Assembly: GCA_030704615.1 (NCBI GenBank)
Contig: CM060731.1
Span: 50,282,001-50,346,000 of the forward strand
Direction of reading: 5' to 3'
From: Takakia lepidozioides
Taxonomy: Eukaryota > Plantae > Bryophyta
Length of the DNA stretch: 64,000 nt
The translations under genes and the position numbers were made by a program. Shown in pieces: positions 1 through 64,000 of the stretch; position 1 is the stretch's first letter, and each line of letters begins with the position of its first letter. Below the pieces are notes generated by a model that was not told where the DNA came from, searched no databases, and was given only the letters and a program-made list of their open reading frames with translations.

Positions 1-361
1 ATCAAACCAAGATCCCTGACTGTACTAGCTGATATTACAGAAAGCATGGCACCAGTGTCAATCTGGCCTAATACTTGGTAATCTCCCATTGTAATCATTA
101 CATGAAGCGCTTTAACCTTACCAGTATAAGCATACGAGATCGTGGGCTCAGCGTGTGCTGAGTACAAAGGCCTTGGTACATCCTTCACAACTTCTACACT
201 GTGAGTTGTCTCCCTTTGTTGGACCATTGCTCTTTCCACCACTTTGACCAGCCCTTTCAATTTGTCTAGCTCTCCGGGCACAGTCATGATCAGGTCCATG
301 GGCGACAACGATATTCTCCCTTTGTAGAAGTGGTTCAAGATTCTGGATTTCGTACCTCCTT

Positions 362-1450
362 CTATAGCATTTTGAAATTGTTCTTTGGGTAGATTTCACT
401 CTTGGTCTTGCTTGGCTGTTCACTGCTCTCACTATTCCTTTCTGGTGACCCTGTAGGTTCAACAATCGGACTCTGGACAGGTATGCGTGTCCTTGGAAGT
501 CTGACTTCATTGATACTATTTCGTGACATCAGATCTGTCATCTCTGCGAGTACATCATCCTCATCATCATAGAACACGTCTACAAAGTTAGTTCCCGGAG
601 TTCCCATCATAGTTTGGTCGAGTTTTCTACTGCACTCACTCTCCGTATGCCCGAGTAGCTTGCAAAAGTTGCATCTCACACCACACATTTCCGTGGAATG
701 CCCGAACCGGTGACATTTGTCACACTTAGCTGGGGTTCTTCCTTCAGGACAATATGCAGCTATGTGACCTTCTTTGTGACAAACATTACAAAGGCGAACA
801 CGAGGTGGTGTTCTAGATCCCGAGCTTTCTCCTATGACTGGTCCCCTATCAAAGTACTTCTGTAGGGTAGTGTTCAGCTGATCAAGTCTTCTGTCCACAG
901 GGTTAACAAACACAACTGACTCATCTGTATCATCTCCTTCCAATGGCTCTAGAGGTATTTCCCCTAACTTTCCCAGGCCCCTTTCAATCTCAATGGCTGT
1001 GTCAAGTGCTTCCTCTACATCAAGGAAGCGCCTGCCCAGCATTACTCTTGCTATTTCTGGTCTCAAACCTGCTGCAAATCTACGCCTCTGTTCCAAATCA
1101 GACGCCCCACTTCTTATAAATAACCGGTTCAACCTATCAAAGTATGTTTGAACCCTTTGTCTACTCTCCTGTTTAATGGTATCCATTCTTAGCCTAATTT
1201 CTGCCAAGTCAACGATACCAAACTTGGCTGAAATTGCTGCCCTGAAGTCCACCCAGTTGTTTGGTCTAGGGTTTTGTTTACGGTACCATTCATCAGCCTT
1301 GGCTCTCAGGTTGAGCCTTGCTACCTTGAAAGTTTTGTCCTCATTCAAATCCCTGACATCTGCCTCCATCTGAATTCTCTCCAGCCAGTCATTTACATCC
1401 TCACTATTCCTACCATGATAAGGCGCATCTATGCTGGTTGGACTGGTCAT
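362..1450 (-). CDS. Retrotransposon Gag with three CCHC zinc knuckles
   Basis: Retrotrans_gag-like N-half (LRAKADEWY...WVDFRAAISAKF, KQESRQRVQTYFDRL). Knuckles CNVCHKEGHIAAYC, CDKCHRFGHSTEMC, CNFCKLLGHTESEC. Confidence 0.9.
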   Translation of the reverse strand: MTSPTSIDAPYHGRNSEDVNDWLERIQMEADVRDLNEDKTFKVARLNLRAKADEWYRKQNPRPNNWVDFRAAISAKFGIVDLAEIRLRMDTIKQESRQRVQTYFDRLNRLFIRSGASDLEQRRRFAAGLRPEIARVMLGRRFLDVEEALDTAIEIERGLGKLGEIPLEPLEGDDTDESVVFVNPVDRRLDQLNTTLQKYFDRGPVIGESSGSRTPPRVRLCNVCHKEGHIAAYCPEGRTPAKCDKCHRFGHSTEMCGVRCNFCKLLGHTESECSRKLDQTMMGTPGTNFVDVFYDDEDDVLAEMTDLMSRNSINEVRLPRTRIPVQSPIVEPTGSPERNSESSEQPSKTKSEIYPKNNFKML

Positions 1451-1892
1451 CCTTCTATTCTCTAGTCAAAGTTCAAACTGTTTCAACACCTAATTCTGAC
1501 TCTAATTTCCCGCAACTTCCTTAATGTTGACCTCTATACCACTCCCACTGTCCATTTCGCAACATCTCTACTCTACCTCCCCATGTCACCTCTCGTGCCA
1601 TGGTATTTATCTTCACCCACCTTCCTAACTCTCTTATCCAAAGTGCTATGGTTGTTCTTCCACCAGTATGTATCACTCTAAGACATAAATCACCATTCGC
1701 TATTCTCCAAGCAGGGTTGAAGAAGTACAAACAAGGGTCTGCGTGTGCATTTGGTGTGCGTCTGCTGAAGCAAATCAGCACATCTCCAATGCTTGGTTCA
1801 TCAGGAATCAGTGTGTGGTCTCTTCCTGCCATCAAACCATCCAATACCAGTCAAGATCCCTAGCTAGTAGAAATCAAGATTTAACATCCTCA

Positions 1893-1905
1893 GGCTCTGA
1901 TACCA
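1893..1905 (-). promoter_or_regulatory. Primer-binding site complementary to the 3' end of initiator tRNA-Met
   Basis: Reverse complement reads TGGTATCAGAGCC and lies upstream of gag. Confidence 0.85.
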
Positions 1906-3411
1906 AAAGAAGGGGCGTGAATCCCCTTCTGTGCAAGTCTAGTTGTGCTCCTCCCCAGGTCAATTGGAGGGAAGGAAAGGAGCTCTCCTCTCAGGTGATC
2001 CAACCATCGTCACTCGGTGTGGGTTTCCCTCAGGTCCTTCATGATCAGAGTTCACACAATCCTCATCCACGCCGCAGCGGAAGAGAAGACATGGATGGGG
2101 AGTCTGTATTGTTTTCACCCGTGGTTCTACTTCTACACGACATCCTCTCCCTGGTACACTGCACCAGCCATGTTACCATGCTGTCTTCAGTGATGCAACC
2201 AGCCCTACGTCAGTGATGACCACTGCCCTTGTGGGCAGCTCCCTTGGTCAGCAACAAGTGGAATCCCCTTTGTAATAAGATCACGATTTGGAAGGAGGCA
2301 ACTCAGATCTGCCATGAGTTGCAGGCCCACCAGTTTGGCCCTTCATGGGTTCATGCTTTCTTTATCTTACCGCCCCAATCATCCATTCCTCTCCATCCCC
2401 TCTTGCTGGTCAGCTCTCTCCCTTATGTCCTTTTCTCTCTCCCTTCTCTTTCTTTCAGGGTGAGTAGGTTCCTCACTCTTTCCACTGTAGCATGTCTATG
2501 ATGCAATGCAATGCGCATTCAGCCAAGCATCCAGTGCACCCAGCATTGAAATCAACCTTGGTCACACAAGATATAATCAGCCCTTTTATCAGTCCCTCTC
2601 TTGCCAATGACAGATGCTTCACACTCCACTTTTCCCAGGTGTAGCCATTTGCCCAAGACAGCTCTCAACCCTTCTACAGGTCTCAATTTACACACCCTGA
2701 CAGCTCTCTTTTTCCCATCAACTGTGAACCTCAGTGGTTCACATGCTGAGAGCACCCTGAGAATCAGATCCAAACCCAAACAGATGTTGGTTTTTCTGCC
2801 CCATCCACATCATCCCTTCTTGTTGTTTCCAAACAGTTCTATCTAACTCTCACTGGTTTCCTCTACCTACTAAGCTAGTTCCACATTGACTGCAATGTGT
2901 CAACATCCCAGGCTAGATTGTTTGTACAAGCTCATGACGCTGAAACAAGAAACAAGAATACAACAACAGCAACCATTCTGTCCCAGCAACGAATCAACCC
3001 TGTTTCCATTCATTTTTCCTACTGTACAATGTAACAGCAGGTGCATCCATCTCCAGTCCATCCTGGTTTGAAGTCCAGTGTCTTCATTCCATTTCCAAAG
3101 CTCTTTTTCTTCCTCACATGTCAGTGTCTCTTACTACATACAAGAGACAGTCCAAACTTCACAAAGCGATTTCTAAGTCACCCCAAAAAGAGAAAACCAC
3201 TCTTCAAACTTATCTGTCTTATACTCATTGAAGCGGTGGGTCTGCCTGTCACGAAGGCACCTTGTCCTCTCCCTCGTCAGCCATTTCCGACGTCTCTTCT
3301 TATCGTGATTCCAGTCCTCATTAAGGCATGACGGCTCTGCTTCAGCTGCTGGCACATCCTTGTGTCTGCCAACCTCTACCCTATCCTTCTACATGTGCAT
3401 TTCTTCCCTAT

Positions 3412-3876
3412 GAAGTGATCTGGTCCTACAGCCTTTAAGACAGAGAGCAGATACAAAACTTAATTATAGATAGCTTAAGCGCCATACACACCAGAAGGCG
3501 GCACCGCTTCCTCTTGCACAGAATGCCAAGCCAGATCCCTTAACGTCGCTCTTTAAGGCAAGCTGATTCCCTTACAAAGTGATCTGGTCCTAAAGCTCAA
3601 AAACAGACAGCAGCTACAAGATTTGATCACAGACAACCTGAGGCGCTATACACACCAGCCTGCATTTCTCATCCCCCAACACCTGCTGAGCCGCTCCATC
3701 TCCTCATTAATGTGCTCATCAAGACAATGGCGACAGCAGTGGTGCACCGCCCTTATCACAAACCTGATCCCTCTGGTTTGATCATTGCTTACGAAGAAGG
3801 CGGCACCGCTTCTTCTTGCACAGAAAGCCAAGCAGGAGCTCTTAACATTTCTCTTAAAAGCAAGCTGATACCCTTT
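3412..3876. repeat. Imperfect local duplications of ~80-165 bp modules
   Basis: aagtgatctggtccta... at ~3413 and ~3578. gaaggcggcaccgctt..tcttgcacaga..gccaagc at ~3494 and ~3796. Confidence 0.75.
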
Positions 3877-6352
3877 GCGTAGGTGGAACTTTCTCAGATA
3901 TCCTGTGCTGCCAACACCACTGCAGCAGCTGCGAAAAGATACACGCACTCTTCCCCTTCGAATTTCACATCCTGCTTCTAGGGTTCAACATCATGGATGA
4001 AAATCATTCATCCTAGGGATGAAAAGGCGCATGTCATAACTTAGCCATATTTTGTTCTTGGCAGATCAATAGCATAGTCTTTCCATGGAATTACCTCAAG
4101 TTATGGACAATTCCTCCCCTTCATTAGCACGAAGGGCACTCCCTTTGTAGTAGTGCCGAAACCTGATGCCAAACAAAACTTGAATTTTTACCCCCTGCAC
4201 TCACACTACAAGCCCGTCCTCTACTGGCTTCTGAAGGCTCAGGCCGATTCACCCCCCCCCAACGCTAATGAAGCAACAGGGTAGAAGACAGATTCAATTG
4301 CAGCAGACACCTTCACTTGCAAGGATGAGGAAGCAGAAGGCAATCAGGGCGACGGGCGAACAATCTCCCGCAAACTGCTTCCACGAGCTGAAGCTCAGTT
4401 CCTGGAGGATTCCTCCTCTGCCAAGATGTTGGGGCCGACTCTGCTGCAGCGAAGGCAATGGGATCGACCGTTGATCTCGATTTGGTACCGGAGGAGGTTT
4501 GCTGCCGCTCAACGTTCGCAGCAAGACCTCACCACCAAATGAGCAAGCAGGCCCGGAGGAGGCCTCTGCAATGGCAAATTGCCCGCAGACAGGCCCCAGA
4601 GTGCAGCTCCAGTTGAGGATGCTCAGCTGCTTCGCCACTACCGGCACCTACAGACATTTCCGGAGTGCAGCGGATAAAATAATGGAGGAGACACCAGTAG
4701 CATTGGCAGAGTTCTGGGCAGAGGGTATTCCAGCGGACTCTTTGAATCCCACTCTGTCGCATGGTCCCCTTCCCATCGTCAGGCAGGCCTTCCCGAGATG
4801 TGGATAAGCTCAAGTTCGCATTTCGAGAAGGGTAACCGTCTTGGAATGAGGACGGCAAAAACTCGTGGACCCACTGCCGATGAATGTCAACGTGGGTATA
4901 CCCACTGGCACACTCGACACCGACGGAATTCGAGGCGACGCTGAAGGGATGATCAGACTTCGGCCATAGTCGGGTAAAATGTTCTTTGTGTGGGACGGAA
5001 TCACCGACTTCTCGCCTGGTGGGAGTACATCAAGCAGAACCATGCCAAGCACATTGGCTGGCATTACATGGTGGAGCCTGTGTCATCCTGAAGGTGAAGG
5101 CGGGCAGACTCCTCTTGCTCAAAGAATGCCATGGCGGACCTCAACTCGTAAGATACTCATACCCTCCCTAGCATGTTCGAAAGGTGGTGCCGCATTTCGG
5201 TTTCCATTCTGGTTTGTTTCCGTGCTTCCGTTGTACTGAACTGGAGAGTGTGCCTTGCAGGGTCACTGAGAATGCGTACGTGCATACCCACATGGCACAT
5301 ATGCTGTACAGGGTTGGAGGAAAACTGGTTTCACTGATCCGCAGATGTTTGCGAAATGCTGGAGCCCGAGCTCATTCAGAAGCCGTTGCAAAAACAGACA
5401 GGACCCTTGTATCGTCTCACTATGGATGGAATGGTGGAGGTGATATACGAAGTAGTAAGTCGGTCCTCCATTTCCCTCTGCTCATCCTTCCCCAATTTCA
5501 AGATAGTATCTGTTTCCAGGCGATGAACGAATTGCTAACAATGCTTCTGCGCTTTTTTGTGGACAGGTACAACACATCAAATTCAAGCGGGATTTGAGCC
5601 ATGCAACGCTTCTTCATGGAACGTGAGGAGGGCAGGTTCAAAAACGGTTGCCAGTCATGACTGAGCACGTGAAGGGAAGCCGGGTGTGTCACCAAATACA
5701 AGTCAAAGCTTGTGAAGCTGGTGGCAATTGCAGATCCGGCACTTGGAAGGACTCATCCCCGAGATTGCAAAACACTATTCTCGGGCCATGCAGCCGACCA
5801 TGCAATTGGGAGAAACTGCATCACCTCTCAACGGATGTGTGGAGGCGAAAGAGAAGTGAGGTTTCAATGCACTGAAGTTCCTTCTAGCAATAGCCACTCT
5901 CTTCCAGCTCTTGACATTGGATCGAAATGGCAGACACCTGTGGCTGTCGATCTGGAATGCTCCGAGAGCATAAGGACAATGTGGTCTTTTTCCACTGGAA
6001 GTTTCCGACCCTGCAGTGGATGTGTGGCTCACCGTATGACTTGGTGGTTCCAGGTAATTCAGGTACTTCCCCAGATTTGCTTTTCTGACATGAATCCCCT
6101 GAATTCCCTGACAAGGCATTTGGGAATCGCAGGTAATGTCGAATGCGAAGGAGCAAGTCGTATGCACACAAATTCGTTCGGCTTGTACGTCAAATGGGAT
6201 GGAACACACAGACATTGGAAGACTCGTGACACGTTTCAGATGTGCGTACAAGGACAACCTTTTCGCCAGAGGCTACAGACAGCAAGAAGGAGCGTGGAGT
6301 TTACACATCAGGAGGGAGCGGGAAAGCTGCAATGCGAATTGTTTACAGGTGA

Positions 6353-6852
6353 NNNNNNNNNNNNNNNNNNNNNNNNNNNNNNNNNNNNNNNNNNNNNNNN
6401 NNNNNNNNNNNNNNNNNNNNNNNNNNNNNNNNNNNNNNNNNNNNNNNNNNNNNNNNNNNNNNNNNNNNNNNNNNNNNNNNNNNNNNNNNNNNNNNNNNNN
6501 NNNNNNNNNNNNNNNNNNNNNNNNNNNNNNNNNNNNNNNNNNNNNNNNNNNNNNNNNNNNNNNNNNNNNNNNNNNNNNNNNNNNNNNNNNNNNNNNNNNN
6601 NNNNNNNNNNNNNNNNNNNNNNNNNNNNNNNNNNNNNNNNNNNNNNNNNNNNNNNNNNNNNNNNNNNNNNNNNNNNNNNNNNNNNNNNNNNNNNNNNNNN
6701 NNNNNNNNNNNNNNNNNNNNNNNNNNNNNNNNNNNNNNNNNNNNNNNNNNNNNNNNNNNNNNNNNNNNNNNNNNNNNNNNNNNNNNNNNNNNNNNNNNNN
6801 NNNNNNNNNNNNNNNNNNNNNNNNNNNNNNNNNNNNNNNNNNNNNNNNNNNN
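6353..6852. other. Assembly gap (500 N)
   Basis: Run of n. ORFs spanning it are artefacts. Confidence 1.
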
Positions 6853-7505
6853 CGCGTGACCGTTACACATAGTCGTTTCCTTATTAGTGCACATGCCAGC
6901 AATTGGTGTACAGCTGTTCGTATTCAGTTATGGATGTCTGACGTGTGCCGCCCAAAAAAACGGCGTGTTCTTTATTATAACGGTTCAATATTTAAAAAGA
7001 ACAGCGAATCCCAGAAATTGATGCGCAGTCTTAAACAAATAAATATAAATGAACGAGAGTTTGATGACAAATTTTGGAATATCATACACGGTCATCCTTG
7101 TTATCCAAACCCCACATTCGTTTCACATTTGGAACTTTCCAGGTGCGCATGATCATTGGTAGTAGTATATAGATACATTTACTTAATCTGCAATCCCATT
7201 CTCAGATCCTGTGGCATGCTTCCAGGAAGTCGGCTTTGTTATTGGGTTTATTGATGAGGTTCTGATTAACGGTTTAACAGTTGCCGACACTGCCCCTAGG
7301 GATACTCTGACCACTGGGCCCACAAGAAAAGTAATTAAAATGGACGGCTGCATATCTGGAATGAATAACAGAATATGCACAGTCGTTATCTGAGCTTCCT
7401 CCGCCATATTCTCTGCTCATTCTTCAACTGTGTTCTGGAGACAGCAGTAAACCGATTTACACTAGATCTGCGATAGCAAGGTACAAACATACTCGAGGAA
7501 GGAAG

Positions 7506-10500
7506 ATGGCTTCCTCTGAAGCGGAGTTCTTCTCAGACGACAAACCAGTGCCGTTCTCCCAGGAAGTCCTTGACAATGGATTTGCAATTGTTCTGGAACA
7601 TGTCTTGGCTACCCGTTTTCAGCTGCAGAATGGCTCCATCTTTTTGGAGAAAGAGGTTTACGATCTGAAAGGGAAGTTGGTGAAATATTCTTTCCAAAAC
7701 CGTGATGAGACGGCTCATATCAGCCAGTGGAGAGTGCGTCCTGGTCGATACAGGTACTTGGAGAGCCTCGGCGAAAGTCCCTTGGGTCATATGTGACGCC
7801 CGGACTGCTGCTTCGGTCGTTGAAGACAAGAGGGAGGTGGTGGTGAAAAAAGAACAGACTTCCTCCACTCCAATCGTTGAGCTTTCGGATTCTTCCGATG
7901 ATGACATAAGTGAAATTCCAAATCCAGTCCTTCCTACTGTGGTTACAGAAGCTGATGAAGAAGAGATTTGTAGTGTCATTCCAAAATTGCGGGCGATGGG
8001 AGGAATGGCTGGATTCAAAAGTGAGTTGCGGGGAATTGATTGGGAATCTTTGAAGCAGGTGCCTGTGAAGTTCTTGCCGGAGACTTTTGATGGCGATATC
8101 CTATTCGAGCTGCCTCCTCCTCCGCGAGTTGGAGGTGTAACAATCATGATGCATGGAATGGACAAGAAACACGACGGGCACCCGTGGTGCAGAACAAAAA
8201 CATCCAATATTCAGAATGATGACAAGCTTGTTTTCAGGAGGACAGTTTGCAATGGACACCTTAGGTGTGATAATTTGAATTGCAGACACTTTCTTCAGTC
8301 TGGTGTTCATAATCAAAGCGAATGGGAGGGTCTGGCGGAGAATCCATTTCAGCCTGGGACTGCCCCTCCACCGGCAAACACTTTCGTCTGCAAATTCTGC
8401 AAACTTGTGCCATCCTGCTTGGCGCTCTGCGGAGCAAGAATGTACTATGTTGTCCACCGTTTGAATACAATGACGAGAGCTTGTGTGCATTTTGGATTCC
8501 ATAACCATCCTGTCTCGAAGGGGGATTACAGGGAGAGTGTTGAGACAGTATCGAGGTTGATCAAACAGAGTTCGGGAGAAACCCATCCGCAACAACATCT
8601 GCAATTGCTCTTGGCGCAAGCAAGTCCTTCTTGGAAAGCCATATTTTGAGTGAAGGAGATTCTGTGGGGACTAAACTTGACGGTGCAGCATTGGACCTGG
8701 TCATGGATCATTTCTCCACTTTAAGTTCACCTAACATTCGGCATCAATCAATGCATTGAGAATGGGCTCTGGGATCAGAGGCTACATAGACAATATTTTG
8801 GAATTGAAACGAGTGAGCAAGTACGATTACATCCAGGACAATGTATTCCCAGGTCAAGGTGCCATCAAAGTTTTTCTTTTCAAAATGTCGACTGTTGGGG
8901 AGGGCAGTGGGGTTAGCCTCGTGAAGCGGATGCAGAAGACTGGGGACTTGCAGAACTGTTTTCTTATGTTTGATCATGTGAAACGAGTGAAGGATTGGAC
9001 GACAATGGCTTGTCATGTCTACGATCCAGTGTACCAACGAGTTATGACAATTGCAGTTTGTGACATGCAATCCGAGGATACGGAATCCCAGAAGCTCATG
9101 TGGAATTCCCTGATACGTGTCATGGGCTGCCATCTCCAAATTTCGCAGGTTTCATGGCGGATAGTGCTCAAGCAAATTTCAATGCTGTTCGTATTGTCTT
9201 CGGATCGGGCGACCCAAAAGTGCCTATGCCAGGAAGAGAGCGTACATGTCTATTCCATTGGACACAATCTCTGGAAAAACATACAAAGTCGGACATCAAA
9301 CCAGAGATGCAGACTCAGCACCGTAAATTGTGCAAAGAGTACAAAGATGCTAGAACAATGAAGGAGGCGGACACTTTGTTCCAGACAATTCGTGCCTGGT
9401 GGTTCTCTTCTGGAGCTGCATCACTTGAGAGTATGAGAGCATTGGAAGATTGGCTGGCGTTTTGGCACTTCCGGTATAGACAGTGGGGAGCAGCCATGAC
9501 AATGGTACGAGGCTTCTATTTCATGCTTTATTCATACATTTGCTTTCCATATTTTTGACTCATTGCTTTCTTTATGTTGTTTCCTGTGCACTATTCTGAA
9601 GTGTGGTTATCCTCTTTGCAGAACATGTCCATTGAGGAAATGGCGGACATGCCATCTTGCAATTTGGCAGAAACTGTGCACAATGCATGGTTGCAGCAGT
9701 CTGGGAAACGAGGTCGGGATTTGTATGTGGCAACAACAGATGATTTGATACGTGCCTTGCAACAACAAACCCGATACCGTGATTTCTTACGAGGTGGGGT
9801 TGGTGGCAAGGGTCCGGACAAATGGGAGTTGATGTTGCGTGCTGCAAACAGATCTGGGGATCCAATCAAGATAGCACGGGCGGTGAGCATGTATGCCCAG
9901 GGAACGCCACTTGTTTCTAGAGTTCCACATCTTGAAGGGGAGGAGAGATTCGGCTCCTGTAAGAGGAAATTGAACACTCCACCTGGTTCGGATTCAGATT
10001 CCCACAGGGCAGACCGTGATAACTTCTCGAAGCCTCGTGTTCCCCTGCATGACAGCTCCATGTCCGGAACCTCCATTGTGGAGGAACCTCCAACACGACG
10101 GCAAGCTCCAGCATCAAACCGTGCCACTGAAATGGTGCAGGAGAGAAACAACCCCCTTGATGTGCTTGAGTCCGCATGCCCCGACCACGTTTGGCACATA
10201 GAACGCACAAGTGTCGGGTCTCGTGTGAAATGTACAGCGATCAGGGCAACTAATTTTGAGAAGTGCACTTCATCTATATCCAGAGGTGGTGCCCGAACTC
10301 CTGCTCCGACTTTCACGGGCTTGATGCGTCCATACGGTCAACTAGAAGCCAAGAACCACAAGTTCTGGTTCTGCGCAGATGATTGTGCCAGATGTGTGCA
10401 TGGAACTGTGCGTCCTTCCGTAGTGATGAAGCCATCTCCTCCAACCGTTTGGCCCGTGAAGGTGGGAACACATCTCAGCTTTCAGGAGATTGAAATGCTG

Positions 10501-11007
10501 GAGGAGGCAGGTTTTTCCCTTGCGAGACAACCCCAACTCCATGCATGTGCTACTACTCCTGCGTCCTCCCGGGTCCCCCCGGCAAATCCTGACTTGTGGC
10601 CAACCAAACGAGATGGAAAGCTCGTTCGGCGTTTCCCTCCAACCGCTGAACACTTTGGCAAAGTGGAGTCCGCAAGAATGCTCCAAGCTCGTGTCGGAAG
10701 CACCACGGAAGTACCCGATCCAGGATATGGTCGGGTATTCACAATCATCACTTCCACATCTGCTGTTCATGACAAGACCTACGACATCACGGTTTCCAAT
10801 TTCCCCAATTGCACATGTCCTGATTTTGTGAATATGCTATCAACCAGTTTGGGCAAGAGAGGTAAATTCATACCCTGCAAACATTTGTATTTCATATTTT
10901 TGAGGAGGATGGTTTGTGATCCCAAACGTGACAACTTCATTCACCAGGCCACTATGAGTTTCAACGAGGTCGATACTCTTTTGCAGCGGGATACAACACA
11001 TGGGTAG
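7506..11007 (+). mobile_element. MULE/Mutator-superfamily transposase (GCM/WRKY-like Zn finger, DDE core, SWIM), frameshifted
   Basis: Zn finger CNGHLRCDNLNC...CKFC...CVHFGFHNHP. Catalytic D in FLMFDHVKR, D in GFMADSAQ, CLFHW (CxxH), E in NLAETVH. SWIM CTCPDF...PCKHL. Intron 9505-9621. Frameshifts near 7700, 8575, 8750 and 9130. Confidence 0.85.
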
Positions 11008-11439
11008 CATGAACTATGTAATGTGGTATGTGGATGACCATGATTTGAAATGTGTAATTCACATCAATTCGTCGGCTGTGCAACGATATGGCCTCCAACT
11101 ATACGGAGTGAGGTCTGAGTGACAACTTTTAGGTAGTGCACATTTGTCATTGCACCGTTCGAAGTCTACATGTCTTGCTGTCGCTATGTACTACAATCAT
11201 CTTTTGAAGATGATTATAACTCTCATTGTTATTTGAGGAGGGAGGAAGTCTTCTCGTGGCAGCCTTTATGGCGCACACTTTGTGAGAATATTTTGTCGTC
11301 TTCGTAATTGTAAAAGTGAAACAAGCATTTGTAATTGCACAATGTTGGATGCTGCAATTGTAGGCCTCAACGCTCGTCTTGATTCTATTTAGGCAAGATT
11401 CCCTGCATTAATTCCACGGTAATAGGACCATCCACGGTT

Positions 11440-11610
11440 ATAGGCGGCGCATGTTAATGCTGACGTGGCAGTTGACGGACAATGCCACGTCATCATTTAC
11501 CGCCACATCAGCATGCTGACATGACGCTCACGCCACGTCACTCCTGCGTGAGCGTACGCTCGCGCGCTCACGTGCAACGCTCACGCCATTGCGTCGTTGC
11601 TCCCAGACTA
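11440..11610. repeat. Palindrome-rich segment (TGCTGACGTGGCA/TGCCACGTCA, GCTCACG/CGTGAGC), probable DNA-transposon subterminal region
   Basis: Several nested inverted repeats are directly visible, ending in gcaacg...cgttgc then CTAG. Confidence 0.55.
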
Positions 11611-11852
11611 GGTATCAGACCCAGCAGTCCTAGCCTCAGCAGCGTACTACTCGCACATTCAAGCTCAGCAGACTCGGGTGCACAGTGCATGGAAAAATTG
11701 ACACCATTGTGTCCATTGAGTTTAGTGACAACATTACAAAACATGCCAGCACCCACAATACACAAAAGTGCTCATCACCACTGGAATAGTAAGCGAAAAG
11801 ACTCGCATTTTTTATTTCGGTACATAGACTTCACAGGACAAGTACATCATAC

Positions 11853-12300
11853 TCATGAGAGCAGTTTCTCTACATTGTCCAACCCCCGCACGATATACTG
11901 GGCACACTGCATTCGCTGCCCAAGTGCAAACTTGAAAGAAAACCAGCCCTTCGTGAAAGGTGTTCCTCTCTCTGGCTTTGCAGTCTTGGAGACATTTGCT
12001 CTGACTTTTACCCACTCATAAAACACTTGAATGAATGACATGACGTAAAAGCCACACTCCCAGCTGAATGGTTGCTGGGGCACATCAGGCGCGTGGAACT
12101 GATATGGTTGGACAATCTCATGCCACTCTGGTGAGTCCATCGAGTACCCTAAGCACTGCACATGAAGCTTCCGAATCCACCCTAGAACAAATGGACATTT
12201 ATGCAAGTCCCTGATAGAGTTCAGGTGAGTGTAACAGCCCTTGCGGAGGTCGATGATACAAACACTCCAGTGCCCCCTGCAATGGTATCAACCAACATGG
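11853..12300 (-). pseudogene. Ulp1-like (peptidase C48) cysteine protease fragment, transposon-associated
   Basis: WLIP / (frameshift) HCRGHWSVCIIDLRKGCYTHLNSI ... DVPQQPFSWECGFYVMSFI. His motif and QQxxxxECG Cys motif are present. Confidence 0.75.
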
Positions 12301-12509
12301 CGTCATTGCACAATCATTATGGGCAGACTCAGCAGACTGACACTCAGCACACCGACCACTCAACAGACTCAACACTCAGCAGACTCAACTAGTGGTGATT
12401 CAAGCCTCGTGGTGTCTGATCAGATTCAGGGAGTTGAAGCGTTGCATAATTGGAAGTTGTGAAACAACCGTTTAAAAGAGTTAATACACTACAAATTTCT
12501 CAAGAATGG

Positions 12510-12910
12510 TACTTGGGTTTAGTGGTTAAAGAAGTTATTTGTGCACCATAGGGCAAAGGTTCAAACCTTGTTCTTACAACATTTCCTTGTAGTTAGTTTT
12601 TTTTAAAGATTCCTTGGATAGATCTTAGAAATGAATGTTAAATAGTTAAATTACTGCTTATATCCTCACAAATCCATCTTGGTCTGTTGGTTAGGGACCT
12701 TCGTTGCATCGCCAAGGTTGAGGGATCAATTCTCACTTGTTACAATTGAGTTAGTTTTGCTTATACTTCTTTTAATAAAAAAAACCTTTGTAATAGCCCT
12801 ATAAGTACTTAGATAGACAAAATGGTTTTGAATATAACTTGAGGGACTTACCGGTTAGAGATTTCGCTTGAACATTTGAGGTTGGGGTTTCAAATCTCAA
12901 TAGTCGCCAC
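12510..12910 (+). repeat. Three degenerate tRNA-like (Pol III A/B-box) units in tandem
   Basis: A/B pairs: tgggtttagtgg/ggttcaaacc (12514/12558), tggtctgttgg/ggatcaattc (12680/12723), and a weaker third (~12843/12887). Each is followed by a T-rich tract. Confidence 0.45.
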
Positions 12911-13999
12911 ACTGCTATCTATAATTAGTTTTGATTATCTTCTTTTATTTTGGTTATAGTAATATTGTTTGTTGGGTTGATCTTTTCCTCAAAATGATCT
13001 AATTAATTATATATTCTTGACTCACCTAGATTAAAAGGTACTAGTAAGAACTAAATAAATCAGTATCTCTATCCTTTGAACATATACATAAAGTTATTCA
13101 AAAAGAAAGAAATACTAAAGTTGATTAATTGAAATTAATTTGTTGTTGTTTATCGAATAATTAATATTTACACTAGATATCTCTCCTCTAAAATAACCAT
13201 AACCCTTATACCAAGGGTAATTATACATTTGCATTGCTTATTCCTGGATTATTGTTTTCGTAAATATGTCAGTGAGTTAGTACTAACTGTTGGTTACAAA
13301 TTACAAACGCAAAACACTTATAACGTAGAAAAATTATAATCCACACTAGCAGCACCCTCGGGGCTAGGCGGCGCCTTCGGGACCTAACCTAGCTCTGTCT
13401 AACACGAACCCTAAATTAAGTATGCACTCGTTAATGGGATGCATTATTGATTGACACCTAACAAACTCTATAACCTAAAACCTAATTCCAGCTTGGTTCA
13501 ATGACTTTATAGCTGAATCTACATGACACTCTTTCACAATATTTGGTTGTCATATGAACCTTTCGGAATGATCCCTAAATATTTTGAAACATAATTCACA
13601 TATTTCAGTGAAATCCAACCTTATTCCATTCAACGTTTTAATCCATCAATTGAAAACTTGCAATACATTGGTTTATGGTACTACTATACTGTAAGCATGG
13701 TATGGATGTTTACTTTTCATTTGTATATTATCTTCTTGAATCATCTGTTTATGTCATACATCTATCAATTTATTAATAACTTCATTCAATCGATCTTATC
13801 TTTATAATTTTCTGATGCAAAGTACGTCATTCGATTTACCATTCGATGTTACATGAATGGGATTGTGCAACTTCACAAGTTAAATGACTCAATATTCCAC
13901 GATATTATTATTATTACCTGAATTAATTTTAATTATGTTATATATTAAGTTTCGTCCGGATTTAAGCCAAAAGTCCGGAATTGCTTAAAATAGGGTTTT

Positions 14000-16141
14000 G
14001 ATGTTGGTGTGATCAGTCGTCTATCCCTCCTTGGGCCAGTCCCATAGTCCTTGTAGGAAAGAAGGATGGAAGTACTCGCTTCTGTGTAGACTTCAGACGT
14101 CTCAATGCAATTACCAAGAAAGATGCATATCCCCTTCCCATGATCAATGAGACCCTTGACATGTTACATGGAGCCACTGTGTTTTCTTCCTTAGGCTTGG
14201 CCTTTGGATTTTGGCAAGTGCCTCTAACTGAGGAAGCAAGAGAAAAAACCTCCTTTGTTTGTAGGATGAGCAAATACCAGTATGAGATCATGCGTTTTGG
14301 TTTGTGCAATGCAACTTCTACCTTCCAGTGCTTGATGGATATTGTCCTTGGAAATTCTTGACTTGCAACGTGTTTTCAGCAGATTTAGAGCTACAGGGTT
14401 AAAGTTTAAGCCTAAAAAATGTGAATTGTGTATGCCCGAGCTTCACTTCTTGGGTCATGTCTTATCTAAAGAAGGTCTTAAGTCTGATCCTGGCAAGCTT
14501 CGCTCTGTCTGGGAGTTTCCCATTCCCAAGGACAAGCACTGTGTTAAATCCTAACTTGGTTTGGCTTCTTACTACCGGAGGTTCATCAAACATTTTGCTA
14601 TGATTGCTTTTGCTTTGACCAAGCTTCTAGCTAAGGATGTTTGCTTTGAATGGGGCATTTTCCAGCAAGTTGCCTTTGACAGGTTGAAGGTTGCTCTCAC
14701 CACTGCTCCAGTCCTTATGTTTCCAAACTTCAACCTACATTTCAAGATGCAAACAGATGCTTCTGATGTTGCCATCTCTGATATTTTGTGTCAAATAGTT
14801 GATGTGAAAGAGCATGTCATTGCTTATGCCTCTAGGAAGCTCAACAAACATGAAAAGAACTATTCCATCACCGCTAGCATGAGGAAAACTCCTTTTGAGT
14901 TGCTTTATGGTAGATGTTGTGTCTCTCCTTTGCATCTTACTCCACTGATTTCCACTGTTTTTGAGCCTGCTGATTTGACTGATTTTGTGGAGAGGGTGCA
15001 TGCTAGGCTCATGGTCTTGGAAAATGAGGCTAAGGCTAACATTGTTTTGCTCAAGCAATACATGCTAGGAATTTTATCAAGCGGGTTAAGTACTCAGATC
15101 ACTTCCATGAGGGACAGAGTGTGTGCCTACGTCTTCAGCATGGACCGCATGCAAATAAGTCTAAGACGAAGATTGACGGTCCTTATTTGTTGTACAAGTT
15201 GCTTCGTGGGAGACGTGCTTTGATTTTGCCGCAGGGACACAACACGGAAGCACATGAGGAGCCAATGGCACTTGCAGATTTGATTCATTCGGAGCTGGTT
15301 TTTGACTTGACATGCATCAATGTTGAGGGGCGTTCGGTGGTGCTCACTCCTCGTGGTGCAGGTGCTTGGGAGGCTTTGGTTTCATCTCTTGGACTTAGAT
15401 AGATTTTTCATTTTCAGATTGTAGTATTATTCCATAGTTGTTTTGTAGTCTAGTTTTAGACTTAGCATGAAGTTCCAACTTGTCCACACACGTAAGGTTT
15501 TTCTTTGCATGGGTTTTGTCCCATCGGGTTTTCCCATGAAAGGTTTTTCACCCTGCGACGTTGGGGAATTTTATGGCAGGGTAACATCCTTATATTTTAC
15601 CTCGCGGAGCTTGGATTTTTAAGGGGGGGGAAGCCTTCACATATGTGATGGCTCATGTTTTCCTGGCCTGATTTTCAGCCTATTCATTACTGTCTGACAG
15701 ATTCATCCTATGCCATTAGTATTTATGGCGGGAGACCTTTATATACAGCCTGACCTATACTTTGTTTGAGGTTATCCTAGTGCATCTGGCCCCTTCATTG
15801 GTCTACGGGCCAGATCTGTTTGTAATCTAGGCACCCCGTGGCATGCTGCCACGTGGGGGTATTGCCTCACCCTAGGTTTTGGGTATAATCTTGTTCCTGA
15901 CCTTGAGTGAGGGCCCTTCAAGTTTTTGTATGTACAACCTGGTGTACCGGCTTCTGGACGTGCTCTGTGAGCTTTGGATGTGTGTGTGTTGGCTCTGCAT
16001 ATGTTGTACGTGGGATCCTCTACATGTTCATCTCTCTTCTCGTGCTGTAAAGCCCGCTCCTTCCAAGCTCTTACACCCCTAGTTTAACGTGCACTTGTGA
16101 GGATGGGAGAATCTCATTCAAGCACAAAATAAGCCTTCACA
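14000..16141 (+). mobile_element. Internally deleted Ty3/Gypsy element (RT, RNase H, INT remnants, PPT, 3' LTR)
   Basis: PWASPIVLVGKKDGSTRFCVDFRRLNAITKKDAYPLP, TDASDVAI, YASRKLNKHEKNYS, TPFELLYGR, GPY. Stops and frameshifts present. PPT aagggggggg at 15621-15630. Confidence 0.9.
15644..16141 (+). repeat. Probable 3' LTR (~500 bp)
   Basis: Starts TGTGATGGCT and ends AGCCTTCACA (TG...CA with 9/10 terminal inverted match), just downstream of the PPT. Confidence 0.65.
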
Positions 16142-16289
16142 TGGTTAACCCTTAAAAGACGAGCACTTTCTTGGCAGCACCCAAAAAAACAGTACCTACC
16201 TATCAAGTACCAAACAAATATCAAGTAGCTAGGGCATGTCAACCCTTAAAGAGGAGCACTTTTTGGGCAGCACCAAGTACCTACCTATC

Positions 16290-16710
16290 AATGAATACTC
16301 TATTTTTGTACCCGTGACCCACATTCATGAACTATACAAAGCCATATCTAAATACTACATCCTCAATGCAAAATGTGGGCAAATTCTACAATTACGTGTA
16401 CATAAGGCGAAGCCGGGAAATTAAAACTGAAGACCACTTCTTCTTCTACTGTCCTCTATACTACGAGATCTGTGGGAGATTCCACTGTTTATTCAGTGGA
16501 ACCCAATCTCTCACTGAAGTCGTCCACTATGAGGATAAGAAATGCTTGGCAGCTTACCTGTAGGAGGCCTTCACCCTTAGACAATCACTAGAACATTAGT
16601 TCTTATTTTGGGGTTCTGGTTTTGTTTGCTCTCTCATGTTTTCTTCCATTTTGTCCCATAAGCTCTATGAGCTTTCCGCGGACGTTAAAAACACCATTTC
16701 ATTTCATTTC
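16290..16710 (+). mobile_element. LINE family A (RTEX-like) 3' fragment
   Basis: EDHFFFYCPLYYEICGRFHCLF, then a 3' UTR stem-loop gtcccataagctc...gagctttccgcggac and a (CATTT)n tail. Confidence 0.75.
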
Positions 16711-17803
16711 CCATGTCCCACTACGGAGCGGACCTTCTTCTCTCCTCTATCTCTTGGTCCCCTGTGGAGCAGGCCACTTGCTCCCCTCCTTGTTCCCGGT
16801 CCTTTGTTGCCCTCCGGGCTCCCTTGCCTTGGCCGCGGGAAAAGACAGATTTGATTGGACCTTGTTTGTAACACAATGGGGATGGTAAATTAGGTGAGCT
16901 ATGGACAATTTTTCTACCCATTCAAATTTTGCCATGCAATAGTCACCTTTTGCAAAAAGCAAAAAGCCATGCCCAACTATGACATGACTGCCAAACTTTC
17001 GTACCACTTGTCTTGTAAACTTTTCTAAATACAACATAGCCAGAATACAAATTCTTGGCTAAGAGCATCTCCAACGGTGTCCCGCCATCGGGCCCGCCAA
17101 GCTGCTCATGGCGTGGAGTTTGGCGGATGGTGTGGAGTTTGGCGGAAGGACGTCCACCGGGGTCACGCTAAATCCAGCGCCGAGGTGGGCTGGCTAGTCT
17201 ACGGAAGCCACGTGGTGGCTCCAAGCTGCGCCACATCTGCTATTCCTATCCCCAAAAGCAAGAGCGCGCATTCTTCATAACTCTGCGCAACGTGCACACA
17301 CCAAACTTGCTCCCCAATGCTTGGGCATGCATATGCGCGCTTGGCGGAGGTTTGGCGAGGTACCCCCAAGGGTGCTTCCATACATTGGTTCCGGGATGGT
17401 ATTCCAGCTGTAAGCCCTCATGGCCTCAAGTGGTTATTTTTTCCACCACTTTCTAATTTATTCCAGGGCCTCTGTCCCCTGTTCATATACCAAACAAAAA
17501 AGCCATATGGCTAAATCATATTGTTGCAATAACCTGCCCACGCAAACCCTAACAAGACAGTCAAAGCCCAACAACAACTGTTATGTCTGACTAGCGATAG
17601 GATCAGAACGCGTGCTGTCCAGACGGTGCCGAGCCCAACGAGAGAGACGACAGAATGCAGCGGGCTACAAGCGTTGTTGCTCTAGCTGGCGCCTGCTGTA
17701 TTAAGAAGTCCACTGTGACAGCCATCCTCGAAAGAGTCCATCGAAATAGCAAGCTGGCTGGCAAATGTGATGGACACATTAGTACTCTTTGATCTCTCGA
17801 CCT

Positions 17804-17810
17804 TATAAAT
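17804..17810 (+). promoter_or_regulatory. TATA box upstream of the cysteine-rich peptide gene
   Basis: TATAAAT ~100 bp upstream of ATG 17908, followed by a CT-rich leader. Confidence 0.55.
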
Positions 17811-17907
17811 TGTCTTTCTTCACCGAGCGTCAACACATATGTCGTAATCAACTGACTCTTTCTTTCTTTCTCTCTCCTGATATACATACTTTACACAGGC
17901 ACAGAGA

Positions 17908-18207
17908 ATGGCGCCCCGCACGTTGCTGGCAATGTTAATGGTGCTGATGGTGACTGTGGCGGCTTGGGGTGTGACGGATGCGCATAGCCATGCATGTGCC
18001 TACACAAATATAATTCAACCGGAAACATTTAGAATTCGGAGCTGTAGCCCTGGTGACTTGATCTGTGCATACGAGCTGTCAAGCGCTGCCACACCAAGGG
18101 GCTTCCTCACCTGCAATGCAACCGGTTCCTGGGATGTCAATAACCTTTGCGGGGGCTTAACGACCTGCCACACGACTCCCAACAAACATGGATGTGCTTG
18201 CTATTGA
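17908..18207 (+). CDS. Small secreted cysteine-rich peptide (99 aa, 8 Cys), intronless
   Basis: Hydrophobic signal peptide MAPRTLLAMLMVLMVTVAAWGVTDA. Pattern C-x15-C-x6-C-x15-C-x11-C-x5-C-x8-C-x-C. TATA box upstream. Confidence 0.8.
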   Translation: MAPRTLLAMLMVLMVTVAAWGVTDAHSHACAYTNIIQPETFRIRSCSPGDLICAYELSSAATPRGFLTCNATGSWDVNNLCGGLTTCHTTPNKHGCACY

Positions 18208-19789
18208 AATGTATAAGTTGAGAGAGCTACGTAAATGCATGTTGCCGACAAGTTAATGGAGTACATCATTTCTGTAAGGTCTGCTTATGATTTAGCTGAT
18301 CCAGATGATCAGATACGAATGTTCAGTAGACTCGGTGCTCTCATGCAGAAGAGAAATAAAGAGCGAGCGATGTGGTCCAAGCTACCCACATTCGGAACGC
18401 TCAAACTTTGAGATCCAAACTTTGTGCTCGCTTTCATCATCTTTAGATATGCCCAGCTATTCTGCGAGTGGTATCAATGTGCTTCGGCTCTAGACTTTTG
18501 CCCCAGCCTTTGGAAACAAAAGGACTTTGTAAGCCAACGAAGTAAAAAAAAAGTTTAGTCACACTAGGTCGTTGGTCAACTTTCTCACTCTCTCTCATCT
18601 CTCGTCCTCCTCTCTCGATACTGGCGTCCCGGAGAATGCAGCTCACTGTTGGAAGTTAGCAAATTAGGACCATGTTGCCTTCCATCTAGTTAGCTGACTA
18701 CAACGGGAATTAAGGGAATGTCACTCCCATAGCTCTCGGCATGCTCACAAAGTGGCATGCAGACTTGTGTTATACTTAGATCTTATGTGGGCGTTTCTGG
18801 TCCATTAGTCTGCGATCAGGTTCTCACTTATCTAGGTGACTCATCCGTCACCAGTGGACATCTATTTATTCCCATCCCCTTTCGGGGTTAATCGTCAATA
18901 CACACAAATTTCAACACTCACAGGGTTCAAAAGGTTCCAAAATATTAATGTAAGAACTTTCCTTACAAAGGTCCTATGTACGACCCCGTGGCAACCTCTT
19001 CCTATTTCAAGTAGTTGTAATCTGATTCAGTACTGCATGTCAAGCTCGAGCTAAACAGACAACTCATTATAAGGCTTTGCCAACTTTATATTTGTGTCTG
19101 ACTCTCATTTGTCTCTCAATCTCAAGTACTGAGTTCAGTTGGATCTTCCAAATATCCCTCTTTCTCTATCAATCACACTCGGCTCTCCTCCAAAGAGTTT
19201 TGACCTGTGGGTGTTGGCAAGTTTCTGCGATGGCTATGGCGCTGGAAACTGCATTGTGACGATGGCCACGTACATGAAGACATTTAAACATTTAAATGGT
19301 TCGTTTCATTAGATCTCATTGGGTGATACTGTCTACCAATGAAAGTCGGGTGACGCCCAAGGTGACACCTCAATTTTGATTTATACACGCGAACGTGTGG
19401 AGGGTCAGACGACTACTGTAACAGTTAATAACTAACCCATTCCTATTCCCAGGACATGCCTCCCCTTATCACCTCCCCTGCCATGGCCGCATCCTCTCTC
19501 CTCCTTCCTCTCTTTTGTTAGATTACAAGTAGCTGTTCGGACTTGGGATTCTGGAGTGCTTAGCTTGGTTGCAGTGGTTCTGGGTCTTATCTTGTGGACC
19601 CAGTTTGTTGTTTATGTGGAATGGGAACTTCCACAAACATAGTTGGTCTTCTTTCTCTGATCTCTCTCTTTCTCTCTCTCATTTTTGTAAATTTTTGATC
19701 AGACTCTTTGTTTCGCCGTGTATTGTTGTGCGACATGTCGGTCTGTTAATGGGGAGAATGAAGTGACCACTGCAAATAGAGCTGTGAAA

Positions 19790-22700
19790 ATGCAGGGAAG
19801 AGGGATGGTGAGCTTTGTGGTAGCAGTACTAGTCCTGGAGCTCAGGGTTTGCCAAGCAGTAGTTACTGTACAGGACGACAAGTACCCATCGTGCCACACT
19901 GGCAAGGGCACCTCCAAGCTCTATAACTGTGGCTATAAATACAATCACGAGGGCGACAACCGTGTCCATCTTCCCGCCCACGCCACTCCTACCAGGTACT
20001 CACCTTCTGTTTGTGCTCATACGGATGCTGCCCTGATACTTACTGTTGAATTCCATGTATTACATTGGCCTGTCCAGTCTTCCTCTGACTATTATCCTCC
20101 TCCTTCTTGGTTTTTCGACACGCATATCCCGTTGGTTTTCTCTTGTGTTTCCACTCTCTACATACGTTATCTGTGGTCTCCTGTGGACGCCAATCACTTT
20201 TTTTCTGTCTTCTTCTCCTCTCTAGTCTTTTACATATTTACCGCAAAGTAGGTCCGACTACTGGAGCAACCCTTTGCCAATGGTTATGATCCCCAGTCTG
20301 TTTTGTCCAAGCAGGACGGAACAGATGCATCAGACCAGAACTCATGGAACTTCATGTCAATCAGCCAATCGTACAACATTTAAACTGCAATTCTATGGGG
20401 GGAGATAAATTCTTAGTCCTCCACAGGGAAATAGACAGTGAAGAACATTTCTTCTTTCACAGTTCTCTCTACTTTGAAATACTTGGGAGATTCTTTTGTC
20501 TATTCCTAGATACCAAATCTCTCATAGATCTCTTCCATTGCAGATCAGAAATGCTTCACAGCATATCTGCATCAGGCATGAGACAATCCATTGAACTATA
20601 GTTATTTTTGGGCTGCTTATGGAGGGGCCCCCTTTCTTTCTTGTTTAATACTTTCTCTTTTCCCATAAGCTCTTTGAGCTTTCCATGGACGTTATGAAGT
20701 ATCATTTCATTTCAATTCTGTTCTTCTCTCCAGTCTGCCTTCCCCTTCAGGCCCCTTTCCTACTCTGTCAAAAGGGGGTGCAAGCTGGTCTCTAGCCACA
20801 AGGCATGTAAAGCAAAGTTTAACGTTAATGTAAATGTATGATTGGCACACTACATCATTCTTGCATGGAAAAAGAACCTGGGAAAAGTGATTCATGAGGA
20901 TGCAAGAGGTTGCATAGACTTCTATTCAGAAAAGCTCACTTTGACTTCCTATCACAGGTACATGATTAAATTAAAAAAAGGGGTTCCAGCAAGCAAAGTG
21001 GATGAAATCTGCTTGATTGCAGAGACCAACAAAACAGCATATCCAGGCTACTGCATTTCAAAGTATGTTTGCCTTGCCACGCTTTGATCCTTCCTTCCAA
21101 TCTTGTCCTGTATGCCGACATGCATATAGGATTCTCTTGGCTCTTGTGATTCTCTTTGTTGGTCATGACCAGCACATGGATGCAAGTGCTAACAAGGCTG
21201 CATTCCATTGCCTCTCAAGAATTCAGGTACGAAAAGGTCTGGCTGGGAATGCTGATGGTAATGACAGGACAGAACTTACAACAGCTCCTACTCCAAGAGA
21301 TGGCGGTAATTGAGCATGTGGAGGTGGAAGGCCAGCTGCGTGTCAGCACCATTATTTCACAGATCAGACCAGCCAGCTGGGGGTTGGATCGCATAGACCA
21401 TCAGCCAGGCCAGAACCTGCTGAACCAGATTTACACAGTGAACACAAGTGGTGATGGAGTCCATGTGTATGTCCTTGACACGGTAAGGTGCTCACAAGTT
21501 GATCTCATAAAATAAGATTTCTCCCATACACAACAGCTCAATCGATCTCAAAGACAATTGCAAGAATACATGTGTCTCAAAAGACAGAGTTTGAAGTTTA
21601 TAATGAAACTGCTTCCCAAGGACAGGGAAATCAAAGGATTCAACATCCTCTTGCATACCAATAGTCTCTTGACCATATTGCTCTTTTCCCACTGTCAACC
21701 ACCAGTAGCCCATCTCATATGAACACATGGAGAGGTTGAAGTGAGGTCATAAAGCTCTCGAGGGTGGTGAAGAGACACAAAAAATGAACTTGACTTCCAG
21801 TTTGCAGTTCATCAAATGTTGTGATCAGATGTATATGTACATGGGTTGTTCAATGTACAGGGCATAAGGTGCACACACCAGGAGTTTTGGTACCAAGATG
21901 GAAGACTTGACCAAAACTTGAAGCCTATCAGTAGGTGCCTCACAGGCTTTGATGGTATCGGTGATGGTGTTGGCACCCTCGATTGCAATGGCCATGGTAC
22001 TCATTGTGCAGGTCCTTCCACTTCACCTAAAACCCCTATCCTGTCCCACTTTCTGGCCGATATGTATCAGTGCAGAAGCATGAGGGTTAAAGAGAGAATC
22101 AGCGAGACGTGTTCATGAATGCAAGCAAATTAAGTTCAAAGCACTTGGAGCACATAAACGCAGGAGAAGGAGAAGAGATGCTTGGCTAGACGCATTGGGG
22201 TCTGACCACAGGAAGGATGACTGAAGAGGTGCAAAGAGGCAGAGGCTGCAGGACTACCTAAACTGGTTGTAGGGAGGGAGAGGGGGCAGAATGGGATCGG
22301 AAAGAGTCAGAGGGCCCCACGAGAGAGATATAGCAGGAGAGAGGAAATGAGAGATACAAAGATGCACACATGAAAGGACAGATAAAGGGAACAATCTGAG
22401 GGAAAAAGTGGGGCAGGAGTTGCGTTCTACAGCTGGTGAGAAAGCACATGGAACAATGGACGTGATGCGCTAAGCAGTCTAGGCGCAATGCAGGTATAGT
22501 GGCAGGTGTGCAGAGTGGGGTGGCCAAGAATGCGTTTGTGCATCCTGTGCGTGTCATGTCGTGCGATGGGGCAGGCAGCTTTGGTGCAATCATAGCAGGA
22601 TTGGAGTGGATAAGTATCAACTACATCGCGCCTGCTGTTCTTTCCATGTCCATTGCTGCCACAGCATCCATCAGCATCGACCAAGCTGTCAACCAGCTTG

Positions 22701-25700
22701 TCAACTCCACGGGGATTGTTGTTGTGAGTCCTCTCTGTATCCTCCTTACTGCTCATGTGTCTCCATTCTGATCTTTTTCTATGACACAAGAATGCTTCAA
22801 TTACAGTACTTGAATTTGGCGTACAGAGTTTGCTGTAAAAGCACTGTCATGCCAAGGGTATAGGTCAATGGCATACTCTCAAGTGATACAGATGCCAACT
22901 GCAGGTTGCGGCAGCCGGAAACTTCAAGCAAATTACGTGCAATTACTCACCTGCCCGAGCTACTTCCGCCATTGCTGTGGGATCTTCTAACATTTTGAAT
23001 CTTATGAGTTGGTTTTCAAATTACGGAGTCTGCACAACGATTTTTGCACCTGTGAGTAAGCTGTGAACATCCCTGCTTGTTGATGTAAGAGATCTACCCA
23101 AGGTCAGGTGAGACAATACTAGAGTAAGCAGAGGCGAAAGAGAGTGCATGGAGATGGACACGATTTCTTCTCTCTTCCAATCCAATAAGAACATCTTGTA
23201 TTGAGGAAAACAAAGCGGGATGGAGTGCAGGGGGAGCTGATTGTGAGTTCTTGGAATACCAGCGACATTGCCTTCAACACCCTCTCGGGCACCTCCATGG
23301 CTTGCCCCCATGTGGTACGTTCCATCTCTTTGCAAAAAGTATACAGTGCTATCTGGTTCCCTTCAGCCCAAACAGCCAGTGCCAACAAGATAAAACGCTA
23401 AAATGCTACTCACTGGATACCGTCGTAGACTTCACCTTTCCCCATTGTCGGACTCAAGCAGTTGAATCTGCCACAGTGCCAAAGAGATGCTAGTGAGCTT
23501 GAAAAGATGGAATCTGAGTGGGGAAGATAATAGGGAATGCTTAAAGGCAAGTACAGTTGCAGGTAGGATAGAAAGTGCCACGGAGACAGCATATAGGAAA
23601 GTCCTGGGCAAAAACGAGAACCTAGATTGGCGAGGTCAGGATGTGAAAAACAACGAGGATGAAAGTGCTATGTGTAGGCAGGAGCAGCAGCGCTATTGCT
23701 GGGTCAGAATGGTGATGCACGACCCTCAGATGTACGCGAGGCTCTGTTGGATGTAGCGGAGCCAGCAGCTATAGTAGGGCTGTTCTCAAACACCACAACG
23801 AAGCTCATCAACGTCAATATCAAGCAACCCCCGTTCCAAATCCACCCTCGCTCCTTCTATGAGACATTTGAAGGCACCACCCAAATCAGCACTGTCATGA
23901 TCAAAAGCAAGCCTCTTCAACTCGTTGTGTTGACACCAACGGTCGACCCAACTATTGGTGAGTAGGGTTCACGTTCGCTCAGTGTTGTTATGCAATGCAA
24001 GGATTGTGCACAGAATATCTTGTGCAAAATTTCAAGAGTTCATCAGTGGTTTTGTTAAGAGAGGCCTTCTATCTTTCTCTTCATTACATGAGGTAGGCCT
24101 TTGTGCCCTAGAATATGCATGCATGACACTCATGTGCCATAATGTGGGAGGAAATTATGCAGGCTACTTTCAACCTGCACAACTTTATTTCACAACAGAT
24201 GCGAGCTGGTCGGTTGCCCAATCCATCAAACTTATACTCCTTCTGAGACCAGGTAACTTTCCTTTCCCCTCAGACAGTGACAGCTTCTTAAGCTTACACA
24301 TATGCTGCAGTGCAGTAGGGCTATAGTAAACAAATTTTTCTATCTACACAACTAAATCACAAAAGCAAAAAGTGTTAACCAACAATTCTGTCTGGAAACA
24401 CAAATGGAAACTTGAGGATCAACAGTACTGTGGCGACCAATGGAAAACTTAAAACTGTCTTATTGTATGTCAGCTTTTAAAGGTGAGACTTAGTGATTGT
24501 TGAAGTTTAACCATGAGTGGCAGATTTCTTGGATAAAAGCTCCTTGATTCAATGGGTGTTCACAAGCCAAGATGAACGCTATGACGCTTCTCCAGAAGGC
24601 TACGTCATGTCCTTGGACACAGGTTTGTAAGCCTGCACTTGCTTGAACGTATGCCCAATCATAGATTTGCACCCGCCTATTTTGAAATTCGTCTGTCAAA
24701 GTCACCTTGTCCCGGCAGCTTTTGGGCTTCCTGTTGCTGTTATAGTTCCTTCATTCTCTGTTGCTTTCTCACGAATTTAGCTGGACTCAGTGACGTCTGT
24801 GTGCAGGTGTTTGCAAGATGACAGAGAAAAACCCTTGCGGGCAGACTGCAGACAATCCGAAAATAATACCGGGTGTTCCCTTCTATTACTACGACAACTC
24901 AAATAATTACAAAAACGTGTATGACTCACCGTTCGACTACTGCCACAGCACGGGCCCGGATGTTGTCTTTCAGCACACTCCAATGTCTGACCTGGTGACT
25001 TGCTTTCCTCTTCTAGGTGGCATGTACAGAACATCCTACAATGTTCTCCTGAATCTTTTCTTCCCTTCCTTGCTCCGCATCATTCCACCTTTTTCCCTTT
25101 TGCTTCCCACGGCAGGGTATTGAAGTACTCATCAAGCTACTGAGGGAACTGCACTACTAGGACAGACAATTCTCGTAATAACAGCTCTAGGGATTTGCGC
25201 ATTTATCAAACCCAAAAGCGCTGGAAAGTATCATTTCTTTAGTTTTTCTTTCTAAGGTTAGCGGGGCGGTCAAGAAAGTTCCTATTGTAAGCTGCGAGCA
25301 AAACCAAATTCTGTGGCTGGGAGCATTCAAACTGCACTTGTTTGTACCGGTTAAGCATAGCCAAAACCAATTAGAATGCATGCAAATCTTTATTAGGACA
25401 TCACAGGCGGTCACCTTACCTTTTTTTTGGAAGTATGCTGTACAAAGCAGTCATCAGTGATAAGAATCCCAGAGTCTTTCAGTTACACTTTGTAACCCAA
25501 ATTAACAGGAAAAAATCACTTAATCCATAACAGCATTGACGCAAGGGTGGACTGCTGATGGGGCAGAATGCCACTGTGTCACTATGTGGGCCGAACACCA
25601 ACTTTGATACAACATTGTCTGTGTACGAGAAGGTTCTACTGAACGGAAAATCTCAGCTCAATCGAATTGCCTGCAACGATGACTACTGCAGTGTGCAGTC

Positions 25701-28700
25701 CTTGCTCTCCAAATTACTGCTGAAACGGAATCACACCTATGTCTTTGTGAGTACCTTTAGATACTGGACATGCTCCCTTGATTGCTCCCACTTTCTTGTC
25801 TCCTTTGTAGTAAGTATTACCTTCTGAGACACAGCCGTCCAAGGGCCCCTTAATGGCCTATGTGTAGAGCTGTATGCTCTATCAATTGCAGGATGAAAAA
25901 TTCTCCTTTCCTTCCAATATCTTCTGAGTAAACCCAACAATCCAGACTAGATGAGCGTCATATCTAAGGTTCACAAACTGGGACAGTCAGAGAAGACTCT
26001 TGCTATCAAAGAGTGAGTGAGTTACAAGTTGTGAATACCTTCTTTGCAGACGGAAATGTGGAATCGCACTGGGCAAGGAAAGGTGAGGTAACAATGAATT
26101 AAGGTGTTTGTGTGTGTGCAGATGGTAGATGGCTGGGGAGCTGGAGGTCCCTTTGATTTCAATCTTACTGTGCCTGCAGGTAAGGGACACATGGATCCAG
26201 TTGCGGTTTAGTCCCCCTTTCTGATCTCTTCAAGCAAGGCTATGGGCAGCGTGGCAGGTTGACAGAACTTGAGAGTGGTCTTCTCTCTAGTGAACAAGAC
26301 CTCAAGCAGTTCCTGACAGTCTGAAGCTAGAGTGCATTTATTAAACCATCAATGTCCGAATCCCAGCTGAACTAGATAATGTCACGATCTGCTCAGGGAC
26401 TCAAGTATTGGACTAGGCATGGCATTGCACTTTTCTAGGGTGTAAGCTGGTCCCAAGAAGTGTTCAAGTTAGCGCCTTGTAAGCAGGCAAAGCATGAGAG
26501 TTGGAAAAAGACCCATGGTGAGGGAAGAAACTATCTTTTAGTGTAAGTAAATACAAAAGGATACAAGGCAGGGCTCTGAGGATAACATATAGGTAGAGAG
26601 TCTCAGAGGAACGTTTTATGTAGAGGATGGAAGAAACCCTTGATCGTTGATTTTGGATCTGAGTGTGCAGCAACTGCAACAACAAATAGTGCCACCACGC
26701 GAGCACTCTCAGTTCAATCGCCAGCAATCACAAACTCTGACCAGGATGGATGCACACAATGGATTGGGAAAACATGTGTAGAAAAGCCACCAACGGCGCC
26801 CTGGCAGGACACCTACTTTTGGAGTGCTGCGTCTTGGAGCCCTTGTAACCATGTGTGTGCTGGTGGAATTCAGGTCTGCTTTCCTGCAACTCTGCTTTGT
26901 CTTCTTTGACCTTCCTTCTTAGTCTATCCCACCTCCTCTCCGATTTAAGAGGATGAAGCGTTGCCTAGCAAGGGACAAAGACATGGAAGACACAGTGAGG
27001 GCCTTCCTAACCCACTTTGGTGTACTGCACCACATTCTTGCACACTCTAACTGTTGACTGAAAAAGAGGTCATCTGAGGTTGCTCGCACTTTTGCGTAAG
27101 TCTTGAGGGCAGCCTTTCATTGCTAGCAGATTGCCGCTACATTGATTCTTTGTAATTACGAGCTCTGTCACTTAGTCAAAATCCAAGGGATTCACTATCA
27201 AAGAAGTGGCATATAGTTATGTGTACCGTCCATATGAATCCGCAGAGGGATGGCATGGACAAAAGAGACAGGCAGGCAGGAAAGGGAGTTTTAACCAGGT
27301 GCAAGGGGAGGGCAGCATGCAGTGATCAAATGCTACATGGGAAACTTTTTGGAAGCTCCTGAATTGAACTGTGCTCACCTTCCCCTGCCCCAAGCCACAC
27401 GGGTAAGTCCTCCCCTGTTCATTTACCTGTTATCTCTCCCTAAAAGCAATCCAAGGCCTCTCACATTTTCCCAGTCAGCAGATTAGTCAGACATCTTTAT
27501 GTAGGCCCCAAATCTCTTCAAGAATAATTCCTATGAGAAACACAGATTCCCTTGGCTATGAAGGAGTAAGCCTTCTTTTCAACTCAAAGAACTAACTTAC
27601 GGAAAGATCTAGGAAGCTCAGCTAAACCTACACCAGTTTGGCAAGGGAGAAGCTTCCCAAATGTGTGCACATTGTTGAAGATAATTGTACTTCTGATACA
27701 GTGCCATGGTGTTCTGAGCACTTGTATCCAATTGAAGAGAAGGCACTCTTATCTGCGGTAGAGCAGTTAATTGGTGGACTAATGAGATTAAACTCAAGAT
27801 AGCTGAGAGACGAGCCCTCTATAAAGAGTGTGAATAAGCAATTCCTCCGACCAAAATCCTCATTTAGGACTGGATACATAATGGTGATCTATCATACAAA
27901 CAGAGGTCACATTGTTGCAGGTGTTCATTTTCACATGAACATTTTGCTAAGGTCATCCAAACATTTGAAAATATGGAAAAGCAGGCCTGCATGGATACTG
28001 GATCAGAAGGTGACACCTGACTCTGATTGGTTGGTGCAGAGCTGCAATATGGTGGCATGCAGGTCCTATTCTGTGTATGAGGGATATTGGAGTGAGTGCA
28101 ACCAAACCTGTGGCTCAGGCATCCAGAGGCGGTACAAGCCTGTACTTCGAGCTCTGAGTGCCTATTGGCATGTGTGTCATGACTCAAGGAAATAGGTCCT
28201 AAGAGCTTGCAACACAAACTTGAATTGTAACTCACTGTAGTAATGCTGGACACTTGACATTATGGATATCTTGTCCATAATAACTTAAGACCCTTGTTCA
28301 TGTACTTCATATTGACATTGCTCTGGCATTGATTATCTTTTTTCTGTGCAAGGTATTTGGCCCGCTTAGCTAAACCAGAGGATTAACACTTCCCTTGAGC
28401 AGTACGCAAGTCTAAATCCAATGTATAAACACCGTTCCAATACGTTGGGGATAATTCGTTGATTGACAGAGAGGTGACTTGCATGGATAATTTGGGCAAC
28501 ACGGCTAGCCCTGAAAGTTGTGAGGATCAGCAATACTTTGTGACTGAGAGAGAGTGCAACACTCACGTCTGCAATGCCACCTACTGGGAGGTCCCCAAAT
28601 GGAACTACTGCAACGTTCCATGTTCGGGCGGCAAGCGGTTCCGAGATATTATCTGCCAGTCCAATGGTACTGTTGTTGGTGACGATGTCTGCTCCAGCGT

Positions 28701-31700
28701 CAATGCCCCTGACAATGAGCAGCTCTGCAATAGCCAAGTACAGCTGCCCCTGAGGCCACTCAGCCCCCTCTTCTTCTACTCCCAGTAGCTTAGGGATTTT
28801 TGCTGTTGGTGGATGGGGGGATGCTCGTCATACATGCAAATAATTGTAGCAAAAGTATACATAATAGCAACCCATAGCCATCCAAATTAGGATGCTGCAT
28901 GTGTGCGTACCACTTCTTGAAGGAATGCAGACAGGTGAAACTCAATAGACATGACTATTCCAGTTACTTCACAGAAAATTTGATGTGTTTCAAGCATGAT
29001 GTCACCCCATTGCAAGACACATACCCAATCACATGGAAAATAAATCGAGAAAAAGAAAGAGTTGCTACACAGGGCACAGTGTATTTGATGAGGATGCCTG
29101 CTTGCAGCCATGTCAGACCTATGCATGGCTAGTGGGGCCATGGAATGATGAGTGCCCAGTCGGATGCAACTCCACCACCACTCGCCATGTCGAGGTACCT
29201 CACCTCACTCCCTCCTTTTCTCATGGCTGCGAGTACAAAGTCCCAGGCAAGGTCATAGATTGAAACTGAGCATACCTTAGATGGGTTTAGATGTGTTCAT
29301 AGAGGTTCGCCATGGAGGCAAGTCTAGCTCTCATCCTCCTGTCTCTCTCTCACACTTGCTTGGCTGATCATAAAGCTTGTGGTGCAACTCAGTGTGTAGA
29401 TGGCTGGGGAGAAGGAGTGGAAGACCAGCATTGTGACATTGGAAGTAAACCAGGAAGTACAATGCAGTGTCAGCGCACTGACGTAGCTTGTGACGACTGC
29501 AGGCACAATAATTGCTCTGGAAATGGAGGGTGTATGGTAATATCGTCATTTCTTTGTTCTACCCTGTCCATGGGCCCTGGATGTTTTAAAGTTTTTTTCA
29601 TTCTTTCTCTCCCTTTCTTTTGCATCTTTGAAGCCCTTGGAAATATATCTCTACACATACTTGTCGTTGAATTGCACAGTGGTTTATTGATCTCCTGTAT
29701 AAATGGAGGTGGCATATAGGCTGGAAGGTGTAAGTGCATTGGTCACTGGGAGGGACGCTACTGTGAGACCCTCAAGATATGTGAAGGCCGGCCCGTGGGA
29801 TACCTTCGCAATGGTAGTGTGGGATGCTGCCCATACGAAGCTATTGACAATGAGCAGCACTGCTGTATCACTGCGAATGCCACCCTGACTAGTGTATGTT
29901 CCATACCCAGCCTGCGTCCATTTAAGTTTCCTTTTCCTGCTTTCGCCTTTCTGGTTGTTGACAGCTTATATCTGGCTCGTGATCTTGGGTCGTCTGAATG
30001 GTGCATATGATGGAGTGAAAATACTAGGAACAGAGGTGACATTCTGAGGCACATGCATTTGATATTGGCAGGATGGCTATTGTTGCGAAGGGGGCTACCT
30101 TGATGCATGTGGTGCTTGCAATGGGACTGCTATGTGAGGCCTCACACCTTTGTTAATCCCCTCCCATCTGGTTGTCTCCTGAAATGATGCAATCATAGCT
30201 TACTCATAGGACCATGTTTGAGTAATGCTGACATCCAAAGTCAGGAGAAAACAAACATTTAGTATAAATTATGAAGGGTGACACAATTGAGATGATACTT
30301 TACAACGTCCTTTAAGCTCAAAGAGCTTATGGGACAAGAGAAAGAATCAAACAAGAAAGAGAGTCCCTCCACAAGCAGCCCAGAAACAATCATTGATCTG
30401 TCTAAGATTCAACGACTCGGGCAGATATGCTGTGAAGCAGTTCTGAGCCTTGTAGCGGAACACCTCTATGAGGGATTGGCTATCTCGGAATAGAAAATAG
30501 TTTCTCCCCGGAGCTCGTAATAGAAAGGACATTGAAAGAAGAGATGTTCTTTGGTTTCAATTTCCTTCCTCTCATCTCTACACAAGTGGGGCACAAGCAG
30601 TCAGCGCGCTGCAGGTTGTCCCCCCTATCTGCAGACTGTGGGAGCCCACCCTGAAGACCAAGAATGTCTTCTGATAGAACTGCAGCTTTTTGTAAGATTG
30701 ACTGTTCCAGGTCCGCCTAACATAAAGTTCCATCACCTCCCGTCTGATGTGTCCGTTGTGGGTGTGCTTGGACGAAATTTCCGGACTTCTGTAATTTGTG
30801 GAAGTAGGGAAGCAACATTGCGGGCTGGAGCTGCCAGCCATTTGGTAGGGCTTGCAACCTTCTCAGGAGATAGTAAGCGGAAGATGGCCTAGACACAATC
30901 AAATTCAGCACGTACAATTGTGATGGTGTTGTACCTCTAGCCCCAAGCATTTCTTGGAGGAAATACGATTGAAAGTGGTTCGAGGTTTCTCTCCCACCGG
31001 GAAACGGGGACCTCTGGGGCCCCGAAACTTGCCGCCATAAGTGGGCAGCAGGGGTGATAACCGAGTCAAATAGCCACTTTTTGGTGGGGGAGTGGCGCGG
31101 ATGGATTTGTTTGCATTTGGCCTGAAGGTGTATAGAGGCAGTCTTTCCTGGTCGATGCAAACTGAAATTTGGGTGCATGGATAACCAGACCAGGTATGGT
31201 ACTCATGACCTCAATCTCTTGCTGGTTGAAGAGGAATATCTGATCAGCATGGCAATCAAAGACCATGGTCTTGGTTTTGCTGAGGTTGACCTGCAGCCCT
31301 TAGGCCTTGGAGAACTCTTCTAGGAGGCGCAGATTGTATTGGCATCCAGGCAGCCCCACTCTAATGAGTTTTTGGCAATGTAGCCCTCCAATGCATCTGT
31401 AGAAATGGTGCTTTATGTAGAGAAAATGCATCTGTAGAGAAAATGAAATGAAACGGTGCCTTATGACGTCCGTGGGAAGCTCATAAGCTTATGGGACAAA
31501 ATGGAAGAAAACATGAGAGAAGAAACAAAAACTTTATAACGTCTGGGTAAAGCTCAAGGAGCTAACTGAAAAGAGAAAATGCATGGACAGAAAAGTGGAG
31601 CCCCAACAACCAGCCACCACAACCATGAATGACAATTTGGAGGTTGTGGAAATGGCAGTTTTTATCCTTGTACTGGAAACTCTCTGTCACGCCATGGCCG

Positions 31701-34700
31701 TCTCTGAAAAGGCAAAAGTAGTGGCCCTGGATATCAAGGTAGAGAAGACAGTGACAGAAGAATTCAGTCTCAATCTCCAGCCTGTCTTGTTAGCGCAAGC
31801 AAGACGAAGGTTTTCAGCATGCTGCAGACTGCCCTCTTCCAGTCTTGATCCTGAGACTACGTGGGTCCACTCTGAAACATCCCAATGCCCCTGAGAACAG
31901 TACTTGGGCTGTAAGATTCTGTTCCAAATAGAAATAGTGAATGGTGTCGCTTATTTCGAGGTCTGCATGACAGTTTTTTCTGTTCTTCTCAGGCTTTGAA
32001 AAGATTTCCAGATGCCTTCGGTTTTGAGGCTGAAGAGAGGTTGCGCCGGCTGAAGAAAGATTCCAAAATTGTGCATACAATTGCTTCAGAAAAAGCTAGG
32101 GGTGTGAGCGCTGGTGGTGGGAGACAGCTAAACAGTTATTAATGGAAAGGTTGTGTTGCGTGAGGGAAGGATGGCAGATCACTAGACTTTCATAGCAAGT
32201 GCTGCAGCACCATCCGAGATGAGAAAGGCATATGCTGCAACAGTGGATTTTTGGATGAATGCCTCATTTGTGATGGCGATAGCACCAGCTGTGCTGCCAA
32301 CATTAGGATCAGCCTCATCTTCAATTCCACCATAGAGATACCTCACAACTCCTCCGCTCAATGGAAGGAGTTCATCCTCTACTTCAGTGGTGATGTAAAT
32401 TTCTAGAACTTCCAACACAACTCCTTTCCTCTTCCACTGCGTCCCAGGGGCCTCAAGGATGCAATTTATTTCTTAGTTATGATGGATACCATTTAATTTC
32501 TCGCTCTTCTCTCTCACCCTTTCTTAGTTTCTTGTCCTTGGACAACCAGCATGTAGCCCAGTGGTAATGGGCACATACCACGTTGGATGTGGTTGTGGGT
32601 TCAAACCACGGTCTGGTGTGTCATTAAGGTGTCCACCTTTCAGCTGGAAGGCAGTAGCCCTTGTGGTGAAGAGACACCATAATTTATGCTTCCTTCTTGC
32701 GAGCAATAGTTTTATGTTTGGCTCTGGTTTTGTTTCCTCTCTCATGTTTTTTTCCCATTTTGTCCCATAAGCTCTATGAGCTTTCCGCAGATGTTATAAA
32801 GTACCATTTCATCTCATTCTTGCCCCATAAGCTCTTTCAGCTTTCCGCGGACATATAAAATTTCATTTCTTTTCATTTCTCTTGCTTTTGGGCTGCTTGT
32901 GGGTTTAGCTGTTTTTTGGCTCTGGTTTTGTTTCCTCTCTCATGTTTTTTCCATTTTGTCCCATAAGCTCTTTTGAGCTTTCCGTGGACGTTATAAAGTA
33001 CCATTTCGTTTCATTTCTCTCATTCTTGTTTCTTTCTCTCACTGAATCTTCCATTATGAGGATCAGAAATGCTTGGCAGCTTTTCTGCACAAAGCTTTGA
33101 CCCTAGACAATCCCTTGAGCAGTAGTTGCTTTTGGGTTGCTTCTGGCTTCTCTCCGTGTCTTTTATTCTTTCTTGTTTCTTGCTTTCCTTTTGTTCCATA
33201 AGCTCTTTGAGCTTTCTGCGGACGTTATAAAGTTCCATTTCATTTCATTTCATTTCGCTTGTCCCATAAGCTCCTTGATCTTTCTGCGGACATTTTAAGT
33301 ACCACTTCATTTCATTTCTCTTTCTGTCCTTTGGAGCTGTTCCTATTACATGTCTCTTGGGCCCTTTGGGTTTCCTGCACCCGTAATTATTTCATTCTTT
33401 CTTTCCTTCTCAGATCAGTGATTTCTTGCAGCTTACCTGCATCGGAGCCTCCGGCTTCTGGACTAGTGAACAGCAGTCTAGCCAGTAGCTTTAGTGGCCT
33501 GGTGGAGCAGGTTGCTCTTGTTTCTTTGTTTGCCCATATGCTTTTGAAGCTTTTGGGAAGTTGCCTTCTCTAAATTAGCCAGTAGCTTTAGTGGCCTAGT
33601 GGAGCAGGTTGTTCTTTGTTTCTTTGTTTGGCCATATGCTTTCAAAGCTTTTGCGGAGTTGCCTTCTCTAGATGGCTGTCATAATTGTCCTTTTTGTACA
33701 TAATAAATTGTTGTCGCCTGCCTCTTTTAGAACCCATATATTACTTCATCACATCTGCTCTCCTCCATACCTCTTTAAATCCCACTGTTGAAGTGCAGGT
33801 GGGTGACAAGCTGGGGGTGTCACCAGAGGCCTTACTTCTTACAGCAGTGCAACTGTCAGACACTTACATAGGCAACTGTGGAGATGCTTTGGACCGTGAA
33901 GAGGGCTGTCTTGTGGATGGAATTCCGGCAGTCACTGGCATCTTCAACTTCACTGTGCTCCCTATCCCTGGGGTAACATTGAAGTCCCAAATATGATTCA
34001 TGTTCGTCTGGCTTTGTGACCAATAGGCATGTCATGCCACGGCAGCAAGCATGTGGTCACCGTTACATGACCTTCAATTTTCTATAACATGGACGAACTT
34101 CATAACATTTTGAGCTTGAGGCCACATAGTGCATGTTCTGAGAAGATACAATGTTACTTATCCAGCTCATCAACACAAGCTAATGTCCTTGCATGTCTGG
34201 CACAGGGACAACTACAAGACATGAGCATCAAGAAACATGAGATTGCCGAACAACTTTCCTCATTGGGTGATCAAGAGGAGGTTTGTCTCCCCTTTGTAGA
34301 TGACAAATGGATGATTTACACAAACACACAGTTTTGGGATAAACTGAAGTATAGGTCACTCACCACTCTAGCAATATCAAAAAGCACTTGCCATTGTGGG
34401 GGGATCATTGCCACTGCATGTGTTACACAATCCTATGTGCTCATCTAATACTTAACTTGATGTCTAAAGTGATTTATGAACTATTGAACTCACCATCAAA
34501 GCAGAATTCCAATGTTGTTAGCCTGATCCTGGCTTCCCTTCGCACAGGCATTCTAGAGAAAAGCAAAGCACACTCGAGTAGACTTGCAAACAGGTGTGGC
34601 AGAGAACTGATCCCACGGAAATGGTGAACCTTAGGCCTGGGACAACCTGCACTAATTTGAGAAATCGCTGTGGTGCAGGGTTTCGTGGTCAACACGTCAG

Positions 34701-36803
34701 TACATGCCGAAAGAGCTGGCATCTGTGGGAATGGCATGTGTGAGCAAGGAGAGCGATGTGATCAAATGGGGAAGAGTGCGACTAAAATGGAAAGTAGCAG
34801 TTGCTGTTTGAAAGACTGCCCGTTTGTATCGCACACTTGTCCCATCCCACCTAACGGCCCACGTGCCAGCAGGTCATGTGCTGGCAATGGTTTGTGTCTA
34901 GATGCAAGTGGCCAATGCAGCTGCTTCCTAGGTGCCCAGCTTATCCTCAGTACTAGCATCTAGGATTACTATTCTTCTAAAGACTACACTATTAATGCAT
35001 TGAGGGGGACAATAGGTCGTGCATATTTCCCACACAGAAAGCATGCCCAAAGAGTGCAAGTTGCTGAACAGTATGGACCGACCAAACTACCACAAGTGTC
35101 TCATCACTTCTGTTCACCGTTCAAGCATGCAGAATTAGAGAGGGTCACAACTTCCTTTTAACTATTAGAAACAACAGTACTCTTCAGCTTGTACATTAGA
35201 AGAGTCAGTAACCAAAGTTGGCCAGGTCTAATGAGTGCCTGAGGGAGGAAGGGAGAGGGGTATGGCTGTGTGACCGAACAGAGTGAAGGGTCCACAGGAT
35301 ACAGGGGCATCGATTGTCAGCAGTGCACATTTGGGTGGAAATCCTCAACTAATGGGAGCTGCATCAAATTGGCCAATGATGTGGAGTACGCAAAGATGGG
35401 CTTGTCAGCACTGCCTGACATGTCCTGGAAGGATGACCGAGACTCAGAGGGCTTCTCCAGAATTGCAGGCCTGGCCCTTGCAGCTGTAACAGGATGTGGG
35501 GTCCTTCTATGTGTTGTGACCTTTCTCTACATGCACTATTGGAATCCGCAGGAAGTCATCAGAAGCTGCCTATACAGAGAGCCCAGTCAAAGAGAACACT
35601 CTCAAGGTATGTCCAACATTAGAAGCTTCAATATTCACTCGTCTCACAGTCTACGTAGAACACCCAGTACAATCAATCACATATAATCATGTGCATAGAA
35701 GGAGCACATGATACGTTTTGTGGCTGCTCGGACAGGCCTCCTAATCAGCCCATCAAATTCATGGTCCTTTACTTTTGAGTTCACTGAAACGTACAAATAC
35801 AAGACTTAAATCAAGAAGTGTATTGCTTTTGCAATTGAGGATTTCATTTGTCAACGTGCTCTGTGCATTGTACACATGGTGGTGTGCAGATGAAGTTGAG
35901 CACCAAGATGAGAGGCTGAGTAGTGCGGGTAAGTCGCACAGCCAGGAGCCAGCAGAGGCAACAGCAGCCAAGCATGGCCAAAGATCTTTGCTGGAGGCAA
36001 GCACAAGTACTCAGAAACAAAGCAGCCACAGACAAGAAACTGATGCGCCACGTACTGCAGTGCTGCCTGACTGTGCAACTGGATGGCGCAAATCCCTTCT
36101 TCTTGGGCAAGAGGGTGGTATTACAGGTTGGCGAAAGTCGTTAGTTGGGAAACAGCAAGTGGAATATGGCTTACTAGAAGATGCAACTCATGATGGTGTA
36201 CAGTCAGTGCAGAAGCCCAAGCCTGCGCACGATGATGTTTGGTCCTCCTCACCAACCACCCCTCCCTCGAACTGGCTAACCTCTTTTGCAGAAGATACTG
36301 AAGGCATTCCTCTTAAGCCACTACATACCTCTCCACCACAAGATACACGGCTCATTCTGCAAACAGCAGACACTCGATCCCAACCACAAACCACCAGCTC
36401 CCATTTGCAAGAGGTTTGGTCTCAACCCCAGCCATCATCTTCACGACAAGATCTTTGGTCGTCCCATGAGCCACATTCTACAGCTACACCACATGGGACT
36501 CACTCATTTCCTCTACGTCTCATCCCTCCGCCACAGGCTCACATGAGCTCCTCTTCACAACGTCCCATCTCGATACTTGGACCACCCACCCCTAGGGTCT
36601 TATCACCTCCTCCGTCTTTGCAAACTGATATGCGGGCTAGATCAAACCCTTTGTCTTCATCTCCTTTGCAATATCCAGCTGAATCTCAAGTCCGACCCGC
36701 CACTGAATCTCTTTGGCCACGCCACCATGAGCCTTCCTCTCCTCCCTTAACTACCACACCCTCCTCCCCTCCATCTCTGTCCGAGATGTCTGATTTGATG
36801 TAG
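19790..36803 (+). CDS. Type I membrane proteinase-K-like S8 serine protease with PPC-like, TSP1, EGF and Cys-rich modules (~1710 aa, 27 exons)
   Basis: Exons: 19790-19995, 20958-21062, 21227-21482, 21861-22011, 22494-22723, 22905-23051, 23231-23314, 23678-23957, 24163-24252, 24524-24622, 24807-24994, 25567-25746, 26122-26179, 26671-26873, 27316-27402, 28040-28131, 28470-28737, 29108-29194, 29393-29536, 29720-29893, 30072-30133, 32178-32394, 33799-33972, 34206-34280, 34679-34931, 35298-35606, 35890-36803. All GT-AG and phase-compatible, total 5133 nt. Motifs WGLDRID, VLDTG, DCNGHGTHCAG, AAGN, SGTSMACPHVAG. TSP1-type WSPC/WSEC repeats. TM IAGLALAAVTGCGVLLCVVTFLYM. Confidence 0.85.
20420..20720 (+). 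mobile_element. LINE family A 3' fragment in intron 1 of the protease gene
   Basis: EEHFFFHSSLYFEILGRFFCLF plus the same stem-loop and CATTT tail. Confidence 0.7.
30290..31350 (-). mobile_element. LINE family A RT C-terminal fragment (intronic)
   Basis: LQVNLSKTKTMVF and KWLFDSVITP, with the family-A 3' stem-loop at ~30305-30340 on the minus strand. Confidence 0.75.
31440..32090 (-). mobile_element. Second degenerate LINE family A fragment (intronic)
   Basis: FRVDPRSLRIKTGR and ETEFFCHCLLYLDIQGHYFCLF, with two 3'-end stem-loops at 31441-31565. Confidence 0.65.
32540..32705 (+). mobile_element. tRNA-derived SINE copy
   Basis: A box TAGCCCAGTGG and B box GGTTCAAACC. Highly similar to the 63487 copy. 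Confidence 0.8.
32710..33670 (+). repeat. Tandem array of LINE family A 3' ends
   Basis: cccataagctc...agcttt units at ~32762, 32822, 32958, 33193 and 33261, plus a ~97-bp duplicated degenerate pair at 33479/33576. Confidence 0.8.
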
Positions 36804-37434
36804 TATATCCGTTTTGCAATGAGCATTCAAATGCAATCTTGTTACATTTTGGAGAAATCTTTACTGTACAAAGGTTTTGAAGTTCTTTCCTGAACACTTG
36901 GATACATCATCATTGTGTGTGAAAAACAGAAATAAGTGAAGTTTTTCATCTCAATTCTTGCTGCAAGTTCTATCATCCTGGCATTTTTGGACAGTCGTCT
37001 CAACAGACAGATTTGGTCAGGATCAGAACATTGCAGATTGTTGGACCACTTTTAATCTCTCTCTGGGTATGAAGACTTGGAGGGTTGTAATACTACATGT
37101 CTGCAACCTTGAATTATCAGTATCAAGTACTTTGTATCTGAATGCAGATGAGTTTTGTGAGCATCTTCTGGTGGATCATTTTTGTTAATAAGTATCATAC
37201 ATGGGTGGGAAGCACTCAGTTCAGTAATATGAAGAATCAATTCAATCAGCTTCAATGTGCTCACCAGGATTCCAAGACTTGTAGCACAAACAGAATCTTA
37301 CAATCAGGGTTGAAGAAAAATGGAGACATATGGAAAAGAATAGGAATAATGTAAGAACTTCATCCACACGTGTGGTCTTACAATATTTTCTCTGGATTCA
37401 AGGCATTTATTTTGATTTTCATGCCTCCCCAAGT

Positions 37435-37548
37435 CCGATCTCTCAGGTGGGAAGGTGGACATCTTTGTGGCACTGATCAGTGGATTGAAACCACAACCAC
37501 TTCTGAGGTAGTATGTGCCCATTACCACTGGGCTACAACTTGGCCTGA
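37435..37548 (-). mobile_element. tRNA-derived SINE copy (diverged)
   Basis: Reverse complement contains tgtagcccagtggtaatgggcaca...gtggttgtggtttcaatccac...gtccacctt. Confidence 0.75.
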
Positions 37549-37919
37549 TTTCATCAACTGTGCCGCTGCAACTGCTGCATTCAGTTGACCATCTACCCAG
37601 AGAGCTACGTATTGAGTGTAAAATCCCTAATTGTGTTTCCACATTTGAAATCATTCACGGAAACTTCATGGCATTTGAGGTTTTTGTAATGTCTATCGAC
37701 AAATTAATACTATTAGGGATAACCGCAATAGAGGTTCTCATGAGCATTCTTAAGCTATAACAATGTTTGTCCAAATTTTTCACCACAATTGCGTTGACAT
37801 AATACTTCATTGCATACATGTTGGCAGCTGGGCTTATTGAAATTTCAGTTGAGGTTTCCCTACGCATGCAACACTTAAATTCTTTGCAACATATAGTCTA
37901 GTGAATAGCATGGTCGACG

Positions 37920-38495
37920 TCACTGGATACTTGGGCCTCTACATAGGAGATGCACTTGGATATAACATAAATAGAAGATTGCACTTGGGCTTAGATGGGC
38001 CTCGACACAGGAGACACACTTGGATACGTAGGAAATTGCACATGGACTTAGATTTCAATCTTCACACATGGGCCAACGGCATACACTAGAGGTCGCACTT
38101 GGGCGTTGACATAGGAGACGCATTGGGATACATAGGAAATTGCACTTGGTCTTAGATTTCAACTCTTCATACATGGGCTGGAGGTCACACTTGGGCCTCG
38201 ACATAGGAGATGCTTGGATACATATGAGATTGCACTTGGGCTTAGATGACATTTGACACTTGGGCCCAGGCACAGGCTATCCAAGTACTTTTGGTCGCTG
38301 AAAATTCCCGAAAAATAGCAAGGTGGGAATTATGGGACAAGGGTTGGAGCTTTGACAAGAGAGATATCAAGGGAAAGATCTCCGGTACAAATATGGTCGT
38401 AGGCTTTGTGGAAAAAAAATGATTAGATGTGGCTTGCTTCATATATTGATGTATGTGGACTTAGATGACATTGGACACTTGGGCCAATGACATAG
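37920..38495. repeat. Degenerate tandem repeat with cores CACTTGGGC / ACATAGGAGA
   Basis: More than 10 recurrences of cacttgg(g)c, with cttagat and ggatacata subunits. Confidence 0.75.
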
Positions 38496-39184
38496 GCTAC
38501 CCTACTCAATCTATGATGTGAAACGTTTGTTTTGTTTTGTTTTGTTTTGTCGCGTTGAGATGTCCCAAACCACAAGCCCCAGCCCTAGTGCTTGGTACCG
38601 TGGGGTGAAGGCAACCGACAGTGGTGAGTGATGATCACGAGTCCTTTAGAAGTACACAACATTTTTTTTTTAAGTTTAAAAACTGAAAATGCAATGCATT
38701 GACTAAGAAAGTAGATGGATGTATAAGGCAAATTCATTTTAATAAAAGAATTGTGATTAGATTAAGTTGTCGAAATTATAAAATCAACCTTAAAGTCAAC
38801 CCTAAATCATAAACCCTAAACCTCTAATTACATGAAAAAGCCCATATCTTTCTTGGCGGTCCTGCTTAATGACATTTTCAATGAAGGGAGTTTCTTTAAT
38901 TCATTCATTTTCCTCTTATAGGACAATCTGAAAATTCACTGCTTTTTAGGGTACTTAAAAGTACATGAAATGTATATAATTGAATATTATTTATTAGAGT
39001 TGTCATTTTAGTTTCTTTAAGAAAAGTACCCCCTTATAGTGAGTCCCATTTTTCATGTTGATTTGTAATTGGAAAGAAAAAAGTCCGTAACCTCACATTT
39101 TTCTCTTCACATTAAGAGCTAAGTTCGATGGCTAATAATAATAATATTGACGCCTCCCAAAGGAAATGTAAATTATGGTGTCTC

Positions 39185-39310
39185 CTCACCCCAATGGGTT
39201 ACCTGCCTTCCGCTTAGGAAGGTGGACACCTTTGTGACACCAAGGGTGGATTGAACCCACAACCACTTTCGAGGTGGTGCCCATTACACTGGGCTACAAC
39301 TTGGTTGTCT
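39185..39310 (-). mobile_element. tRNA-derived SINE copy (diverged)
   Basis: Same head and body as the 32540 and 63487 copies, on the minus strand. Confidence 0.75.
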
Positions 39311-40390
39311 TCGATGGCTTTTTTTCCTTCTAAGAGGAGAACCACCGGACGCAAGCTTGCCCGGAAAATTCAACAGCCTCTGGGCTGTTTGCCGGTTGGG
39401 GTTTTTTTATTTTATTTTTATTTTTTATGGTTCGGGCTGCCATCGAAGCTCGTAAATCTGCATATTATTGATTGGGCATATTGGTGTGCCTCCGAGCGAG
39501 GGAAGGGCAATATTAAATTACTGTATGGGTTTCCAGAATGCGGTAGGTAAACATCATGCGTTGGTCGCACGTGGGAAGGAGAGAAGGTCGTGGGCTGTGG
39601 GCCGTGCAAGCACGCCGGTGACCCGGTGTTTGCGTCTCAGGTTTGGGGAGCAGCAGCGACCGGTCGGGCCGGGCCGGGCCGGGTCCCACTGTCACGCTCG
39701 CACTTGCCCCACCCCACACTTGCAACTCAAACCGAGCACGCGCTCGACAGCACTAACGAGGCCGCCAAGAGCTTGGGTTCGAGGGGTGCCTATTCTGTGG
39801 GCAAATGGGCGCGCAGGACGACCCACATTTGCAGGGTAGGTTGGAAGCGGGTGACTGGGAAGGGGTCCGTTGCAGCGCACGTGGCACGATCGACTGATCC
39901 ACGTGGAAAGGCAGAAACGCCTCGGCAGGCGCGAGGGGATAGCCGCCAGGCTGCCTCTGCGCAGCTGTCTATTGTGGAGGGCGGGCCAGCTTGCTTCCTG
40001 ATTACCCTCGCGACTTGCTGTACAGATTCATCATACGCTTTCCTGGCATAAATTGGCTTCAGGATTGGGTGAGATCATCACGGGGAGCTGGTCGTAGTTT
40101 CTGTTAATGTGTTGGAGGTGGAGTTGTGAGGAATCTGGACGTGAAGACGATTGCACTGATCAGATTTGCTTGCACAGCCTATGCGAATACCGTAGTTAGC
40201 TTTCTCTTAAGATTCTTTCAGAAGTTTTAGCTTGTACATCGACTAACTCACCGGCTGTTTGTTGGCAGTTTGCATGGCATAAAACTTGAGCGTAATTGTG
40301 TATTCTTTTTCGCCTCTGGACATTCGAAAGCGTCCCGTAGAGAGCCAAACGTCTTGTAGAGGCTGTTGTGAGGGGAGTTTTCCCTTGGAA

Positions 40391-42646
40391 ATGGCATGGC
40401 GTGCTAACCGGGAGATCCCTAAGATTTTCACTGCCGCGAATCGATTCTCTAAGAGCTTCGTTCAAGAAAATTTCGCTGTTAGATGCACGACAACGAAGGC
40501 TCAACTGTACAACAATGGTGAGGCGCAGGTAACTGGTGATATCTTACAAACCAAGAACGGGGAGGTCGTTTACTCGGGGGTGACCACCAAAGAGCTTCTC
40601 ACAACACTGTTCAATCTTCATTTGGTCGCATATGAGCCCGTTGTCGATCTGAGCGTCAAAGTTCTCACCTCTCCTTTGATGCAATATGCACCCTTCCGAG
40701 TACCGGTCCTTCATGTCGTAAAGAGGACTGCATACTCTCACTTCTGTGCGGGAGAGGACGTCGGGGAAGCCTCAGCCACCCTGAATAGGATGTGGGAGCT
40801 TGGACTCTGCGGCATCATGGACTATGGCTTGGAGGACGCGATTGACAACCGGTCTTGCGATAAGAATCTTACTGACTTTCTGCACGTTGTTCATCAGAGT
40901 GGCCAGATGCCACCTGGATCAGTAAGTACTGAAATGTATTCTCATGTCACGGTTGTTATTCCTCCTCTAGAGACGTATTGTTTACTTGTGGAGGATTCAA
41001 CGTTGTTGTGACTGATTTTGCTGTCTACTCTTTGTTCTTGAGTTGTTGACTCATTGGTGCAACTTTTTCGTCCAACCCGTGCGTATGGACGTCATACCCT
41101 GCTGCAGGTAAGCTTTTCTTGCATCAAGATCACCGCAATTTGTCCAATTCACCTTCTGGAGCGCGTTAGTGACCTCCTGAGGTGGCAACATAAGGTGCAT
41201 GGATACAAGCTTCCCTGGAAGCAGGACGGATTGCCAGTGTTAGCAGAGTGCAGTCCCACGTACCATGTGCAAGCAGAGCCGGAGCCGCTAACGACCGATG
41301 AAGAACGTGACTGGACGCTTGCCCATCAGCGGCTGTGGAAGTTGTGCGAGTCATGCGAACGCGAGGGCTTGCCACTGCTAGTAGACGCTGAGTACACATC
41401 TGTCCAGCCAGCGATTGACTACCTCGTCTTTGCTGCTGCACTACACTTTAACAAGGGGAGCCAACCTCTGGTGTACGGAACCGTTCAAGCATATTTGAAA
41501 GATGCATTTCCACGACTCTCTGTTGCTCTGAAATGGGCGTCCCACCATGGGATCTCTTTCGGTGCGAAGCTCGTTCGAGGAGCATACCTTACCAGAGAAA
41601 CTGCATTGGCTGCCAAATTAGGTGCCCCTTCTCCCATACATTCGAACATTGAAGAAACGCACCGCTGTTACGACGCTTGTGCTGCATTTATGCTGGAGCA
41701 AGCTGCATGTGGAGAAGGCTCTGTGGTGCTTGCAACTCATAATACGGACTCTGGTGAGTAATCAAAGTTTGTTTCTCAGTTCGCGGTTAAGAACTATGTG
41801 TTATTGCTTGGACAAGCATGTGTCATGGTTTTCTTGGATTTAAACGTTTCTAGATCATTCCGTGTGCGCCCATATGACATTCTTGAAGCGTCACCTTGTT
41901 TTGTTTTTTAGAGATATTTAGCTGAGTTGCACTTTGTGGATTAAAGCTGAAGTTGGCAACCTTGGGAGCGCAGGAAGGGCAGCAGCATTAAAGGCAGAAG
42001 AGCTGGGATTGACCAAGGGGGATCGAAGGCTGCAATTCGCACAACTGAAGGGTATGTCGGATGTATTGTCATTCGCGTTAGTACAGGCTGGTTTCCGAGT
42101 GAGCAAGTATCTTCCTTTTGGGCCAATATCTCAGGTGGTTCCTTACCTGGTGAGACGTGCGGAGGAGAATCGCGGTCTGCTCGGCAACACTGTTATGGAG
42201 CGCAGGTGTATTAGGTATTTTTGTATACCTAACAAGCTTCAGAAGTAATAAGCTACCTATTGTCAAAGCCCTAGGCCATTTCGGATCTTGCTGCAGTAGT
42301 TGAAAGACTTGTGAAATCATAAGCTGCAGGTTATCTAGAATCTTTGGAATTCAGATTTCTGTCGCAGAAAAGACTATCCTTCAATAAGAGCAATCAGTCT
42401 CCCTGTAGGCTATCAGTGACAGGTTCTTTTGTTGATTTGTTCAAGTATGCTGTGATTAGGGAACCATGACCATTCGATTTACTTAGGCTCCAGGTTAAGG
42501 GTTTGTAATTGTGTATTATAGACTCTGGGCACAGCTGAAGTGGTACTTTTTCCTAATGCAATATGTGCCTCAACTGACGTCAGTGAGGTGAACTGGTGAC
42601 CAGGCAGGAGTTGCAGCGGAGGCTACAACAGCTGGCGGGCATGTAA
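40391..42646 (+). CDS. ProDH: Proline dehydrogenase (mitochondrial), 4 exons
   Basis: Exons 40391-40921, 41108-41753, 41974-42214, 42604-42646. Motifs HFCAGED, LLVDAEYT, VQAYLKDA, KLVRGAY, ATHN, FAQLKGM, KYLPFGP, YLVRRAEEN. Confidence 0.95.
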
Positions 42647-44095
42647 TGGAATCCTGGATTGCTCTTACTAAGTCATTGTGTGACATCCACAGGGATGAAA
42701 GCTTCTAATCAGAACTTGACATGGTCCTTCACACAACCTGTGGGGCCAGCCATATTGATCTTATCTTCAGCATCATGGAAGGAGGGTTCGGATGGCAGTA
42801 AGCATGATTACACTGGCTTTGGCCAGAGTCTCTCATGTGTGTTGTGCCTGTGCATTTGTAATTTGATAGTCCAAATTGTGCAAACTTTAGTATCTCACAC
42901 AGAAGAATTCACCAAGTCACTTATCAAGGGGAATCTGTCTATGCTCATGTCCCCTGCTAAATACATTTGTGATCGATTTTTTGCTGATTTTCAAAGAAGA
43001 TCAGCTACTGTATGATTCACATATTTTCAATGTGTAAATAGGAGGGTGAGCGTTGACACTTGTCTGGGTAGCTACTTTCAATACCAGTGGCTGAAAGCTT
43101 TACTTCTGTAGTTATGGATTGGTATGCGCACCTCGCCTTTCTCGACTTGAATATTTCGTGTGTTCACTTGTATGTGTGTGACTTGTGTTGGATCGACTGT
43201 GCAATGCCTTTATCCGGCCCCGATCCCTTGTTGTGATGCCTTTCTGATTGTCTCTTGCAGTATGTTCTCGAATCGCAAATGTGGTCAATGCTGTGATTGG
43301 CACAAATGAACATATTATCTCCATTGCAGGAAGAGTAGTCATTGCTAACCAGGTCATTCTGGCCTCCATTTGGTTCTTGCTGCCCTGGGTCATCGCAGAG
43401 CTTTAGTTTCCTGGATCTTGATGGCTGGCTCGTATCCTCCTCGGAACGAATCAGACGCAGGTCGGCAAACAATCGAGAACGCAGTGATTAAACACACTCA
43501 ATGTTTGACAGTGCTTTGAACATCTCACTTCCCAGTGTGTTACGAGTACTTCCATTTCAGGTAGCACCCGTCAGCGAGCATCAAACTCCAGCTTGAAGAA
43601 GGCCAGTCAGCTACATTGAACCTCTCCGCCGCTGAATTTAAAGAGCTGCAACCGCACGGACTAAGATGCAGAGGAGTTTTGTAAGAGAAAGAAAGTTTAC
43701 AGTTTGTCCAAGGGAAGCTCAAAGTTTGTGGGACAAAGACAAGAGGAGCCCAAAATGAACACAACAAAGAATGAATGTAAGGAAGAAAGGTGTGCAGTTT
43801 ATTTGCAGAGAACAAGCATAGATGTGTGGACAAGTCTGTGGATTTGAGGCGGGAATCTTCCTTGCTCTGAATCCCATGTGCACCCAACCATAACTAGACA
43901 GCTAGTAATCGGCCACTGTAGTTGCAGTATACTTGCAGCAGAGAGCAAGGAAAGCGTTGTCGTCGAAATTCGAAACCCTAGAAGGCCAAATTAGTCGTGC
44001 GTTGCCAACTCCCACCGCAGTTTTACGCGCCTCTTGCTTCACTATGTCCGGGGAGGCAAAAGACCCAGGATGCAAACGTAAGGCAGTGCCTATGA

Positions 44096-47000
44096 ATGAG
44101 TTGTGGGTGGGGTCGGCATGTTTTGTCAGAGCGTGGTTACACTCTCGCACAAGGGATGGCAGCACGCTCCGCAGCTTTCCTGAGCTGGGAGGGGGAGGCC
44201 ATCAATCAGGCCCTATGTTTTGCTTACGGTGAGCGAGCAGGAAGCTTGACATCATGCAACCGCTATACGGGCCAGGCTGTGGGGCTGAAACGGGAAGTTG
44301 TATTGGAGAATTCGGGCCTCATGCCCGTGCGAATGGTGGCTGCGATGCCTCCCCTGCCTTCAGAGACACCGGACAAAGGTATGGAGATGTGTATCCTCAG
44401 TAGTTTTTTCGGATTACGAACTGTGTGCGGCGGAGCGAGCCAGTGTCCACATTGTCCATTGACCCCGCGCCCAGTTTGAGCGGATCACAAAGGGACAGAA
44501 CCTACCTTCAGGGGCTGACGCTAGTAGGAAGACTTACCTTGGAATAAACAGTTGATTTGGGTTTTCCAGATATCCTCTAGAAATCCCTTTACACAAGCAT
44601 CAACCTGCTGTGTGTGGTTTGCCCAAGAACTGGGCCCCAAAAGGGCCAGGGCTTTTGGCTCAGCCTCGAGACTTTCAAAGTTGGTAAACAGAGGGAGAGA
44701 GAGAGAGAGAGAATGTACTCATAAGACGTTGTTTGCCGTAGCCTTGTGGCCATTGACCCCGCCCCCAGTTTGAGCGGAACACAAAGCGACAGAACCTACC
44801 TTTGTCAGGGGCTGACGCCGGTAGTAAGACTTACCTTGGAATAAACAATTGATCCTGGTTTTCCAGATATCCTCTAGAAATCCCTTAGCACAAGCATAAA
44901 TGTGGTTTGCCCAGTAACTAGGCCCCAAAAGGGCCTGGGCTTTTGGCTCAGCCTCGAGACCTTCAATTTTGGTAAACAGAGGTACAGGTACACCCCTTGA
45001 TAGATTTGAGGAGAGTGTCTCTCTGGTGAGAGAACCCCGGACAATGAATCAGAAAATGGCTATTGTCTTCAGGTTGCCCACCCAACGGGCAATTGCACTC
45101 TCCCGTTCCTCTCTGCTTCTGTTTGCTGTTCAAAGGTAGGCTTCCTGCCCTAAGTTTAAATTTCAGTCTAGTGCCGAGAGTGGGTAGACCCTTGAGGTCA
45201 TCCATGATGTCCTCCCCCATGTCACAGACTGGAAACAGGTTCAGGGAAGTTTCCTGCTTAACTTCATTTTCATCAGACAATTTCCTGGCAACAGACGGAC
45301 TACAGCCTCTATGTCAGATTTATCCAGCAGGGTCAAGACTTGCGGATGGAGATTAATCTCTTCTACTCTCTTCCGCCAGGACAGAGCCTGTTTGACAGGG
45401 CTATCCTGTTTCCAAGATATAGTGTCGATCAACTTAGGATATCTGATGTTGGACATATGTTGCAGCTGACCCCACCATCTGACCTTGAATTCATCTCGTC
45501 GGGATCTTAAAGAAGGGATGCCCGAACAGCCACATTGGCTGTTTTGGAGCATGCTGACATGCACTCCTTAAGCACCCCCACTAGAATGGATTCTAGAGAC
45601 TTAGCCTGGTTGGAGTTATCAACCCATATTGCAGATGCGTACTCCAAGGCAGGTCTAATAATGCGACAAAGCATGGTTTTCTTGACCTCAGAGTTGAGAG
45701 AGAGAGAGAGAGAGATCCCGTCACCATAGCCTGATTTTGGGGAGTTAGCCTCAAGTTTGTCCGTAAGTGACATTGGTCCCTCTTGAGCATGCAGAGTCAG
45801 AATTGCAAGTTGCACTGCCCCCCCTTGAGAAGGGCTGAGAGAGAATCTCAATGTGCGGACTGAGTCTATACTGCCTTGAGGCAACTCCTTGTGGGGTTTT
45901 GTGAATGGATTCCCAGTCAACAATCTCACACACAGCAAGGACAATCTGGTTACAATCCGGTGACAGTCGAACGGCCAGACTAAGGGCTTGTGAGAAAGAA
46001 AGAAGAATTTATTTTGTTCGCAGGAGGACAAAGAGACGCACGGAGGAGAATACAATAGCATCACAGAATCCAAAGAAATCCCAATAATTGTGTGAAAGAG
46101 GGAGGGAGAAGGATTTTGGAAAGCCTACACTAGCAGTCCTCACAGAACTTCAATATGCTGAAGCCCTATGTTTTAGTGGTATTGCATGTAGGCCAATCAA
46201 CGAGCCGAGATCAGCTGTGGCAGCAATGTTCCTCAAATCCTTCACAGTGGTGGGACAACAGGTTTGTTAAGGTGAGGCTATATTCACTTAGGAAGAGTTT
46301 TAGCTGGCATGATGATGTTTTGTATCTCCATGACTGTATCTCCATTGCTTCCACTTAAGATATTTTTTCCGTCTGCTGCGATAAAGCAGCTCAAGCAGGA
46401 TCAATAGGTTGCTCTTCTATGTTAGGAGGGTATGCAAATAGCTTGCTCAAGGTGGTTCCCTGTCAATTCATAGGTGCTTGGAGCTTTGGTGCTTGTAGCC
46501 TGGTCAATGCACCATGTGGTTGAATCTATGGCTGCCAGGGGCCCACTGGTGGTTTTCACAGAAAAGTCCAAGATCACCAGACTTCAGACATGAGTGCGCA
46601 AAGGAGGCACGCTGGAAAGCAGGTTGGTTGAACCCTCCTTGGGTGAAAGCAGAGCTGGCTGCCATGATACAAGGTCTAGCACAGTGTGGTGATGCAAGGA
46701 CACTATGTATGGCAGGGCGACTGAAAGATGCGGTGCACATTTTGAACCGGCAAGACATTTCGGCAGACTCCGACACTTATGTCCGTCTCTTGCAGGAGTG
46801 CATCAACATGCAAGGCCTAGAAGAAGGAAAGCAGGTGCATGCCCACATTATCCGAACTGGATTCAAGCCAAAAGTCTTCTTACTTAACACCCTTATGAAC
46901 ATGTACGCCAAGTGCAGGAGCGTGGTGGATGCACGGCAAGTGTTTGACGAGATGCCTAAACGAGTGATATTTACCTGGAATATAATGATAGCAGGATATG

Positions 47001-49405
47001 CCAATTATGGGTGCGGTAGGGAGGCAATTGAGATCTATGAGCAAATGATGCAGGAAGGGACAACACCCAATAAGGTGACATTCATATGTGTTGTCAAAGC
47101 ATGTGCCTGTCTGGCATCCCTGCAAGAGGGCAAAGGGGTCCATGCCGACATTATCAGAGCTGGGATTGCACCGGATGTGATCCTGGAGACTGCCCTTGTT
47201 GACATGTATGCCAAATGTGGGAGCCTGAAGTATGCGCGTGAAGTGTTCAATAATATGGCTACAAGAAATGTGGTCTCATGGAATTCAATGATCACAGGAT
47301 ATGTTCAGAATGGGTGTGGTACGGAGGCATTGGAAATCTATGAGCAAATGAATCGGGAAGGGGTGATGCCCAACAAGGTCACATTCATTTGTGTTCTCAA
47401 GGCTTGTGCCAGTCTGGCATCTCTGGAACAGGGCATAAAGGTACATGCTGACATCGTGAAAGCTGGAATTGGCACAGATATCATTCTGGAGACTGCCCTT
47501 GTTGACATGCATGCCAAATGTGGGAGCTTGAAAAATGCACGGCTAGTGTTCGACAACATGGTCCAACGAGACGTGGTCTCATGGAATGCGATGATCACAG
47601 GGTATGCTCAGCGTGGGTGTGGTATGGAGGCTTTGGAGCTCTATGAGCAAATGGTACAGGAAGTAATGGCCGCTGATAAGGTAACATTCATTTGCATCCT
47701 TAATGCCTGTTCCACCCTGGCGGTGCTGGAAAAGGGTAAAGAGGTGCATGCTGACATCATCCAAGCTGGAATCCTGCCAGATATAATTGTGGAGACTGCC
47801 CTTGTCAACATGTATGGCAGATGCGGGAGCATGAAGGATGCGCGTCATGTGTTTGACAATATGGCGCAACGAAATGTGGTCTCATGGAGTGCAGTCATTG
47901 CAGGTTACACTCATCATGGGTGTTGTACGGAGGCTTTTGAGATGTATGAGCAAATGATACAGGAAGAGGTGACTCCGGACAAAGTCACTTTCATTTGCGT
48001 TCTCAGGGCGTGTGGCAGCCTGGCAGCCCTGGAGAAGGGCAGAGAGGTGCATGCTAACATTATCAAATCTGGGATTCCTCCGGATATCATCCTGGAGACT
48101 GCCCTTGTTGACATGTACGCCAAATGCGGGAACATGAAGGATGCGCTTGAAGTGTTTGACAATATGGCTGAGCGTGATGCTGTGTCATGGAGCGCTATGA
48201 TTGCAGGATATGCTCAGAATCAGTGTGGTAGGGAGGCTTTTGGCATCTATGACCACATGATCAAGGAAGGCGTGGCACCCAACAAGGTCACATACATCTG
48301 CATTCTCAATGCTTGTGCCAGCCTTGCAAGCCTGGAAAAGGGCAAAGAACTGCATGCTGAGATAATCAAAGCTGGAATCCCAGCAGATGTCATTCTGGAC
48401 ACTGCCCTTGTGAACATGTATGCAAAATGTGGGAGCATGGAGGATGCCATTCAACTGTTTGACAATATAGCTGAACGGAATGTGGTTTCATGGAATGCGG
48501 TGATTGCAGCATATGGTCAGCATGGGTGTGCCAGGGAGGCCCTTCAACTATTTGAACAAATGCAAGAGGAAGGGTTGAAGCCAAATAGTGTCACGTTTAT
48601 TTGTGTTCTCTCTGCATGTAGCCATGTGGGCCTAGTGGATGAGGGTTGTCACTACTTTGATTACATGAATGAAGTTCATGGTGTTGCTCCTACAGTGGAG
48701 CATTTTGGCTGCATGGTGGACCTTTTTGCGCGTGCAGGGCGATTGGTTGATGCGGAGGAGTTCGTCAACAGAATGCCTATCAAACCAGGTGCTTCAGTCT
48801 GGGGGGCCTTGCTTGGTGCCTGCAGAATTCATGGCAATGTGGAGGTAGCCGAACGTGTGGCAAAATGCCTCCTGCAGTTGAATCCGCAGGAGGCTGCGAC
48901 TTATGTGCTGCTATCGAACATCTATGCTGCAGCTGGCAGGTGGGACGATTCAGCAAAAGTGAGAAAAATGATGCAGGACAGAGGTGTTAAAAAAGAGCCA
49001 GGGCACAGCTGCATTGAGGTGGACAACCGGGTGCACACATTTGTTGCAGAAGAGAATTCCCATCCACAAATTGAGGAAATCCATGCCGAGCTGAAGAGAT
49101 TGTCTATGTGCATGAAAGAGGCTGGGTATGTACCTGACACACAGTTTGTATTGCATGATGTGGAGGTGGAGCAAAAGGAAGTTTCTCTTTGTCACCACAG
49201 TGAGAAGCTGGCGATCACTTTTGGGCTCATGAGCATCCCCCCTGGGATGCCCATCCGTGTCATCAAAAACCTACGGGTGTGTGGTGACTGCCACACCGCT
49301 ACCAAATTCATATCAAAGATTGTTGGTCGTACAATTGTTGTGCGGGATACCAACCGCTTTCACCACTTCCAAGATGGGGATTGCTCTTGTGGGGATTACT
49401 GGTGA
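44096..49405 (+). CDS. PLS-class PPR protein with E1-E2-DYW deaminase and an N-terminal OSB-type PDF motif (~1068 aa)
   Basis: Exons 44096-44378, 46192-46271, 46562-49405, phase-compatible (exon 1 less certain). L-S-(PLS)x5-P2L2S2-E1-E2, PG box, HSEKLA, CGDCH, C-terminal DYW. Confidence 0.9.
44445..45715 (-). mobile_element. LINE family B 3' part with a duplicated 3' end, in the PPR gene intron
   Basis: IIRPALEYASAIW, LGTRLKFKLRAGSLPLN, CNCPLGGQPEDNSHFLIHC. ~240-bp duplication at 44450-44694 / 44748-44980. Confidence 0.8.
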
Positions 49406-49529
49406 AAAAAGCAGCAAGTGTTTTGCCTCAAGCAGGTAATAAACAAGTGAATTTCATTGAAAACATCTCACCAGTCCCTGTGAGCTGCCCGTATGATCTC
49501 TTTGCCACCAAAGGATTGGTAAAAGTTTG

Positions 49530-49930
49530 AAGTGATTCATTCATGGTGATTATCGCCATCCACGTGCAACATTGAGCAGCTGAAGTAACCATATTAATGG
49601 AAGGCCTTATTGCAGAGCAGTGTTGATTCATCCATGCCGAGGATCACCATCACAGACATTATCGAACAGCTGGAATACCAAACTGACAGGAAGCCTCATT
49701 GCAGGGGAGAGTGAATCACCAAACAGCTGAAGTCTTGAATTCACAGCAAGCCTTATTGCAGAGTGTGTTATTCCATCATGGTGATGATCACCATCCGTGT
49801 ACATCATCAAACAGCCGGAGCACCAAATTCTCGGAAAGTCTCATTGGGGCAAAGTGTTGGTTTATTCATGGTGATGATCAACATCCGCGTACATCATTCA
49901 ACAGCTGGAGTACTGAATTCGTGGAAAGCC
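49530..49930. repeat. Degenerate ~85-90 bp tandem repeat (4-5 units) downstream of the PPR stop
   Basis: Recurring catggtgatgatca.catcc...acagctg.agta...aagcct.attgcag. Confidence 0.7.
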
Positions 49931-51250
49931 AGGTGTTGCCAGCTTCCAAAGGAGAAAGTACGCATGGAGTACATCACGAGGTTATGGAGTTGAAAGTTCT
50001 TTTACCAAAAAAGGTTGAACAAGGGGTTCACAAAATCATTGAGGATGAAGCAATTCGCATTTTGACACTTAATCCCTACGCACACATTCCTAATTGCTGA
50101 ATGTAAAACTTCCATTCCTTTTGTTGCCTGCATCCGAAAATGCCCAGTATTGATAACGGAACCAACATTCTATTAACATAGTTTCCAGTTTGCAGTTTGC
50201 ATTTGGAAGTTCCACATACTTGCCCTCTTCGGCTGGCTGGCCGATCCATTCCATTCAAGTGCCACTCAATCAAGTGCCGCACTGCTCTCACAAGGACACG
50301 TGTGCATCCCCCTCCCTTCCTACACAACAAGTGTACACTGCTACCCTAAAAAAACAGCAGTCTCACCTCATTCCTCACCTGCCATTGGCTGCTCCCACCA
50401 AGGACTTTCTGGAATGGCAGGTGCCAGCTGCCCATCTCCCCCATTTAATCTTACGCTGGACCATCGCAACTTAATTATTAGTACTATGGACTGGGGTACT
50501 TATTTATTGATTTGATAGAGGGGCACAATGCAACAGCAGCCTGCTTCAGTGCATAGAAATACTAATTGGGAGCCATTGTTTGTGTAAGTTAGTAGTTACA
50601 GACTGCCTGTGACTCTTACCATAAACCTCAAAAGGCCCCTTGCTTCCCTTCGTCTCCTAAAAATGCACAGACTAAACCCTGTGTGGGATGGGAAATTGGA
50701 TTGGAAAACTGGATACAAACTGTCACTCTCACTCCTCTGGGGCTTGTGCTTCCTCAAGCACTTGCAAGCTCTCTTCCCAAACCTCGCCCTACCAACACGT
50801 AAGAGTCTCGAGATTGGGCTAAGAGCATCCAAAGGCAACCCAATATGGGGGTACTAAAATATATGATGATCAAGACTTATATGTTCACTCCTCATTGGCT
50901 GAGATAGAATTCCTCTGCATGACGCAATCCACCAGGGAGCAGCCACTCTTTGACCGTCACTTGTGAATCACAGGGAGTGCCAAGTGTGCACGTTCCATCT
51001 GGCGGCAGCAACTGGAGTCCACCTCATCGGCGACAGATTGATGCAGATCAGAAAGGCTTTAAATTTAACAAACGGATGCAAGAGAGAGAGCGAGAGAGAG
51101 ACAAGCGAGCGATTGTGGGTGCCGCTTTGGTAAGCAAAAAGGGGTGGTCGATTTGCTTCGGAATTGTGTAGTTGCCTTTTACAAGAGTCCGTTTAATTCT
51201 CTGCCTGTACAGAGCAATCTTGGCTGAAGTCTCTGCCAGTCTCTGAAATC

Positions 51251-53918
51251 ATGACTTCAACGTCTGCGGATGAGGTGAGGGAGGAGGCATCAACGCCAGT
51301 GGAAACATCTGAAGACGTGTTGGTTCAGATTCCAGACGCAATCGTCCACTTAATCGATGAACAGGAGAGTCCCCATCTAGCTACGGCGAATTTTACCGTG
51401 GTCAGGATCAATCAAGAGGGCAATGCGATTGTTGTACTGGTCCGAGTTGGAGAGGACCTCCAATGGCCATTGATGAGGGATGAGCCCACTGTGAAGCTCG
51501 ATACGACCCACTATTTTTTCACTCTTCGAGTACCTCCTGAGGTCAATGGAGAGGTAATATGCTTAATCAAGCTACCTTATGAAGGCTTGCTACAGGTCTG
51601 GACAACATTGGCATTTGGCAAGGTAGTTGAAGCAGAGAATCGTACTCGCGCACTATTCATACTCAGAAACGTGCCCAGTAAAGTGGGCTTCCTTTGTATT
51701 CTGCTGTTGATCTGAATGAATCTACAATGAAGAATTTTAGTCCTCCTTTGACATAGAAGTAGGTTGATTAAATTTCGGCTGAGTGGGAGTTTGGTTCTTG
51801 CACAGAACATAGCTGGGTCCGCGGGATCTTCCAAAGATGAAACCTTAAATTATGGAGTGACATTTCCGTCGGGGCACGAGGCCGCTATTCAACAGCTTGA
51901 CAGCTTGTTAGAACAATACAGTTTCTTCTCCAGCCCAACTCTTGTCGAAGGAAACGAAAAAAACCAGGAGATAGTCCAACAAGCGCAGGATCAACCGACT
52001 GAGCGATCGACAGTTCCGCCAGCAGTAGAACTTCCGGGCGAGGGGAAAGAGGTTTGTAACTATCTAGAGAAGTTTTTAAGGATGCTATACATGACATTTT
52101 CTCCATTGAAAAAGAGAAGGGACATTCGTTGACAGTTCCCTTGGCCGTTGGTTATGTCGCTCTATCCCTCGCAGCGTACATTAAAGTCTATACCTTTTGT
52201 ACTGCTTAAAGAGGTTCTCTGCACCCACAGCTAGGGCATGAAGATTTCTCTCTAAATTGCCAAACAAAGAGATGAACTCTGGTTCGTTGCATGTTGACAG
52301 TGCCGGGTTGATGCGAGCGTACTTAAGTGAGAGAGAGCAAGAGGGTATGGAAATCAATCCCTTTTATCGGCCAATGAGATCTCCTTATGTGGCCTCTTCA
52401 CCCTCAAAACCAAAAACTGATCAAGTCAAAATATTCACTTAGCCTAGAATGTTTCCTTCGAAGGATGGGCAGGGGATCTAAGCACGCTGGAGATTTTGAT
52501 GCTTGCAGATCACAGAGGACAACCAGGCAGATTTCTGGACTACGATGGCTCCAAATGTGAATGACTACAATAGTTCTTTAGCAAGAGGAATTGCTTCAGG
52601 ATCAGGCCAAATCATAAGGGGTATCTTCTGGCTCAGAAATTCAACTGTGGCACAATTGGAGAATGGGAGTGCTTACATGAGGAGGGTGATCAAACCAAGT
52701 GACAAACCTTCAGAAATCAGTCCAAGAACCCTCCGTAATTTGGAACGGCATGTTCTCTCAGCTCTCAGCCATCAGGATATAACTTGTCTTTGAGAATCTC
52801 ATTCAATGGAACTTTTCTACATACTGGGCCGTTGGGTCTTGCTGATGCAGTACAATCCTTCTTTTGCATAATTCTCCTGCTCGTTTTCTCTAACCATGTT
52901 CGAGAAAATAAAGAGTGACATGTACTATATTCCCAAGCATATTTTTGCCGAACTTTCAAGTCAAGGCATGAGATAGTCCACTTTTAAGTATGTTTGACCA
53001 TGAAGAATTTTCGCATGTATGGTTGGATAAATTGTGTTTCTGATATAATCTCTTAACAGTGGGTTCAATGCGATCCATTCAGGGTGAGATCCATGTCAAG
53101 GATGACAGAGAACTTGGTGAAGAGTGTTCTATCTGGGGTATTGCGGGTTGTTGGCTTCTTCTCTGGTGCTGTTCTTACCTCAACGGTTGGCAAACAGCTT
53201 GCCAAGCTGTTGCCTGGAGAGGTGGTCCTGGTTTCTCTTGATGCTTTTGGTAAGTGACTATAATGCCATTTCCACAACAATGGAGGTACATTGACTGGCT
53301 TGTTCTATTGCAAATCTCATCTTTTCTTATCCCTCTCAGCTAGAACTTACATTGCTTAGAAAAAATTATAAAGAGAAAAATCTCAAAGTGCAGTGCAGCA
53401 CTTGCTTTGGCTTTGTGAGAAAGGGTTTGTAGGAGAACTCATAGGGATTTTCTGACCTAATGGAAGACTTGGATTAATAAGAAATCTGTGTGGTTGGGTA
53501 CTGTATATTTCAGGAAAATTGTTTGATTCTTTGGAGAAAACCGGCACAGACATCATGCAATCAACCTCCTTGATGACACAAACTGTTATCTCTAGCAGGT
53601 TCTATATCTCTTTTCCTGCCTTGCACAACTGGAGTAGCCTTATGGCTCACCGCTTGCTATAGATAAGTTCCCCTTTACTGAGCAATGAAGCTAGGTATGT
53701 GCATCTAGATCTTTCATGCTTATATAGTGATTTTATGATTGATATTGTTTTAGTTAAAACTCATGTGTGTGGATTCAATTGGTGGCAGGTATGGACAAGC
53801 GGCAGGCCAGGTGACACAGGAAACTTTGGCAACTGCAGGGCATATGCTTGGTGCAGTCTGGACCATCTCTAAAATTCGCAAAGCCCTCAACCCTAGTGAC
53901 GCCGCTCTCAAAGCTTAA
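51251..53918 (+). CDS. ERD7: Senescence/dehydration-associated protein (ERD7-like, senescence/spartin domain), 6 exons
   Basis: Exons 51251-51553, 51806-52051, 52509-52747, 53083-53249, 53514-53598, 53789-53918. Motifs LQWPLMRDEPTVKLDTTHYFFTLRVP, LNYGVTF, FWTTMAPNVNDYN, LLPGEVVLVSLDAF, KIRKALNP. Confidence 0.9.
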
Positions 53919-55459
53919 TCCTGCACAGCTTCACTCAAAGCAGCAGTCAACCCTTGACGGAGTACCAATATGAAGCACAGTTGCATATGATCATCAATAG
54001 AGTATGAGGGGAGCCTTCCAGGGCTTAAGTACACATTACATGTTTTTATCTACATCAAACCTAAAAATAGATGATAATGAAAAGTAGAGGGTAGTGTAGT
54101 TAGTAGAACTATCATTGATTGCCATCACTTTTCATGTTATCATTTGTTCATTCCATTGAAGTGTGCATAAGTTACTTCATTTTTCATTTCAATAGAACGG
54201 GCATAAGTTTGTGCAAGTACTGAGTGTGAACGTGTAAACTAAGTCTTCACTGAGTGAAGCATGAAGCTCTCGTTTAGTTCTTTATGACACTGAAAATAAC
54301 TCTGAGCTGCCTGAAGATTCTTGAACGACTTGAATGGTCGCACCTGAACAGTTTGGCTTTGTTGAATTCAGCTCAAATACACAAAAGCAAAGACTTTTGT
54401 TTACCTTTTCTATGCGCTGCTCTCTCTCTTCATCTTTATCACCAAGCTTCGTACATGGATTAAAAATACCGGTTCAGATAGGGCCAAGGTTTGCTATGTC
54501 CTCCCACTCAACACCAATCCATAAAACCTATCCTTGACAAATCACACCTGTACTCGTCCCTGCATAAAATTTTCTTGTCTGAAATATTTCATAGTGAGCC
54601 CAGGGTAAGGGGGGGTGGGGAGGATTTGACAGGGGGCCTCAAAGAATGCTACAGGTGATTGGCGACCAAAGAAATTCCTCGAGCAAAGCAGCTGTGGTAC
54701 TTTTACCGGCAGCTGTTCGATTGCAAAGCCTGACCTGTCTTCCTCAATGCGTTGATGGGTTTTCTCTCTTACTGGGCCTTACCACGACAAGCCAGCTTCC
54801 TTGCCACTGAGCTTTTGCATGTAGGTTTTCTCTCTCACTGCATGAACGATGATAAGCGTCTTTCCTTGAACTTCACCTACTGCCTGCATCTTATTGATAC
54901 GTTCTTTGCGGACTAGGTCGGCAGCCTCGGCAGCCTCTCGAAGTTGCTTGGCTAAGGAGGCGCCAGTCTGGGCCACCATATGTGCAAAAACATGGTGAAC
55001 TCTTGCGGTGCTGTCGTCTGCTTCCAGTTGGACCGCTGAAATGTCCACGTTCTCTGCACGCATGAAAGAAGATGTGGAGTGAACGTGGGTTCGCGAGACT
55101 CAGTCGAATGCACTGATGTGGGTTAGTGCGGCTTCTCTCTCTCTCTCTCCCCGTCCCCTTGGCTGGAACGTTACAACGTTTCTTCTTTGTTTCTCTCGCA
55201 GACGGTGGGGTTCATCTTAAAATCTCCAGTTCCACAAACAGTTTCAGAGATAATCGCATCGACTATTTTCCGTCGCGTTTACCACATCCCTCACGACCCC
55301 AGAGGTGTTTAGGTGGAACTTGTCGGGCTTCAGAGCCGTAATACTTATTTGATTGTGGAAGTTCCATTTGTTGATTTCTTTTGCTCCGAGACCACAATGG
55401 ACGAATAAATCTCCCTCTTCTTTCTATTTCTCTCTCTCAAGCTTTTTTTTTCAGCCTCT

Positions 55460-55855
55460 TTCAGCTTTCGGTGCTCAAAGAGTGCATGTCAGCCTGCTCT
55501 AGAACAGATGGTGGGGTCAGTTGAATCGCATGCCTAATACCAGACACCCTAAGACGATCGTTTCTTGGAAGCAAGACCGCCATGTTTAAGAGTAAGTCCT
55601 GGCAGAAAAGGGTAGAGGAGATTTGCAAGTACCTGAGTACTAGGCAGGAAGAACTGACTGACTTGGAGGCTGAAGTGTCTAAGGCCATGTCGGAAGCACG
55701 AAGAATGTCCGAACAAAACAGCGTCAGGCATAAAACTTCCCTGAACTTGTTTCCAGTTTATAACATGGTGAGGACCTTAAGGATGATCTGAAGGGCCTAC
55801 CTAACCTTGGCACTGATTGAAATCGTAAATCAGGGTGGGGTTCTTCCTTTGAACA
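55460..55855 (+). mobile_element. LINE family B fragment (intronic)
   Basis: Homologous to 45150-45580 (KECMSACS, SWQKRVEEI, KTSLNLFPV). Confidence 0.7.
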
Positions 55856-56132
55856 ATATGCTCTTGTTCCAGCCTATGTTCACAAGGCTACAGCAAACAA
55901 ATGATCATGTTTCCCGTTTTAACCAGTATTTGTTGGGAGGGAAAATATGAGTGTGTGAATGTGGATGCCCTGTGATCCCTTACAGGGCGTCAGCCTCTCT
56001 TTCTCCCATCCGCAGGCGCAAGTTTAATAGCTTCGGTTTTCCAAGTTCAGTATCTTTGGCTGAGCTCTGGCAGTTTCACTGTCAGAGTGTTGTGAATGCT
56101 AGGGGTGACCCTTGCTATCGCTGTGGGGATCA

Positions 56133-56444
<312 letters not shown>

Positions 56445-56954
56445 TTAAACTAGTGTACCACTAATTACAACTAAAGCAATGAGGGCCTTGTCCTGGAGGA
56501 CACAGCCCACTGGAGTACTTGTGCCAAAAATTGGCTATCGCGCTCGTACATAGCTACATTACGTGGTTGCATGGTAATGAAGTGTGATTCAAGCTCAGAT
56601 TCATAGAGGGAGAAAGAGAAGAAGACAATTCCATAGGAAGCCCAGAGGATCTATGGCAAAGGTTAACTTTACTTGAGAGTACCAAAAGAATATATCAATC
56701 GACCGTCTTCTGCAACTGTTGGCTAAGACATGCCCTTGAGGGGGCAGTTTTTACGGGATGCCAATCCTCGGGAAGTTGGTTGTCGGGTTCTTCTAACCAC
56801 AATATGTAACTTAACCCAAATCTGCCATGGCACTTGCACACAGACAACGACAATCCAATGAAGGGGATAGAGAGTTGTACTGGCTGGTGTAGACATCATT
56901 CTAGAAAATACTGTTTTATACCAGCTTTACACAGTATTTTTATCGTCTGCTGTA

Positions 56955-57395
56955 GGGTAAGACTTACCTTGGAATAAACAACTTATCTGGATTTTCCAGA
57001 TATCCTCTAGAAATCCCTTCACACAAGCATCAATCTGCTGTGTGTGGTTGGCCCAATAACTAGGCCCCAAAAGGGCCTGGGCTTTTTGCTCAGCCTCAAG
57101 ACTTTCAAAGTTGGTAAACAGAGGTACAGGTTCCCTTGATAGATTTGAGGAGAGCGTCTCTCTGGTGAGAGAACCCCCGACAATGAATCAGAAAATGAAT
57201 GTTGTCTTCAGGTTGCCACACAACGGGCAATTGCACTCTCCTTTTCCTCTCTGCTTCTGTTTGCTGTTCAAAGGTAGGCTTCCCGCCCTGAGTTTAAATT
57301 TCAGTCTAGTGCCGAGAGTGGGTAGACCCTTGAGGTCATCCATGATGTCCTCCCCCATGTCACAGACTGGAAACAGGTTCAGGGAAGTTTTTTGC
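56955..57395 (-). mobile_element. LINE family B fragment (intronic)
   Basis: Near-identical to 44820-45250. Confidence 0.85.
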
Positions 57396-60300
57396 CTACC
57401 TGCATTTGTGCCAAGAGAGAGAGTGTGTGTGTGTGCCCACCTGTAGGGTCTGGGCGAAGTGTGCATACATGGGTGAACGGGAGATTCCATCCAAGCATTT
57501 TATCTCTCGAGAAACTGCTATGTAGCGTCATTGAAGGTAAATGAGCATTACTACAAACGGTGGGATGCTGAGTAGAAACCAGGGTATAAGAAAAGCGGTG
57601 ATTCCTATTGATCCCAAACAGGCCACCATATACTCCATCATTGTCTGCATAGAAATCACAACATTGAAAAGTCAGATTCTTTCACCTTCAGCAATTGTAA
57701 CAGTCCAGTCATAAGGCAATGAAGTCAGACAAGAGTTCATTTTATATCGAGCCATCTTGGACACTACACTATTTGATCCTCCCAGCCAACTGTGGGCAGA
57801 GGTCTTTGCTTGCAAACTGGCACTTAAGGGCTTTTGAAGTCTCTTAACATAAAATTGGGCCGGAAAAGCCTTGGTTGAAATTGTACGATTCAAGCTGGAA
57901 TCATTGGTCCTATGTAACTAAGGAAATAATGATGTGAATACTTCCAAAACTGTACACTCGGGACATTTTGCTTTTTAGCAAAATGCAAGTTTAGTATCCG
58001 TGCAAGAAGACTAATGAATAGCAAGTGTCAAGTTGAAGCCTATGTGGGCCTACTTCTACATTCAGCCATGGCTCTTGTACCAAGAAGTCACCTGCATAGT
58101 AGTTGGCAAGAGTTTGTCCACCAGTGCTTGGTCTTTGCTGAAGCGGTTTACTATCCTTCCCATTGGATTCTGCAAATATCAGGATCCAACCATTGTAAGC
58201 CTCAAATAAAATTGCAGAGATTTGGGGAACGGTCTCAAAGCCAGGCGAGATGTGCATCTGCACACAGCCACTGCAATGGAGTCAAACAGAAAAGTGAAAG
58301 ATTGTTAATCTGGCCTGCATTCACTTCACAGCAGTGGGGGCAGGGACAAGACAGATTGTCATGCCCACCTGGTCGAAAAATAGCTGTGGAGACCGGAGAA
58401 CCCTTTCTGCCATATATCCATGCATCCCCTTGGCAGACCACATCGCTACCTCAGTGAAAAGGAGGGCACGGCCCAATGAGAAGATTGTAGCTCCCACAAA
58501 TAAGCATGCATAGGCTATGATATACATCTCGCTGGTGATTCGGTATTTTCTATCAACCCATGCACTCAGCCAGTAATCGACCGTAACCCGCACCGCTTGA
58601 CCCAGCAGGAAAATTATGATGACAGAAAAGAAGAAGGTCAGCCTGCATTGTACATAGAGAGGAGTGAATCCAGGCTCCTGGTTGTTGAACATATATGTTG
58701 AACTCTCCCTCTTAAATTTTTCTGTGTGACTGGCAGTGCAACCACTGATACAGCAAACACATCTGTTTCCAGCCACAGGGTTACAGTAGTAGTGGAATCA
58801 TTTCGCACTTGTGTAAGTCAATGCAAGAATGCAGGTCGTGTTAATTTGAATTCCCTGTAACTGGATCATCATCCGCTATGTGCAAGGAGCTATTGAAATG
58901 ATGGGTCCAGTCTGGTACACACTGGTGAGCTAATACACCACAACTGGCTCCTGAAGAGTTATTAGTATCCTACAGTGACTAGGCCCTCAGCCATACATCC
59001 TGGCTTGTAAATGAGTGCATCTGTCTTTATCTTGCATATAACACACTTTAGCATATTGCAATCAAGGAAGGGCTATGAGAAGCTGGGGAAAATTGGGTGG
59101 CAAAAGAGAAAGGATGCGTTGTAAAGTCTGTTGGGGTTAGCAGGAGCGTGTAGAGATAGTAGATACCAAAGGAAACTATCGCAATCACAGGAGGCCCAAA
59201 GGGCCCCCTAGGACAAAGTCTACAGAGAGATAGGCAGAAGCATGACACCCACGGTGGACCCCCAGGGCTGATGAGACAAAGTAGAACAACCAAAAACCAT
59301 CAACCATAGCAAAGGACACAGGAGGGAGAGAGGAACCTACCCACCCCCATCCCTGAAATACTGAATGTAGGTTGACCAGGTTATGTCACCCTCAACTCGA
59401 TCCTCCTGCACTGTAAGTATCCCTCCTGCTTTGGCCTTACTGCCAAGCTTCCTCTCTGCTTTCAAAGCCACCTGAGTGTCAGCAGCTTTCTTTGATGTCT
59501 GAATCATTTAATATGGACACATCAATCAATGGACTTCCCTTTGTTTCAAGCCCATCATCCTTATTGTTTGATAACTCTCCTGACTCTTTTCTCAAACTGC
59601 TTTTGTTTCCAAGGTCTCTACTAGTAAAATCGGTCTCTTTCTGTCCACTATCTCCAATTCCTGCTGCAAAATTGTGGGTCTTTTCTCTTATCTCCCCTTG
59701 CATTGCGCTCAGGGCCCCAATCGATACATCGGCTTTGACTCCAGAGTCCTCCACTACTCCTCCATGACTAGAATTATCCTGCTGACTCGGCATGTCCCAG
59801 CTGTGATCATGAGCTGGAGCGGATCCCGCCATCTTGAATTCCTGGCATATCTCAAGTCTGCCTTTCGTCATCAAATAGACACGGTCACAGAGACTGAGTG
59901 ATAGTTTGTTGTGAGTGACAAGAACAACTGTCCGTCCCTTGAGAACTAGAGCCAACACATGGTCCATCAGGTGTTTTGCTGTTGGAACATCAACAGCTGC
60001 CAATGGGTCATCAAGTAGCACAAGAGGGGCGACGATGTAGCATGCACGTGCAAGGCCAATGCGAGCCTTCTGACCTCCACTCAAATTCACTCCTCTCTCT
60101 CCCTGCATAATCACAGGCCCAGATCAGAACATTAGATCCTTCTCACTGCTACGTGTGGAACCAATGAACCACAGAATGTCATTGGCTTTCAAAAGTTGAG
60201 GCAGTTCCTGGCTGAATGACGTCCAACCAGGAGAGAGTATATGACTTGGTGAAATGGCAATTTGTATTATGGAGAAGTTTTACACATGCTCCCACGCGGA

Positions 60301-63114
60301 CTGGAAAGGTCAAACCTGCCAGGAAAGAGGAAGTCCACCTTTCAAACCACGAAAGGGGTGGAACAGAAGCTCACAATTTCTGTGTAATGGCCTGCTGGCA
60401 ATTGCTCGATATCATGGTCCAATGTGCATGCAGTGACTGTTCGATTGTACCGCAATTCATCATACTTAGATCCAAAAAGAATATTGTTCCGTATTGTGTC
60501 ATTCAAAATCCAGGGTTGCTGTGGGGTGTAGGCCACTTCCCTCTCAGTGTAGAAGGTCCCTTTCCCAGAGGTGCAGTGTAGATGCGTACCTTATCAAAGA
60601 CAGCCATGCCAACAGTTGAGCGAACTCTCATACCCAATCTTGTCCCAAATGTGAGACACATTTGCTGTGCTATGCTCTCAACATTGGCTGTAAGCAGCAT
60701 GGCCACCACTAAAAGGGTGCCCAACCACCAGGGCATGCGCCGTGTGTGGCTTTCCTGTGCAATCGTTACTAAAGCTCTCAACACATAGACTTGTCACCGA
60801 TGATCGGCCGAAACAAGATGTGAGCATTATATCCATGTTGAAGGTCATTCAGATAACCATATTAAGAGTAAGGAGGAGGCCGGCTATGCACTGGAGAAGA
60901 AAATTCCACGTGAGAGATCCAAAGTTACCGAAATTTCATCCTCGAGCTCTGTTCGGTGAAAAAATTCTTCCTCTTCTAACCTCGTCTGAAGAAAAACTAA
61001 CCTGAGTTACAACAGCGCACAACCACACAGGCTTGCACAGACCACTCATTAAGAACTCCCAACCCACACACCGACACAGTAGCCTCCATACTGACAGAGT
61101 CTCACGGCCTCTCTTCATCTTCTTCTCATCCTCGACGGCCTGTTTCCATTTCTGCTCACATTGGAAAGTCTTCTCCCTTGGAATTAGATCGTACAAATCC
61201 TCCGCCTGTCACAGCACCCATATGGCCAAGGTTGTGGATTTAAACTTATAGACACAGATCTCGACGGAATGTACACAACAGACTTGCCTTTCTTTATCAT
61301 CTTCATGACCATGGTCACCGGGCACGCAATTTGGCTGAACCATGAAAGGAAGCAGAGAAGGAGGAAAGAATGAAAGACGGGAAATTAAGATGTCAGGGTG
61401 GCCCGCGGCAGTATTCATGCGACCCATCAGAAGTGAACATTACAGGAATTCCCGAGTAGAGAGACGCAAAGCGCTACATAGTTACATCTGAAGACCTCAA
61501 CACTACAGCAAAAACTAAATATAAGAGAGAACGAAAAAATGGACCATGCTTTGCTATATAGCTGTGGCGATCAAACTCGCAGACAATTTGAAGTGATTTT
61601 GAAAGGGATGAGAGGAACGGAAGCCAGCTACCATCACTGATCTCGAGCCTGATACAGTAGTGAGACATATTAATGAAATTGACACTGGCCTTACGGGTTT
61701 CCTACAGAAAGAATATGACCATAGCATCAAACTGAGAAGGAAAACGATATACACAAGGGGAAGAGACCGACGAACATTCCAAAACGTAGAACAAACGTAA
61801 GGATGTGCAAGAGAGAGGGAGAGAGACCTGAAGAGTCTTTCGATTGCCGAGAGTAATAAGGGGGTTAACCCAGTGCCATGTCAAAAGGCTGAATATAGAG
61901 GCTTTGAGCTGAGGAGTCGGCCCTCCAGTCACCAACCCCTCTTTTTCTCCATGCTCTTTCTCCTCCATATTCGGAACTCCTTGTTGTTAGCTCTGAAGTG
62001 CCAAGGGATGAGGGAAGATCAATGTGGGGAAAATGTATAGGCAAATGAAGTCTTACATGGTTCAAAATGTTTGGCCTCTGGATGGTAAAACAGGTCTTCT
62101 TGTATGCTCAGAATATATCCGATCCACTCGCCAAGTGGTAGAAGAAATTTAATAATTTCTGAGAGACGGACCCAAAAGGAAAAATAATTAGAATTTCCTG
62201 GAGGAGGGGCTGAAGCGAGCTGCTGAATATTTAGTTCTTTGGACCTCACTCCTCACCTTCTCCCTTGCAACAGAAGTATGGTGCCAACCTGTTGACAAAG
62301 GAAAGGTTCGTCCTTCTGCCTTTCCTGTCATAGGTCTGATATAGATGGGCGTTTGTAATATATAAACTTGAACATTATTGATTATTCCACAAAGTGCTTC
62401 ATTCGGAGATCTAAATCTCTGTAGAAAATGTTGTCATTTTCTAAAGCGAGAGTCTAATCCACACATACATGAACATCTTAAATTAAGTCCTTTAGGCACC
62501 AGACAGGATTCATAGCAGCCTAGACTGCAAAGAGTCCGAACTAGAGACTTACCTGGATTAAAAAGATCGCCACGGATAGAGCACCCAGTGTTTTACGTGG
62601 ATTCACATTCTTATCTTACTCTTATATACAGTTATCACTCGCTTCATCCCTCTCTCCCTCTCCACCACACAGGCCTGTTGACCTGAATTCTTCTTAGAGC
62701 TGGTGGTTGCACCAGAAGTCATAACTTCAGGATTTTCACAGGAGGAAAGACGATGAGTACTCTAGCATACAACTATGCTAATTATATAGAAACGGAGACA
62801 AAGACAGGTTTCTGGAGAGAGAGACTTTATTCGAGAGAGAGATTGAAAGAGATTTATTCAATGGCCTGAAGTGCCTACTTAAATACACAAACCTCAACTT
62901 TAGATATTTTTCTATTTGAAGTCCTAGTGCTATTCCTATCTGCACTCCTCTGCCTTTTCTCTGTCTATCGTGACATGAATAGCAAAAGTATCTAACAATA
63001 TCCAACTTGCTATTCAGGGAGCATTAGTTACACTAAAGTGAACAAACTCTCTAACACTCCCACTTTGTGAATCTTCATTGTTCACATAACCCGGCGTCGC
63101 AAAAGCATCACTAA

Positions 63115-63427
63115 GGGCGCCTCTGCGACGCTAAGGCGTCACAACAGCATCACCACAGTAGGAATTTTTTTTATTTTTTTTATTTTTTGGGCTTTGCGGC
63201 CCTCAACTTCACAAAAGCGTCGCCGAGGCGCCCAACGTTGCGACGCCAGGGGGTCGCCACAGAGGGTCGCAATGGTGTTGTAGTCAGCTTAGGTCATCAC
63301 AAGGACGTCGCTTGGGGCGCCTGGCGGTGGGGGGGTGCAACAACGGCGACGACGCTGGGGCTGGGGTTGGGGTTGGGCATTAAGGTTGTGGAGGTTGCAA
63401 CTCCCCGGCGTCACAAGAGAGACCCCC
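63115..63427. mobile_element. Possible Tourist/Harbinger-like MITE
   Basis: TAA/TTA flanks and imperfect termini gggcgcctctgcgacg ... cgtcacaagagagaccccc. Confidence 0.35.
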
Positions 63428-63486
63428 TTAGAAGGAACTTGAAGGAACTTGAAGGAAATCTTTATATGTATGTATATATTCTAGCG

Positions 63487-63661
63487 GACAACCAGCATGT
63501 AGCCCAGTGGTAATGGGCACGTATCACATTGGATGTGGTTGTGGGTTCAAACCACGGTCTGGTGTGTCATGAAGATGTCCACCTTTCAGCTAGAAGGCAG
63601 TAGCCCTTGCGGTGAAGTGACACCATAAGTTACGCTCCCTTCGGGAGGCGCGTCATACTTT
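63487..63661 (+). mobile_element. Full-length tRNA-derived SINE (~175 bp) with a 12-bp TSD
   Basis: TATATTCTAGCG at 63475-63486 and 63662-63673. A and B boxes present. Short T tail. Confidence 0.85.
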
Positions 63662-63806
63662 TATATTCTAGCGACGACCGAAGGTCGGAAGCTAGTTTAG
63701 CGTAGAGCAGGAATAGGGTGCCATAGTGCCACGTCATCGTTGCCACGTTTCGTAGACACGTCATCATCGTCGTCAATTTCTTTGGATCCTGCCCGAAATG
63801 CCGAAA

Positions 63807-64000
63807 TCACCAAACTTGTCCCTCACGCGCTACCGCTTCTTTCTCGCTCTTGGGCATTGTGTCAAATACTCGGGTGGCATCCGTCAAACCCTCACACCTG
63901 TAATACATGCTGACAAAGACAGTCCCCACATGGACATCCCCCTCAAGTCCAGCCTCAATGCACGCACATTTTGCATACATGTCCACCAAGGCAGTGTTGA
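63807..64000 (-). pseudogene. PLS-PPR fragment (3' end, internally deleted and truncated)
   Basis: TALVDMYAKC joined directly to AGLEGDVHVGTVFVSMYYRC...ATRVFDTMPK, then non-PPR sequence. Confidence 0.7.

Follow-up and report, generated by a model that had tools for sequence, protein, structure and literature searches.

In the window, the whole 64,000-nucleotide stretch of Takakia lepidozioides DNA that was analysed, a gene on the forward strand starts with an ATG at position 19790 and its stop codon ends at position 36803. The rebuilt model comprises 26 exons with GT-AG boundaries at every intron. The coding sequence of 5040 nt encodes 1679 residues without an internal stop. The intact frame described in a first-pass annotation was retained, whereas its count of 27 exons was not. 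The N-terminal part of the protein consists of a signal peptide, a weak I9-like prodomain, an S8 (subtilase) domain, an Ig-like sandwich and a PPC/collagen-binding-like jelly roll. The C-terminal part comprises four ADAMTS-type TSP1 repeats, an EGF domain, three CC...CxxCxG units, a SEA-like domain, a second EGF domain, a transmembrane (TM) helix and a tail of 327 residues. The locus is a real, intact plant gene, and all elements of the first-pass annotation are present where it had placed them, from the signal peptide, catalytic triad and WGLDRID motif to the TSP1, EGF and CC repeats, the TM helix and the Pro/Ser/Thr tail. Conserved splice phases and cysteine patterns exclude a chance origin of this 5-kb, 26-exon open frame. 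In Pfam searches with single exons, TSP1_ADAMTS and TSP_1 scored above the cut-off, and Peptidase_S8 and EGF below it. Contigs from two sequencing runs (X1 and X2) were also compared with the model; the RNA nature of the runs was guessed from an index, and the GT-AG joints mark the contigs as cDNA. Spliced contigs confirmed ten junctions between positions 23957 and 29108.

Exon 1 (19790–19995) provides the start codon, a hydrophobic stretch forming the signal peptide (residues 5–28) and the N-terminal region, as judged by the reading frame, hydrophobicity and a tblastn alignment with residues 2–67 of Calypogeia P0008. The first half of the prodomain (RYMIKLKK...) is encoded by exon 2 (20958–21062), for which the splice sites were chosen with the help of orthologues. 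Its proposed likeness to I9 is weakly supported by hhalign against I9-bearing bacterial relatives (probability 48%, E = 1.8e-4), while neither the window exons nor the orthologues gave a Pfam match to I9. Exon 3 (21227–21482) contains the end of the prodomain, the WGLDRID motif (from residue 155) and the start of the S8 domain with the catalytic Asp188 (21477–21479, DTG). It is followed by exon 4 (21861–22011) with His234 (21993–21995, HGTH), exon 5 (22494–22723) with the S8 core, exon 6 (22905–23051) with the oxyanion Asn (AAAGN) and exon 7 (23231–23314) with Ser387 (23294–23296) in the GTSMA motif at residue 385. The triad and the oxyanion Asn are intact. Exon 5 gave a weak Pfam S8 match; used as a phmmer query, it retrieved 3634 matches with orthologues of the same family on top.

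The closest solved structures to the S8 domain are of the aqualysin/proteinase K type (6e-72 to 5e-60), namely aqualysin-1, a Meiothermus keratinase and proteinase-K-like enzymes from Serratia and Vibrio, followed by PCSK9. These comparisons support the assignment, already made in the first-pass annotation, to the proteinase K/aqualysin type and not to the PA-containing SBT1-5 type.

The two β-rich modules noticed in the first-pass annotation were compared with known folds in an AlphaFold model that represents the Marchantia orthologue, not the Takakia protein. Both are real domains. The first is an Ig-like sandwich similar to PapD, MSP and ASH domains (Z ~10). It starts in exon 8 (23678–23957; RNA joint 23957/24163) after the S8 C-terminus and continues through exon 9 (24163–24252) to exon 10 (24524–24622), all three placed by RNA joints and alignment. 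The second is a jelly roll similar to PPC domains and the collagen-binding domains of ColH and ColG (Z 8–9.3). Its first half lies in exon 11 (24807–24994), its ACNDDYC motif in exon 12 (25567–25746; RNA joints and alignment) and its end in exon 13 (26122–26179; RNA joints).

The stalk begins with exon 14 (26671–26873), which contains a linker and the first half of TSP1 repeat 1 (RNA joints; weak Pfam TSP1_ADAMTS match); the second half is encoded by exon 15 (27316–27402). Repeat 2 starts in exon 16 (28040–28131; WSECNQTCGSG; Pfam TSP_1 2.8e-5, above the cut-off) and ends in exon 17 (28470–28737), which also carries repeat 3 (Pfam TSP1_ADAMTS 2e-12); both exons are delimited by RNA joints. Repeat 4 starts in exon 18 (29108–29194; RNA joint 28737/29108 in both runs) and ends in exon 19 (29393–29536). 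EGF 1 starts in exon 19, as seen from EGF matches in the orthologues, and ends in exon 20 (29720–29893), where alignment also places the first CC...CC unit. The second unit (CC..LDACGACNG) lies in exon 21 (30072–30133; alignment, and tblastn to Sphagnum residues 917–937 with 81% identity). The third (CC..LDECLICDGDSTSC) lies together with the SEA-like start in exon 22 (32196–32389), for which acceptor 32178 is a possible, likewise in-frame alternative to 32196. The α/β domain in exon 23 (33794–33972), preceding EGF 2, was placed by alignment and resembles SEA domains of Gpr126, HAT, MUC16 and TMPRSS6 in the Marchantia model (Z 5.4–7.0). The alignment contains no autocleavage motif of the GSVVV type in this domain, and the SEA assignment is a weak one.

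Exon 24 (34679–34931) encodes a Cys-rich region and EGF 2 (weak Pfam EGF_2/EGF_Teneurin matches, above the cut-off in Marchantia). In exon 25 (35298–35606) the end of the EGF domain and a juxtamembrane segment lead to the single TM helix (residues ~1327–1352, positions ~35459–35540, by hydrophobicity) and the start of the cytosolic tail. The remaining tail and the stop codon lie in exon 26 (35890–36803), which has no Pfam match; Pro, Ser and Thr make up 40% of residues 1420–1679. The long tail is not conserved in the orthologues and measures 16 residues in Physcomitrium. Liverworts, Physcomitrium and Selaginella share the signal peptide and the single TM helix towards the C-terminus. The predicted topology supports a type I membrane-anchored protease.

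Closterium, Mesotaenium, liverworts, mosses, Diphasiastrum and two ferns have collinear orthologues, each of them annotated as hypothetical. Full-length orthologues from Calypogeia, Marchantia, Sphagnum, Physcomitrium and Closterium are collinear exon by exon over positions 19802–35515 and carry Peptidase_S8 (~1e-36), four TSP1_ADAMTS stretches and EGF domains. Closterium has the same S8 and TSP1 architecture, and Mesotaenium contains an S8 orthologue. Across the land-plant lineages compared, the Takakia S8 exons are 56–69% identical to those of the orthologues. In a tree of S8 domains all members of the family fall into one clade (SH-aLRT 99), in which Zygnematophyceae are sister to the embryophytes; this branching fits vertical descent and bears out the algal ancestry suggested earlier. 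The next green-algal relatives are Cymbomonas and Asterochloris.

Beyond green plants and algae, the S8 domain is most closely related to S8-fn3 proteases of Actinomycetota (39–50% identity), and the succession of S8, Ig-like and PPC domains is typical of bacteria. A recent horizontal transfer or contamination from a bacterium or protist would account for both observations. It is, however, effectively refuted by 25 spliceosomal introns, the plant genomic context and the single streptophyte clade, in which branching mostly follows species groups and beside which Cymbomonas and Asterochloris are placed; we consider it next to impossible. The protease cassette may have been acquired from bacteria long ago, early in Archaeplastida.

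On sequence evidence the family spans conjugating green algae to ferns and is uncharacterised; no seed-plant member occurred among the database search matches, and a literature search found no paper on this S8-TSP1 family. In Xu et al. (2019, PMC6713707), proteinase K homologues from Marchantia and Physcomitrella form a cluster of their own, and vascular plants are said to lack such homologues. The sequence matches in ferns and lycophytes contradict the latter statement.

Some annotations would suit two adjacent genes misread as one, the first for a secreted S8 protease and the second for a TSP1/EGF membrane protein. The locus is often split or truncated in public annotations: Sphagnum jensenii has adjacent models of 466 (S8) and 782 residues (EGF), and fern and Diphasiastrum models end after the jelly roll or inside the first TSP1 repeat. 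In Selaginella, a gene encodes the stalk alone, preceded by a signal peptide; the 4.3 kb upstream of this gene contain no S8 exons. In Takakia, a donor at 24984 in an X1 contig, in place of the productive 24994, shifts the frame and would end it soon after the protease cassette. Against this stands a single spliced X1 contig of 2440 nt, which links the S8 exons with the TSP1 and EGF exons. In the listed pieces it runs from exon 6 to exon 17, the joint 28737/29108 takes it into exon 18, and it extends further; from exon 8 via exons 9–13 to the TSP1 exons, GT-AG introns are removed throughout. With the productive sites the frame is continuous, and where the TSP1 part starts the window has no start codon with a signal peptide. 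Four liverworts, Physcomitrium, Sphagnum species other than S. jensenii, and Closterium have full-length models in which both parts are fused. Two separate genes are thus very unlikely, and the single gene of the first-pass annotation holds.

The X1 and X2 contigs represent mostly unproductive isoforms, a predominance that the first-pass annotation had missed. Intron 7 (23315–23677) is retained in both runs, in contiguous pieces covering 23272–23956 (X1) and 23272–23573 (X2), and creates an in-frame stop just past Ser387. No spliced joint across it is listed in the contigs of either run. Both runs also contain a 242-nt skip (23031–23272), which is in-frame and removes 21 residues next to Ser387. 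Besides donor 24984, X1 uses acceptor 27323 instead of the productive 27316, which again shifts the frame. Each RNA contig across the C-terminal half of the S8 domain is therefore defective, as would be expected if the Takakia copy were transcribed but protease-dead or decaying, its transcripts being mostly substrates of nonsense-mediated decay. A fully productive mRNA was not observed in the contigs of the two runs. Since such contigs retain a single path at each bubble and lose less common variants, this does not show that the productive form is absent. Acceptor 27316 is used in a loose end of an X2 contig, and orthologue peptides of exon 11 are compatible with donor 24994 only. The genomic frame is intact with canonical sites throughout, the triad, the oxyanion Asn and 87 Cys residues are kept, the S8 exons are conserved as described, and the Physcomitrium orthologue itself has at least six annotated isoforms. 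A dead protease is, in our judgement, unlikely.

In common with proteinase K/aqualysin subtilases (S8A), among them bacterial enzymes with C-terminal PPC domains, the Takakia protein has the D-H-S motifs, a mature enzyme starting with WGLDRID, a propeptide at the N-terminus and, behind the catalytic domain, a β-sandwich and a PPC/collagen-binding-like fold. Those enzymes are soluble, secreted and 280–700 residues long, whereas the Takakia protein goes on for ~600 residues with TSP1, EGF, Cys-rich and SEA-like modules, followed by the TM helix and the cytosolic tail. PCSK9, which represents the proteinase K branch in animals, matches at 1e-40 in an alignment reaching its prodomain, but carries a Cys/His-rich domain and lacks TSP1, EGF and TM segments. 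In PC5B, an S8 domain is accompanied by Cys-rich repeats and a TM helix; unlike the Takakia protein, PC5B and PACE4 are enzymes of the kexin branch (S8B) with a P-domain. The plant enzymes SBT1-5 (tomato SBT3, cucumisin), SBT6 and SBT7 are likewise S8 proteases with a propeptide, and the Ig-like domain of the Marchantia model can be superposed on the Fn3-like domain at the C-terminus of SBT3 (PDB-entry 3i6s, Z 8.8). In contrast to them, the Takakia S8 domain has no PA insert and belongs to the proteinase K branch.

In ADAMTS proteins a protease is likewise followed by TSP1 repeats, which tether the enzyme to the matrix. The Takakia repeats are of the ADAMTS type (PF19030) and align pairwise with the ADAMTS7 arrays at 1e-15; the motif D-x-C-x-x-C-x-G-D-G-[ST]-x-C in exon 22 resembles one at the end of the ADAMTS Cys-rich region (9 of 15 residues identical to ADAMTS7). 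The ADAMTS catalytic domain, however, is an M12B zinc protease and secreted, whereas the Takakia enzyme is a membrane-anchored S8 serine protease without a disintegrin-like and a detectable spacer domain. The combination of protease and TSP1 was evidently assembled independently of ADAMTS. Matriptase, enteropeptidase, HAT and TMPRSS6 are also extracellular serine proteases anchored in the membrane, and their stem is built of adhesion modules, including SEA or SEA-like domains (Z 5.4–5.9 for TMPRSS6, HAT and MUC16). These type II proteases carry an S1 chymotrypsin fold at their C-terminal tip, in contrast to the S8 fold at the N-terminal tip of the type I Takakia protein. By analogy, the protein is best read as a candidate S8 equivalent of ADAMTS and membrane-anchored serine proteases.

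TSP1 and EGF modules are common in gamete and cell adhesion of animals and protists. Together with the occurrence of the family in bryophytes, a lycophyte and ferns and the lack of seed-plant matches, this would suit a protein of motile sperm or fertilisation, kept only where swimming sperm is kept, as the first-pass annotation had suggested. Closterium and Mesotaenium, however, are Zygnematophyceae, which have no flagellate cells and have lost flagellar genes such as BLD10 (bioRxiv 10.1101/2021.07.25.453666). The presence of the family in these flagella-less algae disfavours a sperm-specific role. In addition, the Marchantia gene is absent from those supplements of the sperm-gene screen in the same preprint that were searched, and Ginkgo and cycads, which have motile sperm, are not among the search matches listed. 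We regard the sperm link as improbable; the earlier interpretation as a whole is partly supported.

We somewhat favour a type I cell-surface or wall-matrix protease on a stalk of adhesion modules. A bacterial-style cassette (signal peptide, I9-like propeptide, S8, Ig-like and PPC/collagen-binding-like domains) forms the extracellular start and sits on a eukaryotic matrix-binding stalk (four TSP1, EGF, three CC...CxxCxG, SEA-like, EGF), followed by the single TM helix and a presumably disordered cytosolic tail. The zymogen would fold with its propeptide and then remove it in the secretory pathway. Displayed at the plasma membrane, the enzyme would project into the wall or matrix and could bind glycan or protein ligands there through its TSP1, EGF and PPC-like modules. 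Local cleavage of wall or surface proteins, as a sheddase or matrix remodeller, may follow. Alternative splicing in the S8 half may tune the amount of catalytically competent protein. Purely by inference, a role in wall or mucilage remodelling might be envisaged. Since Selaginella keeps the stalk without the protease, the stalk rather than the protease may be the primary functional unit.

One gene occupies the plus strand of the window from 19790 to 36803; it encodes a type I membrane protein whose proteinase-K-type active site is intact and placed distally on a TSP1/EGF stalk. Ordered open segments fill this interval. Their translations begin with a signal peptide and a prodomain-like stretch, followed by the S8 motifs WGLDRID, DTG, HGTH, AAAGN and GTSMA in this order. 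Two beta-rich stretches and four W..C..C.GG-type repeats come next, and EGF-like and CC-rich stretches, one hydrophobic helix and a Pro/Ser/Thr-rich end lie downstream. The rebuilt gene model comprises 26 exons with GT-AG introns throughout and 5040 coding nucleotides, which encode 1679 residues without internal stops. Its splice sites were set by RNA joints and elsewhere chosen among GT/AG pairs with the guidance of orthologues. The first-pass annotation had described an intact reading frame of 27 exons; the intact frame holds, the exon number does not. The protein architecture it had read from this region was confirmed by the open segments, by Pfam matches of exons and by collinear orthologues, whose proteins match the window in tblastn from 19802 to 35515.

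In the protein model the hydrophobic N-terminus spans residues 5–28 and the transmembrane helix approximately residues 1327–1352. The catalytic residues are Asp188, His234 and Ser387. Sixty-two of the 87 cysteines are located between residues 740 and 1330. The tail comprises 327 residues, and proline, serine and threonine make up 40% of residues 1420–1679. Among the family members compared, the signal peptide and the single C-terminal transmembrane helix are conserved and the tail length is not (16 to 484 residues). For domain assignment we scanned single window exons against Pfam and used full-length orthologues as proxies. Exon 17 matches TSP1_ADAMTS (PF19030) at 2e-12 and exon 16 exceeds the cut-off of TSP_1. 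The S8 and EGF matches of single exons are weak because introns split these domains.

The introns gave no RNA in an Rfam scan of the gene, and their open reading frames no meaningful Pfam match. A MITE- or SINE-like repeat family of ~70 nt has one copy in intron 1 (20652–20723) and a cluster of four to five in intron 22 (32754–33325); it is the source of many look-alike short open reading frames (...ELSADVIKYHFISF...). Upstream of the gene, the assembly contains a gap of 500 N at 6353–6852.

The order of Asp, His and Ser together with the oxyanion Asn is that of the proteinase K/aqualysin subfamily (S8A). Asp188, His234, the AAAGN motif and Ser387 are encoded by exons 3, 4, 6 and 7, respectively. 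The best solved structures for the S8 region of P0151, an orthologue of the window protein, were 8c4z, 5wsl, aqualysin (4dzt) and 2b6n (6e-72 to 5e-60), followed by PCSK9 (~1e-40), fungal proteinase K (~1e-36 to 1e-40) and subtilisins (~1e-31). The domain of this orthologue is thus closer to proteinase K and aqualysin types than to subtilisin, kexin or pyrolysin types. The intact triad and this ranking bear out the initial assignment of the S8 domain to the proteinase K type. The S8 exons of the window share 56–69% identity with their counterparts in the land-plant lineages compared, Sphagnum being the nearest. Plant subtilases of the pyrolysin-like SBT1-5 clade carry a PA insert between the catalytic His and Ser, whereas Pfam scans of window exons and orthologues detected no PA domain; His234 and Ser387 are separated by 153 residues, and an alignment to proteinase K-type enzymes revealed no insert.

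The prodomain is less clear-cut. Pfam I9 matched neither the window exons nor the N-terminus of the orthologue, and a phmmer search of the N-terminal region against the PDB gave a match limited to the WGLDRID part. A profile-profile comparison with I9-bearing bacterial relatives yielded a probability of 48% and an E-value of 1.8e-4 with 75 columns in register, which weakly suggests an I9-like prodomain in the family.

An alternative reading is that of two genes, one for the protease and a separate one for the TSP1 and transmembrane part. We searched for words from the window exons in X1 and X2, two RNA runs of the same organism, and mapped the resulting contigs over 23190–29180. A 2440-nt contig from X1 consists of the pieces 23272–23956, 24162–24249, 24521–24619, 24804–24984, 25567–25746, 26122–26174, 26666–26870, 27320–27401, 28039–28130 and 28469–28737; it then joins 28737 to 29108 and extends past the mapped interval. 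Every piece it skips has GT..AG ends, and the material is therefore cDNA. One transcript thus carries both the TSP1 exons and the C-terminal portion of the S8 domain. This makes the two-gene reading improbable, and the single gene proposed at the outset stands.

The contigs also contain unproductive forms. Intron 7 (23315–23677) is retained in contigs of both runs. In the X1 contig, donor 24984 replaces 24994 and acceptor 27323 replaces 27316, and each of these sites breaks the frame; the productive sites alone fit the orthologue peptides. The productive acceptor 27316 was seen in X2, at a loose end coming from 26873. A full productive mRNA was not seen among the X1 and X2 contigs, but contigs retain one path and lose rarer variants, so that such an mRNA is compatible with these data. 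In both runs position ~23030 in exon 6 is joined straight to 23272 inside exon 7. The skipped stretch (23031–23272, 242 nt, in-frame) has CT..GC ends, or GC..AG if read on the minus strand, and its loss deletes 21 residues adjoining Ser387 of the triad. Possible sources of the skip are a deletion allele, non-canonical splicing and an artefact. Within intron 15, the X1 word depth at 27590–27989 is 140–690, against ~19 over the gene. Abundant contigs at this position match the window over ~27790–27830 only, with loose ends on both sides, and the region has no Rfam match. This pattern suggests a short piece of some abundant repeat or transcript.

The two beta-rich stretches behind the S8 domain were modeled with AlphaFold on the Marchantia orthologue (mean pLDDT 65). 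Sub-domain 1 (pLDDT 75–94) is an Ig-like sandwich of the PapD/MSP/ASH type (Z about 10); the C-terminal domain of tomato SBT3 superimposes on it with Z 8.8. For sub-domain 2 (model residues 142–272), a VIA fold comparison with beta jelly rolls of the collagen-binding and PPC kind returned the collagen-binding domains of the collagenases ColH (Z 9.3) and ColG (9.2 and 8.5) and the PPC domain of B. anthracis (8.0), a superposition in a part of the model with pLDDT 46–75 only. Pfam PF04151 (PPC) was not detected in the orthologue scan.

The TSP1 repeats are of the ADAMTS type. The Marchantia orthologue contains four TSP1_ADAMTS stretches (Pfam, 5.8e-34), and the TSP1 array of the family aligns to those of ADAMTS7 at 1e-15 (BLASTP). 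Repeat 2 contains one CxxTCG site. In ADAMTS proteins a Cys-rich domain and a spacer follow, whereas the orthologue scan gave no Pfam match to ADAM_spacer1 or ADAMTS_CR. The third CC...CxxCxG unit shares a 15-residue motif with the D-x-CGVC-x-GDGS-x-C stretch that closes the Cys-rich region of ADAMTS7, with 9 of 15 residues identical and an E-value of 0.012 for one comparison; this similarity may be a lead to a relation and is not proof of it. Foldseek and VIA found no structural match for the fold of the units. A second AlphaFold model (pLDDT 72.6) includes the region behind them, residues 1116–1240 of P0151, with pLDDT values of 61–78. SEA domains are ferredoxin-like alpha/beta sandwiches located in extracellular stems, and the alpha/beta part of this region resembles them weakly: the best VIA matches include the SEA region of Gpr126 (Z 7.0) and the SEA domains of HAT, MUC16 and TMPRSS6 (Z 5.4–5.9), all within the background range of the tool (Z < 8). 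With the model of the Cys-rich and SEA-like parts, Foldseek found nothing significant and all ESM Atlas rows had TM < 0.5. A G|SVVV-type motif for SEA autoproteolysis is absent from the aligned region of every family member.

Membership in the ADAMTS family is ruled out, as the scans of exons and orthologues detected no reprolysin (M12B) domain and the catalytic domain is S8. Since the catalytic domains that define ADAMTS and the membrane-anchored serine proteases are lacking, the family belongs to neither group. By analogy, it probably works like both, in the case of ADAMTS as a protease with TSP1 anchors.

A phmmer search of 1.84 billion representative sequences with S8 exon 5 (77 residues) yielded 3634 matches. 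The best ones were 58–74% identical and included long proteins; three of the top proteins combine Pfam S8 and TSP1_ADAMTS, with or without EGF. Members were named by word searches with full-length orthologues and by name look-ups. They comprise Closterium (two strains) and Mesotaenium among the Zygnematophyceae, the liverworts Calypogeia, Marchantia (Mp3g13090 = MARPO_0050s0101) and two Riccia species, the mosses Physcomitrium (LOC112284461, at least six isoforms), Ceratodon and several Sphagnum, the lycophyte Diphasiastrum, and the ferns Ceratopteris (two loci) and Adiantum. All of them are annotated as hypothetical or uncharacterised. Among the matches Marchantia has one locus, and those of Physcomitrium are isoforms of LOC112284461. 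The protease-on-stalk architecture of type I topology is thus conserved across non-seed streptophytes. No seed-plant member appeared in the representative phmmer search or in the word searches with full-length orthologues, within the limits set by the length windows and index of the word search and the 50% clustering of the representative library.

Public gene models of the family are often split, truncated or multi-isoform, which hides the architecture in annotation-based surveys. Those of ferns and Diphasiastrum span 72–173 kb, and the Diphasiastrum model extends into the first TSP1 repeat. The fern models comprise 689–728 residues over 72–84 kb. Both the fern and the Diphasiastrum models may be truncated or truly shorter. 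The adjacent Sphagnum jensenii records CAK9883110 and CAK9883111 exemplify a split model, and isoforms X1–X6 of LOC112284461 a multi-isoform locus. In Selaginella moellendorffii, SELMODRAFT_425768 (GL377642.1; positions 10001–13459 of the extracted DNA, L001) has its own signal peptide, TSP1, EGF, CC units, a further EGF and a transmembrane helix, and the 4.3 kb upstream contain no S8 exons. In this species the family thus exists in a natural form that lacks the protease.

Xu et al. noted that Marchantia and Physcomitrella have homologues of proteinase K and stated that vascular plants lack them, and did not describe the architecture (2019, PMC6713707). The matches in ferns and Diphasiastrum contradict the statement on vascular plants. 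Our literature search gave no publication that treats the architecture or one of its members, including Mp3g13090, Mapoly0050s0101, LOC112284461, PHYPA_010254 and SELMODRAFT_425768. The architecture is undescribed and anciently conserved, and assembled from known parts.

The next S8 relatives after the streptophytes are S8-fn3 proteases of Actinomycetota (39–50% identity over the S8 domain), followed by the green alga Cymbomonas. In an IQ-TREE phylogeny of 81 S8 domains, a branch with SH-aLRT 99 separates the 13 family members from the other sequences. The window sequence was not part of the tree, and Closterium Y58 and Chara P0020 were removed by the domain-length filter. Closterium and Mesotaenium are sister to the land plants (support 99), which form moss, fern and liverwort groups. 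Judged from these S8 sequences, the topology fits vertical inheritance from the ancestor common to Zygnematophyceae and embryophytes, or from an earlier one. Recent transfer or contamination is excluded by the tree, and descent from algal ancestors, as suggested earlier, agrees with it. The accompanying idea of a role in motile sperm fared worse. The family occurs in Zygnematophyceae, a group that has lost its flagella along with flagellar genes, BLD10 among them (10.1101/2021.07.25.453666), and the Marchantia gene is not listed in the searched supplements of the sperm-gene screen of that study. A part in some other aspect of sexual contact that depends on water, or at the surface of the gametophyte, could still apply.

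Based on the behaviour of the component families we propose the following mode of action. The propeptide would assist folding of the S8 domain and then be removed autocatalytically. The mature protease would be displayed at the plasma membrane, where the TSP1, EGF and PPC-like modules may bind ligands of the wall or matrix and the S8 domain may cleave surface or wall proteins locally. A wider reading, which we consider improbable as a whole, sees in the family the streptophytes' own, independently built ADAMTS analogue, a membrane-tethered S8 protease on a TSP1/EGF stalk that seed plants lost or in which our searches did not detect it. Its place would be in the matrix where cells make water-dependent contact with each other, for instance at conjugation, at fertilisation or when the tissue of free-living gametophytes adheres. 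Regulated splicing would switch its catalysis, with intron 7 retention and the 24984 and 27323 alternatives giving protease-dead or truncated forms.

The extracellular matrices of animals and protists are characterised by TSP1 repeats and EGF modules, which, to our knowledge, are hardly known from land plants. Research on plant subtilases rests on the secreted, PA-containing SBT1-5 clade. Here, streptophytes combine a proteinase-K-type subtilase with an adhesive stalk of animal-like kind and a membrane anchor in one protein. This type of subtilase persists in ferns and lycophytes, against the published statement (PMC6713707). The full architecture is at least as old as the ancestor that land plants share with Zygnematophyceae, and our searches detected no seed-plant member. 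The protease-less Selaginella form and the unproductive isoforms are natural experiments that separate the function of the stalk from catalysis. For plant evolution and protease biology, the family offers a genetically tractable candidate for how walled streptophyte cells process surface and matrix proteins, and for what the seed-plant lineage gave up.
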